From: an uncultured Alphaproteobacteria bacterium
GTDB lineage: Bacteria > Pseudomonadota > Alphaproteobacteria > Rickettsiales > UBA1997
NCBI GenBank assembly: GCA_903879805.1
Contig: CAIRMX010000140.1
Location: 1-47,736, forward strand
DNA: 47,736 nucleotides
Reading direction: 5' to 3'
Shown: piece after piece, positions 1 to 47,736 of the stretch
Layout: each line of letters begins with the position of its first letter
Position numbering within the stretch: position 1 is the first letter of the stretch
Translations under genes and position numbers: made by a program
Notes under the pieces: generated by a model
What the model was told of the DNA's origin: nothing
What the model saw: the letters and a program-made list of their open reading frames with translations, nothing else
Databases searched by the model: none

Positions 1-2404
1 AAAAGCTGCTGCCGAGTGGAATGGTTTCATCAAGATTGGCGCCAAGTCTGGCTAGGGGCGCGACGAGAGTTGCAAAATTATTGTCGAAAGCAATTTGTAA
101 CAATCCTTGAGTTGCCGCAGGATTTGGGCCCATTTCTGCAAAAGCCTCCACAGCCTTTTTTTTATTTTGCGCAACTGCGTAATATAGCGGCGAGAAACCT
201 TCGCCACTGTTTGAGTAAAAATCTGCAAATGTCACTCCGGCTTCTCTCAAAGCTCTGATGGCATCATCTTGTCCGTGATAAGCGGCGAAATGCGCTGGCG
301 TAAAATCTTCTTCAATTTTTGCGGTCAGAAGTTCGGGCTTTAATGCGCCAAGAAATTTCAGTGTTTTGAGGCTGCCATGACTACATGTTTCGCACATTAG
401 ATGTGCATTTGTTGGGTTAGTAAGAATGTCAGGGCTGTGACTTAGCAGCAGTTTAACAATTTCAACATTGTCCTTTGTGGCGGCAACAATGAGCGGCGTA
501 TTTCCATCGCCATCAATTTGGACGCAGAGCTCGGTGACTAAATCTTGAGCTGTAATTTGGCTTTTGATCTTTTGCAAAAGCAGTTCCATCAACTCGCAAT
601 TATTGTGCAGGGACGCTGAATGGAGCGCGTTGCTGCTGAGAAAAATCTCCGCAGTGGTGAAAAAATTATCCAATAGCATCACGCAAGCGTCAGCGTTGTT
701 GTGACTAGCTGCAGCTTCTAGACAATGACGCTGAAAACCTGTTGGCAATTCTGCGCGATGCTCTGGATCTTGCACTATTTTAGCATGCAGGCTGGCGAAA
801 ATTTCTGTGTAATCGGGGCGCAACATCAATTGCTCGCAAGCCAAGTAATAAGCAGCGTCCTGAGGATGCAAACTTTGCAGACTTGATTCTAATTCACTGA
901 CCAAATCAAAGTCGCTTGCCGAGCTTTTTATTTTGCGGGTTATGAACTCAATTGGAGCATTTCCTAGAAGTAGAGTTCCAATTGATGCGCTATGAAGATC
1001 TACTTGCTGAAAATTCGGATTAGCTTTGTGGATGTTGTAAAGGTTGATGATGCGCTCTACCTTTTCCGCCTGATGGGGCAAAAATTTATTGATTTGTATT
1101 CGCGCCAGATCTCTGAGATAGCTTACGTCTTCATGGTATTGTGGGCGAACTTCTTGAATGCCTTTCATGATTTCAAGAAATGTAATCGGAGCATTTCCGG
1201 CAAGATCTTCGCCCATTAACCACAAAGCCTCAAATCCGGCGAGCAACTCTTCGTCACTGCTGGGATTGTGTTTTAAATACTCTGCTGGTTCGAGTAATCC
1301 TAAAGTGCTGCCATAGATTTCTGATTTAAATAAGGCGCTTGCATCACCCCCAACTATTTGAGCAAAGGAGGTGGGTTTTCTGGGAGGGGTTTTTGGCTGA
1401 TCGAAAAATTCATCTAAAAAATCCAATGCTAAAATATTTTCTGCTGAGGCGCTTAAAGCAGATCTGCTGAGCCTCATGCTAAAATCTTTCCGAACTACAA
1501 CCTGTTTTTCATTGTAAATTTTGGCATGTTTTAACTTTGAAATCAGGGCTTCATTTAAAGTTTTATCATATTGAAAATTTACCGGATCGAAAGTGGGAAA
1601 CATCTCTCTCAAATCTGAAACGATCTCTTCAACTTTAGCTCTGCGCTGCCTGACTTCGTCAATAATTTCGGTGATTAACCGATCTTTAACTTTTCTCGAA
1701 TAAGAGGTGTGAATTTTGTGAGCTAAAAAAAGCGGTATTTGTGATTGTGGATGAAAAACTCTTTCTGCTTTAAGCCCCAAACTATATTCCAAATAGCTCG
1801 GAATATGAACTTCATTGCTGGAGAAAACGTGATCTTTTAAATCATCTACCGCATTAGCCATCACAACGTCATGCGCGCGTAATAATGGTTTGTATTTTTC
1901 ATCGGTGATTAAGGCTTGATGCAGCTTTTCGATTCTTTCTTCAGTGCCATCCAAGCAGTTTAAAAATTCACCTTCGGGTGGAAATGATTGTAAGAAAATC
2001 TCCCATTGATCTTCTGGCTTCAAGCTGAGCTGACAAAGATAATCGCAAAATTTATACATAATTTTTGCGCAGTGAGCGCTGCGCTCTGTAAGAAATCCGG
2101 CGATGTAGATTTCAAATTCTGAGCCGCTTTTTAGCGAATCTTTTTCTAAACCACGCTTAGCAAAATATTCGTAAGCAACCCGCATGGTTTCGCGCAATTG
2201 CGTTTTTGGATCAGTGGCGGCAAGCCATGAATCTCTTATTTCAACAAGCTCTGTATCTAAATCATCACTGCTTCGAACTGATTTTTGCTCGTCAAAAATT
2301 TCGCTCAGAATAACCCTAATTTTTAGGTCGCTTAAACTATTTATTTTATCCCTAATTTCCTGTTCGAAAATTGCTGGATCTTGAGTGAGAAAGTTGGGAA
2401 ACAT
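1..2404 (-). CDS. ankyrin-repeat protein, 3' end runs off the window (at least 801 codons)
   Basis: The minus-strand frame is open from ATG (2404-2402) to position 2 with no stop, which is why it is missing from the supplied ORF track. My hand translation begins MFPNFLTQDPAIFEQEIRDK. The last ~230 aa carry ankyrin-type repeats (GNTPLIVAATKDNVEIVKLLLSH, FTPAHFAAYHGQDDAIRALREAG, FSPLYYAVAQNKKKAVEAFAEMG, ...LARLGANLDE). Confidence 0.75.
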   Translation of the reverse strand, partial: MFPNFLTQDPAIFEQEIRDKINSLSDLKIRVILSEIFDEQKSVRSSDDLDTELVEIRDSWLAATDPKTQLRETMRVAYEYFAKRGLEKDSLKSGSEFEIYIAGFLTERSAHCAKIMYKFCDYLCQLSLKPEDQWEIFLQSFPPEGEFLNCLDGTEERIEKLHQALITDEKYKPLLRAHDVVMANAVDDLKDHVFSSNEVHIPSYLEYSLGLKAERVFHPQSQIPLFLAHKIHTSYSRKVKDRLITEIIDEVRQRRAKVEEIVSDLREMFPTFDPVNFQYDKTLNEALISKLKHAKIYNEKQVVVRKDFSMRLSRSALSASAENILALDFLDEFFDQPKTPPRKPTSFAQIVGGDASALFKSEIYGSTLGLLEPAEYLKHNPSSDEELLAGFEALWLMGEDLAGNAPITFLEIMKGIQEVRPQYHEDVSYLRDLARIQINKFLPHQAEKVERIINLYNIHKANPNFQQVDLHSASIGTLLLGNAPIEFITRKIKSSASDFDLVSELESSLQSLHPQDAAYYLACEQLMLRPDYTEIFASLHAKIVQDPEHRAELPTGFQRHCLEAAASHNNADACVMLLDNFFTTAEIFLSSNALHSASLHNNCELMELLLQKIKSQITAQDLVTELCVQIDGDGNTPLIVAATKDNVEIVKLLLSHSPDILTNPTNAHLMCETCSHGSLKTLKFLGALKPELLTAKIEEDFTPAHFAAYHGQDDAIRALREAGVTFADFYSNSGEGFSPLYYAVAQNKKKAVEAFAEMGPNPAATQGLLQIAFDNNFATLVAPLARLGANLDETIPLGSSF

Positions 2405-2546
2405 TTATTTGTAAGGAGTCAAAGATAGGTGATTAAAAAATGACTTTCTAGAATTGCGGTTTTTAATTCAGAAATTTCATCCCCTCCAAAATGCTGATCC
2501 GCTCAAAATTGACTGATTTTGAGATTGATCTTTTTAAGTTCAAAAA

Positions 2547-3242
2547 TTGAAAAAATCGCAACTGCCAATCTTCATTTTCCTTTGGTCTTTGATGCCATCT
2601 CTCGCCTTCGCAGCAGGCGCTTACTTGGTGGATGATGGTGGAATTACTGAAGCTAACAAATTGCAAGTTGAAAATTGGTACAGCCAAAGCAACACCGGTG
2701 AAACTATTTTAGTGACAAATCCTGGCTACCAACTTTTGCCTAACGCCGAATTTGCCATGCAAGAAAGTTACAGCGAAGACTCAAAAACTGTTAACACAGT
2801 TTGGCCACAGGTGAAATATCTTTGGCATAAAAGTGAAAATATTTTGAGCTCAACAACAATTGGCACCAACTATTCAACCACCGATCAAAAAAATTACGGC
2901 TCCTACGCCTACAGCTCTACAACAGTAAATGTTAGTGAATTAGCCGATGTGCATTTTTATGTCGGCTGGCAAAATTGGCGCCATTCATGGCACAACAACA
3001 AGAGTGTCGATTTTTTGAATTACGGCATTGGTTCGCAAATGCATTTGACGAAAACCTTGTCTTTCATTCCTGAATTATTTCAATCTAACGGCGCTAGCAA
3101 AAACGGCCCAACTCGCCCTGCCACACAATTTGGTTTGCGCTATTTTGCTTCCGACTTCTTCATTTTCGACTTAATCTACGGACATAACATCAACGGTAAT
3201 CTCCAAGATTGGACAACTTTTGGGGCAACTTTAACTTTTTAA
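2547..3242 (+). CDS. putative outer-membrane beta-barrel protein (family not assigned)
   Basis: TTG start. Signal peptide MKKSQLPIFIFLWSLMPSLAFA/AGAY, aromatic-rich strand-like pattern, and a C-terminal ...GATLTF whose terminal Phe is typical of OM beta-barrels. Confidence 0.5.
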   Translation: MKKSQLPIFIFLWSLMPSLAFAAGAYLVDDGGITEANKLQVENWYSQSNTGETILVTNPGYQLLPNAEFAMQESYSEDSKTVNTVWPQVKYLWHKSENILSSTTIGTNYSTTDQKNYGSYAYSSTTVNVSELADVHFYVGWQNWRHSWHNNKSVDFLNYGIGSQMHLTKTLSFIPELFQSNGASKNGPTRPATQFGLRYFASDFFIFDLIYGHNINGNLQDWTTFGATLTF

Positions 3243-3244
3243 AT

Positions 3245-3880
3245 ATGCGACAATCACTAATTTTTCTTACAACATCTTTTCTGTTTTTTTCTTGCTCGCC
3301 TTCAGATAAATCAGGCTTTTACAGAGGTTACGAAACTTCGACTTACCAAGTTGTGGAGCAAGTTGAAAATATCGAAATTCGTAAATATCCGGCAACTTTA
3401 ATTGCTGAAGTTGAGGTTGAAGGCGACAGAAAAGAAGCGGCAAAAAAAGGATTCATTATTTTGGCGCGCTACATCTTTGGCAAAAATATTTCTCAGCAAA
3501 AAGTGGCAATGACCTCGCCGGTTTTGCAGGAAAATATTTCTGAAAAAATTGCCATGACTTCACCAGTTACGCAAATTTCTGACAGCAAAAAAACATGGCG
3601 CATTCAATTTGCAATGCCCAAGCAATACACTCTAGAAAGCCTGCCGAAGCCGCTGGATGAAAAAATAAAATTTAAAATCACCAAAGAAAAAACTGTAGTA
3701 GCAATACGCTTTTCAGGCAGCTGGTCGGACCAACTTTTTGAAGAAAAGAAGCTGTTATTAAAAAATTTCATCGAGCAAAAAAACTTAAGCGCCACCTCAC
3801 CTGCAGCGATTTTTTATTACGATGATCCTTTGACTTTTCCGTGGAATCGTCGCAACGAAATAATTCAAGAGATTAAATAA
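3245..3880 (+). CDS. SOUL/heme-binding-protein family protein, probably exported or a lipoprotein
   Basis: SOUL-family pattern YETSTYQVVEQVENIEIRKYPATLIAEVEVEG...GFIILARYIFGKN...VAMTSPV...IAMTSPV. The ATG at 3245 (MRQSLIFLTTSFLFFSC...) gives a signal sequence, and I prefer it to the track start at 3209, which overlaps the upstream gene. Confidence 0.75.
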   Translation: MRQSLIFLTTSFLFFSCSPSDKSGFYRGYETSTYQVVEQVENIEIRKYPATLIAEVEVEGDRKEAAKKGFIILARYIFGKNISQQKVAMTSPVLQENISEKIAMTSPVTQISDSKKTWRIQFAMPKQYTLESLPKPLDEKIKFKITKEKTVVAIRFSGSWSDQLFEEKKLLLKNFIEQKNLSATSPAAIFYYDDPLTFPWNRRNEIIQEIK

Positions 3881-4818
3881 TGCTTAGAGTCGCAATAATC
3901 GGCGCTGGATTTTCGGGAATGGTTTTGGCTAACCAGTTGCAAAAAATCGCCAATGTAAAAATTTTTGAAAAAGCTCGGGGAGTTGGCGGCAGAATGTCGG
4001 CGCGTTACGTAGAAAATTTTTCCTTCGATCACGGTTTGCAATATTTTACGGCGCAAAATTCTGATTTTTTAGAATTTGTTACAAGCTGCGGCGCCGCCAT
4101 TTGGCAAGGTGAAGTGGCTAATTTAACCAGTGAAAAGTCGCGTTTTGAAAGCTATTTGGTTGCAACTCCAAACATGAATGGGTTGTGCAAAAAATTGGCG
4201 CAAAATTTTGAGATTCAATTTGGCGCAGAAGTTGTGCCTTTTGCCGCAAAAAAAATTGATGGTTGGCATTTATTTGACAAAAATTCTAACGCTCTTGGAG
4301 TTTTTGATTTGGTCATTTCAACCGCTCCTCTGGCGCAAACTCAGAAGCTTTTTGGCAAAGAAATTAAATCAGAAAAAGCGTTGCCCTGCTTTGCTTTGAT
4401 GCTTGGATTTAGCCAACCAAACCTGCTGACAAAATGGATTTTTGCGGAAGTTGAAAATAATCCAATCAAGTCAATTGCGGTAAATTCTAGCAAACCAAAT
4501 CGCAACAAAGCGGTTAGTTGTTTTGTCGCTCATTCAACCAACGCTTGGGCCGCAGATCATTTGGAAGATGATATTTTGGAAGTGCAAAAAAAGCTGATTA
4601 ATGAGTTTGAGTTGCTAACTAAAATTGATTGCAGCTCTGCTAACTACATTGCAACTCACCGCTGGCGCTACTCGGTGGTTTTGGATGAAAAAAAATCTGC
4701 ACCATTTTTTGATGCAGATTTGGGTCTTGCCGCAACTAGCGATTGGGTTAGCAATTCTCAGCTTGAAGATGTTTGGTTAGCCGCGATTGGTTTAGCAAAA
4801 AAAATTGCCGCTAATTAA
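3880..4818 (+). CDS. NAD(P)/FAD-dependent oxidoreductase, renalase-like
   Basis: N-terminal dinucleotide-binding fold VAIIGAGFSGMVLA...FEKARGVGGRMS. Size and layout resemble COG3380-type flavin amine oxidoreductases. The start overlaps the upstream stop (TAATG). Confidence 0.65.
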   Translation: MLRVAIIGAGFSGMVLANQLQKIANVKIFEKARGVGGRMSARYVENFSFDHGLQYFTAQNSDFLEFVTSCGAAIWQGEVANLTSEKSRFESYLVATPNMNGLCKKLAQNFEIQFGAEVVPFAAKKIDGWHLFDKNSNALGVFDLVISTAPLAQTQKLFGKEIKSEKALPCFALMLGFSQPNLLTKWIFAEVENNPIKSIAVNSSKPNRNKAVSCFVAHSTNAWAADHLEDDILEVQKKLINEFELLTKIDCSSANYIATHRWRYSVVLDEKKSAPFFDADLGLAATSDWVSNSQLEDVWLAAIGLAKKIAAN

Positions 4819-5387
4819 AATTTCCACTCCGCTCTTGCGTGATGACAAGTGTAACCAAAGGGATTTTTCTTCAGATAATTTTGGTGATATTCTTCCGCCG
4901 GATAAAAAACCGAAGCCTTTGAAACCCTTGTCACTATTGGCTTCTTGAACACTCCTGATTGATTTCCCGCAGCGATTACATTGAAGGCAATATTTTTTTG
5001 CTCGTCGTTAAAATAAAAAATCTCTGAGCGATATTGGCTGCCAATGTCGTTTTCTTGGCGATCCAAAGTTGTTGGGTTGTGAATTGTAAAATAAAATTTG
5101 AGCAATTTTTCGTAAGAGATTTTTTGCGGATCGAAGGTTACTTCCACGCTTTCGGCGTGCCCTGTCGCGCCGGTTGAAATCAGCTCGTAAGTTGGATTTG
5201 CCAGATTGCCACCGCTGTAACCAACCTCACTTTTTACCACACCTTTTAAACCACTAAAAAGCTCCTGCATTCCCCAAAAACATCCCCCCGCCAAAATAGC
5301 TTTTTCATATTTTGCGGCGTTGGCGTTGGATAAAAAATTTAACATTAGCGTAAAAAAAGTTATTAATTTTAAGAGATGGTTTTTCAT
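4815..5387 (-). CDS. msrA: peptide-methionine (S)-S-oxide reductase MsrA with N-terminal signal peptide
   Basis: Catalytic GGCFWGMQELF motif and C-terminal EYHQNYL. It is preceded by MKNHLLKLITFFTLMLNFLSNANA/AKY, which looks like a Sec signal peptide. Confidence 0.9.
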   Translation of the reverse strand: MKNHLLKLITFFTLMLNFLSNANAAKYEKAILAGGCFWGMQELFSGLKGVVKSEVGYSGGNLANPTYELISTGATGHAESVEVTFDPQKISYEKLLKFYFTIHNPTTLDRQENDIGSQYRSEIFYFNDEQKNIAFNVIAAGNQSGVFKKPIVTRVSKASVFYPAEEYHQNYLKKNPFGYTCHHARAEWKF

Positions 5388-5546
5388 TTTTGCGAGTAGG
5401 TTTTTGCTCAGATTTAAAAGGATTGGTTAAGCGCAATATTTGAAATTAGTTCAACCTTAAGGCGAATTTAGCCTTGTTAATTAAAGTTTATTTAGAAAAG
5501 AAGCTTGAAAGTTACCTAAATTTTTGAATTAAATTTTTCACAAATC

Positions 5547-7826
5547 ATGAAAACAAGATTGGAAAGCCTGAAAAAAAGCAACGCCTCTATCTCTGAAATA
5601 ACAGAAGATCTCGCAAAAGTAATTGGCGAAAGAGTTAAAATTTTTTCACAAGACGCCAGATCTTTGCCAGCAGAAGCCTTATTGGAGATTAGACAAATTA
5701 ACGATTTTATTAGAAAATCCCCAGAAATTATTGCCCACGAAAATAGCGCATTAAATGCTACGGAAACATTGCTTCACAAGCTTTTTGCTGGAGTGCCCAA
5801 TGATTACACTATTCAAATTATTCACCATTTAATCAGCCACTACGAAACCTTTGAACACAGACCAGATCTGTTGGAAATTATGATTAGTGACAACACGATT
5901 TCCTCAAATCCTGACATGTCGGAAACATTTGATCTTCTTGCGCAGAAAAACTTGCCTAGACCAACAGATAAAGAAATAGCAGCTTTGTTGAGAAGCTCGC
6001 GATCTAGCAGCGGCTTTAATGCCACAAAATTGGCTTTTAGTTTTTTAAATTACCGCCAAGATCATTCTTTGCTGCAAAAAATTAACAGCGCTGCATCAAC
6101 AAGAGAGAACACACGAGAAAAGTTGAATCTTAAAGCTCTTTTAGAGCGAAGAATTTTTGAAGGTGGCTTAGAGCATTTTCACAAATGCGTTGGCGATTTA
6201 GTTTTGATTAATGACGACTCCCTACTTCAAAAAGCTCTGAGTAATAAAAAAAGTCAAAAATTATTAACCGAATCAACCGATCACAGCTTAGCACTTAATT
6301 TAGCCGCTGAACACAAATTTGCCGAAACTTTCAGAATTTTAATTAATGCCGGCTTTGACCCTCTTAAACATCCAGCAAGTCTAACAAACTGCTTTGCCGA
6401 GGCTTGCAAAACCCAAGGAAGCGGTACTTTGGAACTCTACTTAGAATCAATTAGAGAAAAATTTGGTGACGAAGCGGTGACGGAAATTCTTCGTGAAGGC
6501 GAAACCGCCATGTTTCATGCAATCAATGGTAGAGCCTATATTAGCACCATTAATTTTTTGCTGGATAATGGCGCTTTAGTAGAAACAAAACTGTCTGAAA
6601 ATTTACAAACGGCTGCCAATCGTGGTCAAGCCAGAGCTTTTGAACTTTTATTAGAAAGAGGATCTTTAGAAGATGGGCAACTAGAAGATGTTTTTAACGA
6701 AGTAAAAACTAACGGCGACTACGTCATTGCAAGCATATTTGTGGAGTATTTAAAAAGCGCGGGGGGTCAAGATGCAAAATCTCAAGAATTAAAATCTGCC
6801 CTTAGTGAAAAGAAAGAGCGGCTAACTCACCAAGATCTATTTCGAATCTGTCAACTTAGTGGCGAAAAGACTCTGCAATCTTACCTAGATGCCCGCCCAG
6901 ATTACAATCTACAAGAGCATATAAATGATTTTGACGGCGAAGGAAAAACTGCTCTTTACTACGCAATTAACGACAATGCCTACAATGGGTTAGTTCAGTT
7001 TCTGCTAGATCGCGGCGCCAATCCCAATCAAATTGCCGCTGAGTCTCATGGCTCCACTCATTTAGATGCCGCCACTCTCGCAATTAGAAATTGCGAACCC
7101 ACAACATTAAGTCTTTTACTGAATTCTCGAAAGCTAAATTCAAACTCAATTCGCGGTGCCGCTGCTGAATTAATAAGGCCAGAAAATAATGAAATCGTTT
7201 TAACCGAGGCCTTTGTAAATCATGTGGATACTGGAGAAATTAGGCAACTTCCTCTGGAGGTTAAGCAAATAATGCTGCAAAGAAGTTTAGAATCTGATCG
7301 CGGACCTTGTATTTACAAAATGAGAGATTCTGCAAAAGGCACTGACCTTGAGTTCTTCATCGAAGATCTTTTTTGCAAAAAAATTGAGGAAGGAAATATC
7401 AAAGTAGTATCTGCAATGATTGAAAAACTTGAGGTCAGAAAGATGTTTTTAAGTCATGCAAGAAGAACAAAAGGTCCGACAGAAACCTCAGAACGAGATG
7501 CGCTTTTAAGTGTTTCAAGTATCAATGGTTACGGCGCATCAGAAGAAGAGACGCCGAAAACAATTTTTAAAATTCCCGCAGCAAGTGCTAAAAAATTAAG
7601 CGACGAGCAAGTTGATGTAAAATATGCTGACATGGCTTTTGAGTTGGCTAAATCTTCTAACGAAGAAGAGTCTAAAATGAGAAAAGAGATTTTTAAAAAA
7701 ATAGTTAGCGCGGGTTTTCCAACTTCAAAAAGCGAAAGAGAAATAAAAGCGCTTAAAATTGATGATGGACGCGGCAGTACTTGGTGTCCCTCAATTTGCT
7801 GCCCTTCTGTTTGCGTTGTTTCTTAA
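5547..7826 (+). CDS. ankyrin-repeat protein with C-terminal Cys-rich CaaX tail (CVVS)
   Basis: Ankyrin-type repeats (SLALNLAAEHKFAETFRILINAGFDP, ETAMFHAINGRAYISTINFLLDNGALVE, KTALYYAINDNAYNGLVQFLLDRGANPN). The protein ends ...WCPSICCPSVCVVS-stop. No signal peptide. Confidence 0.8.
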   Translation: MKTRLESLKKSNASISEITEDLAKVIGERVKIFSQDARSLPAEALLEIRQINDFIRKSPEIIAHENSALNATETLLHKLFAGVPNDYTIQIIHHLISHYETFEHRPDLLEIMISDNTISSNPDMSETFDLLAQKNLPRPTDKEIAALLRSSRSSSGFNATKLAFSFLNYRQDHSLLQKINSAASTRENTREKLNLKALLERRIFEGGLEHFHKCVGDLVLINDDSLLQKALSNKKSQKLLTESTDHSLALNLAAEHKFAETFRILINAGFDPLKHPASLTNCFAEACKTQGSGTLELYLESIREKFGDEAVTEILREGETAMFHAINGRAYISTINFLLDNGALVETKLSENLQTAANRGQARAFELLLERGSLEDGQLEDVFNEVKTNGDYVIASIFVEYLKSAGGQDAKSQELKSALSEKKERLTHQDLFRICQLSGEKTLQSYLDARPDYNLQEHINDFDGEGKTALYYAINDNAYNGLVQFLLDRGANPNQIAAESHGSTHLDAATLAIRNCEPTTLSLLLNSRKLNSNSIRGAAAELIRPENNEIVLTEAFVNHVDTGEIRQLPLEVKQIMLQRSLESDRGPCIYKMRDSAKGTDLEFFIEDLFCKKIEEGNIKVVSAMIEKLEVRKMFLSHARRTKGPTETSERDALLSVSSINGYGASEEETPKTIFKIPAASAKKLSDEQVDVKYADMAFELAKSSNEEESKMRKEIFKKIVSAGFPTSKSEREIKALKIDDGRGSTWCPSICCPSVCVVS

Positions 7827-7871
7827 AACCTGTCTAAGAACCTGTCCTAAGAAAAATCTGAAGACGAATTA

Positions 7872-8204
7872 TTAAACCAAAACCCCAACCAAACTACTCG
7901 GGCGGCTTTTTAGAATTTTGACCGAGGCAATTTTTCCAAAATATTTTTTTGCCTCTTCCTCGCTAGACACGTCAACAATAACCGACTGCAGCCACGGGCT
8001 TTTACCCCAAAGCTGAGTTCCGGGTCTCGGGGTTTTTGGGCTGTTGGCTTTGCTTTTCGGCGCTTCTTTTTCGAAAAGCACCGACATTGTCTGGTCTTCA
8101 AAACCCTGGTTAAAAATGATTTGCTTTTTGTTCATGTCTGCTAAAAGTTGGAATGAACGTGAGGTCGGCATTGCAAATGCCAACCTGCAGTGGTTACCAA
8201 CCAT
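7872..8204 (-). pseudogene. displaced duplicate of the miaB 3' end (TRAM domain); still an intact 110-codon ORF
   Basis: The last 83 codons (7872-8123) align without gaps to the miaB tail at 8833-9084, with 75/83 aa identical by eye. An 86-bp block at 7930-8015 is identical to 8891-8976. It lacks the radical-SAM body of miaB. Confidence 0.7.
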
Positions 8205-8210
8205 AAGTCG

Positions 8211-8828
8211 TTAAGGAAGAAGATCGCTTAAGGCGCCCACTAACTCATAACTGATATGCCTTATTGAAGCATAGTGAACTTTGTTATTAAAAGGTTTGGG
8301 AGTTGGATGATTTGAACTTACAACGTTCCATGCGATACTATTTTCGTAAAAAAGATTTTTGCTTTTTTGGTCTAGTTTTGAGTCGTAGTGGGCTCCACCT
8401 TCCTTATCACATAAAGTTTCAATGAGATCTTTTCTTGTGAACTTGTTACCAACAGCATCCTTAATCACAATCTGCTCCCACCATAGATTAAATTCTGCCA
8501 TATATTCATTGCCTCCGATTTGCTTCGCATCATCTAATTTGGGTTCAAACGAAGCACCTACTCCAGTTGTCAGTTTCATAATACATAAAGGACTAGAGGT
8601 GAGTAAATTTTCTTCATTCACCCTTAAGTCGGAATACATTCGAAAGATGATTTTTGATTTATAATTTGTTTGCTCCAGCAAGGATTGCGTAGTTTTGCTA
8701 TCTTTGCAGATAGTTCTGATGGCAGTTGCTATATCTACGGCAAAAGATTCCTGACCTTCATCGTAAAATTTATTGAAGTGCTTAAGTTTTTCTAACTTCT
8801 CTAAAAGGACATTGGCTGCATCTCTCAT
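8211..8828 (-). CDS. hypothetical protein (205 aa from the first ATG), orphan inserted between the two miaB tails
   Basis: Long ORF. The first ATG, at 8828, lies 4 nt after the miaB stop; the track start at 8849 is a TTG inside miaB. I recognise no motif, signal peptide or TM segment. Confidence 0.6.
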   Translation of the reverse strand: MRDAANVLLEKLEKLKHFNKFYDEGQESFAVDIATAIRTICKDSKTTQSLLEQTNYKSKIIFRMYSDLRVNEENLLTSSPLCIMKLTTGVGASFEPKLDDAKQIGGNEYMAEFNLWWEQIVIKDAVGNKFTRKDLIETLCDKEGGAHYDSKLDQKSKNLFYENSIAWNVVSSNHPTPKPFNNKVHYASIRHISYELVGALSDLLP

Positions 8829-8832
8829 AAAA

Positions 8833-10212
8833 CTATGCCAACTCTCCAACCAAGCTACTCGGTCTACTTTTTAAAATTTTGACCTGAGCGATTTTTCCAA
8901 AATATTTTTTTGCCTCTTCCTCGCTAGACACGTCAACAATAACCGACTGCAGCCACGGGCTTTTACCCCAAAGCTGCGTTCCGGGACGTGGGGTTTTTGG
9001 GCTGTTGGCTTTGCTTTTTGGAGCTTCTTTTTCGAAAAGCACGTCCATGACTTTGCCTTCAAAACCTTTGTTAAAAATAATCTGCTGCTGCGTTAAAAGT
9101 TCTTGCAAACGCGCAAGGCGCTCGGTTTTTATTTCTTCTGGCACTTGAATTTTTGCGTCTGCGGCGGGCGTTCCCGGACGCGGAGAATATTTAAAAGAGT
9201 AGCATTGCGAGAAGCCGATTTTCTTAATTAGATCAAGTGTGTCTTCAAAATCTTGATCGCTTTCACCGGGAAATCCGACAATAAAATCTGACGACAAACC
9301 AATGTCTGGCCTTGCGGCACGAATCTTTTCAATAATTTTAAAATAATCTTGGCGGGTATGTTTGCGGTTCATGCCTTTTAAAACATTGTTTGATCCCGAC
9401 TGAATCGGCAGATGCAAAAATGGCATTAATTTATCAATTGCTCCGTGGGCTGCGATCAAATCATCAGTCATGTCGCGCGGATGAGAAGTGGTGTAGCGCA
9501 CGCGTTTTACTTCGGGAATTGCCGCAATTTCGGCGACCAATTTTGCTAGGCTCGCCGACTCACCTTTTTCATCCAAACCGTGGTAAGCATTAACATTTTG
9601 CCCCAGCAAATAAATTTCGCTGACGCCCTGCTCGGCCAGCCTTTTAGCATCGGCAACAATTTTAGAAACTTCGCGCGAATATTCAGCGCCACGAGTGTAA
9701 GGCACGACGCAAAAAGTGCAGAATTTATCGCAGCCTTCTTGCACTGTCACAAAAGCGCTGGTGCCAACGCCCGCAGTGCTTTGCGGCAAGGCATCAAATT
9801 TATCGTTGGGCGTAAATTCTAAATTAATTTGTTTTTTCTTTTCGCGAATCACCTTTCCAACCAGATCTGGCAAGGTTTGGTAACTTTCAGGCCCCACAAT
9901 AATATCAACCACATTGGAACGGCGGAAAATTTCTTCACCTTCGGCTTGGGCCACGCAACCAGCAACTGCAACGATCATTTGGCTGCCATCATTTTTCATT
10001 TTATCTTTGTGCGGGCGAATTCTGCCGAGATCAGAAAATAATTTTTCCGAAGCTTTTTCGCGAATGTGACAAGTGTTGATAATTACCATGTCGGCGCCTT
10101 CGGGACTGTCGGTGGTTTCGTAACCAACTGCGGTCATTAGGTCTTGCATGCGGTCTGAATCATAAACGTTCATTTGGCAGCCGTAGGTTTTTATGTGTAA
10201 TTTTTTAGTCAT
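8833..10212 (-). CDS. miaB: tRNA-2-methylthio-N6-dimethylallyladenosine synthase MiaB
   Basis: N-terminal MTKKLHIKTYGCQMNVYDSDRM, radical-SAM CDKFCTFCVVPYTRG (CxxxCxxC) and a C-terminal TRAM domain. Confidence 0.95.
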   Translation of the reverse strand: MTKKLHIKTYGCQMNVYDSDRMQDLMTAVGYETTDSPEGADMVIINTCHIREKASEKLFSDLGRIRPHKDKMKNDGSQMIVAVAGCVAQAEGEEIFRRSNVVDIIVGPESYQTLPDLVGKVIREKKKQINLEFTPNDKFDALPQSTAGVGTSAFVTVQEGCDKFCTFCVVPYTRGAEYSREVSKIVADAKRLAEQGVSEIYLLGQNVNAYHGLDEKGESASLAKLVAEIAAIPEVKRVRYTTSHPRDMTDDLIAAHGAIDKLMPFLHLPIQSGSNNVLKGMNRKHTRQDYFKIIEKIRAARPDIGLSSDFIVGFPGESDQDFEDTLDLIKKIGFSQCYSFKYSPRPGTPAADAKIQVPEEIKTERLARLQELLTQQQIIFNKGFEGKVMDVLFEKEAPKSKANSPKTPRPGTQLWGKSPWLQSVIVDVSSEEEAKKYFGKIAQVKILKSRPSSLVGELA

Positions 10213-10219
10213 TTTTATT

Positions 10220-11017
10220 TTAATTTTTCCAACCGGTTACAGTCACGATTTCAAAAGTTGCAGCTACGCCACCTTCACTTGTTGCGTAAATTTTACGGTA
10301 ATTTTCAGAAATTTTTTGTAAAAATTCTTTAGTAAAAAACTTCCGCGAGCGTTTAGTTAAAATGTTGCCCTGCCCCATGTTTTTCAAGTCTTTTAACAGA
10401 TTCAAAGGCTCGCCATACTCAACTTCAATTTTAGCAAAATCAGAAATCGGATTTTGAAAACCGGCTTTGGCAAAAAGATTGGCAGCGGTTTTTACATCAA
10501 TTGTCGGCGGCATTCTCGGCGAAATTCCGCCGTAAATTTCATTTTCAGTTTCGTATAAAACGTGAGCCAGTTGGCTGAGATTTTCTTCACCAAAAAAGCT
10601 GGCGATGAAGACGCCGTTTGGTTTTAATAGGTTTTTGATTTGGAGTAAAAATTGCGGAATTTCGTTGATGAAGTGGAAGTTGAGATTGCTTAGAATTAGG
10701 TCAAAGGATTCGGGAGCTTGTGGCAAGCCCTCTTCATCATCACACTCCTCCCAAGTCACCCTGAGCTTGTCGAAGGGTGATTCAGGGCGCGGGCTTGAAT
10801 CATGCTTCGACAAGCTCAGGGTGACATCGTGAAGATGGTCATCTAAAGCCCCAATCTCCAAAATATTCACAAACTCACGATTCAATAACCCAACATTCTC
10901 AGCAATTCTATTTGCAACTTCGTGATGTAAAAAATTATGCTGCACGAAACCCTTGGCAGCGCGTTTGCGGTTTTGCCGCAGCAAATCTCGATCAAATAGA
11001 ACCTCTTGAGTCATCAC
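10220..11017 (-). CDS. class I SAM-dependent methyltransferase-like protein (NDUFAF5/BioC-like) carrying an in-frame palindromic insert
   Basis: N-terminus FDRDLLRQNRKRAAKGF...FLHHEVANRIAENV and SFDLILSNLNFHFINE...LKPNGVFIASF match the methyltransferase-11 / NDUFAF5-like layout. Motif I is degenerate (ILEIGALDD). Confidence 0.7.
   Translation of the reverse strand: MMTQEVLFDRDLLRQNRKRAAKGFVQHNFLHHEVANRIAENVGLLNREFVNILEIGALDDHLHDVTLSLSKHDSSPRPESPFDKLRVTWEECDDEEGLPQAPESFDLILSNLNFHFINEIPQFLLQIKNLLKPNGVFIASFFGEENLSQLAHVLYETENEIYGGISPRMPPTIDVKTAANLFAKAGFQNPISDFAKIEVEYGEPLNLLKDLKNMGQGNILTKRSRKFFTKEFLQKISENYRKIYATSEGGVAATFEIVTVTGWKN
10755..10825. repeat. palindromic RPE/MITE-like element (family C) inside a coding region
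   Basis: A perfect 21-bp inverted repeat: gtcaccctgagcttgtcgaag (10755-10775) and cttcgacaagctcagggtgac (10805-10825). It is translated in frame as VTLSLSKHDSSPRPESPFDKLRVT. Confidence 0.85.
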
Positions 11018-11025
11018 GTTAGAAA

Positions 11026-11748
11026 ATGAAAATTTTAAAGAATTTTTTGGAAATTATTTTTCCAAGTCACTGCCTCGCTTGCGAGAAAATCGTTAATCGC
11101 GACGGCCTTTTTTGCTCAGAATGCTGGCCGAAACTGCAATTCATCTGTGAACCGAAATGCCAAATTTGCGCCTATCCGTTTGAGTTTCAAGGCTTGAGTT
11201 TGCTGTGCGCGAAATGTTTAACGAAGAGACCTTCTTTTGACAAAGCCGTGGTGCTTTTTCGCTACAATCACATTTTACGCAAAATCATCAGCTCGTTAAA
11301 ATATCGCGATCAAACTTTTTTGGCCAAGAAATTTGCGCGGCTTTTATTTGACAAAGCCAAAAGTGAAATTGCTGATTGCGACCTGATAATTCCAGTGCCG
11401 CTGCATGTAAAAAGATTGCGCAAAAGAAAATTTAATCAGGCAATTTTGCTGGCAAAAAACTTATTAAATTTCGCACCGGATAAAAATTTTATTGCCGATT
11501 TTCTAGTGCGAATCAAAGACACCAAACCGCAAGTTGAGCTGAAAAAGAAAGAGCGCGAAAATAATTTGAAAAACGCTTTTGCGGTAAACGCGAAATATCT
11601 CAAAGACGTGCGTGGCAAAAAAATTCTGCTAATTGACGACGTCACCACAACTGGCGCCACGTTTGAGAATTGTGCAAAAATTCTAAAAAAACACGGCGTT
11701 AAAAAAGTTGTGGTGCTGGCAATTGCCAAAACAGCTCTGAGCTTTTAG
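11026..11748 (+). CDS. comF: ComF-family phosphoribosyltransferase-domain protein
   Basis: N-terminal Cys-rich zinc-ribbon-like CLAC...CSEC...CQIC...CAKC and the C-terminal PRTase motif KILLIDDVTTTGATF. Confidence 0.8.
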   Translation: MKILKNFLEIIFPSHCLACEKIVNRDGLFCSECWPKLQFICEPKCQICAYPFEFQGLSLLCAKCLTKRPSFDKAVVLFRYNHILRKIISSLKYRDQTFLAKKFARLLFDKAKSEIADCDLIIPVPLHVKRLRKRKFNQAILLAKNLLNFAPDKNFIADFLVRIKDTKPQVELKKKERENNLKNAFAVNAKYLKDVRGKKILLIDDVTTTGATFENCAKILKKHGVKKVVVLAIAKTALSF

Positions 11749-12477
11749 CTAAAGTTTTTGCAAAATTAAGTTAGAATTATTGCACCAAAAATCTAAATCC
11801 TTGCCCAGAAATCGACGATTAAAAACTCGCACCAAGCCTTGCATTTCAAGGTCAAATTCATCATTTAGATTTATAACGCGATAACCAAATTTTTTGAGAT
11901 TCTGTTTTATTTCTTTAATGCGCGCATCTTTGTTTTTGATCTCGAATATTTTTGTCTCATCGCTGCTAATTTTGGGAAAAATTCCCACGCCATTTTCAGC
12001 TAAAAACTGCCAATCAAAAAGATGCGACGGATCTTGTTTGCGATCCAAAAAACCAGTTTCTTTTTCATAGCCAATGTCGGAATGGCCAACTACTTCTAGT
12101 TGATATTTTGCGATTAAATATTTGCAGAGCCCAACTCCGGCAACCATCTGCGCCTCTTCAAATTTTTTGCTAAAAGGTGAAGAATTAATAAATTCAATGC
12201 CAATTGAGTTTTTATTTAAGCCTTCAAAGCCTTTCCAAAAACTAACTCCGGCGTGATAGGCAATGTCGTTTTCGTCAACTAGCTCAAAAATTTTGCCACT
12301 TTCATCGATTAAAAAATGAGCGCTAACTTTATGTTCAAGAAACTGCTCAATTGCGTGCTCTGCCGAGTTTGCCTCAACGTGATGCAACACCAAAAAATCA
12401 ATTTTTCTCGGTGCATTTTGCGGATCAAAAAATTCTAGAAATTTTTTACTGCGATCGATTTGCATATTTTTTGACAT
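11749..12477 (-). CDS. N-acetylmuramoyl-L-alanine amidase (amidase_2 / AmpD-like) with C-terminal peptidoglycan-binding-like domain
   Basis: FLVLHH...AHFLIDESGKI...AYHAGVS.W...NSIGIE...VVGHSDI pattern of amidase_2. The tail IKEIKQNLKKFGYRV...LVRVFNRRF resembles a PG_binding_1 repeat. Confidence 0.75.
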   Translation of the reverse strand: MSKNMQIDRSKKFLEFFDPQNAPRKIDFLVLHHVEANSAEHAIEQFLEHKVSAHFLIDESGKIFELVDENDIAYHAGVSFWKGFEGLNKNSIGIEFINSSPFSKKFEEAQMVAGVGLCKYLIAKYQLEVVGHSDIGYEKETGFLDRKQDPSHLFDWQFLAENGVGIFPKISSDETKIFEIKNKDARIKEIKQNLKKFGYRVINLNDEFDLEMQGLVRVFNRRFLGKDLDFWCNNSNLILQKL

Positions 12478-12563
12478 TAAAATTCTTGAAAACTACCTTG
12501 CCCGCCCTTCCTTGATTCACCTATATCGAATTACAATTCTTTAATCATTTTTCATTTCAGAAT

Positions 12564-14867
12564 ATGGCCAGCAAAAAAGACGCGGTAAAAAACACTCCTA
12601 ACACTAAATCAGCAACCAAAAACTCTAGAGATCTTGAAGCGTTGCAATTTCACATGATGGGCCAACCCGGCAAAGTTTCAATGCAAGCAACCAAGCCACT
12701 TAACACTCAACGTGATTTGGCTTTGGCTTACTCACCTGGTGTTGCGGTGCCTTGTTTAGAAATTCAAAAAAATCCTGACGCCGCTTACGACTACACCGCA
12801 AAAGGAAATTACGTTGCCGTAATTTCAAACGGTACTGCAGTTTTAGGCCTTGGAAATCTTGGCGCTTTAGCCGGAAAACCAGTAATGGAAGGTAAATCAG
12901 TTTTGTTCAAACGCTTCGCCGACATTGACTCGGTTGATATCGAAGTTGCAACTGAAGATGCTGATGAATTCATCAATGCCGTTAAATATTTAGGACCAAC
13001 TTGGGGTGGTATTAACCTTGAAGACATTAAGGCTCCAGAATGCTTCATCATTGAAAGCAAGTTGCGTGAATTAATGGATATTCCAGTTTTTCACGATGAC
13101 CAACATGGCACTGCAATCGTTTCTGCAGCGGGCATTATCAATGCTTTACACATTTCAGGCAAAAAATTTAAAGATCTTAAAGTTGTCGTAAACGGCGCCG
13201 GCGCAGCTGGTATTGCTTGTTTAGAACTTTTAAAAGCAATGGGCTTGCCTCACGACAACGCCATTCTTTGCGACACTAAAGGCACCATCTACAAAGGCAG
13301 AACTGAAGGCATGAACCAATGGAAATCAGCTCACGCCGCAAACACCAAAACTCGTACTTTGGCTGAAGCCATGAAAGGTGCTGACGTTTTCTTAGGTCTT
13401 TCAGTTAAAGGTGCTGTGACTCGCGACATGGTTAAATCAATGGCGAAAAATCCGGTGATTTTTGCCATGGCAAATCCTGATCCGGAAATTACTCCAGAAG
13501 AAGTTCACGCTACTCGCGATGACGCAATTGTTGCAACTGGCCGCTCTGACTACGAAAACCAAGTTAATAACGTAATGGGCTTCCCTTACATTTTCCGTGG
13601 TGCATTGGACGTTCGCGCTTCAACCATTAACGAAGAAATGAAAATCGCTGCGGCTCACGCAATTGCTGAACTTGCTCGCGAACATGTGCCTGAAGAAGTT
13701 GTGAAAGCCTACGGCAATCGCGACATGAAATTTGGTAAGCACTACATCATCCCAACTCCATTTGACGCACGTTTGATTGCTGTAGTTCCTCTTGCAGTTG
13801 CTAAAGCCGCGGTTGCAAGTGGTGTTGCTAGAAAACCAATCAAAGATTGGGATGCTTACAAAAAACAATTACAAGCTCGTCGCGATCCTTCAATGAACAG
13901 CTTGAGCATGATTTTTGATCAGCTTGAAAGAAAACCTAAAAAAGTTATTTTTGCTGAAGGCGAACAACCGGAAATCATCCGCGTTGCTGCAATGTGGCGC
14001 GATTCTGGCTATGGCAAACCAATCTTGATCGGCAAAGAAAAACGTATTTTAGAAAATATGAAAGAAGCCAATGTCAGCCCTGAAGGCATTGAAATTTTCA
14101 ACGCTTCAATCTCTGACGAGAACAGCAAATTTACCGACTACCTTTACAAAAAATTGCAACGTGACGGCGTGCTTCGCTCTGACTGTTCACGCATGATCAA
14201 AAATGACCGCAATATTTTTGCTGCCTCAATGCTTGCCTGCGGACATGGTGATGCTTTGGTTACCGGCCTTACTCGTGGTTATCGTCAATCGCTAACCGAT
14301 GTTTGGAAAGTGATCAAAAACAAGAAAGATAAAATCGTTCTTGGCATTTCAATGGTGATCTCAAAAGGCAAAACCATTTTCATTTCAGACACTGCTTGTT
14401 CAGAACTTTCTTCGTCAGAACATTTGGCTGATATCGCCATTCAAACTGCCAAAAAAGTGCGCGACATGGGTTATGAACCACGCGTTGCTTTCTTGTCATT
14501 TTCGAATTTCGGCTCGGCTCTTAAAACTGAATCAAGCCGCATCAAACATGCGGTTGAAATTCTAGACAGCCAAAAAGTTGATTTCGAATATGACGGCGAA
14601 ATGACGGCTGACGTGGCTTTGAACATGGATAAAATGGCGCGCTACCCATTTTGCAGATTGACAGCACCCGCTAATATTTTGATTTGCCCAGGACTTCACT
14701 CAGCTTCAATTGCAACTAAGCTTTTGGAAGAAGTCGGAAATTGTACTGTGATTGGACCAATCATGGATGGCTTTGAAAAATCAGTTCAAATTGTCACCAT
14801 GAACTCTTCGATTAGTGATATTTTAAACCTAGCTGCAATTGCTGCGGTTGGATCATCTTCAAAATAG
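12564..14867 (+). CDS. maeB: NADP-dependent malic enzyme (malic enzyme fused to a phosphotransacetylase-like domain)
   Basis: LAYSPGVA, FHDDQHGTAIV and VVNGAGAAGIA motifs, 767-aa length, and a PTA-like C-terminal half. Confidence 0.92.
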   Translation: MASKKDAVKNTPNTKSATKNSRDLEALQFHMMGQPGKVSMQATKPLNTQRDLALAYSPGVAVPCLEIQKNPDAAYDYTAKGNYVAVISNGTAVLGLGNLGALAGKPVMEGKSVLFKRFADIDSVDIEVATEDADEFINAVKYLGPTWGGINLEDIKAPECFIIESKLRELMDIPVFHDDQHGTAIVSAAGIINALHISGKKFKDLKVVVNGAGAAGIACLELLKAMGLPHDNAILCDTKGTIYKGRTEGMNQWKSAHAANTKTRTLAEAMKGADVFLGLSVKGAVTRDMVKSMAKNPVIFAMANPDPEITPEEVHATRDDAIVATGRSDYENQVNNVMGFPYIFRGALDVRASTINEEMKIAAAHAIAELAREHVPEEVVKAYGNRDMKFGKHYIIPTPFDARLIAVVPLAVAKAAVASGVARKPIKDWDAYKKQLQARRDPSMNSLSMIFDQLERKPKKVIFAEGEQPEIIRVAAMWRDSGYGKPILIGKEKRILENMKEANVSPEGIEIFNASISDENSKFTDYLYKKLQRDGVLRSDCSRMIKNDRNIFAASMLACGHGDALVTGLTRGYRQSLTDVWKVIKNKKDKIVLGISMVISKGKTIFISDTACSELSSSEHLADIAIQTAKKVRDMGYEPRVAFLSFSNFGSALKTESSRIKHAVEILDSQKVDFEYDGEMTADVALNMDKMARYPFCRLTAPANILICPGLHSASIATKLLEEVGNCTVIGPIMDGFEKSVQIVTMNSSISDILNLAAIAAVGSSSK

Positions 14868-14878
14868 TTTTTTAAATT

Positions 14879-15331
14879 ATGAGTAAGAGCCAAGGACTAA
14901 GTGCGGGAGAATTACACCACGCCGGAGCCTTCACTGGCGTGGCAGCGGGAGATAAAGCGCCCGAGGTTCGATCATCTGAGGGGACGAGTTCACTTGAGGC
15001 TCCTGAAGCACATTCTATGCTTCCGGTTGGTAAAGAAGGGGCACCTAATATTGGTGGTCCGGGAATGGATAGTGCGTTAAAGCTTGGTGGAAGTATGGCA
15101 GAATTGTTTAATTATTTTACTAAAGCTGGTGGCGCACTCGGATCCAGTATTTCTGAATGTTTTGGCAAGATGGCAACTTTTTTGGGTACCGATGAACTCA
15201 AAGGTGATAATCTCGCTATTAAGGATCTTGGTCCCAGCGAAATTACTTCGCATGGAATTGCGAGCGTTCGGGGTGATTTACAAATTAAAGATTTTAGCGC
15301 CACAAGCCAGCAGGGAGGCGCAGAGCATTAA
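14879..15331 (+). CDS. hypothetical protein, Gly/Ala/Ser/Glu-rich orphan with locally elevated G+C
   Basis: 150-codon ORF starting 11 nt after the maeB stop and ending 3 nt before the next ATG. No recognisable motif. Two other frames are also open here, so the frame assignment is tentative. Confidence 0.45.
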   Translation: MSKSQGLSAGELHHAGAFTGVAAGDKAPEVRSSEGTSSLEAPEAHSMLPVGKEGAPNIGGPGMDSALKLGGSMAELFNYFTKAGGALGSSISECFGKMATFLGTDELKGDNLAIKDLGPSEITSHGIASVRGDLQIKDFSATSQQGGAEH

Positions 15332-15334
15332 TTT

Positions 15335-15505
15335 ATGACTAATTACGAAGAAAAAAAATGTGGTGAGTCTTGTGGATGCAACACTTCGCAAGAGATGAAA
15401 AAAGATGATCAGGTTTCTAACGTAGAAATTTCTAAAGAAAAAATTGAGCAAGATCCAACTCGTTTTGGTGACTGGCAGGTTAATGGTCGGGCGATTGATT
15501 TTTAG
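15335..15505 (+). CDS. DUF1674 / SDHAF4-like small protein (56 aa)
   Basis: Below the ORF-track size cutoff. Translation: MTNYEEKKCGESCGCNTSQEMKKDDQVSNVEISKEKIEQDPTRFGDWQVNGRAIDF. The C-terminal PTRFGDWQ.NGR.IDF is the family signature as I recall it. Confidence 0.7.
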   Translation: MTNYEEKKCGESCGCNTSQEMKKDDQVSNVEISKEKIEQDPTRFGDWQVNGRAIDF

Positions 15506-15533
15506 TTAGAACTACTTTTGTTAATTCGAATTT

Positions 15534-15628
15534 GCGAGTAACCACCCCAACCCCTCGGGCTTTAGATCGAATTCGGTTTCGAGCACTCCCCTCCTTTTCA
15601 AGGAGGGGTTGGGGGTGGTTATTCACGC
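15534..15628. repeat. palindromic element, family B
   Basis: Left arm gcgagtaaccaccccaacccctc (15534-15556) is the complement of ggaggggttgggggtggttattcacgc in the right arm. The right arm also contains the hairpin cccctcc-tttca-aggagggg. It lies between convergent genes, and related copies sit at 29960-30086. Confidence 0.8.
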
Positions 15629-15646
15629 ACTCGATCAACCTAATTA

Positions 15647-16909
15647 CTAAGCAAACCCCTTCTTAATCTTTCCAATCTCCATCACCTTCCCCACCTTTCC
15701 AATCGCAGCAAAAGTTGGCTTCGAACCACTAAAAATTTCTGACGCAACTCTCGCCACATCCGACTTTCTCACCGCCGCAACTTTCTTCAAAATCTCTTCA
15801 TCACCAACCAAGCGCCCGTAAGAAAAAATATCTCCACCCAATCTCTGCATCCTAGTGCTGGTGCTTTCTTTAGCCATCAACAAACCTGCTTCAAACTGGG
15901 TGTGAACTCGAGTCATTTCTTTATCCGTAACTTTTTCACAGATTTTTTTCACCTCAGTGCATGTTGCCGAAATTAACTCATTAGTTTTTTCAGGAGTAGT
16001 TCCTGCGTAAATTCCAAACAATCCCGAATCGTGACTAGCAAAATTGAAAGCATAAATCGAGTAAGCCAAGCCGCGGTTCTCGCGTACTTCTTGAAATAAA
16101 CGTGACGACATTCCGCCGCCCAAAATCATCGCCAAAATTTGCGAAGCGTAGTAATCTTCATGCAAATGCGACACGCCTTTAAAGCCGATTGTTAGATTAA
16201 TTTGCTCGAGTTTTTTTTCTTTTCTGAAATCTCCACCAACATATTTCGCAGGCTCTACATCTTTGATTTCATTGGTGCCAAGGTTGGTGAAATATTTTTT
16301 CGACCATTTAACTAAATCAGCTTCTTTAATATTTCCCGCCGCAACTACCGCGATATTTTTATAATTATATTGGCTAGCGATGTAGTTAACAAAATGATCA
16401 CGCCCAAATTTTTTAATATTTTTTACCGGCCCTAAAATTGAGCGCCCGATTGCCTGTTTTGGGTAAGCGGTTTCTTGAAAATAATCGAAAACAATATCGT
16501 CGGGAGTGTCGTTAGTCATGGCGATTTCTTGCAAAATCACGCCACGTTCTTTTTCTAATTCAACTGAATCGAAAGTGGAGTTTTGCAAAATATCAGCCAA
16601 AAATTCGACGGCAAATTCGGCATGTTTCTTCAACACTTTGGCATAATAAACTGTTTTATCTTTTGAGGTGTAAGCATTGATGCGGCCACCAATTCCTTCA
16701 AATTCTTCGGCAATTTGTCGCGCACTTCTTTTGGCAGTTCCCTTAAAAGCCATATGCTCAAGAAAGTGCGAAATACCGTTGATTTCCGTGCTTTCATTGC
16801 GACTTCCGGTATTTACAAAAACTCCAACTGAAACTGTCTCAACATCTTTCATTTCGTCGGTGGCAATACGCAGGCCGTTTGGCAAAGTAGTTATTTCTTT
16901 TTTAGGCAT
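15647..16909 (-). CDS. M16-family zinc peptidase (mitochondrial-processing-peptidase-like)
   Basis: Inverted zinc motif HFLEHMAFKGT (HxxEH), a downstream REREVILQE-like segment (KERGVILQEI), and 420 aa. Confidence 0.9.
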   Translation of the reverse strand: MPKKEITTLPNGLRIATDEMKDVETVSVGVFVNTGSRNESTEINGISHFLEHMAFKGTAKRSARQIAEEFEGIGGRINAYTSKDKTVYYAKVLKKHAEFAVEFLADILQNSTFDSVELEKERGVILQEIAMTNDTPDDIVFDYFQETAYPKQAIGRSILGPVKNIKKFGRDHFVNYIASQYNYKNIAVVAAGNIKEADLVKWSKKYFTNLGTNEIKDVEPAKYVGGDFRKEKKLEQINLTIGFKGVSHLHEDYYASQILAMILGGGMSSRLFQEVRENRGLAYSIYAFNFASHDSGLFGIYAGTTPEKTNELISATCTEVKKICEKVTDKEMTRVHTQFEAGLLMAKESTSTRMQRLGGDIFSYGRLVGDEEILKKVAAVRKSDVARVASEIFSGSKPTFAAIGKVGKVMEIGKIKKGFA

Positions 16910-16990
16910 GAGAGAAAAATTGAAAAAATTATTGGAAGGCTTGTCGCGAAGTTTCTAACTCTCTTAATCTAAAAGAAAATTCGAGAAAAC

Positions 16991-18826
16991 ATGTTTGTGC
17001 CACAAAAGATTAAATGGAAATTTTTTTACCAAAATCAGTGCAGCTTCGAAGCACCAGAAGGCATGAGAATGCTGGCACCATTGCTGCTTAGTCGAGATGC
17101 GCCAAATCAAGCTTACATCAAAGTTTTGCAAAAAATGATGAGTCGTGGTTTTTGCGTTTGCGTACCTTGTGATGAAACCTCTGAAGGTCTTGTTGGCAGT
17201 TTTGACGAAGAAAACATCGATCAATTTTTATCTGAAGCGCGATACAAAACATCAACTTGCGATCTAAAATTTGCAACCGGCCCCTGCCCGACAAATTTAT
17301 TTCCCACCTCTCCCTCTGAAGGTGCGTCACAAGCTATCAGTGCCCTCGAGCATGGTTTTGACATCATTGATTTTTGTGGCGGAATCGGCATCGACCAAAA
17401 ATTAATTTTGGTAAAAGATTATTTTAGAAGCGCCGCACTTCCCGAAAAAAGAAGTAGATTTTGGGGATTTAGCAATGGTTCAGCGCCAATGCTTTATTTA
17501 GGAGATGTCTTGCAAGCAATTCAGTCGAGATCTGCTTCTGATCTTTTTATGGACGAAAGTGCCGACAGAGATTTTGTAATCTCAAAAATGATTGAAGAAA
17601 ATAGAGCCGAAGATTTTGTCGAAAAAACTCTTCTACCGCTCAATGATTTTGCCAAAATAAAATATTCTTCCCAAGCAATTGGCGAGTCGATAAAATTCTA
17701 CGCCGTCAATGCCGAAGCCTTGTTACACAATTTGGACAGCGAAGAAGAATGGTCTCCACCTTTAGGTGAGAAATTTATTTTATCTATTGAGGGAATTTCT
17801 GGTGCTACAGGATTTTCACCTCACGAAGCTTTGGAAAAATTTTTAGCAAAATATCCCCCAGATCAAATTCAGCATATTGAGTTGGGAGAAATAGTAACTT
17901 TGAAATCAATTGGAATGGCGCAAATTGACGGGCAGTTAGTTAGCCCAAATGAAGAGCTAAATGCAGAAATTCTCGCCGAACAAGCAGCAATAAAAGCTAT
18001 TTGCGATCATTACGGAGTTGCTTTGGTGGCCAAAGAAGGCACTAGAACTGGACATGGTTCACATGTCGATCTTGATCCTTCTGATATGCCTTGTTCCATA
18101 TTTTCCAGCATAGCCGAAGATGGTGCATTGCGACTAACTCAGCGCACAAATTTGTTTAATTTAAGCACTCCACAAAAGCCGAGTGATAAAAAGCCAATGA
18201 ATAATTTATCTATCAAACCGCGATGGCAGCTTGATTCAACAGAGCGTCCAAAATTTTTATCAGAAGAAAGCTATAATCCACATTGCGATCCGACTCCAAC
18301 TACTCGCAATTTTGATTTAGAAGTTATCGCAATGAATTCAGAAGCTCATGAAATGTTACAAGGCGGTGCAATCACGCATGAAGTGGTTGGAGGTAAAATG
18401 TACAACGCAATTGAACTCGATTTAAATTTGGAAAAAGGGTTATTTTTGGTGCATGGCGCTTACGGAAGAAATGGCGCTTTTTTGCAAATTCAAGATGCGA
18501 CAATGCGAGGCCGAATGGGAAAAAGTAATATCTCCACAGGAGCTTTGGATCTACCTTTCGTTATTATCGGACACAATCTTTCGCCAGAAATTCCTGTCGA
18601 AAAAGCTCAAGATTTTATCAAATGGAATCAGGCTCTTTTGGTAAAATTTATTGAGCTAAATCAGCTGCACCAAACGCCGATATTTTATATTCGCGAACCT
18701 CTTGCAATCGATTGCGATTTATTCGCTGGACTGGTTAACTTAAGATCGAAAACACCAGTTACCGAAATCCAAACCTCAGAACCATCCACTCAACAAGGCA
18801 AGTCCTCTTCTCATTTTCATGCGTAA
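16991..18826 (+). CDS. hypothetical protein; N-terminal ~375 aa weakly resemble peptidase S66 (LD-carboxypeptidase/MccF-like), C-terminal ~240 aa unknown
   Basis: Long ORF whose stop overlaps the next gene by 8 nt. S66-like landmarks seen by eye: FCGGIG, then WGFSNG 30 aa later, then LSIEGISG and TRTGHGSH. No database confirmation was possible. Confidence 0.55.
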   Translation: MFVPQKIKWKFFYQNQCSFEAPEGMRMLAPLLLSRDAPNQAYIKVLQKMMSRGFCVCVPCDETSEGLVGSFDEENIDQFLSEARYKTSTCDLKFATGPCPTNLFPTSPSEGASQAISALEHGFDIIDFCGGIGIDQKLILVKDYFRSAALPEKRSRFWGFSNGSAPMLYLGDVLQAIQSRSASDLFMDESADRDFVISKMIEENRAEDFVEKTLLPLNDFAKIKYSSQAIGESIKFYAVNAEALLHNLDSEEEWSPPLGEKFILSIEGISGATGFSPHEALEKFLAKYPPDQIQHIELGEIVTLKSIGMAQIDGQLVSPNEELNAEILAEQAAIKAICDHYGVALVAKEGTRTGHGSHVDLDPSDMPCSIFSSIAEDGALRLTQRTNLFNLSTPQKPSDKKPMNNLSIKPRWQLDSTERPKFLSEESYNPHCDPTPTTRNFDLEVIAMNSEAHEMLQGGAITHEVVGGKMYNAIELDLNLEKGLFLVHGAYGRNGAFLQIQDATMRGRMGKSNISTGALDLPFVIIGHNLSPEIPVEKAQDFIKWNQALLVKFIELNQLHQTPIFYIREPLAIDCDLFAGLVNLRSKTPVTEIQTSEPSTQQGKSSSHFHA

Positions 18827-20654
18827 CCACCCTATTCTCTCGATTCGCGACGCGACAATTTCTTTCGCCAAAAAAACGCTTTTTGAAAATTTACATCTCA
18901 ATCTTTTTCCGCGCGATCGCATTTGTTTAATTGGCAAAAATGGTGTGGGAAAAACCAGTTTGATGAATGCCATTGTCGGGCAATTTGATCTTGATTGTGG
19001 CGAGCGCTGGATATCGCCGCACTGCGTTATTGGCTATCTTTCGCAAAGTGAAAAACTACCGCCAAACCGCACGGTTGCTGAATTTATTTTGGAAGGCTTA
19101 AAAATTGACGAGCATAAATCTTACGTTGTGGACATCGTTTGCGATCATTTGCAAATCGATAAAGCGGCGCTTACTCACAATCTTTCGGGTGGTCAAAAAC
19201 GTCGAGTAAATTTGGCGCGAGCTTTGGTTTTAGAGCCGGATATTTTGCTGCTTGATGAGCCAACAAATCACCTCGATTTGCATATTATTCAGTGGTTAGA
19301 AAATTATCTGCAAAACTACCAAGGTGCACTACTCGTGATTTCGCACGATCGCAAATTTTTAGAAAAAGTTTCTAATAAAGTTTTTTGGCTGCGTGCAAAT
19401 AAGCTAAAAGTTAATCAACAAGGCTACAAAGATTTTGACGAATGGTCGCAGCAAATTATCGATCACGAGCAACGTGAATTAATTAATTTGCAGAAGAAAG
19501 TTGGCTTGGAAAGTGGTTGGTTACAAACTGGTGTGACTGGTCGAAGAAAGAGAAATATCGGCCGTCTGCATTATTTGATGGAGCTTAGAACCAAGCTTGA
19601 AGCGCAGAAAAGATTGGTGAAAGCAAATCAGAGTTACATCAAAATTGAATCACAAAAAATTGAAGAAGATGCGCCGCAAGTAATCATTAGTTTTAATAAT
19701 GTGAGTAAAGGTTTTATTGATCCAAAAACCTCAGAAATAAAACCGCTAATTAATAAATTTTCTCTAAAAATTTTGCGCGGCGAAAAAATCGGAATTATCG
19801 GCAAAAACGGCTCAGGAAAATCAACGCTTTTAAAGATGATGATTGGTGAATTAAACCCAGATTCTGGCACAGTAAAACCTGCCCGCGATCTAAACGTTTC
19901 CTACTTCGATCAATCACGCAGTAAAATTCAACCCGACTCAACCATGCAGGAAATTTTATGCGATAGTGGCTCAGATTATGTGCAACTTGCCAATGGCAAA
20001 ACCAGTCACATTTGCGGCTATTTAAAAGATTTTTTGTTTGATCCAAAAGATGTACATACTCTGGCCGGAACCTTGTCTGGCGGGCAACAAAACCGTTTAC
20101 TCTTGGCAAAAACTTTAGCCAATCCCGGTAATTTTATGATTCTCGATGAGCCAACAAATGATCTCGACATGGATAGTTTGGACATGCTGCAAGATTATCT
20201 GATGAAGTATCAAGGCACGCTAATCGTGGTTTCGCACGATCGTGATTTTTTAGACAACGTCGCAACCAGCATTTTAGCTTTTGAAGAAAACGGTGAAATT
20301 ACCACGCATGTTGGCGGATATTCAGACTATCTCGAATATAAAAATCGCAATTTAAAAGCTGCAGAATCACCTGTTATTAAGCGTGTCGAAAGTGAATCAA
20401 CTTTTGTGCAGGAAAAACAAAACTCCTCAAAAAAACTTTCTTACAAATACAAACACGAGCTCGAAAAACTGCCGCAAAAAATCGAAAAACTCGAAAATAA
20501 AATTCGCGAATTAAGCGAAGAGCTTAGCGAGACAGAGGATCGCAACCCCGCAAATCTAGCGCACATCGCAATGGAAATTGCTAAATTTCAGAAGGAATTA
20601 GATGAGTCTGAAGAAAGATGGTTGGAGCTTGAAGAAGCATCATCTGTCTCATAA
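18819..20654 (+). CDS. uup: ABC-F family ATPase (Uup-like), two ABC domains plus C-terminal coiled coil
   Basis: Walker A GKNGVGKTS and GKNGSGKST, signatures LSGGQKRR and LSGGQQNR, no TM domain, and an E/K-rich coiled-coil tail. Confidence 0.85.
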   Translation: MRNHPILSIRDATISFAKKTLFENLHLNLFPRDRICLIGKNGVGKTSLMNAIVGQFDLDCGERWISPHCVIGYLSQSEKLPPNRTVAEFILEGLKIDEHKSYVVDIVCDHLQIDKAALTHNLSGGQKRRVNLARALVLEPDILLLDEPTNHLDLHIIQWLENYLQNYQGALLVISHDRKFLEKVSNKVFWLRANKLKVNQQGYKDFDEWSQQIIDHEQRELINLQKKVGLESGWLQTGVTGRRKRNIGRLHYLMELRTKLEAQKRLVKANQSYIKIESQKIEEDAPQVIISFNNVSKGFIDPKTSEIKPLINKFSLKILRGEKIGIIGKNGSGKSTLLKMMIGELNPDSGTVKPARDLNVSYFDQSRSKIQPDSTMQEILCDSGSDYVQLANGKTSHICGYLKDFLFDPKDVHTLAGTLSGGQQNRLLLAKTLANPGNFMILDEPTNDLDMDSLDMLQDYLMKYQGTLIVVSHDRDFLDNVATSILAFEENGEITTHVGGYSDYLEYKNRNLKAAESPVIKRVESESTFVQEKQNSSKKLSYKYKHELEKLPQKIEKLENKIRELSEELSETEDRNPANLAHIAMEIAKFQKELDESEERWLELEEASSVS

Positions 20655-20767
20655 AGAAATTTATTTAAACAGAACCTTGACTGGAAAAATTACGCACTCT
20701 AATTCGTGCAAACCTCGATAAAAAGATCTTCCACTTAACTAATTTCTAAAACATAAATCACAAAAAT

Positions 20768-21634
20768 ATGAGAAACAAAAAGAGCGCATTTTCGCTAATC
20801 GAAATTTCGATAGTGGTACTTATTATAGGTATCCTAGTTGCCGGCATCACGCAATCTAGCAGACTTATTTCATCTTCAAAAATAGCTACTGCCCAAACTT
20901 TAACTCAAAGCTCTCCTATCAGCTCTAATAAAGGTTTGATGTTGTGGTTAGAAACTTCATCTGAAGCTAGTTTTGCATCATCTGAATCTTCAAACGGCGC
21001 TGCAGTTACAGTTTGGAATGACATTAACTCTCAAAGCACTTCAAAACTTTTCGCCAGAACCAACGCTGCAGGACTTGTAACTTACAAAGCTGCTTCTCCA
21101 ATCGGCGGACTTCCTTCTCTATATTTCGCTGCCAACACTACTGGTATGACTCTTTCTACTACTAGCGCTTCTACAGTTGCTAGTCCAATTGTAAGTGCGG
21201 GATTCACTTTCTTCACAGTTTACAAAGAAGACAGCAACGCTGCTCACTCTGTGTTTTATAACGGAAGTGCGACTACTAACGGTTGGGGATTCATGAATAA
21301 TGGCGCATCTATTAGAAACGTTCAAACTGGTACAACTAACCATGTTGCTGCAACTACACTATACGGAACTAACGCTACAATTTCTTCTGGAACTTTTGAT
21401 GGAACCAACATCGAACTTTTCACAAACGGTGCAGCTGATACTCTAACTGCAGCTACTGCTGCAGTTGCTACTGCAACAACCGGAATGTATATCGGATCAA
21501 AAGACGCTACAACAACTGGCGCTTTCTTGGGATACATCTCTGAAATCGTTATCTTCGACAGCGCTCTAAGAGACGATGATCGTAAAGCTATCGAAGCTTA
21601 CTTAGGTAAAAAATACGGCATTAAAGTTAGCTAG
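20768..21634 (+). CDS. prepilin-type N-terminal methylation-domain protein fused to a LamG/concanavalin-like domain
   Basis: Class III signal MRNKKSA/FSLIEISIVVLIIGILVAGI with Glu at +5. The C-terminus ...FLGYISEIVIFDSALRDDDRKAIEAYLGKKYGI is typical of LamG-type jelly-roll domains. Confidence 0.75.
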   Translation: MRNKKSAFSLIEISIVVLIIGILVAGITQSSRLISSSKIATAQTLTQSSPISSNKGLMLWLETSSEASFASSESSNGAAVTVWNDINSQSTSKLFARTNAAGLVTYKAASPIGGLPSLYFAANTTGMTLSTTSASTVASPIVSAGFTFFTVYKEDSNAAHSVFYNGSATTNGWGFMNNGASIRNVQTGTTNHVAATTLYGTNATISSGTFDGTNIELFTNGAADTLTAATAAVATATTGMYIGSKDATTTGAFLGYISEIVIFDSALRDDDRKAIEAYLGKKYGIKVS

Positions 21635-21660
21635 TTCTTAACTAACTCTTCTTTTTAAAA

Positions 21661-21697
21661 ACCGGATTGTTGCAAAAGCAGCAATCCGGTTTTTTTA
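21661..21697 (+). terminator. rho-independent terminator after the pilin-like gene
   Basis: 13-bp stem accggattgttgc / gcagcaatccggt (one G-U pair), AAAA loop, followed by T7. An A-run precedes it, so it could work in both directions. Confidence 0.75.
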
Positions 21698-21727
21698 TGT
21701 CTGAAGGAAAACTAACCCACCCTTGAT

Positions 21728-21811
21728 GTCACCCCGTCGAATGACGGGGTCCATCTCGTCACGGTTTATGAGTTTCTTCTGAGCTTGAGGCGCCATGGAC
21801 CCCGGGGTAAC
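21728..21811. repeat. palindromic element, family A (right arm degenerate)
   Basis: gtcaccccgtcgaatgacggggtccatctcgtcac is identical to the arm consensus at 22955-22989 (complement) and at 33622-33651. The right arm is reduced to catggaccccggggtaac. Confidence 0.8.
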
Positions 21812-21821
21812 AACTTAAAAA

Positions 21822-22877
21822 TTAGAGAAGACCAAGCTCCCATCTAGCGCGCGGCTTAAAATTTAGATCATCTTTCATCCCGAGTCTGAGCTTTTCTAAC
21901 CCAGCCCACGCAACCATCGCAGCATTATCTGTACAAAGCGCAATTGGAGGCGCTACAACTTCTAAATCATGTTTCTTTGACCAGTTTTGCAGTGCTGAAA
22001 AAATGCAGCGATTAGCCGCAACTCCGCCAGCAATCACCAGCTTTTTCACTAGCCTTTCTCTTAGATCAACATTCTCTAATCTATTAACGATAATCTCGCA
22101 AACCACTCGCTGAAATGAGGCGCAGATATCTGCTTTATCTTGTTCAAGAATTTTTTGGGGTGACGTCAGGTGCGAAAAATCTTCATTAATTAATTTTTCA
22201 ATTTCACGACGCACTGCGGTTTTAAGTCCTGAAAATGAAAAATTGCAAAGATGCTCTTTCTTCAAAAATCCATCGATCAAAGGACGCGAAAATTTAAAAC
22301 GATTTTCATCGCCGCTTTTAGCCATTTTCTCAACTGCTGGACCACCGGGATAAGAAAGCCCCAACATTTGCGCCACCTTATCAAAAGCCTCACCCAAAGC
22401 GTCATCAATCGTCTCACCAATCTTTTCGTAATCGCCAATTCCACGCGCCAACAAAATTTGGCAATGGCCGCCAGAAATTAACAAAAGCAAATAAGGAAAT
22501 TCTAAATCAGAAGTAAGTCGCGCTGTCAAGGCGTGAGCCTCAAGGTGATTTACCGCAATAAAAGGTTTTTGAAAAACCGAGGCTAAAGTTTTCGCCGCCA
22601 TCATGCCAACAATCACGCCGCCGATTAGACCAGGGCCGGAAGTTGCAGCGAAGCCATCAATATCTTCAAACTTTAAATTAGCGTCAGATAAAGCCTGCAA
22701 AATCAAATCATCTAAAACTTCAACGTGACCGCGCGCCGCAAGTTCTGGCACCACTCCACCAAATTTTTTATGCAGCTCAATTTGTGAGTTTAAAACGTGA
22801 GCGAGAATGTTTTTTTGCTCGTCGATTATTGCGACAGCAGTTTCATCGCAGGAGGTTTCAATGCCGAGAATTTTCAT
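21822..22877 (-). CDS. tsaD: tRNA N6-adenosine threonylcarbamoyltransferase TsaD
   Basis: MKILGIETSCDETAVAI, VNHLEAH and GGVAAN motifs; 351 aa. Confidence 0.95.
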   Translation of the reverse strand: MKILGIETSCDETAVAIIDEQKNILAHVLNSQIELHKKFGGVVPELAARGHVEVLDDLILQALSDANLKFEDIDGFAATSGPGLIGGVIVGMMAAKTLASVFQKPFIAVNHLEAHALTARLTSDLEFPYLLLLISGGHCQILLARGIGDYEKIGETIDDALGEAFDKVAQMLGLSYPGGPAVEKMAKSGDENRFKFSRPLIDGFLKKEHLCNFSFSGLKTAVRREIEKLINEDFSHLTSPQKILEQDKADICASFQRVVCEIIVNRLENVDLRERLVKKLVIAGGVAANRCIFSALQNWSKKHDLEVVAPPIALCTDNAAMVAWAGLEKLRLGMKDDLNFKPRARWELGLL

Positions 22878-22903
22878 TTTGTGGTTTTTTAAATAATATC
22901 ACG

Positions 22904-22989
22904 ACCCCCCATTGTCACCCCGTCGAATGACGGGGTCCACAGTCCAAGATATTTGATCTTTTGTGTGACGAGATGGACCCCGTCATTCG
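22904..22989. repeat. palindromic element, family A (complete copy)
   Basis: Left arm gtcaccccgtcgaatgacggggtccac (from 22904) and right arm gtgacgagatggaccccgtcattcgacggggtgac (to 22989). Each arm contains a 7-bp stem, ccccgtc-gaat-gacgggg. Confidence 0.85.
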
Positions 22990-23025
22990 ACGGGGTGACA
23001 AATTAAAAAAGACGAAAATTAGTTC

Positions 23026-24453
23026 CTAATGATGATAAACATCCAAATTTCCAAAGCGCGTAAACTCGCCGTCAAAAAATAAATTCACGCTGCCAACTGG
23101 GCCATTACGCTGTTTGGCGATGATGACCTCGGCCAAATGGCGCAACTCATTCATTTTCTGATTCCACTCGCCAAATTTCGGATCGGTTTCTGGCGGCTTC
23201 TTTCTTTCATGATAATAACTGTCGCGATAAACAAAGGCCACCACGTCAGCATCTTGCTCGATCGAACCCGATTCACGCAAATCTGAAAGTTGTGGGCGCT
23301 TATCTTCACGCTGCTCAACCGCACGCGATAATTGCGACAAAGCCATCACCGGAATATTAAATTCTTTGGCAATCGCCTTTAAACCTTGAGTGATTTCAGA
23401 AACTTCCTGCACGCGATTATCTTGACCTCGCGCTGAAACGCCACGAATTAGCTGCAAATAATCCACAATCAAAAGTGATAAATTATGCTTACGAACCATG
23501 CGGCGCGCACGGGTGCGAATTGCTGAAATTGAAAGTGCCGGAGTGTCATCAATAAAAAGCGGCATTTTAGAAATCTCGGCAGAGCGCATGGCAACAGCTT
23601 CCCACTCGTGATCGTTTAATTGTCCGGTTCTGAATTTGCCGGCATTGATACTCGTTTCCATCGACAAGATTCTTGATGCCAATTGGTCGGAAGACATTTC
23701 CAGCGAGAAAAATCCTACCGCTTTTTTGTCTTTTTGTTCAGTAACATCTTTGTTCATAAATTTGCAGGCGTTAACCGCGATATTTACGCCGAGCGCCGTT
23801 TTTCCCATTGAAGGACGTCCCGCCAAAATGATTAAATCAGATTGCTGCATGCCGCCAAGAATTTTATCTAGATCGGTAAGTCCGCTTGAAACGCCACTAA
23901 TGTGGGCGCCGCGTTGTTTTGCAATTAAAGTTTTATCGAGCGTTTCTTTTAGCGAAACCGAAATGCTGCGAAAATCGCTGCGACCATTTCCATGCTCTGA
24001 AAGCTTGAAAAGACTAGATTCAGCGAGTTCGATTTGGTCGCTTGCTGAAGTTTTTTCTTCCGCCTTAAAAACGCGATTCACGATATCTTCGCCAACCATT
24101 GATAATTCACGCTTCAAAGCCAAGTCGTGAATCAAACGCCCGTAATCTGCAATATCAATAATTGAAGAAGCCGCGCCCAAAAGCGTTGAAAGATAAAGCG
24201 CGCCGCCAGTTGCTTTTACGGCTTCGTCTGATTCGAAAAATTGTTTAAGAGTAACTTGGTTGGCAACGATTTGCACCTTCTCAACATTGTGCAAAATCTG
24301 CGAAAAAATATTGCGATGCGCCGGCTCGTAGAAATGCTCTTCACGCAAAAATTCTGAAACACGATTTAAATATTCGTTGTTCAAAATAATAGTGCCAAGC
24401 ACCGCCTGCTCTGCTTCGATGTTAAAAAGTTCTTTGCGAGTTTGAGTTGTCAT
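23026..24453 (-). CDS. dnaB: replicative DNA helicase DnaB
   Basis: N-terminal EAEQAVLGTIILNNE, Walker A GRPSMGKTALGVN, LIIVDYLQL, and the C-terminal IIAKQRNGPVG. I prefer the ATG at 24453 (MTTQTRKEL) to the TTG at 24516. Confidence 0.93.
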   Translation of the reverse strand: MTTQTRKELFNIEAEQAVLGTIILNNEYLNRVSEFLREEHFYEPAHRNIFSQILHNVEKVQIVANQVTLKQFFESDEAVKATGGALYLSTLLGAASSIIDIADYGRLIHDLALKRELSMVGEDIVNRVFKAEEKTSASDQIELAESSLFKLSEHGNGRSDFRSISVSLKETLDKTLIAKQRGAHISGVSSGLTDLDKILGGMQQSDLIILAGRPSMGKTALGVNIAVNACKFMNKDVTEQKDKKAVGFFSLEMSSDQLASRILSMETSINAGKFRTGQLNDHEWEAVAMRSAEISKMPLFIDDTPALSISAIRTRARRMVRKHNLSLLIVDYLQLIRGVSARGQDNRVQEVSEITQGLKAIAKEFNIPVMALSQLSRAVEQREDKRPQLSDLRESGSIEQDADVVAFVYRDSYYHERKKPPETDPKFGEWNQKMNELRHLAEVIIAKQRNGPVGSVNLFFDGEFTRFGNLDVYHH

Positions 24454-24591
24454 CTGGGGAGAAATCGTTTTAAAAAAAGGGAGGCTAAAGATATTGAGGG
24501 CTTTTGTCAGCTTCAACCAAATTTTATTTTAAAATTACAAAGCCGCTTTAAATAATTTTTAAAAATTGAAAAAAATTTTACAGCGATAATC

Positions 24592-25113
24592 TTAATTCAC
24601 CCTTCTCTTCTCTAGCTTTCGCGCCAGAGTTCTGCGATGCATTCCCAGAATTCTAGCCGCTTCTGAAATGTTAAAATCAGACTCGATTAAAGTTTGATGT
24701 ATGTACTCCCATTCGATATTTTTAATCGAAGTTTTTTTACCAACCTTATCCTCAACAACCCCGTCAAAAGCCGCAATTATCGCATCAACATTGGCGGGTT
24801 TTGCTAGGTAGTAGCAAGCTCCCAACTTAATCGCCTCAATTGTTGTGGTGATGCTAGCGTAACCTGTAAGCATTACAATTTTGATTGAAGCGTCAAATTC
24901 GTGAAGCTGACGAATGCACTCTAAGCCTGAATCGCCGGGCATTTTTAAATCAACTACTGCAAAACGCGGATGAAAAATTTTTAAAGCGGCAATCGCTTCT
25001 TTGCTGCTCTGCGCAATTTTTACTTCAAAATCGCGGCGAGCAAAAGACTTGCCAAGGCTTGTCGCCAAAGCCTGGTCGTCTTCTACAATCAAAACTGTTT
25101 TAAGATTTTTCAT
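24592..25113 (-). CDS. regA: two-component response regulator, RegA/ActR/PrrA type (receiver + Fis-type HTH)
   Basis: Receiver domain with VVDLKMPGDSG, and the C-terminal HTH NISEAARILGMHRRTLARKLEKR typical of RegA-family regulators. Confidence 0.85.
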   Translation of the reverse strand: MKNLKTVLIVEDDQALATSLGKSFARRDFEVKIAQSSKEAIAALKIFHPRFAVVDLKMPGDSGLECIRQLHEFDASIKIVMLTGYASITTTIEAIKLGACYYLAKPANVDAIIAAFDGVVEDKVGKKTSIKNIEWEYIHQTLIESDFNISEAARILGMHRRTLARKLEKRRVN

Positions 25114-25147
25114 AAAAAAAATGAATTTGATTCAAGAAGCCAAGCAA

Positions 25148-25239
25148 GAGATCCTGAAACAAGTTCGGGATGACTTAGAAGATAGACAATGAGATCTAGT
25201 CGCACCCACCGCGTCATCCTGAACTTGTTTCAGGATCTC
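25148..25239. repeat. palindromic element, family D, between regB and regA
   Basis: 27-bp arms gagatcctgaaacaagttcgggatgac (25148-25174) and gtcatcctgaacttgtttcaggatctc (25213-25239), perfect complements apart from one position. Confidence 0.85.
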
Positions 25240-25252
25240 TTACCAATTTGTT

Positions 25253-26500
25253 TTAAATCGGAAATTTTACCGTTACCAAAGCGCCATTTTCTAAATTTTT
25301 AACCTGCAAACTGCCGCCAATTCTGCGCAAAACGCTAAAAGCTAAAAACAACCCAAGGCCGTTACCATTTTTTGTTGTAAGATTTGGCTTGCCGATTTCT
25401 TGCAAAATTTCTGCAGCGAATCCGCGACCGCGATCTTGAATTGTCACAACCATTTCGCCTTCATTTGCCTCAGCTTTAACCGAAACCCACTCCACAGATT
25501 CTTCAAAAGCATTGTCAAAAATATTGAAAAAAACTTGGGTCAGCGCCTCGTCTAAAATTATTTTTTTGTCAGCATTTCCACAAAAATCGTAGAGCAAATT
25601 TTGCGGTCTTCTTAAATCGCTCCAGCTTTTAACTAGCGAGTCAAAAGCATCTTTTGCTGAAATTGCTTTTGCCTGCTCAAGACGCTCTTTTCCTGAAGAA
25701 AGCAAAATGTTTGAGAGAATTTTTTTACAGCGACCAAGCTGCTCTTCTGCCACCAAAACATCTTGCAAAAATTCTTCTTTTGAATTTGTTAAATCGGCTT
25801 TTTTCCAATCTCCCAAAATCACTGAAATAGTTGAAAGCGGCGTGCTTAATTCATGAGCTGCCGCGGTTGCAAGTAAAGCAATTCTAACCAGCTTTTCTTC
25901 TTCATTTGAGAGCTGTTTTAACAAGTAAAAATCACGATCTTTCTCCTGCAGATTTTTAATAATTTTAGTCACGAAAATTAGCAGTAACGCCGCAGCAAAA
26001 ACGTAGCTCACGAGCATTCCGTGCAAGTGCAAATTAAAAAAATCTCCGCCTTCGTGATGGTGCAAAGAGTGTAATTCTTGGTAATTGAAACTCAGCCAAA
26101 CGTAGCAAACCACCGTTACAACGCCAACAAACCAAGCGTAAAGTTGGCGTAGCAAAATTGCCGAAATAATTACCTGAAGCAGAAACAAAGAAATGAACGG
26201 ATTAGAAATTCCTCCACTAAAATAAAGCTGCGCCGTCAAGGCCGCAACGTCAAACACAAGCTCAACAAACAAGGCTCCGTCACTGATTTGCTTTTGCGAT
26301 TTGTAACGAAAAAAACTCACCAAATTTACAATTAGCAAAACCAACAAAACCCCAAACATTTGCGGCAGCGGCAAAGAAATTTTTAGAAAAAAATTAACAA
26401 ATAAAATCACCAGAACTTGTCCAACAATTGCGATTAGCCTAAGCCAGAGAAGCTGTAGCAAATTTTTACGATTAGTGTTTTGCGAAATCTTATTTTCCAT
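25253..26500 (-). CDS. regB: redox-responsive sensor histidine kinase, RegB/PrrB/ActS type
   Basis: Multi-TM N-terminus containing the GGxxNPF quinone-site heptapeptide (GGISNPF). H-box AAAHELSTPLSTI, a conserved Cys in LGRCKKIL (redox-box position), and the ATPase G-boxes RGRGF and GNGLGL. Confidence 0.85.
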   Translation of the reverse strand: MENKISQNTNRKNLLQLLWLRLIAIVGQVLVILFVNFFLKISLPLPQMFGVLLVLLIVNLVSFFRYKSQKQISDGALFVELVFDVAALTAQLYFSGGISNPFISLFLLQVIISAILLRQLYAWFVGVVTVVCYVWLSFNYQELHSLHHHEGGDFFNLHLHGMLVSYVFAAALLLIFVTKIIKNLQEKDRDFYLLKQLSNEEEKLVRIALLATAAAHELSTPLSTISVILGDWKKADLTNSKEEFLQDVLVAEEQLGRCKKILSNILLSSGKERLEQAKAISAKDAFDSLVKSWSDLRRPQNLLYDFCGNADKKIILDEALTQVFFNIFDNAFEESVEWVSVKAEANEGEMVVTIQDRGRGFAAEILQEIGKPNLTTKNGNGLGLFLAFSVLRRIGGSLQVKNLENGALVTVKFPI

Positions 26501-26608
26501 TTTTAAAATTCAGGTTGGACAAATTGTCTCAGATTAAAAAATTATTTTGCGATTGGATTTAGCGCTTTTTAGAAAGCCGATTCTCTTTTAATGTATCTTT
26601 TTTTTTCC

Positions 26609-27544
26609 ATGAAAATCTCAACAAAACATTTTTTGGCAGCACTTTTTTTGTTAGCCTTTTCTGCCAGTGAAGCCCTCGCCTGCGCTTGTGGCTGTGGCGT
26701 TTTCACGGTTGGAACTAGCGCTTTAATTCCAAATTGCGAAGGTGGCACGGCGTTTGTTCAATATGATTATTTGACGCAAAGCCGTAACTGGAGCAAAGAA
26801 AGTCAAACTAGCGGTCACAATCACGACAAAAGAATTCAAACTCAAACCGTCACTGTTGGCGCACAATATATGTTTAATCGTGAGTGGGGAATGGCTGCAC
26901 GGCTACCTTACGTAACTCGCTACATTAAATCAGTTGAGCATGGTGACGATCATGCTTTAGAGCCACACGATACAAGAACTAACTCAGTTGGCGATGTTCG
27001 TCTTAATGCAATTTATTCGGGATTTTCCGCCGACATGTCGAGCGGTTTAACTTTTGGTTTGAAACTTCCAACCGGCCAAACCAAAGCCCGCAACTTGGAT
27101 GAGCGCAACATGCAAATCGGCACCGGCACTACTGATTTGCTTTTAGGCGCCTACAAAATGGGACAATTTGATAAAGTTGGAAAGTTTAACTGGTTCGCTC
27201 AAACCGGCTTACAGCATGCTTTAAACAGCCATCAAGGATTTCGTTCTGGGGATGAAATTTCTGCAGCAACTGGAATTTATTACAATACTGGATCATTTCT
27301 TGGCATCAAAAAAGTTGCGCCAATTTTGCAAGTTACTGGAGCTAAAAGACTGCGCGACAGTGGTTTTGCATCTGACTCAAAAAATAGCGGCTACAGCCAA
27401 GCTTTCTTTGCGCCTGCAATCGAATTAAATTTCACCAGTTTTAAAATCTACGCTGACGTGGAATTTCCAATCTACCGCAACGTTAACGGCACTCAATTGG
27501 TAGCGCAGAACTTATACAAAATGATCTTGGGTTATAATTTTTAG
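26609..27544 (+). CDS. putative outer-membrane beta-barrel protein with an N-terminal CxCxC motif
   Basis: Signal peptide MKISTKHFLAALFLLAFSASEALA/CACGCGVF; a strand-like pattern rich in aromatics and Gly; C-terminal ...ILGYNF. I prefer the ATG at 26609 to the one at 26591. Confidence 0.55.
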   Translation: MKISTKHFLAALFLLAFSASEALACACGCGVFTVGTSALIPNCEGGTAFVQYDYLTQSRNWSKESQTSGHNHDKRIQTQTVTVGAQYMFNREWGMAARLPYVTRYIKSVEHGDDHALEPHDTRTNSVGDVRLNAIYSGFSADMSSGLTFGLKLPTGQTKARNLDERNMQIGTGTTDLLLGAYKMGQFDKVGKFNWFAQTGLQHALNSHQGFRSGDEISAATGIYYNTGSFLGIKKVAPILQVTGAKRLRDSGFASDSKNSGYSQAFFAPAIELNFTSFKIYADVEFPIYRNVNGTQLVAQNLYKMILGYNF

Positions 27545-28005
27545 TTAAAATTTACGACACTGGAAAAGAAATATTCTTTGTAATCATTTTCCATGTTGGC
27601 GGGATAGGTAACCTTGGGCTGGCTTTCTGGGCTGAATAAAATCCATTTCCAGCCCATTGCCTTTGTATCGAGATAGATTTCTTTGCCGTCGGTCATCACA
27701 AAAATTAAATATCTGACTTTTGGAGTAACTATTTTTGTCTTTTTCTTTACCAAAAATTCCAAGGCGCTGGCTTGGTAGAACATGTAATCGTCAGCTGCGG
27801 TGTAAAAATTTTCTTCTCCCTCTTTCTTTTTTTCCTCAATATTTTCATCTCTCATTTCAATAATGATGGCGCAATTTTCGTTAATGATTTGAAAATCTTT
27901 AGTGGGCTTTTTTGCAACCAAATAACTTTTCAAAGGATCTTCTTGTTCCTGAGCCAAAGCACCTTGGCTAAAAATTAAAGCCAGTAGAATTACTAGATAT
28001 TTCAT
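27541..28005 (-). CDS. hypothetical secreted protein (154 aa)
   Basis: Signal peptide MKYLVILLALIFSQGALA/QEQ. No recognisable domain. It overlaps the convergent OMP gene by 4 nt. Confidence 0.5.
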   Translation of the reverse strand: MKYLVILLALIFSQGALAQEQEDPLKSYLVAKKPTKDFQIINENCAIIIEMRDENIEEKKKEGEENFYTAADDYMFYQASALEFLVKKKTKIVTPKVRYLIFVMTDGKEIYLDTKAMGWKWILFSPESQPKVTYPANMENDYKEYFFSSVVNFN

Positions 28006-28007
28006 AC

Positions 28008-29849
28008 TTATTCTACTGTTACAGATTTTGCCAAATTGCGCGGCTGATCAACATCATTGCCTTTGTAAAGCGCCACATAGTAAGCCAGCAATTGAGTTGA
28101 AACCACTGGCAAAATCGCCTCTTGGATAATTCCGGCAAGCTCAGGAATTTCGATTTTTTGCTTGGCCATTTTGCCAAATTGTTTGATGCCTTTTTTGTTG
28201 CTGATGAAAATTATTTTGCCGCCGCGCGCATTTACTTCTTGAGCGTTTGAAGCAGTTTTTTCGAAGAGATCATTATTTTTATTGTGGGGTGCAATCACGA
28301 TTACCGGCATTTTATTATCGATTAGCGCGATGGTTCCGTGCTTTAATTCGCCTGCCGCGATACCTTGCGCATTGATGTAGGAAAGCTCACGAAATTTTAA
28401 TGCCGCTTCAAAAGCAGTGACCTGAGAAATGCCACGACCAATGTAGAGCACATGTTTTGCGCGAGTTAGCGACTTGGCAATTTTCTTAATATTTTTTAAT
28501 TGTGGCTCGTCAAAAAGATGCGTCATTTTCGATCCGCTTTCTGCGAGTTCTTGCAATAATTTGGCTTTTTCTGACGCCGAAATTTTACCTTTAATGCAGC
28601 CAAAATGAATCGCCAAAAGCGCTAAAACAGTGACTTGCGCCGTGTAAGCTTTGGTTGATGCAACACCAATTTCAGGGCCCGCAACAGTGCGAATTACCGC
28701 ATCCGAAAGCTGCGCCATGGTGCTGTGCGCCACATTGACGATTGAGAGAATTTTTTGATTATTTTGTTTGGCAAATTTTAGTGCCGCCAAAGTGTCCGCG
28801 GTCTCTCCCGATTGCGAAACGAAAACCATTAGATTGTCTTCGCGAAACGGATGGGCGCGGTAGCGAAATTCCGAGGCAATATCAACCTCAACTTCGACGC
28901 CGGAAATTTCTTCAATCAAATATTTGGCGCACATTCCTGAATAGTAAGAAGTGCCGCAAGCCACGATGGTGATTTTATTAATGCTTTTCAGATCAAAAGC
29001 GAAGTTCGGCAAGTGAATTGACGAGCTGCTTAAATCAACGTAAGTCTGAATTGTTTCTTCTAAAACACGTGGCTGTTCGTAAATTTCTTTCAACATAAAA
29101 TGGTCGAAGCCATCTTTGGAAATGCGTGCCTTTTCAGGCTCCATGACCTTTGCTGATTTTTGCAATTCAGCACCTTTGGCGTCAAAAACTTCAATTTTAT
29201 CGGCAGCAATTATTGCGAACTCTTCATCCTCGAGCGCAATAATTTTGTGAGTATGGTCGCTTAAAGCGTAGTAATCAGACGCGATGTAATTTTCATTTTT
29301 GCCTAGCCCCAAAACCAATGGCGAGCCGCGTTTTGCAACGGCGATGACATTGCCGTGATTTTTAAAAATTACGGCGAGCGCAAAAGTTCCTTTAATTTCT
29401 TTAGCCGTTGCAAGCAGCGATTCCTTGATGTCGCCAGTTTTTTCGAAGTGATATTCAATCAAATGCGGCACAACTTCGGTGTCGGTTTCGCTCAAAAATT
29501 TGGCACCGCTTTTTTGTAATTTTGCTTTAAGCTCTTGATGATTTTCAATGATGCCATTGTGAACTACGCAAATGTTAGAAGATGCGTGCGGATGAGCATT
29601 TTCCTTGCTCGGCTTGCCATGAGTTGCCCAGCGCGTGTGACCGATGCCAATTTGTGAATCGAGTTTTTTTTGCAACAAAGCCGCTTCCAGATTAGCGATT
29701 TTTCCTTCTTCTTTAACGGTTTTAAATTCGCCTTTTTCAAGCACAGCAATACCAGCCGAGTCGTAGCCGCGATATTCTAATTTTTTCAAACCTTCGAGAA
29801 TAATTGAGACAGCATTTTTACCGCCAACAACACCAACAATTCCGCACAT
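28008..29849 (-). CDS. glmS: glutamine--fructose-6-phosphate aminotransferase GlmS
   Basis: N-terminal nucleophile MCGIVGVVG, two SIS domains, and C-terminal ...NLAKSVTVE. Confidence 0.95.
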   Translation of the reverse strand: MCGIVGVVGGKNAVSIILEGLKKLEYRGYDSAGIAVLEKGEFKTVKEEGKIANLEAALLQKKLDSQIGIGHTRWATHGKPSKENAHPHASSNICVVHNGIIENHQELKAKLQKSGAKFLSETDTEVVPHLIEYHFEKTGDIKESLLATAKEIKGTFALAVIFKNHGNVIAVAKRGSPLVLGLGKNENYIASDYYALSDHTHKIIALEDEEFAIIAADKIEVFDAKGAELQKSAKVMEPEKARISKDGFDHFMLKEIYEQPRVLEETIQTYVDLSSSSIHLPNFAFDLKSINKITIVACGTSYYSGMCAKYLIEEISGVEVEVDIASEFRYRAHPFREDNLMVFVSQSGETADTLAALKFAKQNNQKILSIVNVAHSTMAQLSDAVIRTVAGPEIGVASTKAYTAQVTVLALLAIHFGCIKGKISASEKAKLLQELAESGSKMTHLFDEPQLKNIKKIAKSLTRAKHVLYIGRGISQVTAFEAALKFRELSYINAQGIAAGELKHGTIALIDNKMPVIVIAPHNKNNDLFEKTASNAQEVNARGGKIIFISNKKGIKQFGKMAKQKIEIPELAGIIQEAILPVVSTQLLAYYVALYKGNDVDQPRNLAKSVTVE

Positions 29850-29959
29850 ATTTTTCGAATTTTATTTTTTAAAGGAGGGATTTGAAGCAACGCTAAGAAG
29901 GGTTGGCGCAAAGTAAATTGTAATCTTTTGTAAAAAAATTAAGTAGTCCTCGAGCTATG

Positions 29960-30086
29960 CCCCTCCTTTTTAAGGAGGGGTTGGGGTGGTTATTCGCAGA
30001 ATCGATTGAAAAAAATTATTTGCGCAAAAAAGACTAAAAAATGAGTTTGCGAATAACCACCTCGACCCCTACTTGAAAAGGAGGGG
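29960..30086. repeat. two inverted family-B palindromic element copies upstream of sdhC
   Basis: cccctcctttttaaggaggggttggggtggttattcgc (29960-29997) and gcgaataaccacctcgacccctacttgaaaaggagggg (30049-30086) are near reverse complements of each other and resemble 15588-15628. Confidence 0.8.
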
Positions 30087-30182
30087 ATCTACTCCATTAA
30101 GAATCAAAATAAATTCTTGTAAACTTCCCCACGCCTTTTTAGTTTTTGAAATCACTTCTTCTCACAAGTTTTTTCCAAAAAA

Positions 30183-30611
30183 ATGACAGCAAAAAAATCT
30201 ACCGCCGCATCAAGCAGGCCAACATCTCCCCATTTGCAAATTTACAGATGGAATATCTCTTCCTTCACTTCAATTTTGCATCGCCTCACTGGAATTGTTC
30301 TTTATATTTCAATCGTCGCAATTTCTTGGTACATCGTTTATTATACCTACCAAATCAACGTAGCAGAGTCTTCGGAGGTTTGCGATTGCCCAATGCAGGC
30401 AATTTTCGACAGAATTTTCTCTCTCGCTGCGATCGCCGTAACCTTCTGTCTTTACTACCATTTCACCAACGGCATTCGCCATTTATTTTGGGATATCGGT
30501 AAAGGTTTTGAAAAAGAAACCGCTAAAACCAATGGCTTCTTGGTGATTGCTTTGTCGCTAATTTTCACCGCCGTAACAATCGGCACCGTTCTTTATCTTA
30601 AATTTTTCTAA
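30183..30611 (+). CDS. sdhC: succinate dehydrogenase cytochrome b556 subunit
   Basis: RPTSPHLQIYRW...ILHRLTG motif, three TM segments, and first position in the sdhCDAB order. Confidence 0.9.
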   Translation: MTAKKSTAASSRPTSPHLQIYRWNISSFTSILHRLTGIVLYISIVAISWYIVYYTYQINVAESSEVCDCPMQAIFDRIFSLAAIAVTFCLYYHFTNGIRHLFWDIGKGFEKETAKTNGFLVIALSLIFTAVTIGTVLYLKFF

Positions 30612-30613
30612 AC

Positions 30614-30976
30614 ATGAACAAGATCAAAATCGCACCTTCAACTAAAACCGGCTCTCATCATTGGTTGATGCAGAGAGTTTCAGCAATTGCACTTTTGCCT
30701 TTAACTCTTTGGCTAGTGCTTTCATTCGTGCAAATCGCTGAAGATCCGCAAGGCTATTTACCAGTGTTTTTCGCCTACCCGCTTAATGCGATCATGGGAA
30801 TTTTATTGATTACTACCTCGCTGTATCATGGCTCTCTTGGCCTTCGCGTTGTCATTGAAGATTACATTACCAATAAAACCAAAATGCATTTCTACATCAT
30901 GTTGGTGAATTTTTTGTCTGCTGTAACCGCCGTTGCTGCAGTAATTGCAATTATTAGACTTCATTTAATCGGGTAA
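30614..30976 (+). CDS. sdhD: succinate dehydrogenase hydrophobic membrane anchor subunit
   Basis: GSHHWLMQRVSAIAL pattern, three TM segments, located between sdhC and sdhA. Confidence 0.88.
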   Translation: MNKIKIAPSTKTGSHHWLMQRVSAIALLPLTLWLVLSFVQIAEDPQGYLPVFFAYPLNAIMGILLITTSLYHGSLGLRVVIEDYITNKTKMHFYIMLVNFLSAVTAVAAVIAIIRLHLIG

Positions 30977-30979
30977 AAA

Positions 30980-32779
30980 ATGTCAGAAAAAAAAATCGGA
31001 AATTATTCAGTAATCGACCATGAATTTGATGTCGTAGTTGTTGGTGCTGGTGGCGCCGGACTTCGCGCCACTTTCGGCATGGCACAAAAAGGTCTTTCAA
31101 CTGCCTGCATTTCAAAAGTTTTTCCAACTCGCTCGCACACAGTTGCAGCACAAGGCGGTATTTCTGCAGCACTTGGCAACATGGGCGAAGATGATTGGCG
31201 CTGGCACATGTTTGACACCGTTAAAGGTTCAGACTGGTTGGGCGACCAAGATGCAATCGAATATATGTGTCGCGAAGCACCGGAAGCAATCATTGAACTT
31301 GAGCATTACGGCGTGCCATTTTCACGCACTAAAGAAGGCAAAATTTACCAACGCCCATTTGGTGGCATGACTAAAGAATTCGGCGAAGGCGGCCCAGCTC
31401 AAAGAACTTGCGCTGCGGCTGATAGAACTGGTCACGCAATTCTTCACACACTTTACCAACAGTCACTCAAACATAACGCCCAATTTTTCATCGAATATTT
31501 TGCGCTCGACTTAATCATGGAAAACGGCATTTGCCGCGGCATCACTGCCCTTTCTTTGCTTGATGGAACTTTGCACAGATTCAAAGCTCAGCTCGTGGTT
31601 CTTGCAACTGGCGGCTACGGACGCGCTTATTTCTCTGCCACTTCAGCTCACACTTGCACCGGAGACGGCAACGCCATGGTACTGCGCGCCGGACTGCCTT
31701 TGCAAGATATGGAATTTGTACAATTTCACCCAACTGGTGTTTACGGCTCGGGATGTTTAATCACTGAAGGAGCTCGCGGCGAAGGTGGATATTTAGTAAA
31801 CTCGGAAGGTGAGCGTTTTATGGAACGCTACGCTCCAAGCGCTAAAGATTTGGCTAGTCGCGACGTAGTTTCTCGCGCCATGACCATGGAAATTTTAGCT
31901 GGACGCGGTGTTGGCCCGAAAAAAGATCACATCTATTTGCACCTCAATCACCTTGATCCAAAAATTTTACACGAGCGTCTTCCAGGCATTTCAGAAACTG
32001 CTAAAGTTTTTGCCGGAGTTGATGTTACTAAACAGCCAATCCCGGTTTTGCCAACAGTTCACTACAACATGGGCGGCATTCCAACTAACGTAAAAGCTGA
32101 AGTTCTAACTGTTAAAAACGGCAAACCAGAAGTGGTTCCGGGTTTGATGGCAATTGGTGAAGCGGCTTGTGTTTCAGTACACGGCGCTAACCGTTTGGGC
32201 TCAAACTCATTGCTTGATTTGGTTGTGTTTGGCCGCGCTGCCGCAATTCGCGCTGCTGAAATTGTTAAACCAAATGCAGCTCACTCTGAATTATCAGCTG
32301 ACGCTGGTGCCGAGTCGCTTGCCCGCTTTGATAAAATCAGAAATGCTAACGGAAAATCCTCTGCCGCGCAAATCAGAAGCAACATGCAAAACTGCATGCA
32401 AGCTCACGCTGCAGTGTTTAGAACTGAAGAAATTTTGACTAAAGGCATCGAAAAAATGCGCGAAATTTTCAAAAGTTTTGAAGATTTAAAAATCGAAGAT
32501 CGCGGCTTGGTTTGGAATAGTGATTTAGTTGAAGCTCTAGAGCTAGATAATCTTAGATCTCAAGCTTTAGTGACGATTGCCGGCGCATTAAACCGCAAAG
32601 AAAGTCGCGGCGCGCAAGCTCGTGACGATTACAAAGATCGCGACGATGAAAATTGGATGAAGCACTCAATCTTATGGTGCGATCAAAGTGCCAATATCAA
32701 AGCCGATTACCGCGAAGTAGTATTAAAGCCAATGAGCAATGATGTTCAGGCTTTTCCACCGAAAAAACGTGTTTACTAA
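30980..32779 (+). CDS. sdhA: succinate dehydrogenase flavoprotein subunit
   Basis: [15 protein letters not shown], covalent-FAD histidine context [10 protein letters not shown], and the [19 protein letters not shown] motif. Confidence 0.97.
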
Positions 32780-32811
32780 ATCTCTGAAAATTTAAACAAA
32801 TCGAAACGAAA

Positions 32812-33609
32812 ATGGCAGAATTTACACTCCCAAAAAATTCACAAATCGACAAAAAAGCCGGTAAAGTTTTTAAAGCAAAAGATGGCGCAAAAAATGTGCG
32901 AGCTTTTGACGTTTATCGCTACGACCCGGAAGATGCCGAAAAGAAAAATCCGCATATTGATCGTTTTGAACTTGATCTTGATGAATGCGGACCAATGGTT
33001 TTGGACGCTTTGATTAAGATTAAATCTGAACATGATTCTTCGGTAACTTTCCGCAGATCTTGCCGCGAAGGCATTTGCGGTTCATGCGCCATGAATATTG
33101 ACGGCACCAACACTCTCGCCTGCACTAAAGCAATTTCTGATTGCAAATCTAGCGATGTAAAAATTTACCCTCTGCCGCACATGCCGGTGGTGAAAGATTT
33201 GGTTCCTGATCTGACCAACTTTTACGAACAGCACAAATCAATCAAACCTTGGCTGCAAGCTGAAGTTCCTGACAATCAAAATAAAGAAAGACTGCAATCT
33301 CCAGAAGATCGCGAAAAACTTGATGGCCTTTACGAATGCATCATGTGCGCCTGCTGCTCAACTTCTTGCCCAAGCTATTGGTGGAATGGCGATAAATATT
33401 TAGGACCTGCAACCTTGCTACAAGCGCAAAGATGGATTGTTGATTCTCGTGATGAAGCAACAGATGAAAGGTTGGATGCGCTAGAAGATCCGTTCAAACT
33501 TTATCGCTGCCACACAATTATGAATTGTACCAATACTTGCCCGAAAGGTTTGAATCCAGCGAAAGCAATTGCATCGATTAAACAGGCGATTGCTGATCGT
33601 AAGGCTTAA
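32812..33609 (+). CDS. sdhB: succinate dehydrogenase iron-sulfur subunit
   Basis: Three Fe-S clusters: [23 protein letters not shown] and [17 protein letters not shown]. Confidence 0.97.
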
Positions 33610-33621
33610 TTCACACTAAGT

Positions 33622-33651
33622 GTCACCCCGTCGAATGACGGGGTCCATCTC
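33622..33651. repeat. single arm of the family-A palindromic element, between sdhB and proC
   Basis: gtcaccccgtcgaatgacggggtccatctc is identical to the arm at 21728-21757. It contains the 7-bp hairpin ccccgtc-gaat-gacgggg. Confidence 0.8.
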
Positions 33652-33670
33652 CCCACAAACTTTCAAAAAA

Positions 33671-34477
33671 ATGAAAAATATCCTCTTCCTTGGTTGTGGA
33701 AAAATGGGCTCGATTTTGGTTAAAAACTTACTTGAGCAAAAGAGCGCCAAGCCCAGTCAAATAAGCATTTTAGAGAAGTCGGAGAACAACAGAATTGATG
33801 GATTAAGTTACTTCAAAAATGTCGGTGGGCTGCCCAAAAATTACCAAGCTGATTTAGTCTTTCTTGCCATCAAACCCCAAGATGCCGCAGAAATTTTAAG
33901 TGAATTTGCTCAAGCAAAAATATTTTCCAAAAACACTATTTTCATCTCGATTCTGGCCGGAAAAAAAATCGCCTTTTTCGAAAATATTTTTGGCACGCAG
34001 ACCAAAATAATTCGCTCAATGCCAAACCTGCCAATTGATGATTCTCAAGGTGTCTTCACATTTTTTGCCAATAAAAATGTCACTGCCACTGATTCAAAAA
34101 AACTGCTAGAAATCTTCGAAAAATTCGGCACTGCTTTTGAGCTAAAAGATGAAAAACTTTTTGACGCAGCAACTGCAATTTTTGGATCGGGCCCTGCTTA
34201 CATTTTTTTGCTACAAGAAATTTTTACTGAAATTGCCATTAGTCACAAAATCAGCAAAGAAGCGGCTACAGCCTTGGTTAAACAATTGTTTTTGGGCAGC
34301 GCTTTGATGTCTTGTAACTCTGATTTAGATTTTTTGGCACTACGCGAATCGGTCACTTCAAAAGGCGGCACCACTGATGCAGCGCTGCAAATTTTGCAAA
34401 AAAACTCGGCATTAAAAAAGCTTTGTGCAGACGCCATTGATGCTGCTGCAGAAAGATCCAACAAACTTGCAAAATGA
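33671..34477 (+). CDS. proC: pyrroline-5-carboxylate reductase
   Basis: MKNILFLGCGKMGS Rossmann start and C-terminal SKGGTTDAAL. The track start at 33620 lies inside the repeat element, so I rejected it. Confidence 0.88.
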   Translation: MKNILFLGCGKMGSILVKNLLEQKSAKPSQISILEKSENNRIDGLSYFKNVGGLPKNYQADLVFLAIKPQDAAEILSEFAQAKIFSKNTIFISILAGKKIAFFENIFGTQTKIIRSMPNLPIDDSQGVFTFFANKNVTATDSKKLLEIFEKFGTAFELKDEKLFDAATAIFGSGPAYIFLLQEIFTEIAISHKISKEAATALVKQLFLGSALMSCNSDLDFLALRESVTSKGGTTDAALQILQKNSALKKLCADAIDAAAERSNKLAK

Positions 34478-35367
34478 GATTAGCCCAGATTGTCAATAAG
34501 TGCATGGCAACTTTAGCTGCAAAAAAATACGCCTCCAGCTACGGTAAAACCCCACCCCTCCTCTTAAGTTTTGCATCAAGCACCCTCAATCTAGAAGAAC
34601 TACAAAATACCAGCAAAAAACTAGTCCCCATCGTCGCCGCTGAAGTTGTGCAAAATATGCTTTTGCGCAGTGAAGAATTTGTGCCTCACAATTCAGCCCA
34701 GTGGGTTGCGATGAGAAATTTTCAGCTCAGACATCTTCGCTACGGTGAATGTGCTACTTTGAGCAATGGCTTACTTACTGAAATAGTCAAAGAAACCGCT
34801 TACCAAACTGGCGAGATGCAAGTTAGCCAATTCGATATAAATCCAAAAAATCAGGAAAGCTTCCGACGCGGCCTTGATCACACTGCAATTCTATTAGAAT
34901 TAGATGGCAGAGTAATTTTAGCAGATCCACTTCTTAGAACATCTTGTGACTTAAAAGATTTTCCAACTCATCCCCCAGTTGTCAGATATTACGAAGAAGC
35001 TGCCGATATTAGCGAGAAAACAGCTATTGAATTAGCTAAAGGCGCCCAACTTACTAAGAAAATCTTTGATCCATCCTTAGTAAATCCAGAGTCTCTGAGA
35101 CATTGGGATCAAAAACTAGAAACTCTTTTTCAACAAGATGAGCTAACCTTAACTCAATTTGGAGAGTTAACTAAAGTTTTGGATCGGGTTGAAGATGCCC
35201 AACCTCACAACTTACGATCTTTCGTTCGTGATCTGATGCAGAACTTGCATAATTTTACAGCACAAAACGAGCAGCTACTTGTGGCTCAACAAACCCCTTC
35301 GGTAAAATTACAGACCATTGGTAATTCTCCGATCAGCCTCAATACAAATAATTATAAGCAAAAATGA
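34474..35367 (+). CDS. hypothetical protein with a putative Cys-His-Asp (NAT/transglutaminase-like) catalytic layout
   Basis: 297-codon ORF joined to proC and rnhA by ATGA overlaps at both ends. [12 protein letters not shown] (Cys93) and [18 protein letters not shown] (His136, Asp151) recall arylamine N-acetyltransferase motifs. Confidence 0.6.
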
Positions 35368-35798
35368 CCTCATCAATTGAAATCTACACTGACGGCGCTT
35401 GCTTGGGAAATCCCGGCCGCGGCGGTTGGGGAGCTATTTTGCTTTACAAAGAACATCGCAAAGAAATTTCCGGCGGAGAAAAATTAAGCACCAATAATCG
35501 CATGGAAATGCGCGCCGTAATTGAAAGTCTTAAGACGCTAAAAAAATTGTCGGAAGTCACGCTTTACACCGACAGCAAATATGTAATGGATGGGATCACA
35601 AAATGGATTTTTAACTGGAAAAAAAACGGCTGGAAAGGCTCTGACAAAAAGCCGGTGAAGAATGTTGATTTGTGGCAAGAGTTAGATACAGAGGTGGCAA
35701 AACACCAAATTAAATGGGTTTGGGTTAAGGGGCATAGCGGCAATAAGTTCAACGAGATCGCAGATGTTTTGGCAAGAACTGCCGCAGAAAAAATCTAG
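35364..35798 (+). CDS. rnhA: ribonuclease HI
   Basis: [22 protein letters not shown]...TNNRMEMRA...LYTDSKYV...[13 protein letters not shown], the canonical RNase H1 pattern. Confidence 0.95.
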
Positions 35799-35799
35799 T

Positions 35800-47736: not shown

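Follow-up and report, generated by a model that had tools for sequence, protein, structure and literature searches.

The window, by which we mean the whole stretch of 47,736 nucleotides that was analysed, carries a gene for a 759-residue ankyrin-repeat protein. This protein is probably a non-enzymatic scaffold effector, farnesylated and palmitoylated by a eukaryotic host, from an alphaproteobacterium that is itself probably eukaryote-associated, and its C-terminus would mimic the membrane-targeting tail of H-Ras and N-Ras. On the best reading it joins an established kind, the host-lipidated effectors represented by Legionella AnkB and the Pel proteins and by Salmonella SifA. CaaX-mediated hijacking of host prenylation has been demonstrated experimentally in very few bacteria, and in the literature consulted the cases are these; other proposed cases rest on motif scans of single genomes, which are unable to tell function from chance. 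Conservation of the box throughout a family, as described below, provides strong comparative evidence for the mechanism beyond the Gammaproteobacteria. The concept itself is already established, and the advance is incremental unless host association and allele polymorphism are confirmed.

Gene, fold and C-terminal tail

The gene opens with an ATG, ends with a stop codon and forms a standalone transcription unit, with msrA (4815-5387, minus strand) divergent on its upstream side and a 110-residue orphan (7872-8204, minus strand) convergent with it. Promoter- and terminator-like sites near the gene are no commoner than in shuffled sequence, and the RNA-feature scans returned no tRNAs and no Rfam matches. 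The layout of the encoded protein is given in Table 1.

Table 1. Features of the ankyrin-CaaX gene and its product, in window coordinates
Feature	Position	Strand	Basis or remark
Whole gene: 759-residue ankyrin-solenoid protein with C-terminal CaaX box	5547..7826	+	ORF translation
N-terminal family-specific helical-repeat domain, residues 1-245, holding the conserved SNPDMSETFDLLAQKNLP block	5547..6281	+	Family alignment, AF2
Ankyrin-like solenoid, residues 246-638	6282..7460	+	Pfam, AF2, Foldseek, family profile against PDB
Pfam-detected ANK repeats, residues 432-526	6840-7124	+	Pfam
Low-confidence linker, residues 639-677, probably disordered	7461..7577	+	AF2 pLDDT; gap-rich, unconserved columns
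Small conserved C-terminal helical module, residues 678-735	7578..7751	+	KY(L/A)D..A and GF.TSK motifs; alignment, AF2
Flexible lipidation tail (predicted), residues 736-759, ...KIDDGRGSTWCPSICCPSVCVVS	7752..7823	+	AF2; family Cys frequency
Upstream Cys: C747 (7785-7787), C751 (7797-7799), C752 (7800-7802)	7785..7802	+	Candidate S-palmitoylation sites, 'second signal'
CaaX box CVVS; C756 = predicted farnesyl acceptor, a2 = Val, X = Ser	7812..7823	+	Codons read; family conservation
Stop codon directly after CVVS	7824-7826	+	Codons read

The ankyrin repeats are real. Pfam models score above their cut-offs (Ank_2 at 42.7 bits against 27.3, Ank at 34.9 against 21.1, Ank_3 at 29.4 against 22.3 and Ank_5 at 30.5 against 27), and all of these matches fall inside the stretch given in Table 1. 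A profile of the family matches ankyrin and DARPin structures among PDB sequences over profile positions ~275-560, and AlphaFold2 models the full protein as a solenoid of helical hairpins (pLDDT 80), for which Foldseek gives ankyrin-1 as the top PDB match. Only two to three repeats are detectable by sequence models; counted from the sequence together with DSSP elements, there are 6-8 ANK-like hairpins, which makes the estimate of "at least five" in an earlier sequence-only reading of this DNA a fair one. Modelled alone, the N-terminal domain is all-helical (pLDDT 87), and its best Foldseek match in the PDB (E = 0.096) was to generic ARM/HEAT-like repeats, as were the others. The possibility of a catalytic effector was considered: Pfam at E <= 1, the profile against the PDB, and Foldseek with both the full model and the N-terminal domain returned only ankyrin or generic alpha-solenoid matches, and the idea was therefore dropped. 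Towards the C-terminus, pLDDT is 26-43 across residues 639-687 and below 50 at residues 741-745 and 748-759, and a flexible, accessible segment ahead of the CaaX box is predicted from the model.

The protein ends in ...STWCPSICCPSVCVVS, followed by the stop codon, with CPSICCPSVCVVS as its last 13 residues. The CaaX box is found at codons 7812-7823, with the stop at 7824-7826, as the sequence-only reading had it. That reading placed four more cysteines upstream of the box; upstream cysteines are indeed present, and they number three, so that the last 13 residues hold four only when C756 is included. It also began its quoted 16-residue tail at 7785, which is the first cysteine codon, the string itself starting at 7776. 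The layout of C747, C751 and C752 upstream of C756 is that of the Ras-type dual signal, with palmitoylation predicted. H-Ras itself terminates in CMSCKCVLS, and the likeness extends to N-Ras and K-Ras4A, in which a flexible linker and one to three palmitoylatable cysteines within ~10 residues accompany a farnesylated CaaX box. Serine at X marks a box of the farnesyltransferase type, and farnesylation is therefore predicted for the tail of the window protein. A Ras-superfamily GTPase was rejected as an identity: the fold is all-helical, there is no Ras or P-loop match, and the tail architecture alone is shared.

Conservation and exchange of the tail across the family

A CaaX-like C-terminus is expected by chance ~1-2 times per bacterial proteome, as estimated from residue frequencies, and CVVS alone is therefore not significant. 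This estimate, made for endings of the form C-x-aliphatic-[SMAQ], and the presence of a single such ending in the window are what would be seen if the box were a functionless accident of the C-terminus. The motif is raised above chance by its conservation throughout the family. In the first search, all ten full-length close homologs (33-96% identity) ended in C-x-[I/V]-[S/M], the endings being CVVS, CIVS, CVIS, CNVM, CTIM, CRIM, CRVM, CAVM and CAIS, while the residues around them diverge. The comparison was widened by searching 1.84 billion representatives with a profile: a cysteine stands exactly at position -4 in 29 of 47 family sequences (counts that are not phylogenetically independent) and in 21 of ~38 family representatives, as against 3/109 generic ankyrin proteins and 0/127 MnmG homologs taken as controls. 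In a neighbour-joining tree the box is present in each deep branch, and relatives less than 30% identical to one another still carry it even though the residues adjoining it are unalignable.

The identity of the conserved residues is equally restricted. Among the 29 CaaX members, a2 is isoleucine in 19, valine in 6, methionine in 2, and leucine and threonine in 1 each, and X is serine in 13, methionine in 12, alanine in 2, and glutamine and leucine in 1 each, a spectrum that matches the known specificity of CaaX prenyltransferases. Several family tails are identical to genuine eukaryotic boxes (CIIM of K-Ras4A, CAIM of lamin B1 and CSVM of Rheb). Homolog searches found nothing beyond this lineage-specific family and generic ANK proteins. 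A scan of genome contigs for further members recovered only the partial MAG copy L001, in which CIVS replaces CVVS, a conservative change at a1; a scan of metagenome contigs added one true member, L013, which is apparently frameshifted and ends in CAMM, together with three generic ANK matches. Among window ORFs of >= 60 residues the ankyrin-CaaX gene is the sole case with Cys at -4, and among 106 ORFs of >= 150 residues in the window and all fetched loci this placement occurs in family members and one integrase (CKFN) only. No CaaX proteins outside the family were found in the ~200 kb of lineage sequence.

The occurrence of the box in all ten close homologs and in 29 of 47 family members indicates that it is under selection. 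Given this comparison, the explanation by chance is effectively refuted, and we assign it almost no probability. We know of no use of the CaaX motif within bacteria, and since it is kept in relatives less than 30% identical, the protein is most likely a secreted effector lipidated by a host. The sequence-only reading had proposed conservation of the tail in orthologs as a test of its host-prenylated effector; the box is kept in every full-length close homolog and also in the deep branches, and that interpretation is supported by the comparison.

The upstream cysteines are shared as well. Cysteine makes up 9.3% of the last 20 residues in the family against 1.1% of the protein bodies, and 21 of the 29 CaaX members have a cysteine 4-14 residues before that of the box, which bears out the H-Ras-like layout proposed earlier. 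In most CaaX members without an upstream cysteine, the box is instead closely preceded by two to four Lys/Arg. An enrichment of this kind could also arise if the tail served the bacterium itself, as a metal, Fe-S or redox site or as a disulfide tether, with the CaaX resemblance incidental. The CC and CP pairs among the four cysteines of the last 13 residues would suit such a role, and the Cys-rich tails without CaaX in one clade show that cysteines matter apart from the box. However, eight CaaX members (P0150, P0155, P0157, P0158, P0160, P0170, P0171 and P0191) have a single cysteine, not enough to make up a metal site, and the tail is predicted to be disordered. The fixed cysteine at -4, the aliphatic a2 and the restriction of X to S/M/A/Q would also be left unexplained, and we regard a bacterial function of the cysteines as very unlikely.

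The conservation of the tail is accompanied by its replacement. A Cys-rich tail without CaaX is found in 13 family representatives; in one clade, CaaX has given way to an amphipathic tail that bears a Cys and has the form S-[I/F]-C-x-x-hydrophobic, and P0149 and L012:132-3320, at the least, have no tail. Across the family, the CaaX box may be accompanied by an upstream Cys or by basic residues, or take the form CCCaaX; it may also be replaced by an amphipathic helix with a Cys, and some members have no tail at all. In a relative with 94.8% nucleotide identity in the flank, the same chromosomal slot holds a tail-less allele that is 37% identical. From these patterns the anchor would seem to behave as an exchangeable address label, and the anchor variants of the family form a natural series in which to study how an effector's membrane address depends on its lipid signals.

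Whole-tail replacement also bears on the suggestion that the conserved C-terminus is mainly a secretion signal, for instance of type IV or type I, with lipidation absent or secondary. Many substrates of type IV and type I systems are signalled by their last 20-50 residues, C-terminal Dot/Icm signals being discussed in PMC13081727, and the predicted disorder of the tail resembles that of such signals. Against this, the CaaX cysteine of AnkB is dispensable for translocation (PMC13081727), and the functions of secretion and lipidation can therefore coexist. A family that permits replacement of the whole tail is a better fit to a host address label than to an indispensable export signal. To our knowledge, no secretion signal requires a cysteine at -4 and an aliphatic a2. 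A tail serving chiefly for secretion is in our view improbable.

Known host-lipidated effectors and a possible mechanism

The closest precedents are found in Legionella, where AnkB and PelA-K are CaaX effectors prenylated by the host (PMC2916131, PMC13081727). In AnkB (LegAU13, Lpg2144), the CaaX cysteine is residue 169 of the motif 169-CVLC (PMC2916131). Like the window protein, AnkB is made by a bacterium, contains ankyrin repeats and ends in a CaaX box, and the box of AnkB is farnesylated by host farnesyltransferase. In the Paris strain, AnkB has lost the box and is anchored through a different motif (PMC5506055), a switch that parallels the tail swaps described above. The two proteins differ in most other respects. 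AnkB combines ankyrin repeats with an F-box, whereas the window protein gives no F-box match (Pfam E <= 1); its solenoid is long, its N-terminal domain is specific to the family, and three additional cysteines precede its box. The producer is alphaproteobacterial, in contrast to Legionella with its Dot/Icm system. Orthology with AnkB was rejected on the missing F-box and on similarity that is limited to generic ANK repeats. With nothing else in common, independent mimicry is therefore the better reading, and the Ras-like tail would have arisen separately from that of AnkB.

The wider group of Legionella Pel/CMP effectors (PelA-K, LseA, LegG1/PelE) carries host-prenylated CaaX boxes that are required for localisation to membranes or the vacuole (PMC13081727, PMC7542358). 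Here too, unrelated bodies share a C-terminal CaaX. The Pel domains are SNARE-like, RCC1-like and others, and these proteins have been experimentally tested, whereas the window protein is known from sequence; in turn, the box spans a whole deep family here, as opposed to single species-level genes. In Salmonella SifA, according to Reinicke 2005 as summarised in PMC4951486, the CaaX cysteine is prenylated and a neighbouring cysteine S-acylated by the host. SifA differs in being geranylgeranylated by GGTase-I, delivered by a T3SS and free of ankyrin repeats, while the window tail has serine at X. Effectors that are S-palmitoylated, such as Legionella LpdA and GobX and Salmonella SspH2 and SseI (PMC13081727, PMC4951486), are the likely analogue of the family's non-CaaX clade and not of the window protein.

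A mechanism along these lines can be proposed for the preferred reading of a host-lipidated scaffold. The protein, whose N-terminus was judged by eye to have nothing resembling a signal peptide, would be synthesised in the bacterial cytoplasm and exported into a eukaryotic cell by some secretion system, for which the window itself offers none. By the rules of the motif, host farnesyltransferase would farnesylate C756 of CVVS, RCE1 would cut off -VVS and ICMT would then methylate the new C-terminus. By analogy with C181/C184 of H-Ras and with SifA, host DHHC palmitoyltransferases would acylate at least one of C747, C751 and C752, which may lock the protein on a membrane of the host, for example at the cell surface (plasma membrane), the Golgi or a symbiont-containing vacuole. 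From there, a flexible linker of ~40 residues would allow the 640-residue helical and ankyrin solenoid of the model to reach into the cytosol and bind host proteins, leading to their recruitment or sequestration.

Lineage and gene neighbourhood

The gene lies among bacterial and alphaproteobacterial neighbours, with msrA, miaB, comF, ampD, maeB, dnaB, regA/regB, sdhCDAB and mnmG in the window. Among the 120 best MnmG homologs, the nearest named one comes from a 'Rickettsiales bacterium' MAG (78% identity), and the MAGs through which the organism is known bear the labels Alphaproteobacteria, Proteobacteria or Rickettsiales bacterium. The alphaproteobacterial look of the genome noted earlier is thus borne out by gene context and homologs alike. 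Distant family members (L005 and L008) share syntenic contexts.

Ankyrin repeats and CaaX boxes are both typical of eukaryotes, and the GC content of the gene (0.37-0.40) is slightly under the window mean, which would agree with a gene acquired recently by the bacterium from a eukaryote, or with a eukaryotic fragment binned in error, either one retaining its eukaryotic tail without serving as an effector. The surroundings speak against this: the gene sits on one contig with bacterial housekeeping genes on both sides, as do its homologs in five other loci, and its N-terminal domain occurs in no eukaryotic protein, the matches below the family being just generic multi-repeat ankyrin proteins. 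Moreover, dN/dS is 0.44 between the gene and a 94%-identical copy in the MAG KT6_bin-167, and the family has diverged deeply inside one bacterial lineage. A eukaryotic origin without effector use is accordingly extremely unlikely.

If the tail is an address for host membranes, the ankyrin-CaaX family offers a sequence-only clue that an alphaproteobacterial lineage meets the eukaryotic cytosol. The observations may be drawn together in a broader and distinctly more tentative proposal, towards which we remain somewhat sceptical. The family could mark a widespread alphaproteobacterial lineage, which occurs in several metagenome and MAG assemblies unrelated to one another, as an associate, yet to be described, of eukaryotes that are probably protists; its Ras-tail mimicry could have been kept through deep divergence after arising independently of Legionella, with a swappable anchor retargeting one ankyrin scaffold among host membranes and with the anchored and unanchored alleles sharing the msrA-adjacent slot within one population. 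If true, such alternative alleles in one slot are what balancing or diversifying selection on an effector locus would be expected to produce.

Neither the window nor the flanks of 12 related loci yielded T3SS, T4SS or T6SS genes, the finds being limited to pilT and a pseudopilin-like gene; pilT was considered as DotB/VirB11 and rejected, its match to the PilT family being far better (1e-133). Biosynthetic genes are fairly well represented in the window (proC, glmS, a bioC-like gene and the sdh operon), and an obligate intracellular lifestyle is therefore not obvious. The lineage is ankyrin-rich, with four ANK genes inside 20 kb of L012 and a second ANK gene in the window (2-2404, minus strand), whose product was rejected as a CaaX protein, its full-length relatives having no CaaX ending. 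Indirect hints of life with a eukaryotic host are the clustering of ANK genes, a coiled-coil repeat orphan, and palindromic elements that lie in frame and recall those in Rickettsia.

The window protein and its C-terminus

The gene under study is intact, and its product ends in ...GRGSTWCPSICCPSVCVVS directly before the stop codon. The sequence-only reading had located the CaaX box correctly; the tail string it reported is real but starts at 7776, 7785 being the first Cys codon, and the further Cys residues upstream of the CaaX Cys (C756) number three (C747, C751 and C752) and not four. Among the window ORFs of at least 60 aa, this gene alone encodes a Cys at position -4. The ankyrin repeats were also borne out: four Pfam ANK models score above cut-off at aa 432-526, the family profile hits solved structures of ankyrins and DARPins with its positions ~275-560, and AlphaFold2 gives an unbroken solenoid of helical hairpins (mean pLDDT 80.4), for which erythrocyte ankyrin-1 is the best PDB match in Foldseek. 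An ankyrin protein with a CaaX tail is a real observation. The N-terminal domain found no Foldseek match better than E = 0.096. Pfam, PDB sequence profiles and Foldseek revealed neither an enzyme fold nor a catalytic family in the protein, and no signal-peptide-like N-terminus was seen by eye.

Features of the window, the window protein and related loci
Feature	Position	Remarks
Window gene	5547-7826 (+)	ATG to stop, 759 codons
Tail-encoding stretch	7776-7826	STWCPSICCPSVCVVS, then stop
CaaX codons	7812-7823	CVVS
Family-specific helical-repeat domain	aa 1-245	modelled alone: pLDDT 87
Ankyrin-like solenoid	aa 246-638	
Linker	aa 639-677	low confidence
Small conserved helical module	aa 678-735	
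Tail	aa 736-759	mostly low confidence
Second ankyrin-repeat ORF	2-2404 (-)	801 aa, runs off contig start
bioC-like methyltransferase ORF	10220-11017 (-)	
Near-perfect palindromic element	10755-10825	~71 nt; 30-nt arms, 93% complementary
Second full palindrome copy	L012:6-80	contig end
Palindrome core match	L004 ~5910-5924	15 nt
Long intergenic hairpins	22912-23001; 29960-30086	no Rfam match
Orphan ORFs	16991-18826 (+); 26591-27544 (+); 34474-35367 (+); 7872-8849 (-)	611, 317, 297, 110, 212 aa; no Pfam/NCBIfam match
Tandem BcaP-like APC amino-acid transporters	35800-38577 (-)	460 + 461 aa
Coiled-coil orphan	42483-46538 (-)	1351 aa, no Pfam match
21-nt repeat in coiled-coil orphan	44264-44401	6.6 copies, encodes DDNNFSV
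33-nt repeat in coiled-coil orphan	45063-45218	4.7 copies
Split family member	L013:3883-6388 (+)	overlapping 208-aa + 653-aa ORFs

The CaaX box across the family

Taken alone, the CaaX ending of the window protein is not beyond chance, as one or two endings of the form C-x-aliphatic-[S/M/A/Q] are expected per bacterial proteome (an estimate from residue frequencies). It is retention across the family, not the motif itself, that contradicts a chance ending and excludes it. A first homolog search gave 11 true relatives (33-96% identity), and the ten whose C-terminus is complete all terminate in a CaaX box (CVVS, CVIS, CNVM, CTIM, CRIM twice, CRVM, CAVM and CAIS twice); P0011, the one remaining relative, is truncated and stands outside this count. 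The partial copy L001, from MAG KT6_bin-167, carries CIVS, a conservative a1 change, and dN/dS between it and the window gene is 0.44 over 503 codons.

Searching 1.84 billion representative proteins with a profile brought the family to ~38 representatives. Over all 47 family sequences, representatives and others together, a Cys lies exactly at -4 in 29, counts that are phylogenetically non-independent, while generic multi-repeat ankyrin proteins and MnmG homologs from the same searches have it in 3/109 and 0/127, respectively. Residue counts among the 29 CaaX members are 19 I, 6 V, 2 M, 1 L and 1 T for a2 and 13 S, 12 M, 2 A, 1 Q and 1 L for X, as farnesyltransferase substrates would show, with one box of the GGTase-I type. 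The box is present in every deep branch of a neighbour-joining tree; in the family alignment the flanking residues are unalignable and the linker varies in length, yet the distance from Cys to stop is constant. Such a four-residue C-terminal rule, kept at <30% identity, is hard to account for unless it is under selection. Cys is enriched in the family's last 20 residues (9.3%, against 1.1% in the protein bodies). A metal or redox site leaves both the fixed -4 position and the members with a single Cys unexplained. An additional role of the C-terminus as a secretion signal is possible, although this would not account for the a2 and X rule.

In Ras proteins, prenylation is complemented by a second signal, palmitoyl Cys in H- and N-Ras and a polybasic stretch in K-Ras4B. 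The family shows all three classical forms: at least one further Cys, 4-14 residues upstream and frequently as part of [D/S/W]-C-[C/F/W]-P, in 21/29 CaaX members; CCC-aa-X in two; and two to four Lys/Arg in the upstream stretch of most of the eight members that lack an extra Cys. The box is absent from one monophyletic clade of 11 representatives and from the separate pair P0148/P0151. These members (P0148, P0151, P0159, P0161-P0164, P0166-P0169, P0173 and P0174) end instead in S-[I/F]-C-x-x-hydrophobic tails of ~20 residues, which contain one or two Cys and in most cases show an amphipathic helical moment (muH) of 0.4-0.75; such tails may anchor the protein by palmitoylation or through an amphipathic helix. 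At least two others, P0149 and the L012:132-3320 protein, have no tail at all. Because tails have been swapped or lost, the anchor is exchangeable. This is more in keeping with an address label for host membranes than with a structural or catalytic element, but it also makes the CaaX box dispensable for the scaffold.

Predicted host lipidation and known effectors

The best-supported model, which we consider probable, is that the protein would be exported and C756 farnesylated by host FTase; removal of -VVS and carboxyl-methylation would follow, and then S-acylation of the upstream Cys residues. The product would be stably anchored, its flexible linker keeping the solenoid in the cytosol to bind host proteins. 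The data show the motif and its conservation, the solenoid fold, the flexible tail and the bacterial setting of the gene; translocation, lipidation, the membrane targeted and the partners bound are predicted. The protein would share this mechanism with Legionella AnkB and the Pel/CMP effectors (PMC2916131, PMC13081727, PMC7542358), and the dual lipidation would resemble that of Salmonella SifA (PMC4951486). Predictors of type IV effectors in alpha- and gammaproteobacteria already include CaaX as a feature (PMC3814349). The window protein is not an AnkB orthologue, as it lacks an F-box and is similar to AnkB in its ANK repeats only, nor a Ras-family member, as it has no G domain; it would merely act as the tails of these proteins do. 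AnkB of strain Paris carries another anchoring motif in place of CaaX (PMC5506055), which parallels, on a small scale, the tail swaps described here. Interpretation as a host-lipidated CaaX effector, joining those already known, is supported, with comparative evidence of unusual strength. Within the literature covered, which is incomplete, a conserved family of ANK-CaaX proteins in Alphaproteobacteria did not come up, an absence of evidence only.

Genomic setting and variable slot

The gene is flanked by ordinary alphaproteobacterial housekeeping genes (msrA, miaB, the bioC-like methyltransferase, comF, ampD, NADP-malic enzyme, tsaD, dnaB, regA/regB, glmS, sdhCDAB, proC, rnhA, pilT and mnmG), among which lie the orphan ORFs. 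This bacterial context, together with an N-terminal domain without eukaryotic relatives, excludes eukaryotic origin or contamination. The only family match in the genome collection is a MAG labelled uncultured Alphaproteobacteria, and the nearest named MnmG (78% identity) is from a 'Rickettsiales bacterium' MAG. Homologs in other assemblies occupy comparable chromosomal contexts: L005 is a positional orthologue of the window gene, with miaB, methyltransferase, comF, ampD and maeB downstream, mnmG-TPR-pilT is common to L008 and the window, and the order sucB / ANK / ABC permease recurs in L002, L004 and L013. On these grounds the family is assigned to one uncultured alphaproteobacterial lineage. 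In the L013 slot, the family member is split, either through a frameshift or by faulty assembly, and its C-terminal part still ends in CAMM.

No host-directed secretion system was found in the window or any related locus examined, so exposure to host cytosol is something we infer; ankyrin density and the coiled-coil orphan are circumstantial backing. Four ANK genes lie within 20 kb of L012. The second ankyrin-repeat protein of the window (Ank_2, E = 2.4e-22) has a ~550-aa N-terminal region of unknown function, and its full-length relatives (P0288 and P0289; ~1150 aa) end in ...KEMGPANDI, without CaaX. The coiled-coil orphan, with E/K-rich 11-residue repeats and strongly negative GC skew, looks effector-like. 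Both BcaP-like transporters match one model at ~1e-170, and the pair may be an amino-acid scavenging trait.

Window 1-5391 is 94.8% identical in nucleotides to the close relative L012, and similarity collapses directly after msrA (window 5391-7826 against L012:132-3514). The same slot in L012 holds a 1062-aa family member, 37% identical to the window protein and ending in ...SSKSGYKGR without a lipidation tail; the window, L001 and P0001 all have the CaaX allele, which makes at least three assemblies. This comparison suggests a hypervariable or replaced effector locus (allele replacement), which is, with the exchangeable anchors, a by-product of interest.

The window palindrome is situated in frame within the methyltransferase ORF, at a loop where the L005 orthologue differs, and is reminiscent of the palindromic elements of Rickettsia. 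Its second copy is directly 3' of the tail-less ANK gene, and the core match is inside a queA-like gene. The intergenic hairpin at 22912-23001, with 28-nt arms (100% complementary), separates tsaD from dnaB, and that at 29960-30086, with 44-nt arms (86% complementary), separates glmS from sdhC.

Follow-up and report, generated by a model that had tools for sequence, protein, structure and literature searches.

A single-gene unit between two copies of the miaB 3′ end in an uncultured alphaproteobacterium: a candidate minimal cassette without a recombinase of its own

How does a single gene come to lie between two copies of the 3′ end of a housekeeping gene when no recombinase is encoded beside it? 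The question is raised by a 47,736-nt stretch of DNA from an uncultured alphaproteobacterium (hereafter the window), in which the end of miaB occurs twice. A sequence-only reading of this DNA had proposed the footprint of an element that integrated into miaB, supplied a surrogate gene end and displaced the native one, and had offered a minimal cassette, the remnant of a larger island or some less obvious mode of mobilization to account for it.

A repeat search returned a single direct repeat in the window, 7877-8125 against 8838-9086 (249 nt, 88% identity, spacing 961). Followed in the miaB frame on the minus strand, its two copies (8833-9087 and 7872-8126) each comprise 84 codons and a stop codon and are free of indels, frameshifts and internal stops; 76/84 residues are identical between them. 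The sequence-only reading had reported that the last 83 codons recur in the same orientation, and its count over that span (75/83 residues) was reproduced; it had also placed an 86-nt stretch of perfect identity exactly right, at 8891-8976 and 7930-8015. Given 34 differences in 252 nt, a run of this length has a permutation P of about 5e-6. By the Nei-Gojobori method, the copies differ at 19.2 of 52.7 synonymous and 14.8 of 199.3 nonsynonymous sites (dS 0.50, dN 0.078, dN/dS 0.16), and in the two flanks of the 86-nt core dS rises to 0.76 and 1.13, with dN/dS about 0.15. The proposal of two miaB alleles that diverged under purifying selection agrees with this ratio, which is not near 1, and the synonymous Ser-Arg-Pro-Ser-Ser stretch cited in its favor (codons 99-103) is correct. 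Only the weaker similarity said to continue to about 8165 was lost: the gapped alignment of the 45 nt upstream of the repeat is not significant, as 104/1000 shuffles score as well. A structured RNA or tRNA as the integration target was ruled out, since the window contains no tRNA genes and no Rfam matches.

The miaB gene (8833-10212; this and all features below lie on the minus strand unless stated) is a functional, chimeric ORF of 459 aa, composed of a native body and a foreign last 58 nt. Its product matches the Pfam domains UPF0004 (E 2e-30) and Radical_SAM (E 7e-29), and a TRAM match of 15.3 bits, below the cut-off, is in the expected place. The protein is 98% identical to P0270 and 96% identical to the MiaB of a second genome with a duplicated miaB end (loci L081/L082, hereafter R), and its close relatives are annotated as MiaB by JGI and NCBI.

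Native and foreign parts of the two copies were told apart by comparison with the alleles of relatives. In the copy that belongs to miaB, the 5′ part (8977-9087) is of native type, with 5 differences from L091, 7 from L093 and 20 from the window's own miaB fragment. The 86-nt tract that follows (8891-8976) is a native, L093-type allele (0/86 differences from L093/L094 and from the other copy). The end that now completes miaB (8833-8890; ...KIAQVKILKSRPSSLVGELA and the stop, the terminal residues being ...GELA) shows 3/58 differences from the miaB end of R and 14/58 from that of L093; its distance is 14-18/58 from the native ends (L093, L091) and 15/58 from the window's fragment, and it resembles P0274 and P0278, 87-89% relatives that belong to more distant lineages. 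The fragment opens with a 5′ part (8016-8126) that encodes ...QGFEDQTMS... and is an element-derived miaB′: it has 17-25 differences per 111 nt from every native allele, agrees with R's miaB at the diagnostic sites 66, 69, 100, 102 and 111, and has its QTMS codons in common with L096. The second copy of the tract (7930-8015) is again the native allele; across these 86 nt, both window copies have the native L093 sequence and R's miaB, the single source for the foreign allele here, differs at 14/86 positions. Then comes the displaced native end (7872-7929; ...KIASVKILKSRPSSLVGVLV and the stop), which has 3 differences in 58 nt from the functional miaB end of L093 and whose last 20 residues are identical to those of L093 and to the end of P0271. 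From there the native flank downstream of miaB (7844-7871) continues as in relatives that lack the unit.

When the native parts were rejoined in silico (window miaB positions 1-197 plus fragment positions 198-255, counted along the repeat), the resulting gene end differed from L093 at 10/255 positions, as against 21 and 28 for the actual window copies. Judged by these allele matches, the miaB end at 8833-8890 is the foreign allele and the displaced, distal end is the native one, so that the gene consists of a native 5′ part and an element-derived 3′ part, with the native 3′ end moved away from it. miaB thus stays intact, with the foreign surrogate end completing the native body. The matches to L093 and R support the proposed footprint, and the two tails do not coalesce within this lineage, the fragment being close to L093 and the miaB end to R. 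All sequences compared are metagenome assemblies, and the mosaic in the window's miaB end could be due in part to strain switching in a co-assembly.

We surveyed relatives at 100 fetched loci, in which one genome besides the window, R, was found to have a second miaB end; a tblastn screen of the first 85 loci detected none beyond these two. The arrangement is not common to all relatives, and R alone shares it. A single intact miaB is present in the closer relatives L092 and L093-L095 and in the 89-90% relatives L097 and L101. The loci L091-L097 come from lake metagenomes of the sample series MEHR18, BUCK21 and KRAE22. The loci L093-L095 align with the window from 8125 to 7844, through their own miaB stop (after ...GVLV) into the flank on the 7871 side. 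They are empty sites, as the native tail is followed there by the fragment's own downstream flank; the search for such sites that the sequence-only reading had recommended was successful, and the flanks rejoined across the unit match these loci. In L092, miaB (...GVLN) is followed by ankyrin-like genes and then msrA, without the cassette, and in L097 and L101 msrA comes directly after miaB. L091, which is 97.9% identical to the window and far closer to it than R (about 91%), has an uninterrupted native miaB end (...GVLN), and the 56 nt after its stop are the same as in the cassette-free L092. The content of the miaB-msrA interval varies accordingly: the cassette and an ankyrin-repeat gene in the window, the cassette and 418 bp in R, ankyrin-like genes in L092 and nothing in L097 and L101. 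The ankyrin-repeat gene of the window (5547-7826, plus strand, with Pfam ankyrin matches) is absent from R and has related genes in the same interval of L092; it is variable content of the interval and lies outside the cassette. The cassette itself is gained and lost among related strains, although it encodes no recombinase.

The second occupied genome allowed the age of the unit to be compared with that of its hosts. For the gene between the repeats, which we call the cargo, the DNA identity of window and R is 96.8%, whereas neighboring genes show 90-94.5%. Its dS is 0.086 (10/123 synonymous sites), against 0.23-0.49 for seven neighbor genes (binomial P = 1.6e-7). Because cargo dS is below that of all seven neighbors, this clock shows the cassette to be younger than its hosts and to have moved between lineages after the hosts diverged. 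The cargo dN/dS of 0.24 in the same comparison shows, at the level of codon changes, that the gene is under purifying selection. Among the options offered by the sequence-only reading, a minimal cassette fits better than a recent remnant, since one 0.9-kb unit occurs in two host backgrounds and is younger than both.

The two occupied loci (n = 2, the window and R) differ in the positions at which native and foreign sequence meet. The change from foreign to native falls at 111-117 in the window's fragment, and that from native to foreign at 177-198 in its miaB; for R, the switch points are about 9-34 and 45-66. Between its two switch points, each genome has the native allele in both copies. At sites 69, 100, 102 and 111, R's miaB has the base of the window's fragment and R's fragment that of the window's miaB. 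The two copies in R are 79-85% identical overall and, across the stretch of perfect identity in the window, differ at 20/86 positions; the displaced end in R breaks off about 25 nt short of its stop codon and has accumulated many replacement changes. The 86-nt identity provides no evidence of an att core, as both window copies are native there, and the allele pattern suggests that the stretch is a recombination or conversion tract rather than a fixed att core. An alternative in which R's fragment had decayed extensively as a pseudogene and had recently converted the window's core was rejected, as the native alleles of L091-L093 show several of the changes taken as unique to be allelic.

These results lead us to favor, with a probability of roughly 0.55, a minimal integrated cassette that is non-autonomous and is exchanged through homology of the miaB ends. 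The foreign DNA, about 875 bp (8016-8890), occupies the TRAM-coding miaB 3′ end in a Campbell-type arrangement. Read along the minus strand, the native miaB body passes into a foreign 58-nt end including the stop and, after 4 nt, a promoterless cargo gene, followed by the spacer, the foreign 5′ miaB′ part and the displaced native end with its native flank. The cassette would be moved and reshaped by homologous recombination between the miaB-end sequences of ~250 nt, for which we infer a RecA-type enzyme. Three processes may be involved: a circular or tandem form may integrate or excise, imported DNA may replace the unit with miaB and the displaced end or flank as homology arms, and one copy may convert the other. 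Such recombination or conversion would have produced the 86-nt tract of perfect identity. Transfer through flank homology has indirect support, at these two occupied loci, from the allele mosaics, the differing switch points and the low dS of the cargo.

The main alternative is site-specific. In this account, which we regard as possible, the unit, a CIME or miniature satellite, is non-autonomous but still has attL and attR; it is moved either by a tyrosine integrase from another part of the genome or by an incoming element specific for the miaB 3′ end, and the repeats later underwent the conversion that gave the present mosaic. Integrases classically leave a surrogate gene end, as in the icd/icdC pair of e14; CIMEs are defined by the loss of integration and transfer genes while attL and attR are kept; and rimO, a MiaB-like gene, has been reported as an island target. 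In L085, moreover, an Xis-like gene and a tyrosine integrase stand immediately upstream of a cargo relative of 63% identity, with HsdM nearby, but the Pfam match of this integrase is sub-threshold (24.3 bits against a cut-off of 27.1) and the contig has no miaB-like sequence. Also against this account are the switch points, which lie 50-150 nt apart between the two occupied genomes, each with its doubly native tract, and the divergence of R's copies within the tract that is perfect in the window. Later conversion between the copies could have moved the switch points off a once-fixed integrase crossover.

No recombinase or transposase was detected among the 20 ORFs between 20.7 and 47.7 kb, in the Pfam tags that R's syntenic genes carry (these genes cover most of the window from 0.6 to 20.7 kb) or, by Pfam, in the ankyrin-repeat gene that R lacks; no ORF of at least 81 aa lies wholly inside 1-2546. 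The earlier remark that no integrase lies between the copies is therefore correct and can be extended to the annotatable parts of the 47.7-kb window, the sole gene between the repeats being the 205-aa cargo. A helper integrase could be encoded beyond the window. No circular form or junction was found: the protein and spacer queries had no match at all in viral contigs, and a scan of metagenome contigs for further occupied sites or a free form returned L085 again and nothing else. A parent element at miaB was seen in none of the 100 fetched loci.

The cargo gene (8211-8828) encodes 205 aa and starts with an ATG 4 nt past the miaB stop. No promoter-like site and no intrinsic terminator were found on the minus strand between the two genes, and the cargo is most likely transcribed by read-through from miaB. 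Between its stop and the fragment is a spacer (8127-8210) with an 11-bp-stem hairpin (RNA folding energy −28.1 kcal/mol, z-score −2.9) and 89% identity to its counterpart in R, where the stem has ~2 mismatches by eye. The protein, called an orphan in the sequence-only reading, turned out to belong to phrog_7805, a large, functionally unannotated family of phage and plasmid accessory genes: it matches the family profile with E 1.2e-29 over residues 8-202, as do 60/60 sampled relatives, and the family comprises 2707 cluster representatives at E<=1e-3. An AlphaFold2 model built from 117 sequences reached a pLDDT of 93 (49 with 5 sequences). Its fold had no PDB match below E 3.4 in Foldseek, the sequence profile had none below E 0.13 in PDB, and the protein had no match in Pfam, NCBIfam or PADLOC. 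PADLOC E2 and SEC-C matches were seen in single, longer relatives of the cargo only. Residues R38, W116/W117, R132, G144-G145-x-H147, R190 and E195 are invariant.

Relatives of the cargo are found in prophage structural and lysis modules of Acinetobacter and Clostridium, between the lysis cassette and the integrase of Arthrobacter phage BrayBeast, and on small Lactococcus and Lactobacillus plasmids, where they adjoin HsdS and toxin-antitoxin genes. These neighborhoods suggest a phage-exclusion or defense-type accessory gene. A role of the cargo as a hidden recombinase was rejected, given the lack of a fold match and the occurrence of its relatives as single genes in prophage head and lysis modules, with no flanking repeats. 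The check for other family members beside duplicated gene ends gave none in L083-L085 or in the prophage loci. L084 does have repeats, but these are REP-like and surround a gene for a Y1 transposase.

Exchange by homology could also take a self-sufficient form, which we consider doubtful: the 961-bp unit would be a "gene-end swap" cassette, made of a promoterless accessory gene and a TRAM-coding miaB end, that would spread in a population without a recombinase of its own. Host homologous recombination, by ends-in or gap-repair integration of a circular or tandem form or by flank-guided replacement, would insert it behind miaB, an essential-like and constitutively transcribed gene whose transcription it would take over, and the signature left would be a tract native in both copies. 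If this held generally, cassettes with gene ends would be an overlooked route for distributing defense-type genes among small, integrase-poor genomes.

It is improbable that a larger island or prophage integrated a single time in a common ancestor and decayed to the present unit, now immobile and vertically inherited, its absences being deletions. Such a history would agree with a second miaB end in the window and R only (first 85 loci), with the homologous cargo-fragment junction of the two genomes, and with the truncation and replacement changes of R's displaced end. However, cargo dS is 3-5 times below that of the flanking genes, L091 is closer to the window than R and yet has the uninterrupted end and post-stop sequence of a cassette-free locus, and the switch in R's miaB (at most 66) and that in the window's fragment (at least 111) need extra exchanges beyond one crossover. 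Less probable still is that the miaB end was simply duplicated in tandem around an inserted gene, or that the assembly joined two strain haplotypes into a chimera: an 86-nt exact repeat could confuse assemblers and contigs of close relatives break 56-170 bp after miaB, but divergence outside the core is high (dS 0.76-1.13) at a low dN/dS, each copy's end is a different allele present in other samples, the independently assembled R has the same arrangement with clearly divergent copies, and the fragment's foreign 5′ part and the spacer are unique sequence in both genomes.

The cassette exchanged by homology is best read as a variation on known kinds of element, namely e14 in icd, CIMEs and minimal mobile elements. 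In Escherichia coli, e14 (and phage 21) supplies a replacement end to icd and displaces the original as the icdC pseudogene; differences between the ends are mostly synonymous, and excision recombines the gene with the fragment (Hill et al. 1989, as described in a citing paper). Here too, the 3′ end of a housekeeping gene is occupied, the gene stays functional and the native end is displaced as a C-terminal fragment. As a prophage remnant of 15 kb, e14 encodes an integrase and has a defined att site, whereas the unit in miaB measures 0.9 kb and has one cargo gene, no recombinase and variable switch points. With the CIMEs of streptococci it has in common an integrated state with attL/attR-like repeats of a target-gene end and no integration or transfer genes. 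CIMEs, however, are decayed ICEs or IMEs that undergo accretion with an incoming ICE at the same att site, whereas the unit is far smaller, has variable switch points and came with no parent element or integrase partner that we could find. Minimal mobile elements of Neisseria consist of differing content between conserved genes, have no associated recombinase and are held to be exchanged by homologous recombination in the flanks (Saunders and Snyder 2002), and differing content between the conserved miaB and msrA is what we observed across relatives. Those elements lie between genes and have no duplicated flank, whereas the unit lies within a gene's coding end and brings a copy of this end with it. 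It also resembles an integron cassette in being a promoterless single-gene unit of about 1 kb behind an upstream host or platform promoter, but it would recombine with a coding gene end, and no intI or attC-like site was found in the window, where the spacer has only the simple 11-bp hairpin.

On this reading, the unit is a clean natural case of an island reduced to its minimum, a single gene with a surrogate gene end, and the evidence for it comes from empty sites, from the second occupied genome and from a molecular clock. It indicates that an att-like duplicated gene end alone need not imply a site-specific recombinase and that perfect identity in the core of such repeats can result from conversion; both lessons bear on tools that call genomic islands from direct repeats. 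In this uncultured alphaproteobacterial lineage from freshwater, the miaB-msrA interval emerges as a hotspot of variable content, and a cargo family without a solved fold match is placed among phage and plasmid accessory genes as a candidate for phage exclusion.

The 3' end of miaB (8833-10212, minus strand; the 459-aa product has UPF0004 and radical SAM domains and matches TRAM weakly) is present twice in the window. The last 84 codons and stop of the functional gene (8833-9087, minus strand) recur in the same orientation, 961 bp away, at 7872-8126 (minus strand); we refer to this second copy as the fragment. A repeat search of the window gave 88% identity between the two ends over 249 nt, and a codon-by-codon comparison found 76/84 residues identical, with no indel and no stop. 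One stretch of 86 nt (8891-8976 and 7930-8015) is identical in both copies, a run with a probability of about 5e-6 among 34 differences, and dS is 0.76 and 1.13 on its two sides. Over the whole repeat, dS was 0.50 and dN 0.078 (Nei-Gojobori). The resulting dN/dS of 0.16, a value that the sequence-only reading had proposed to compute, matches the purifying selection that it claimed. The repeat search, the codon comparison, the 86-nt run, and dN/dS together confirm the duplication almost to the base, and the coordinates read by eye for the identical core were exact. The weaker similarity said to continue to about 8165 was not significant.

The sole gene between the copies, here called the cargo (8211-8828, minus strand), starts with an ATG 4 nt beyond the stop of miaB. 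On the minus strand, nothing resembling a promoter or a terminator was found between the two genes, and the cargo would be expressed by read-through from miaB. It is followed by an 84-nt spacer with a hairpin and then by the fragment. The rest of the 47.7-kb window encodes housekeeping functions. No integrase or transposase was detected among the 20 ORFs in 20.7-47.7 kb, in the ankyrin gene that the other occupied genome (R) lacks, or among the Pfam tags of R's syntenic genes, which cover most of 0.6-20.7 kb. No ORF of at least 81 aa lies wholly inside 1-2546, and the window contains no tRNA genes or Rfam matches. The earlier description of one gene between the copies and no integrase holds for the annotated parts of the window.

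The two ends were compared with those of closer and more distant relatives, collected by a search with MiaB, in a 255-nt frame that starts (position 1) at 9087 for the miaB copy and at 8126 for the fragment. Positions 1-111 of the miaB copy resemble the native, host-lineage allele (5-7 differences from L091 and L093). The same positions of the fragment are unlike every native allele (17-25 differences); they have diagnostic bases in common with R's miaB and Q-T-M-S codons in common with L096, an 87% relative. At positions 112-197, each copy shows 0/86 differences from L093. At positions 198-255, the miaB copy has 3 differences from R's miaB and 14-18 from the native ends of L093 and L091, and the fragment has 3 from L093. 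When the native parts are rejoined, the product differs from L093 at 10/255 positions; the actual copies differ at 21 and 28. The window arrangement is a Campbell-type product, in which an element has supplied miaB with a surrogate end and displaced the native one. This had been proposed from the sequence alone, and both the allele differences and the rejoined match to L093 agree with it. It should be noted that all sequences are metagenome assemblies and that the fine mosaic in the window's miaB end could partly be assembler strain switching. The order miaB, cargo, fragment recurs in an independent assembly, that of R, with much more diverged copies. Among MAGs with names, those nearest to this organism are labeled Pelagibacterales or Rickettsiales.

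Only four close relatives of the cargo protein were found among 5.8 billion proteins. One of them (95-96% identical) is encoded by R (L081/L082; GCA_947442475.1), whose DNA aligns collinearly with the window at about 91% identity and has the three features in the same order. Of the first 85 fetched loci, screened by tblastn, only R showed a second miaB end. The search for an empty site, suggested by the sequence-only reading, was successful: L093-L095 carry an intact miaB (MiaB 97% identical), their last 20 residues are those at the end of the window fragment (...KIASVKILKSRPSSLVGVLV), and past the stop they run into the window's 7871-side flank (ATTCGTCTTCAGATT...). L092 (MiaB 98%, ending in ...GVLN) lacks the cassette: its miaB is followed by three convergent ankyrin-like genes and then msrA. 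L091, which matches the window at 97.9% identity over 9.3 kb, shares with L092 the miaB end and the 56 nt that come next to the stop. In L097 and L101 (89-90% relatives), msrA directly follows miaB. Strains without the cassette therefore include some much closer to the window than R is. Between the window and R, the cargo DNA is 96.8% identical, compared with 90.6% for the miaB body and 90-94.5% for five other neighboring genes. Cargo dS is 0.086 (10 differences/123 sites), lower than the 0.23-0.49 of seven flanking genes (binomial P 1.6e-7), which indicates that the two cassettes have a more recent common ancestor than the two genomes. From these comparisons, the unit has moved. R's displaced miaB end is cut off about 25 nt before the stop and followed by unrelated DNA, so R's copy appears to be locked at its site; in the window, by contrast, both repeats are intact.

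The points at which the ends switch between native and foreign (element-derived) alleles differ between the window and R. In the window, the fragment passes from foreign to native at 111-117 and miaB from native to foreign at 177-198; in R, the fragment switches at about 9-34 and miaB at 45-66. The window and R alike have native sequence in both copies between the two switches; in the window, this tract is the 86-nt identity. R's miaB keeps the foreign version of the 86-nt tract, which has 14/86 differences from the native one. At sites 69, 100, 102, and 111, R's miaB has the base of the window fragment, and R's fragment that of the window miaB. The simplest reading of these mosaics would be repeated homology-driven exchange between miaB-end sequences, which could include integration, excision, flank-guided replacement, or conversion, presumably by a RecA-type recombination enzyme. 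A fixed recombinase crossover fits less well than repeated homology-driven exchange. With only two occupied loci to compare, a trans-acting integrase and later conversion are also possible. One ancestral crossover for both genomes is rejected, because R's miaB needs a crossover at or before 66 and the window fragment one at or after 111.

The fragment is still an intact ORF with in-frame ATGs, encoding 110 aa from 8204 (ATG 8202-8204, minus strand) or 87 aa from an ATG directly before the repeat start (8135-8137, minus strand); no ribosome-binding site was seen for it. R also retains a fragment ORF, of 104 aa (L081 10680-10994). Judging from these ORFs, a stand-alone TRAM-like peptide could be made from the fragment.

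In place of window 5392-7894 (2.5 kb, with an ankyrin-repeat gene at 5547-7826), R has 418 unrelated bp and L092 three related ankyrin-like genes; in L097 and L101 the place is empty. Since its content differs among these genomes, the miaB-msrA interval is a hotspot of variation in effector-like ankyrin genes, and this does not depend on the cassette. Non-core genes directly follow miaB in other relatives too: in L003 (2544-4049), an ORF overlapping the stop of miaB encodes a 501-aa protein with no Pfam hits, and L002 (1832-3870) has a 123-aa ORF, an IS1595-family transposase, and an ankyrin protein. No second miaB end was seen in either; the L003 contig stops 232 bp after the 501-aa gene. A 71-nt near-perfect palindrome (10755-10825; DNA fold -36.9 kcal/mol, z -8.3) lies in frame within a methyltransferase gene (ORF 10220-11017, minus strand), which is 15-16 codons longer in the window and L093 than in R, L091, and L092. 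In L091 and L092, the stop of miaB is directly followed by a related copy (L092 3141-3222), and the palindrome looks like an RPE/MITE-like element that tolerates insertion into coding sequence. An exact 26-27-nt repeat with a short GC-rich hairpin (CACCCCGTCGAATGACGGGGT) occurs at four intergenic places (21727-21752, 22913-22938, 22975-23000, and 33620-33646) and also opens contig L091; it resembles interspersed repeats of the REP-like type. Region 1-2546 may be decayed or variable, especially 1057-2351 (about 1.3 kb), which has no counterpart in R. A 1351-aa ORF (42483-46538, minus strand) has no Pfam match at E<=1e-5.

Among known systems, the unit has the same architecture as e14 in icd, which leaves an icdC fragment, but it is 0.9 kb, against 15 kb for e14, and has no integrase. 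It fits the negative part of the CIME definition (integration and transfer genes lost, att sites retained); no parent element was found at miaB in any of the 100 loci fetched, and its repeats are candidate att sites. In population behavior it resembles the Neisseria minimal mobile elements; unlike these, it is inserted within a coding end, of which it brings a copy of its own. Reported targets of islands include one MiaB-like gene, rimO; a literature search found no such report for miaB itself. The unit is taken as a variant of these known kinds.

The cargo, first described as an orphan, is indeed the single gene between the copies but has 2707 relatives at E<=1e-3 in a profile search of 1.84 billion cluster representatives. 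These are typically 200-280 aa, and all 60 sampled match phrog_7805, a family of unknown function with no description in Pfam, NCBIfam, or PADLOC. Residues R38, W116, W117, R132, G144, G145, H147, R190, and E195 are invariant. An AlphaFold2 model from 117 sequences (pLDDT 93) matched no solved structure (best E 3.4), and its sole strong match among predicted viral structures was an uncharacterized Gordonia phage protein (E 1.2e-8). Relatives lie between Mu-F-like and scaffold genes in Acinetobacter prophages, between tail-fiber and RES/holin genes in a Clostridium prophage, in Arthrobacter phage BrayBeast with the lysis cassette on one side and the integrase on the other, and on small plasmids of Lactococcus and Levilactobacillus, where HsdS, a small integrase, and toxin-antitoxin genes are neighbors. 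In L085, a relative is found between hsdM and an Xis-like gene with a tyrosine integrase. In L084, a 65%-identical relative adjoins a Y1 transposase amid REP-like repeats; copies of a 20-27-nt repeat (AGTGTCGAGAGTCGAGATT; 1-27, 1089-1108, and 1835-1861) lie on both sides of it and on both sides of the 325-aa Y1 (IS200-like) gene, which suggests a REP/RAYT-type neighborhood. The cargo is maintained, as indicated by its dN/dS of 0.24 between the window and R, and its relatives are distributed like a moron or defense-type accessory gene, a role that is putative.

Follow-up and report, generated by a model that had tools for sequence, protein, structure and literature searches.

A palindromic REP-like dimer read in frame within a linker of an NDUFAF5/BioC-like protein, at a site struck repeatedly in its orthologues

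Introduction

Rickettsia palindromic elements (RPEs), which are said to have been described by Ogata et al. in 2000 and 2002 and by Claverie and Ogata in 2003, are reportedly inserted in frame in genes. REPINs are likewise reported, by Bertels and Rainey in 2011, Nunvar in 2010 and Ton-Hoang in 2012, to be mobilised by RAYT transposases. A further group, the CGTC/TGTC-tagged REP superfamily, occurs chiefly in alpha-proteobacteria (Di Nocera et al. 2013, PMC3733652). Its units have stems of 8-9 bp that start A-T, loops of 4-5 nt and CCA tails; they are mostly arranged as head-to-head dimers, and no dedicated transposase is known for them (PMC3733652). The same study equated TGTC/CGTC-tagged REPs with RPE-4 and RPE-6 of R. 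conorii, found that intragenic dimers code for 20-30 aa, and described different REPs at about one site in Xanthomonas recB (PMC3733652). Bacterial MITEs that overlap genes or act in termination include Correia/NEMIS, ERIC, and QMITE1 and QMITE2 of Coxiella (PMC5896051).

Here we analyze a 71-bp palindrome inside a gene for an NDUFAF5/BioC-like protein with a class I methyltransferase fold. The gene lies in a 47,736-nucleotide stretch of DNA from an uncultured freshwater bacterium, the whole of which we call the window. A sequence-only reading had presented the palindrome as a mobile-element-like repeat analogous to RPEs and had suggested that the enzyme might be remodelled or inactivated by it. 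Taken as a whole, the observation stands, and the mobile palindrome and the RPE analogy are supported; the inactivation is not. We consider it very likely that a copy of a high-copy REP/RPE-type repeat entered a linker of this protein in frame and stayed there as a near-neutral passenger, with the protein fold and purifying selection kept.

Results

The palindrome, with its 21-bp perfect inverted arms, is present as the sequence-only reading had described it (Table 1). Its full arms (10755-10784 and 10796-10825) are 30 nt long, 93% complementary and 11 nt apart, and the outer 21 nt pair perfectly. A 25-nt arm sequence occurs at two sites in the whole window, both within the element, against none expected from shuffles, and RNA of the element, taken in the orientation of the transcript, folds at -58.7 kcal/mol compared with -24.3 +/- 3.3 for shuffles (z -10.4). 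On the + strand the layout reads GTCACC-core-GG-TGATTCA-loop-TGAATCA-TG-core(rc)-GGTGAC. The gene-sense 5' unit bears the tag TGTC (A-TGTC-ACC) and the opposite end AGTC; in a set of 63 copies, GTCA is preceded by T at a frequency of 0.50 and by A at 0.42. Within a unit, a stem of 5-6 bp (ACCCT/AGGGT) encloses an 11-nt loop, GAGCTTGTCGA. The stem is followed by GAT, which is part of the inner stem of the dimer (TGATTCA), and not by a CCA tail. Metagenome contigs and their loose ends place the edges of the repeat at 10754/10755 and 10825-10829, and in other copies the palindrome extends about 5 nt past GTCA. The short flanks on either side may be element-derived: the right flank differs from the insert-free orthologue in its first 3-4 nt only, and the left flank codes for W-E-E of the strand TWEEC.

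Table 1. Positions of the gene, the palindromic element and its parts in the window
Feature	Position	Strand	Description
Host gene, NDUFAF5/BioC-like class I methyltransferase-fold protein	10220..11017	-	265 aa from GTG, 264 from ATG at 11014
Antisense ORF, 75 aa	10605..10832	+	C-terminus mirrors the insert peptide, ends ...QVTLSLSKGDSGRGLESCFDKLRVTS
Left flank, possibly element-derived	10744..10754	.	ACTCCTCCCAA, like ACTCCTAA preceding GTCA in other copies; uncertain
Palindromic element, 71 bp	10755..10825	.	head-to-head dimer of two REP-like units
Conserved 15-nt core CTGAGCTTGTCGAAG	10761..10775	+	left arm
Central loop	10785..10795	.	between inner stems TGATTCA/TGAATCA; inverted relative to the orthologous copy of the P0001 lineage
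Core reverse complement CTTCGACAAGCTCAG	10805..10819	+	right arm; local closing stem broken here (TG...GG)
Right flank, possibly element-derived	10826..10834	.	ATCGTGAAG, like the family outer extension ATCGAGTT; uncertain

Read from the sequence, each arm has one stop-free reading frame, and the remaining two run into TGA; all genic copies therefore lie in that frame, and both strands yield the same peptide. In the host gene the element codes for V65-T88, and the ORF, which had been said to read through the element in frame, is intact across it (...LHDVTLSLSKHDSSPRPESPFDKLRVTWEE...; longer excerpt ...ILEIGALDDHLHDVTLSLSKHDSSPRPESPFDKLRVTWEECDDEEGLPQAPESFDLILS...). The nearly identical peptide claimed for the opposite strand is there too, in an antisense ORF that mirrors the insert, and is a by-product of the symmetry of the palindrome and no gene. 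An identical 264-aa protein is encoded on six contigs from different samples, and a metatranscriptome contig of a relative spans 10848-11103, ending short of the element. The predicted tryptic peptide of the insert-bearing protein is HDSSPRPESPFDK.

The character of a mobile element, which the sequence-only reading had suspected, is borne out by the lake and freshwater metagenomes from which the window comes. Over 10738-10841, depth reached 73-447 in lake run X1, with flanks at 10.3, and 185-888 in lake run X3, with flanks at 15-21; the element is thus read at 40-50x the depth of its flanks in lake metagenomes, an excess that may stem from other genomes. Many contigs in these metagenomes are 71-73 nt long, and many carry unrelated flanks that begin exactly at the ends of the element. 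We scanned metagenome contigs for core-NN-TGATT...AATCA-NN-core and found 106 subfamily copies on 94 stretches, some contigs holding three; the 47.7-kb window holds one, and the related genome L049 carries one elsewhere. Most subfamily copies are intergenic, with no long ORF across them. Five are in frame within Pfam-confirmed genes, for an IleRS-like class I tRNA synthetase (L140), an Hsp70 (L183, peptide VTLSLSKGDSSPRPESPFDKLRVT), a U5-methyltransferase (L215), a NUDIX protein (L180) and an AhpC/TSA protein (L138); the copies in the U5-methyltransferase and the AhpC/TSA protein lie near the N-terminus and may precede the true start codon. T-runs stand on both sides of 42% of 55 non-redundant copies against about 8.5% expected, which gives many of the intergenic copies the look of bidirectional terminators. 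At the genic copy in the window there is no T-run, and a terminator scan called none.

Comparison with orthologues locates the insertion. A homologue search returned 251 sequences at E <= 0.001, and the comparisons below use the best 120 of the 251. In most of these the spacing from LEIGA to FDLILS is 38-45 residues, compared with 58 in the window, and in 82 of the 120 the linker between the aligned anchors is short, at <= 30 residues. The insert-free relative P0002 is 96% identical to the window protein outside the linker and shares its ComF-MTase-MiaB synteny; it has QTLVKTGQEVHYDFC where the window has HD-(24 aa)-WEEC. Aligning the window with this orthologue, a comparison suggested earlier as a means of finding the insertion point, shows that the segment is missing there, with about 84 nt at the site in the window and about 39 nt in P0002, which leaves the window longer by 45 nt (15 aa). 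Since about 84 nt came in for about 39 nt that went out, the event was a replacement and not a clean insertion. A second relative, P0001, carries an orthologous copy of the element and is also 96% identical to the window outside the linker.

It is exceedingly improbable, in our judgement, that the segment is ancestral coding sequence, palindromic by chance, or that the contig is a chimera joined at the repeat. Contigs do end at the element, so that repeats break assemblies at this place, but contigs from independent samples cross it with identical sequence. The orthologous copy in P0001, the short linkers of 82 of the 120 aligned sequences and the multicopy occurrence of the element's DNA in unrelated contexts also speak against these ideas. 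Among the orthologues we found no homologous peptide that lacked a DNA palindrome, and the nearest relative without the palindrome lacks the segment itself.

Contrary to the earlier claim, the insert takes up only part of the region from motif I to SFDLILS: HLHD stands before it and WEECDDEEGLPQAPE after it, the latter including a conserved strand and an acidic motif. The protein matches Pfam Methyltransf_11, _12, _25 and _31 at or above the curated cut-offs, and BioC below the cut-off. An AlphaFold2 model built from 120 sequences (pLDDT 86, pTM 0.85) retains a Rossmann-like class I fold, in which residues 61-70 (HLHDVTLSLS) are predicted to form the end of helix alpha-A and residues 71-87 a low-confidence loop, with pLDDT < 50 at 73-83, so that confidence in the insert is low; strands follow at residues 88-92 (TWEEC) and 105-110 (FDLILS). 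The best PDB matches found by Foldseek are BioC 8x8i/8x8j (E 2.6e-13, TM 0.58-0.71) and JHAMT. Outside the linker, dN/dS is 0.145 (dS 0.17) between the window and P0001, both of which have the insert, and 0.077 (dS 0.31) between the window and the insert-free P0002. By these measures of divergence the host gene is alive, and purifying selection is kept in the insert-bearing lineages.

In class I methyltransferases, SAM is bound by motif I (GxGxG) together with an acidic residue that closes beta-2. Neither of these canonical features is found in the host protein. When the family profile is set against SAM-bound BioC of A. baumannii (8x8i), about 20 BioC residues fall in a gap family-wide, and these residues hold beta-2, the acidic ribose ligand and alpha-B. 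In motif I the family consensus is GArDe where BioC has GCGSG, and the insert-free orthologues are alike in this. Deeper relatives such as P0093 retain a beta-2-like KTIVQTEI. As beta-2 and GxGxG are lost throughout the family, with insert or without, the family comparison indicates that erosion of the SAM site predates the palindrome, which lies in the resulting scar, and that the two are independent.

These data bear on the proposal that the insert took away beta-2 and the acidic ligand and left an enzyme remodelled or inactivated. Were that so, the element would have destroyed SAM binding and the gene would now be a pseudogene or a remodelled non-enzyme, in keeping with a degenerate motif I (EIGALDD) and the absence of the BioC segment with beta-2 and the acidic ligand. 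Both defects, however, are shared by the insert-free majority, the ORF is intact, dN/dS is 0.08-0.15 and the AlphaFold2 fold is kept and confidently predicted. We therefore regard inactivation by the element as very improbable.

The linker has been struck more than once. In this one linker, and only a few codons apart, orthologues carry at least eight independent insertions that belong to at least three element families. P0073 (L125) has a 132-bp palindrome with 38/41-nt arms that encodes PHPNPLPQGERG...SPLEGEGWGEG, and the 237-nt linker segment containing it folds at -132.6 kcal/mol. P0015 (L126; RPRREDGVT...SPRLHDGV) and P0010 (L127; GPRNKLGVT...SPRTCCGV) each have a tail-to-tail dimer of TGTC-tagged units. 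P0058 has a longer SLSK-type insert, known from the protein alone, and P0066 a tandem expansion of DGVTNPSSENTTLSSQ. A decayed element of the SLSK type (GTCACCATGAGCCTGTCGAAG...TTCGACATGCTCAG) makes up the whole linker in P0070 and P0072, whose identity outside it is 89%, with a perfect copy in intergenic DNA at a distance of 4 kb.

Each carrier was paired with its nearest insert-free relative by identity of the protein core. The closest pair is P0013 with P0033 (0.99), followed by the window and P0001 with P0002 (0.96 and 0.95, respectively) and P0010 with P0016 (0.94, a pair also seen at the DNA level). P0015 with P0017 and P0073 with P0083 both stand at 0.90, P0058 with P0067 and P0108 with P0102 both at 0.88, and P0009 with P0012 at 0.85. 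Identity to other carriers of the same type (0.66-0.83) is lower than identity to the nearest insert-free relative (0.85-0.99). Because each carrier is closest to an insert-free relative, the insertions represent at least eight independent events.

The simplest reading of this recurrence is heavy element traffic meeting a very permissive scar. The linker might instead be a targeted hot spot, through a true insertion preference for the local DNA or through replacement of resident elements by way of the GTCA tag. Such a site could, for example, be prone to structure or exposed by replication or transcription, a selection filter then not being the sole cause. At least eight events from at least three families lie a few codons apart, their nearest relatives are insert-free, the alignment of the best 120 of 251 homologues shows such inserts at no other position, and the Xanthomonas recB case (PMC3733652) offers a parallel. 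Against this, the three empty sites that we examined share no common motif or target duplication, the insert-free linkers are hypervariable, which fits low constraint, and the same element family also occurs in unrelated genes at unrelated sites. On balance we find targeting rather unlikely and keep to traffic and permissiveness as the simplest account.

Comparison of the two orthologous filled sites shows how the copy has changed. The 13-nt central loop of the window matches that of P0001 at 5 of 13 positions directly and at 10 of 13 as the reverse complement, and the flanking dinucleotides match P0001 in the direct orientation, which indicates that the loop was flipped in place. There has also been a TG-to-CC change, which rendered the window arms perfect over 21 nt at the expense of the closing stem of one unit; in P0001 that stem is intact. 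Hairpin-loop inversion and quasipalindrome correction by template switching are known from chloroplast spacers and from E. coli mutagenesis. These processes would account for the inversion of the 13-nt loop as well as for TG-to-CC; unlike the known cases, both changes here fall inside translated sequence, with the frame unbroken. Loop flip and arm conversion are the products that one would expect from template switching or arm-to-arm recombination. The window copy is probably a decaying fossil, no longer a canonical mobilisable unit.

One might ask whether the element's peptide has since become functional, for instance by refilling the space of beta-2 and alpha-B or by providing an interaction surface. 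In P0070/P0072 the decayed element forms the entire linker, even at the place of the strand and acidic motif, and both lineages keep it; AlphaFold2 places VTLSLS at the end of helix alpha-A; and the window and P0001 copies remained in frame through the loop inversion. The insert peptide nevertheless differs between the window and P0001 at 6 of 24 positions (4 of them by the loop inversion), model confidence in the insert loop is low, and most orthologues have no insert, with selection on these just as strong. Exaptation thus strikes us as distinctly unlikely, and a near-neutral passenger remains our preferred reading of the insert.

Finally, we searched 185,579 species genomes for pairs of the 15-nt core (CTGAGCTTGTCGAAG...CTTCGACAAGCTCAG). 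At least 120 genome loci matched, against about 3e-5 expected by chance by our own arithmetic; the matches listed include Alpha-, Beta- and Gammaproteobacteria, Bacteroidota, Chloroflexota, Actinobacteria, Cyanobacteria and Desulfobacterales. For 119 copies we asked where the 2 nt at either edge of a core find their partners: within the arm in 94-97% of cases and across the arms in 23-34%, which is near chance; farther from the core, cross-arm pairing dominates (76-84%). This local covariation of the closing pairs indicates that every arm forms a separate hairpin around a conserved loop, and that an outer stem holds two such units together as the dimeric element. Among the matches listed, copies from most Proteobacteria have CCGTTCG...CGAACGG as their outer termini, and those from Bacteroidota and the relatives of the window have TGTCA...TGACA. 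One subfamily is nested within a MITE of about 135 bp.

Literature searches with core strings and insert peptides returned no relevant paper, Rfam gave no match in the whole window at the gathering threshold, and blastn of the element against plasmids gave none. The 15-nt core thus appears conserved across phyla, and we found no description of it in the literature searched. A permissive Rfam search of 10700-10880 returned sub-threshold generic hairpins (miRNA precursors; AaHKsRNA41, which scored 35 bits where the cut-off is 97) that match any long hairpin. Hammerhead and other ribozymes, integron attC sites and CRISPR repeats were rejected for the core on inspection, their motifs and organisation not matching.

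Discussion

Among the described systems close to the element are the CGTC/TGTC-tagged REPs, with which it shares the unpaired tag, a stem starting with A, a prevalence of head-to-head dimers, occurrence chiefly in alpha-proteobacteria, intragenic dimers of 20-30 aa and the lack of a known dedicated transposase. It differs in having a stem of 5-6 bp, a conserved 11-nt loop and no CCA tail, and its 15-nt core occurs across phyla with another outer terminus (CCGTTCG...CGAACGG). Two intergenic palindromes in the same window, at 22912-23001 and 25146-25241, both begin with GTCAYCC, the arm start that the sequence-only reading had ascribed to all three; the first (TGTC-ACCCCGTC-GAAT-GACGGGGT-CCA) fits the description of that superfamily, and the second largely does. 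On present comparison we would describe the element as an intragenic, TGTC-tagged dimer of REP/RPE type that resembles the CGTC/TGTC REP superfamily.

The likeness to RPEs is one of organisation and description. As with RPEs, a dispersed palindrome lies in frame in functional housekeeping genes, with either strand coding and the product in a surface loop; the host is alphaproteobacterial, and homologues are named 'Rickettsiales bacterium'. Unlike RPEs, it belongs to an uncultured freshwater bacterium and not to Rickettsia, and at 71-90 bp it is shorter than RPE-1. The analogy drawn from the sequence is nonetheless apt, as TGTC/CGTC REPs have been tied to RPE-4 and RPE-6 and to dimers of 20-30 aa (PMC3733652).

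Like REPINs, the element holds two inverted REP units in a long hairpin, with the local stems kept and heterodimers preferred; its tag is (T/A)GTC, however, and not GTAG. No RAYT or other transposase was found among the 20 window ORFs scanned, and ORF clusters beside 120 cross-phylum copies revealed no recurrent gene, only unrelated or spurious high-GC clusters. With bacterial MITEs it shares a small, non-autonomous, multicopy nature, an occasional in-frame position and intergenic copies flanked by A- and T-runs, but neither a parent IS nor a direct-repeat target duplication was found for it. The element is inverted repeat throughout, and the variable 3-5 nt that lie beyond GTCA likewise form an inverted and not a direct repeat.

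We therefore picture the following sequence of events. A dispersed family consists of copies that each hold two head-to-head units, a unit comprising a (T/A)GTC tag, a short stem and an 11-15-nt core. These copies may be moved in trans by an enzyme. After P0002 had split off, one copy was probably inserted into the linker that joins helix alpha-A to the following strand, in an ancestor shared by the window and P0001 lineages. That linker is probably itself the scar of the older, family-wide loss of beta-2 and alpha-B. The copy could survive because the arm has a stop-free frame, because the net length was a multiple of three and because the linker scar is poorly constrained. What it left would be a near-neutral passenger of about 24 aa, forming the end of a helix and a disordered surface loop, and a selection filter may explain why this site looks like a hot spot.

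A bolder proposal is that the linker is a re-used landing pad for several palindrome families, whose arms are recruited as building material, and that the core CTGAGCTTGTCGAAG, with its occurrence in Proteobacteria, Bacteroidota, Chloroflexota, Actinobacteria and Cyanobacteria, marks an uncatalogued pan-bacterial REP-like superfamily with a conserved recognising protein. We put this forward as a doubtful extension of the data. The kind of event is itself already known, having first been described in Rickettsia, and the repeated hits on the same loop are the unusual part. What seems worth recording is that one loop has been used repeatedly, that a loop flip took place within translated sequence, and that the core crosses phyla, for which a proper census is merited.

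The locus offers a datable natural experiment in which selfish palindromic repeats turn into protein sequence: the empty site has 96% core identity, and a loop flip and an arm conversion within a translated region are recorded by two filled sites that have diverged. The repeated colonisation of a loop at an eroded SAM site also provides a test bed for distinguishing insertion preference from selective tolerance. Finally, the family-wide loss of beta-2 and GxGxG suggests that these bacterial NDUFAF5 homologues lack canonical SAM binding, which would bear on the true role of NDUFAF5-type complex I assembly factors.

Palindromic repeats in the window

Three intergenic palindromes lie elsewhere in the window. 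The tsaD-dnaB dimer has the layout TGTC-ACCCCGTC-GAAT-GACGGGGT-CCA followed by its mirror image, and read depth across it in lake metagenomes reached 118-273, compared with ~9 in the flanking sequence; it agrees with the published description of the CGTC-1 (RPE-6-like) REP (Di Nocera et al. 2013, PMC3733652). The second dimer, which separates a response-regulator gene from one for a PilS-like kinase, is built of CGTC-ATCCTGAA-CTTGT-TTCAGGAT-CTC units, the second the mirror image of the first; it is similar to the CGTC-2 REP, and depth rose here to ~33 against 9. In the glmS-sdhC palindrome, both arms carry the hairpin CCCCTCCTT-TTTA-AGGAGGGG and then GGTGGTTATTCGC, and this palindrome is a third repeat family, distinct from the other two.

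A further depth spike in the lake metagenomes (52-84 versus 6-9) falls inside dnaB, on the minus strand, spanning ~35-40 nt within 23246-23336; loose ends map to 23243/23249 and 23277/23283. The spike probably marks a highly conserved DnaB motif common to other bacteria.

Features in the window and in L227, the locus carrying the orthologue P0070
Feature	Sequence	Coordinates	Setting
90-bp head-to-head dimer	window	22912-23001	intergenic, between tsaD and dnaB
Tail-to-tail dimer	window	25146-25241	intergenic, between response-regulator and PilS-like kinase genes
127-bp palindrome, 44-nt arms, 86%	window	29960-30086	between glmS and sdhC
759-aa ankyrin-repeat protein	window	5547-7826	unmatched in L001
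611-aa ORF, function unassigned	window	16991-18826	unmatched in L001
Decayed SLSK element	L227	10190-10245	inside P0070 gene; encodes VTMSLSKGDEIIFDMLSET
Perfect SLSK element copy	L227	14678-14733	intergenic, 4 kb downstream of the P0070 genic copy

Gene content also varies: the ankyrin-repeat gene and the 611-aa ORF, which adjoins an unrelated ABC-F gene of the same length (611 aa), had no counterpart matched in L001, a 90-93% identical relative, and are strain-level differences.

Element copies in a MITE and in orthologue linkers

A near-identical burst subfamily of the methyltransferase-gene element sits within a MITE of ~135 bp, bounded by outer inverted repeats (GGTGATTATCCC...GGGATAATAACC), in lake metagenome contigs L135, L136, L147, L156 and others; many contigs end within this MITE.

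At the linker homologous to that of the window protein, the orthologue P0066 (353 aa) carries approximately six tandem copies of DGVTNPSSENTTLSSQ, bordered by PRPKDGVT...SPRLHDGV; these copies seem to be an in-frame tandem repeat grown from an element-derived segment. In P0070, the decayed element, with two mismatches in one core, one in the other and a 15-nt spacer, has also replaced the strand and acidic motif.

SAM-binding features of the family

Across the whole NDUFAF5-like bacterial orthologue family (alignment A3), GxGxG is missing, and its short-linker clade also lacks beta-2 and its acidic ligand. These orthologues are strongly conserved despite such losses, and may lack canonical SAM binding.
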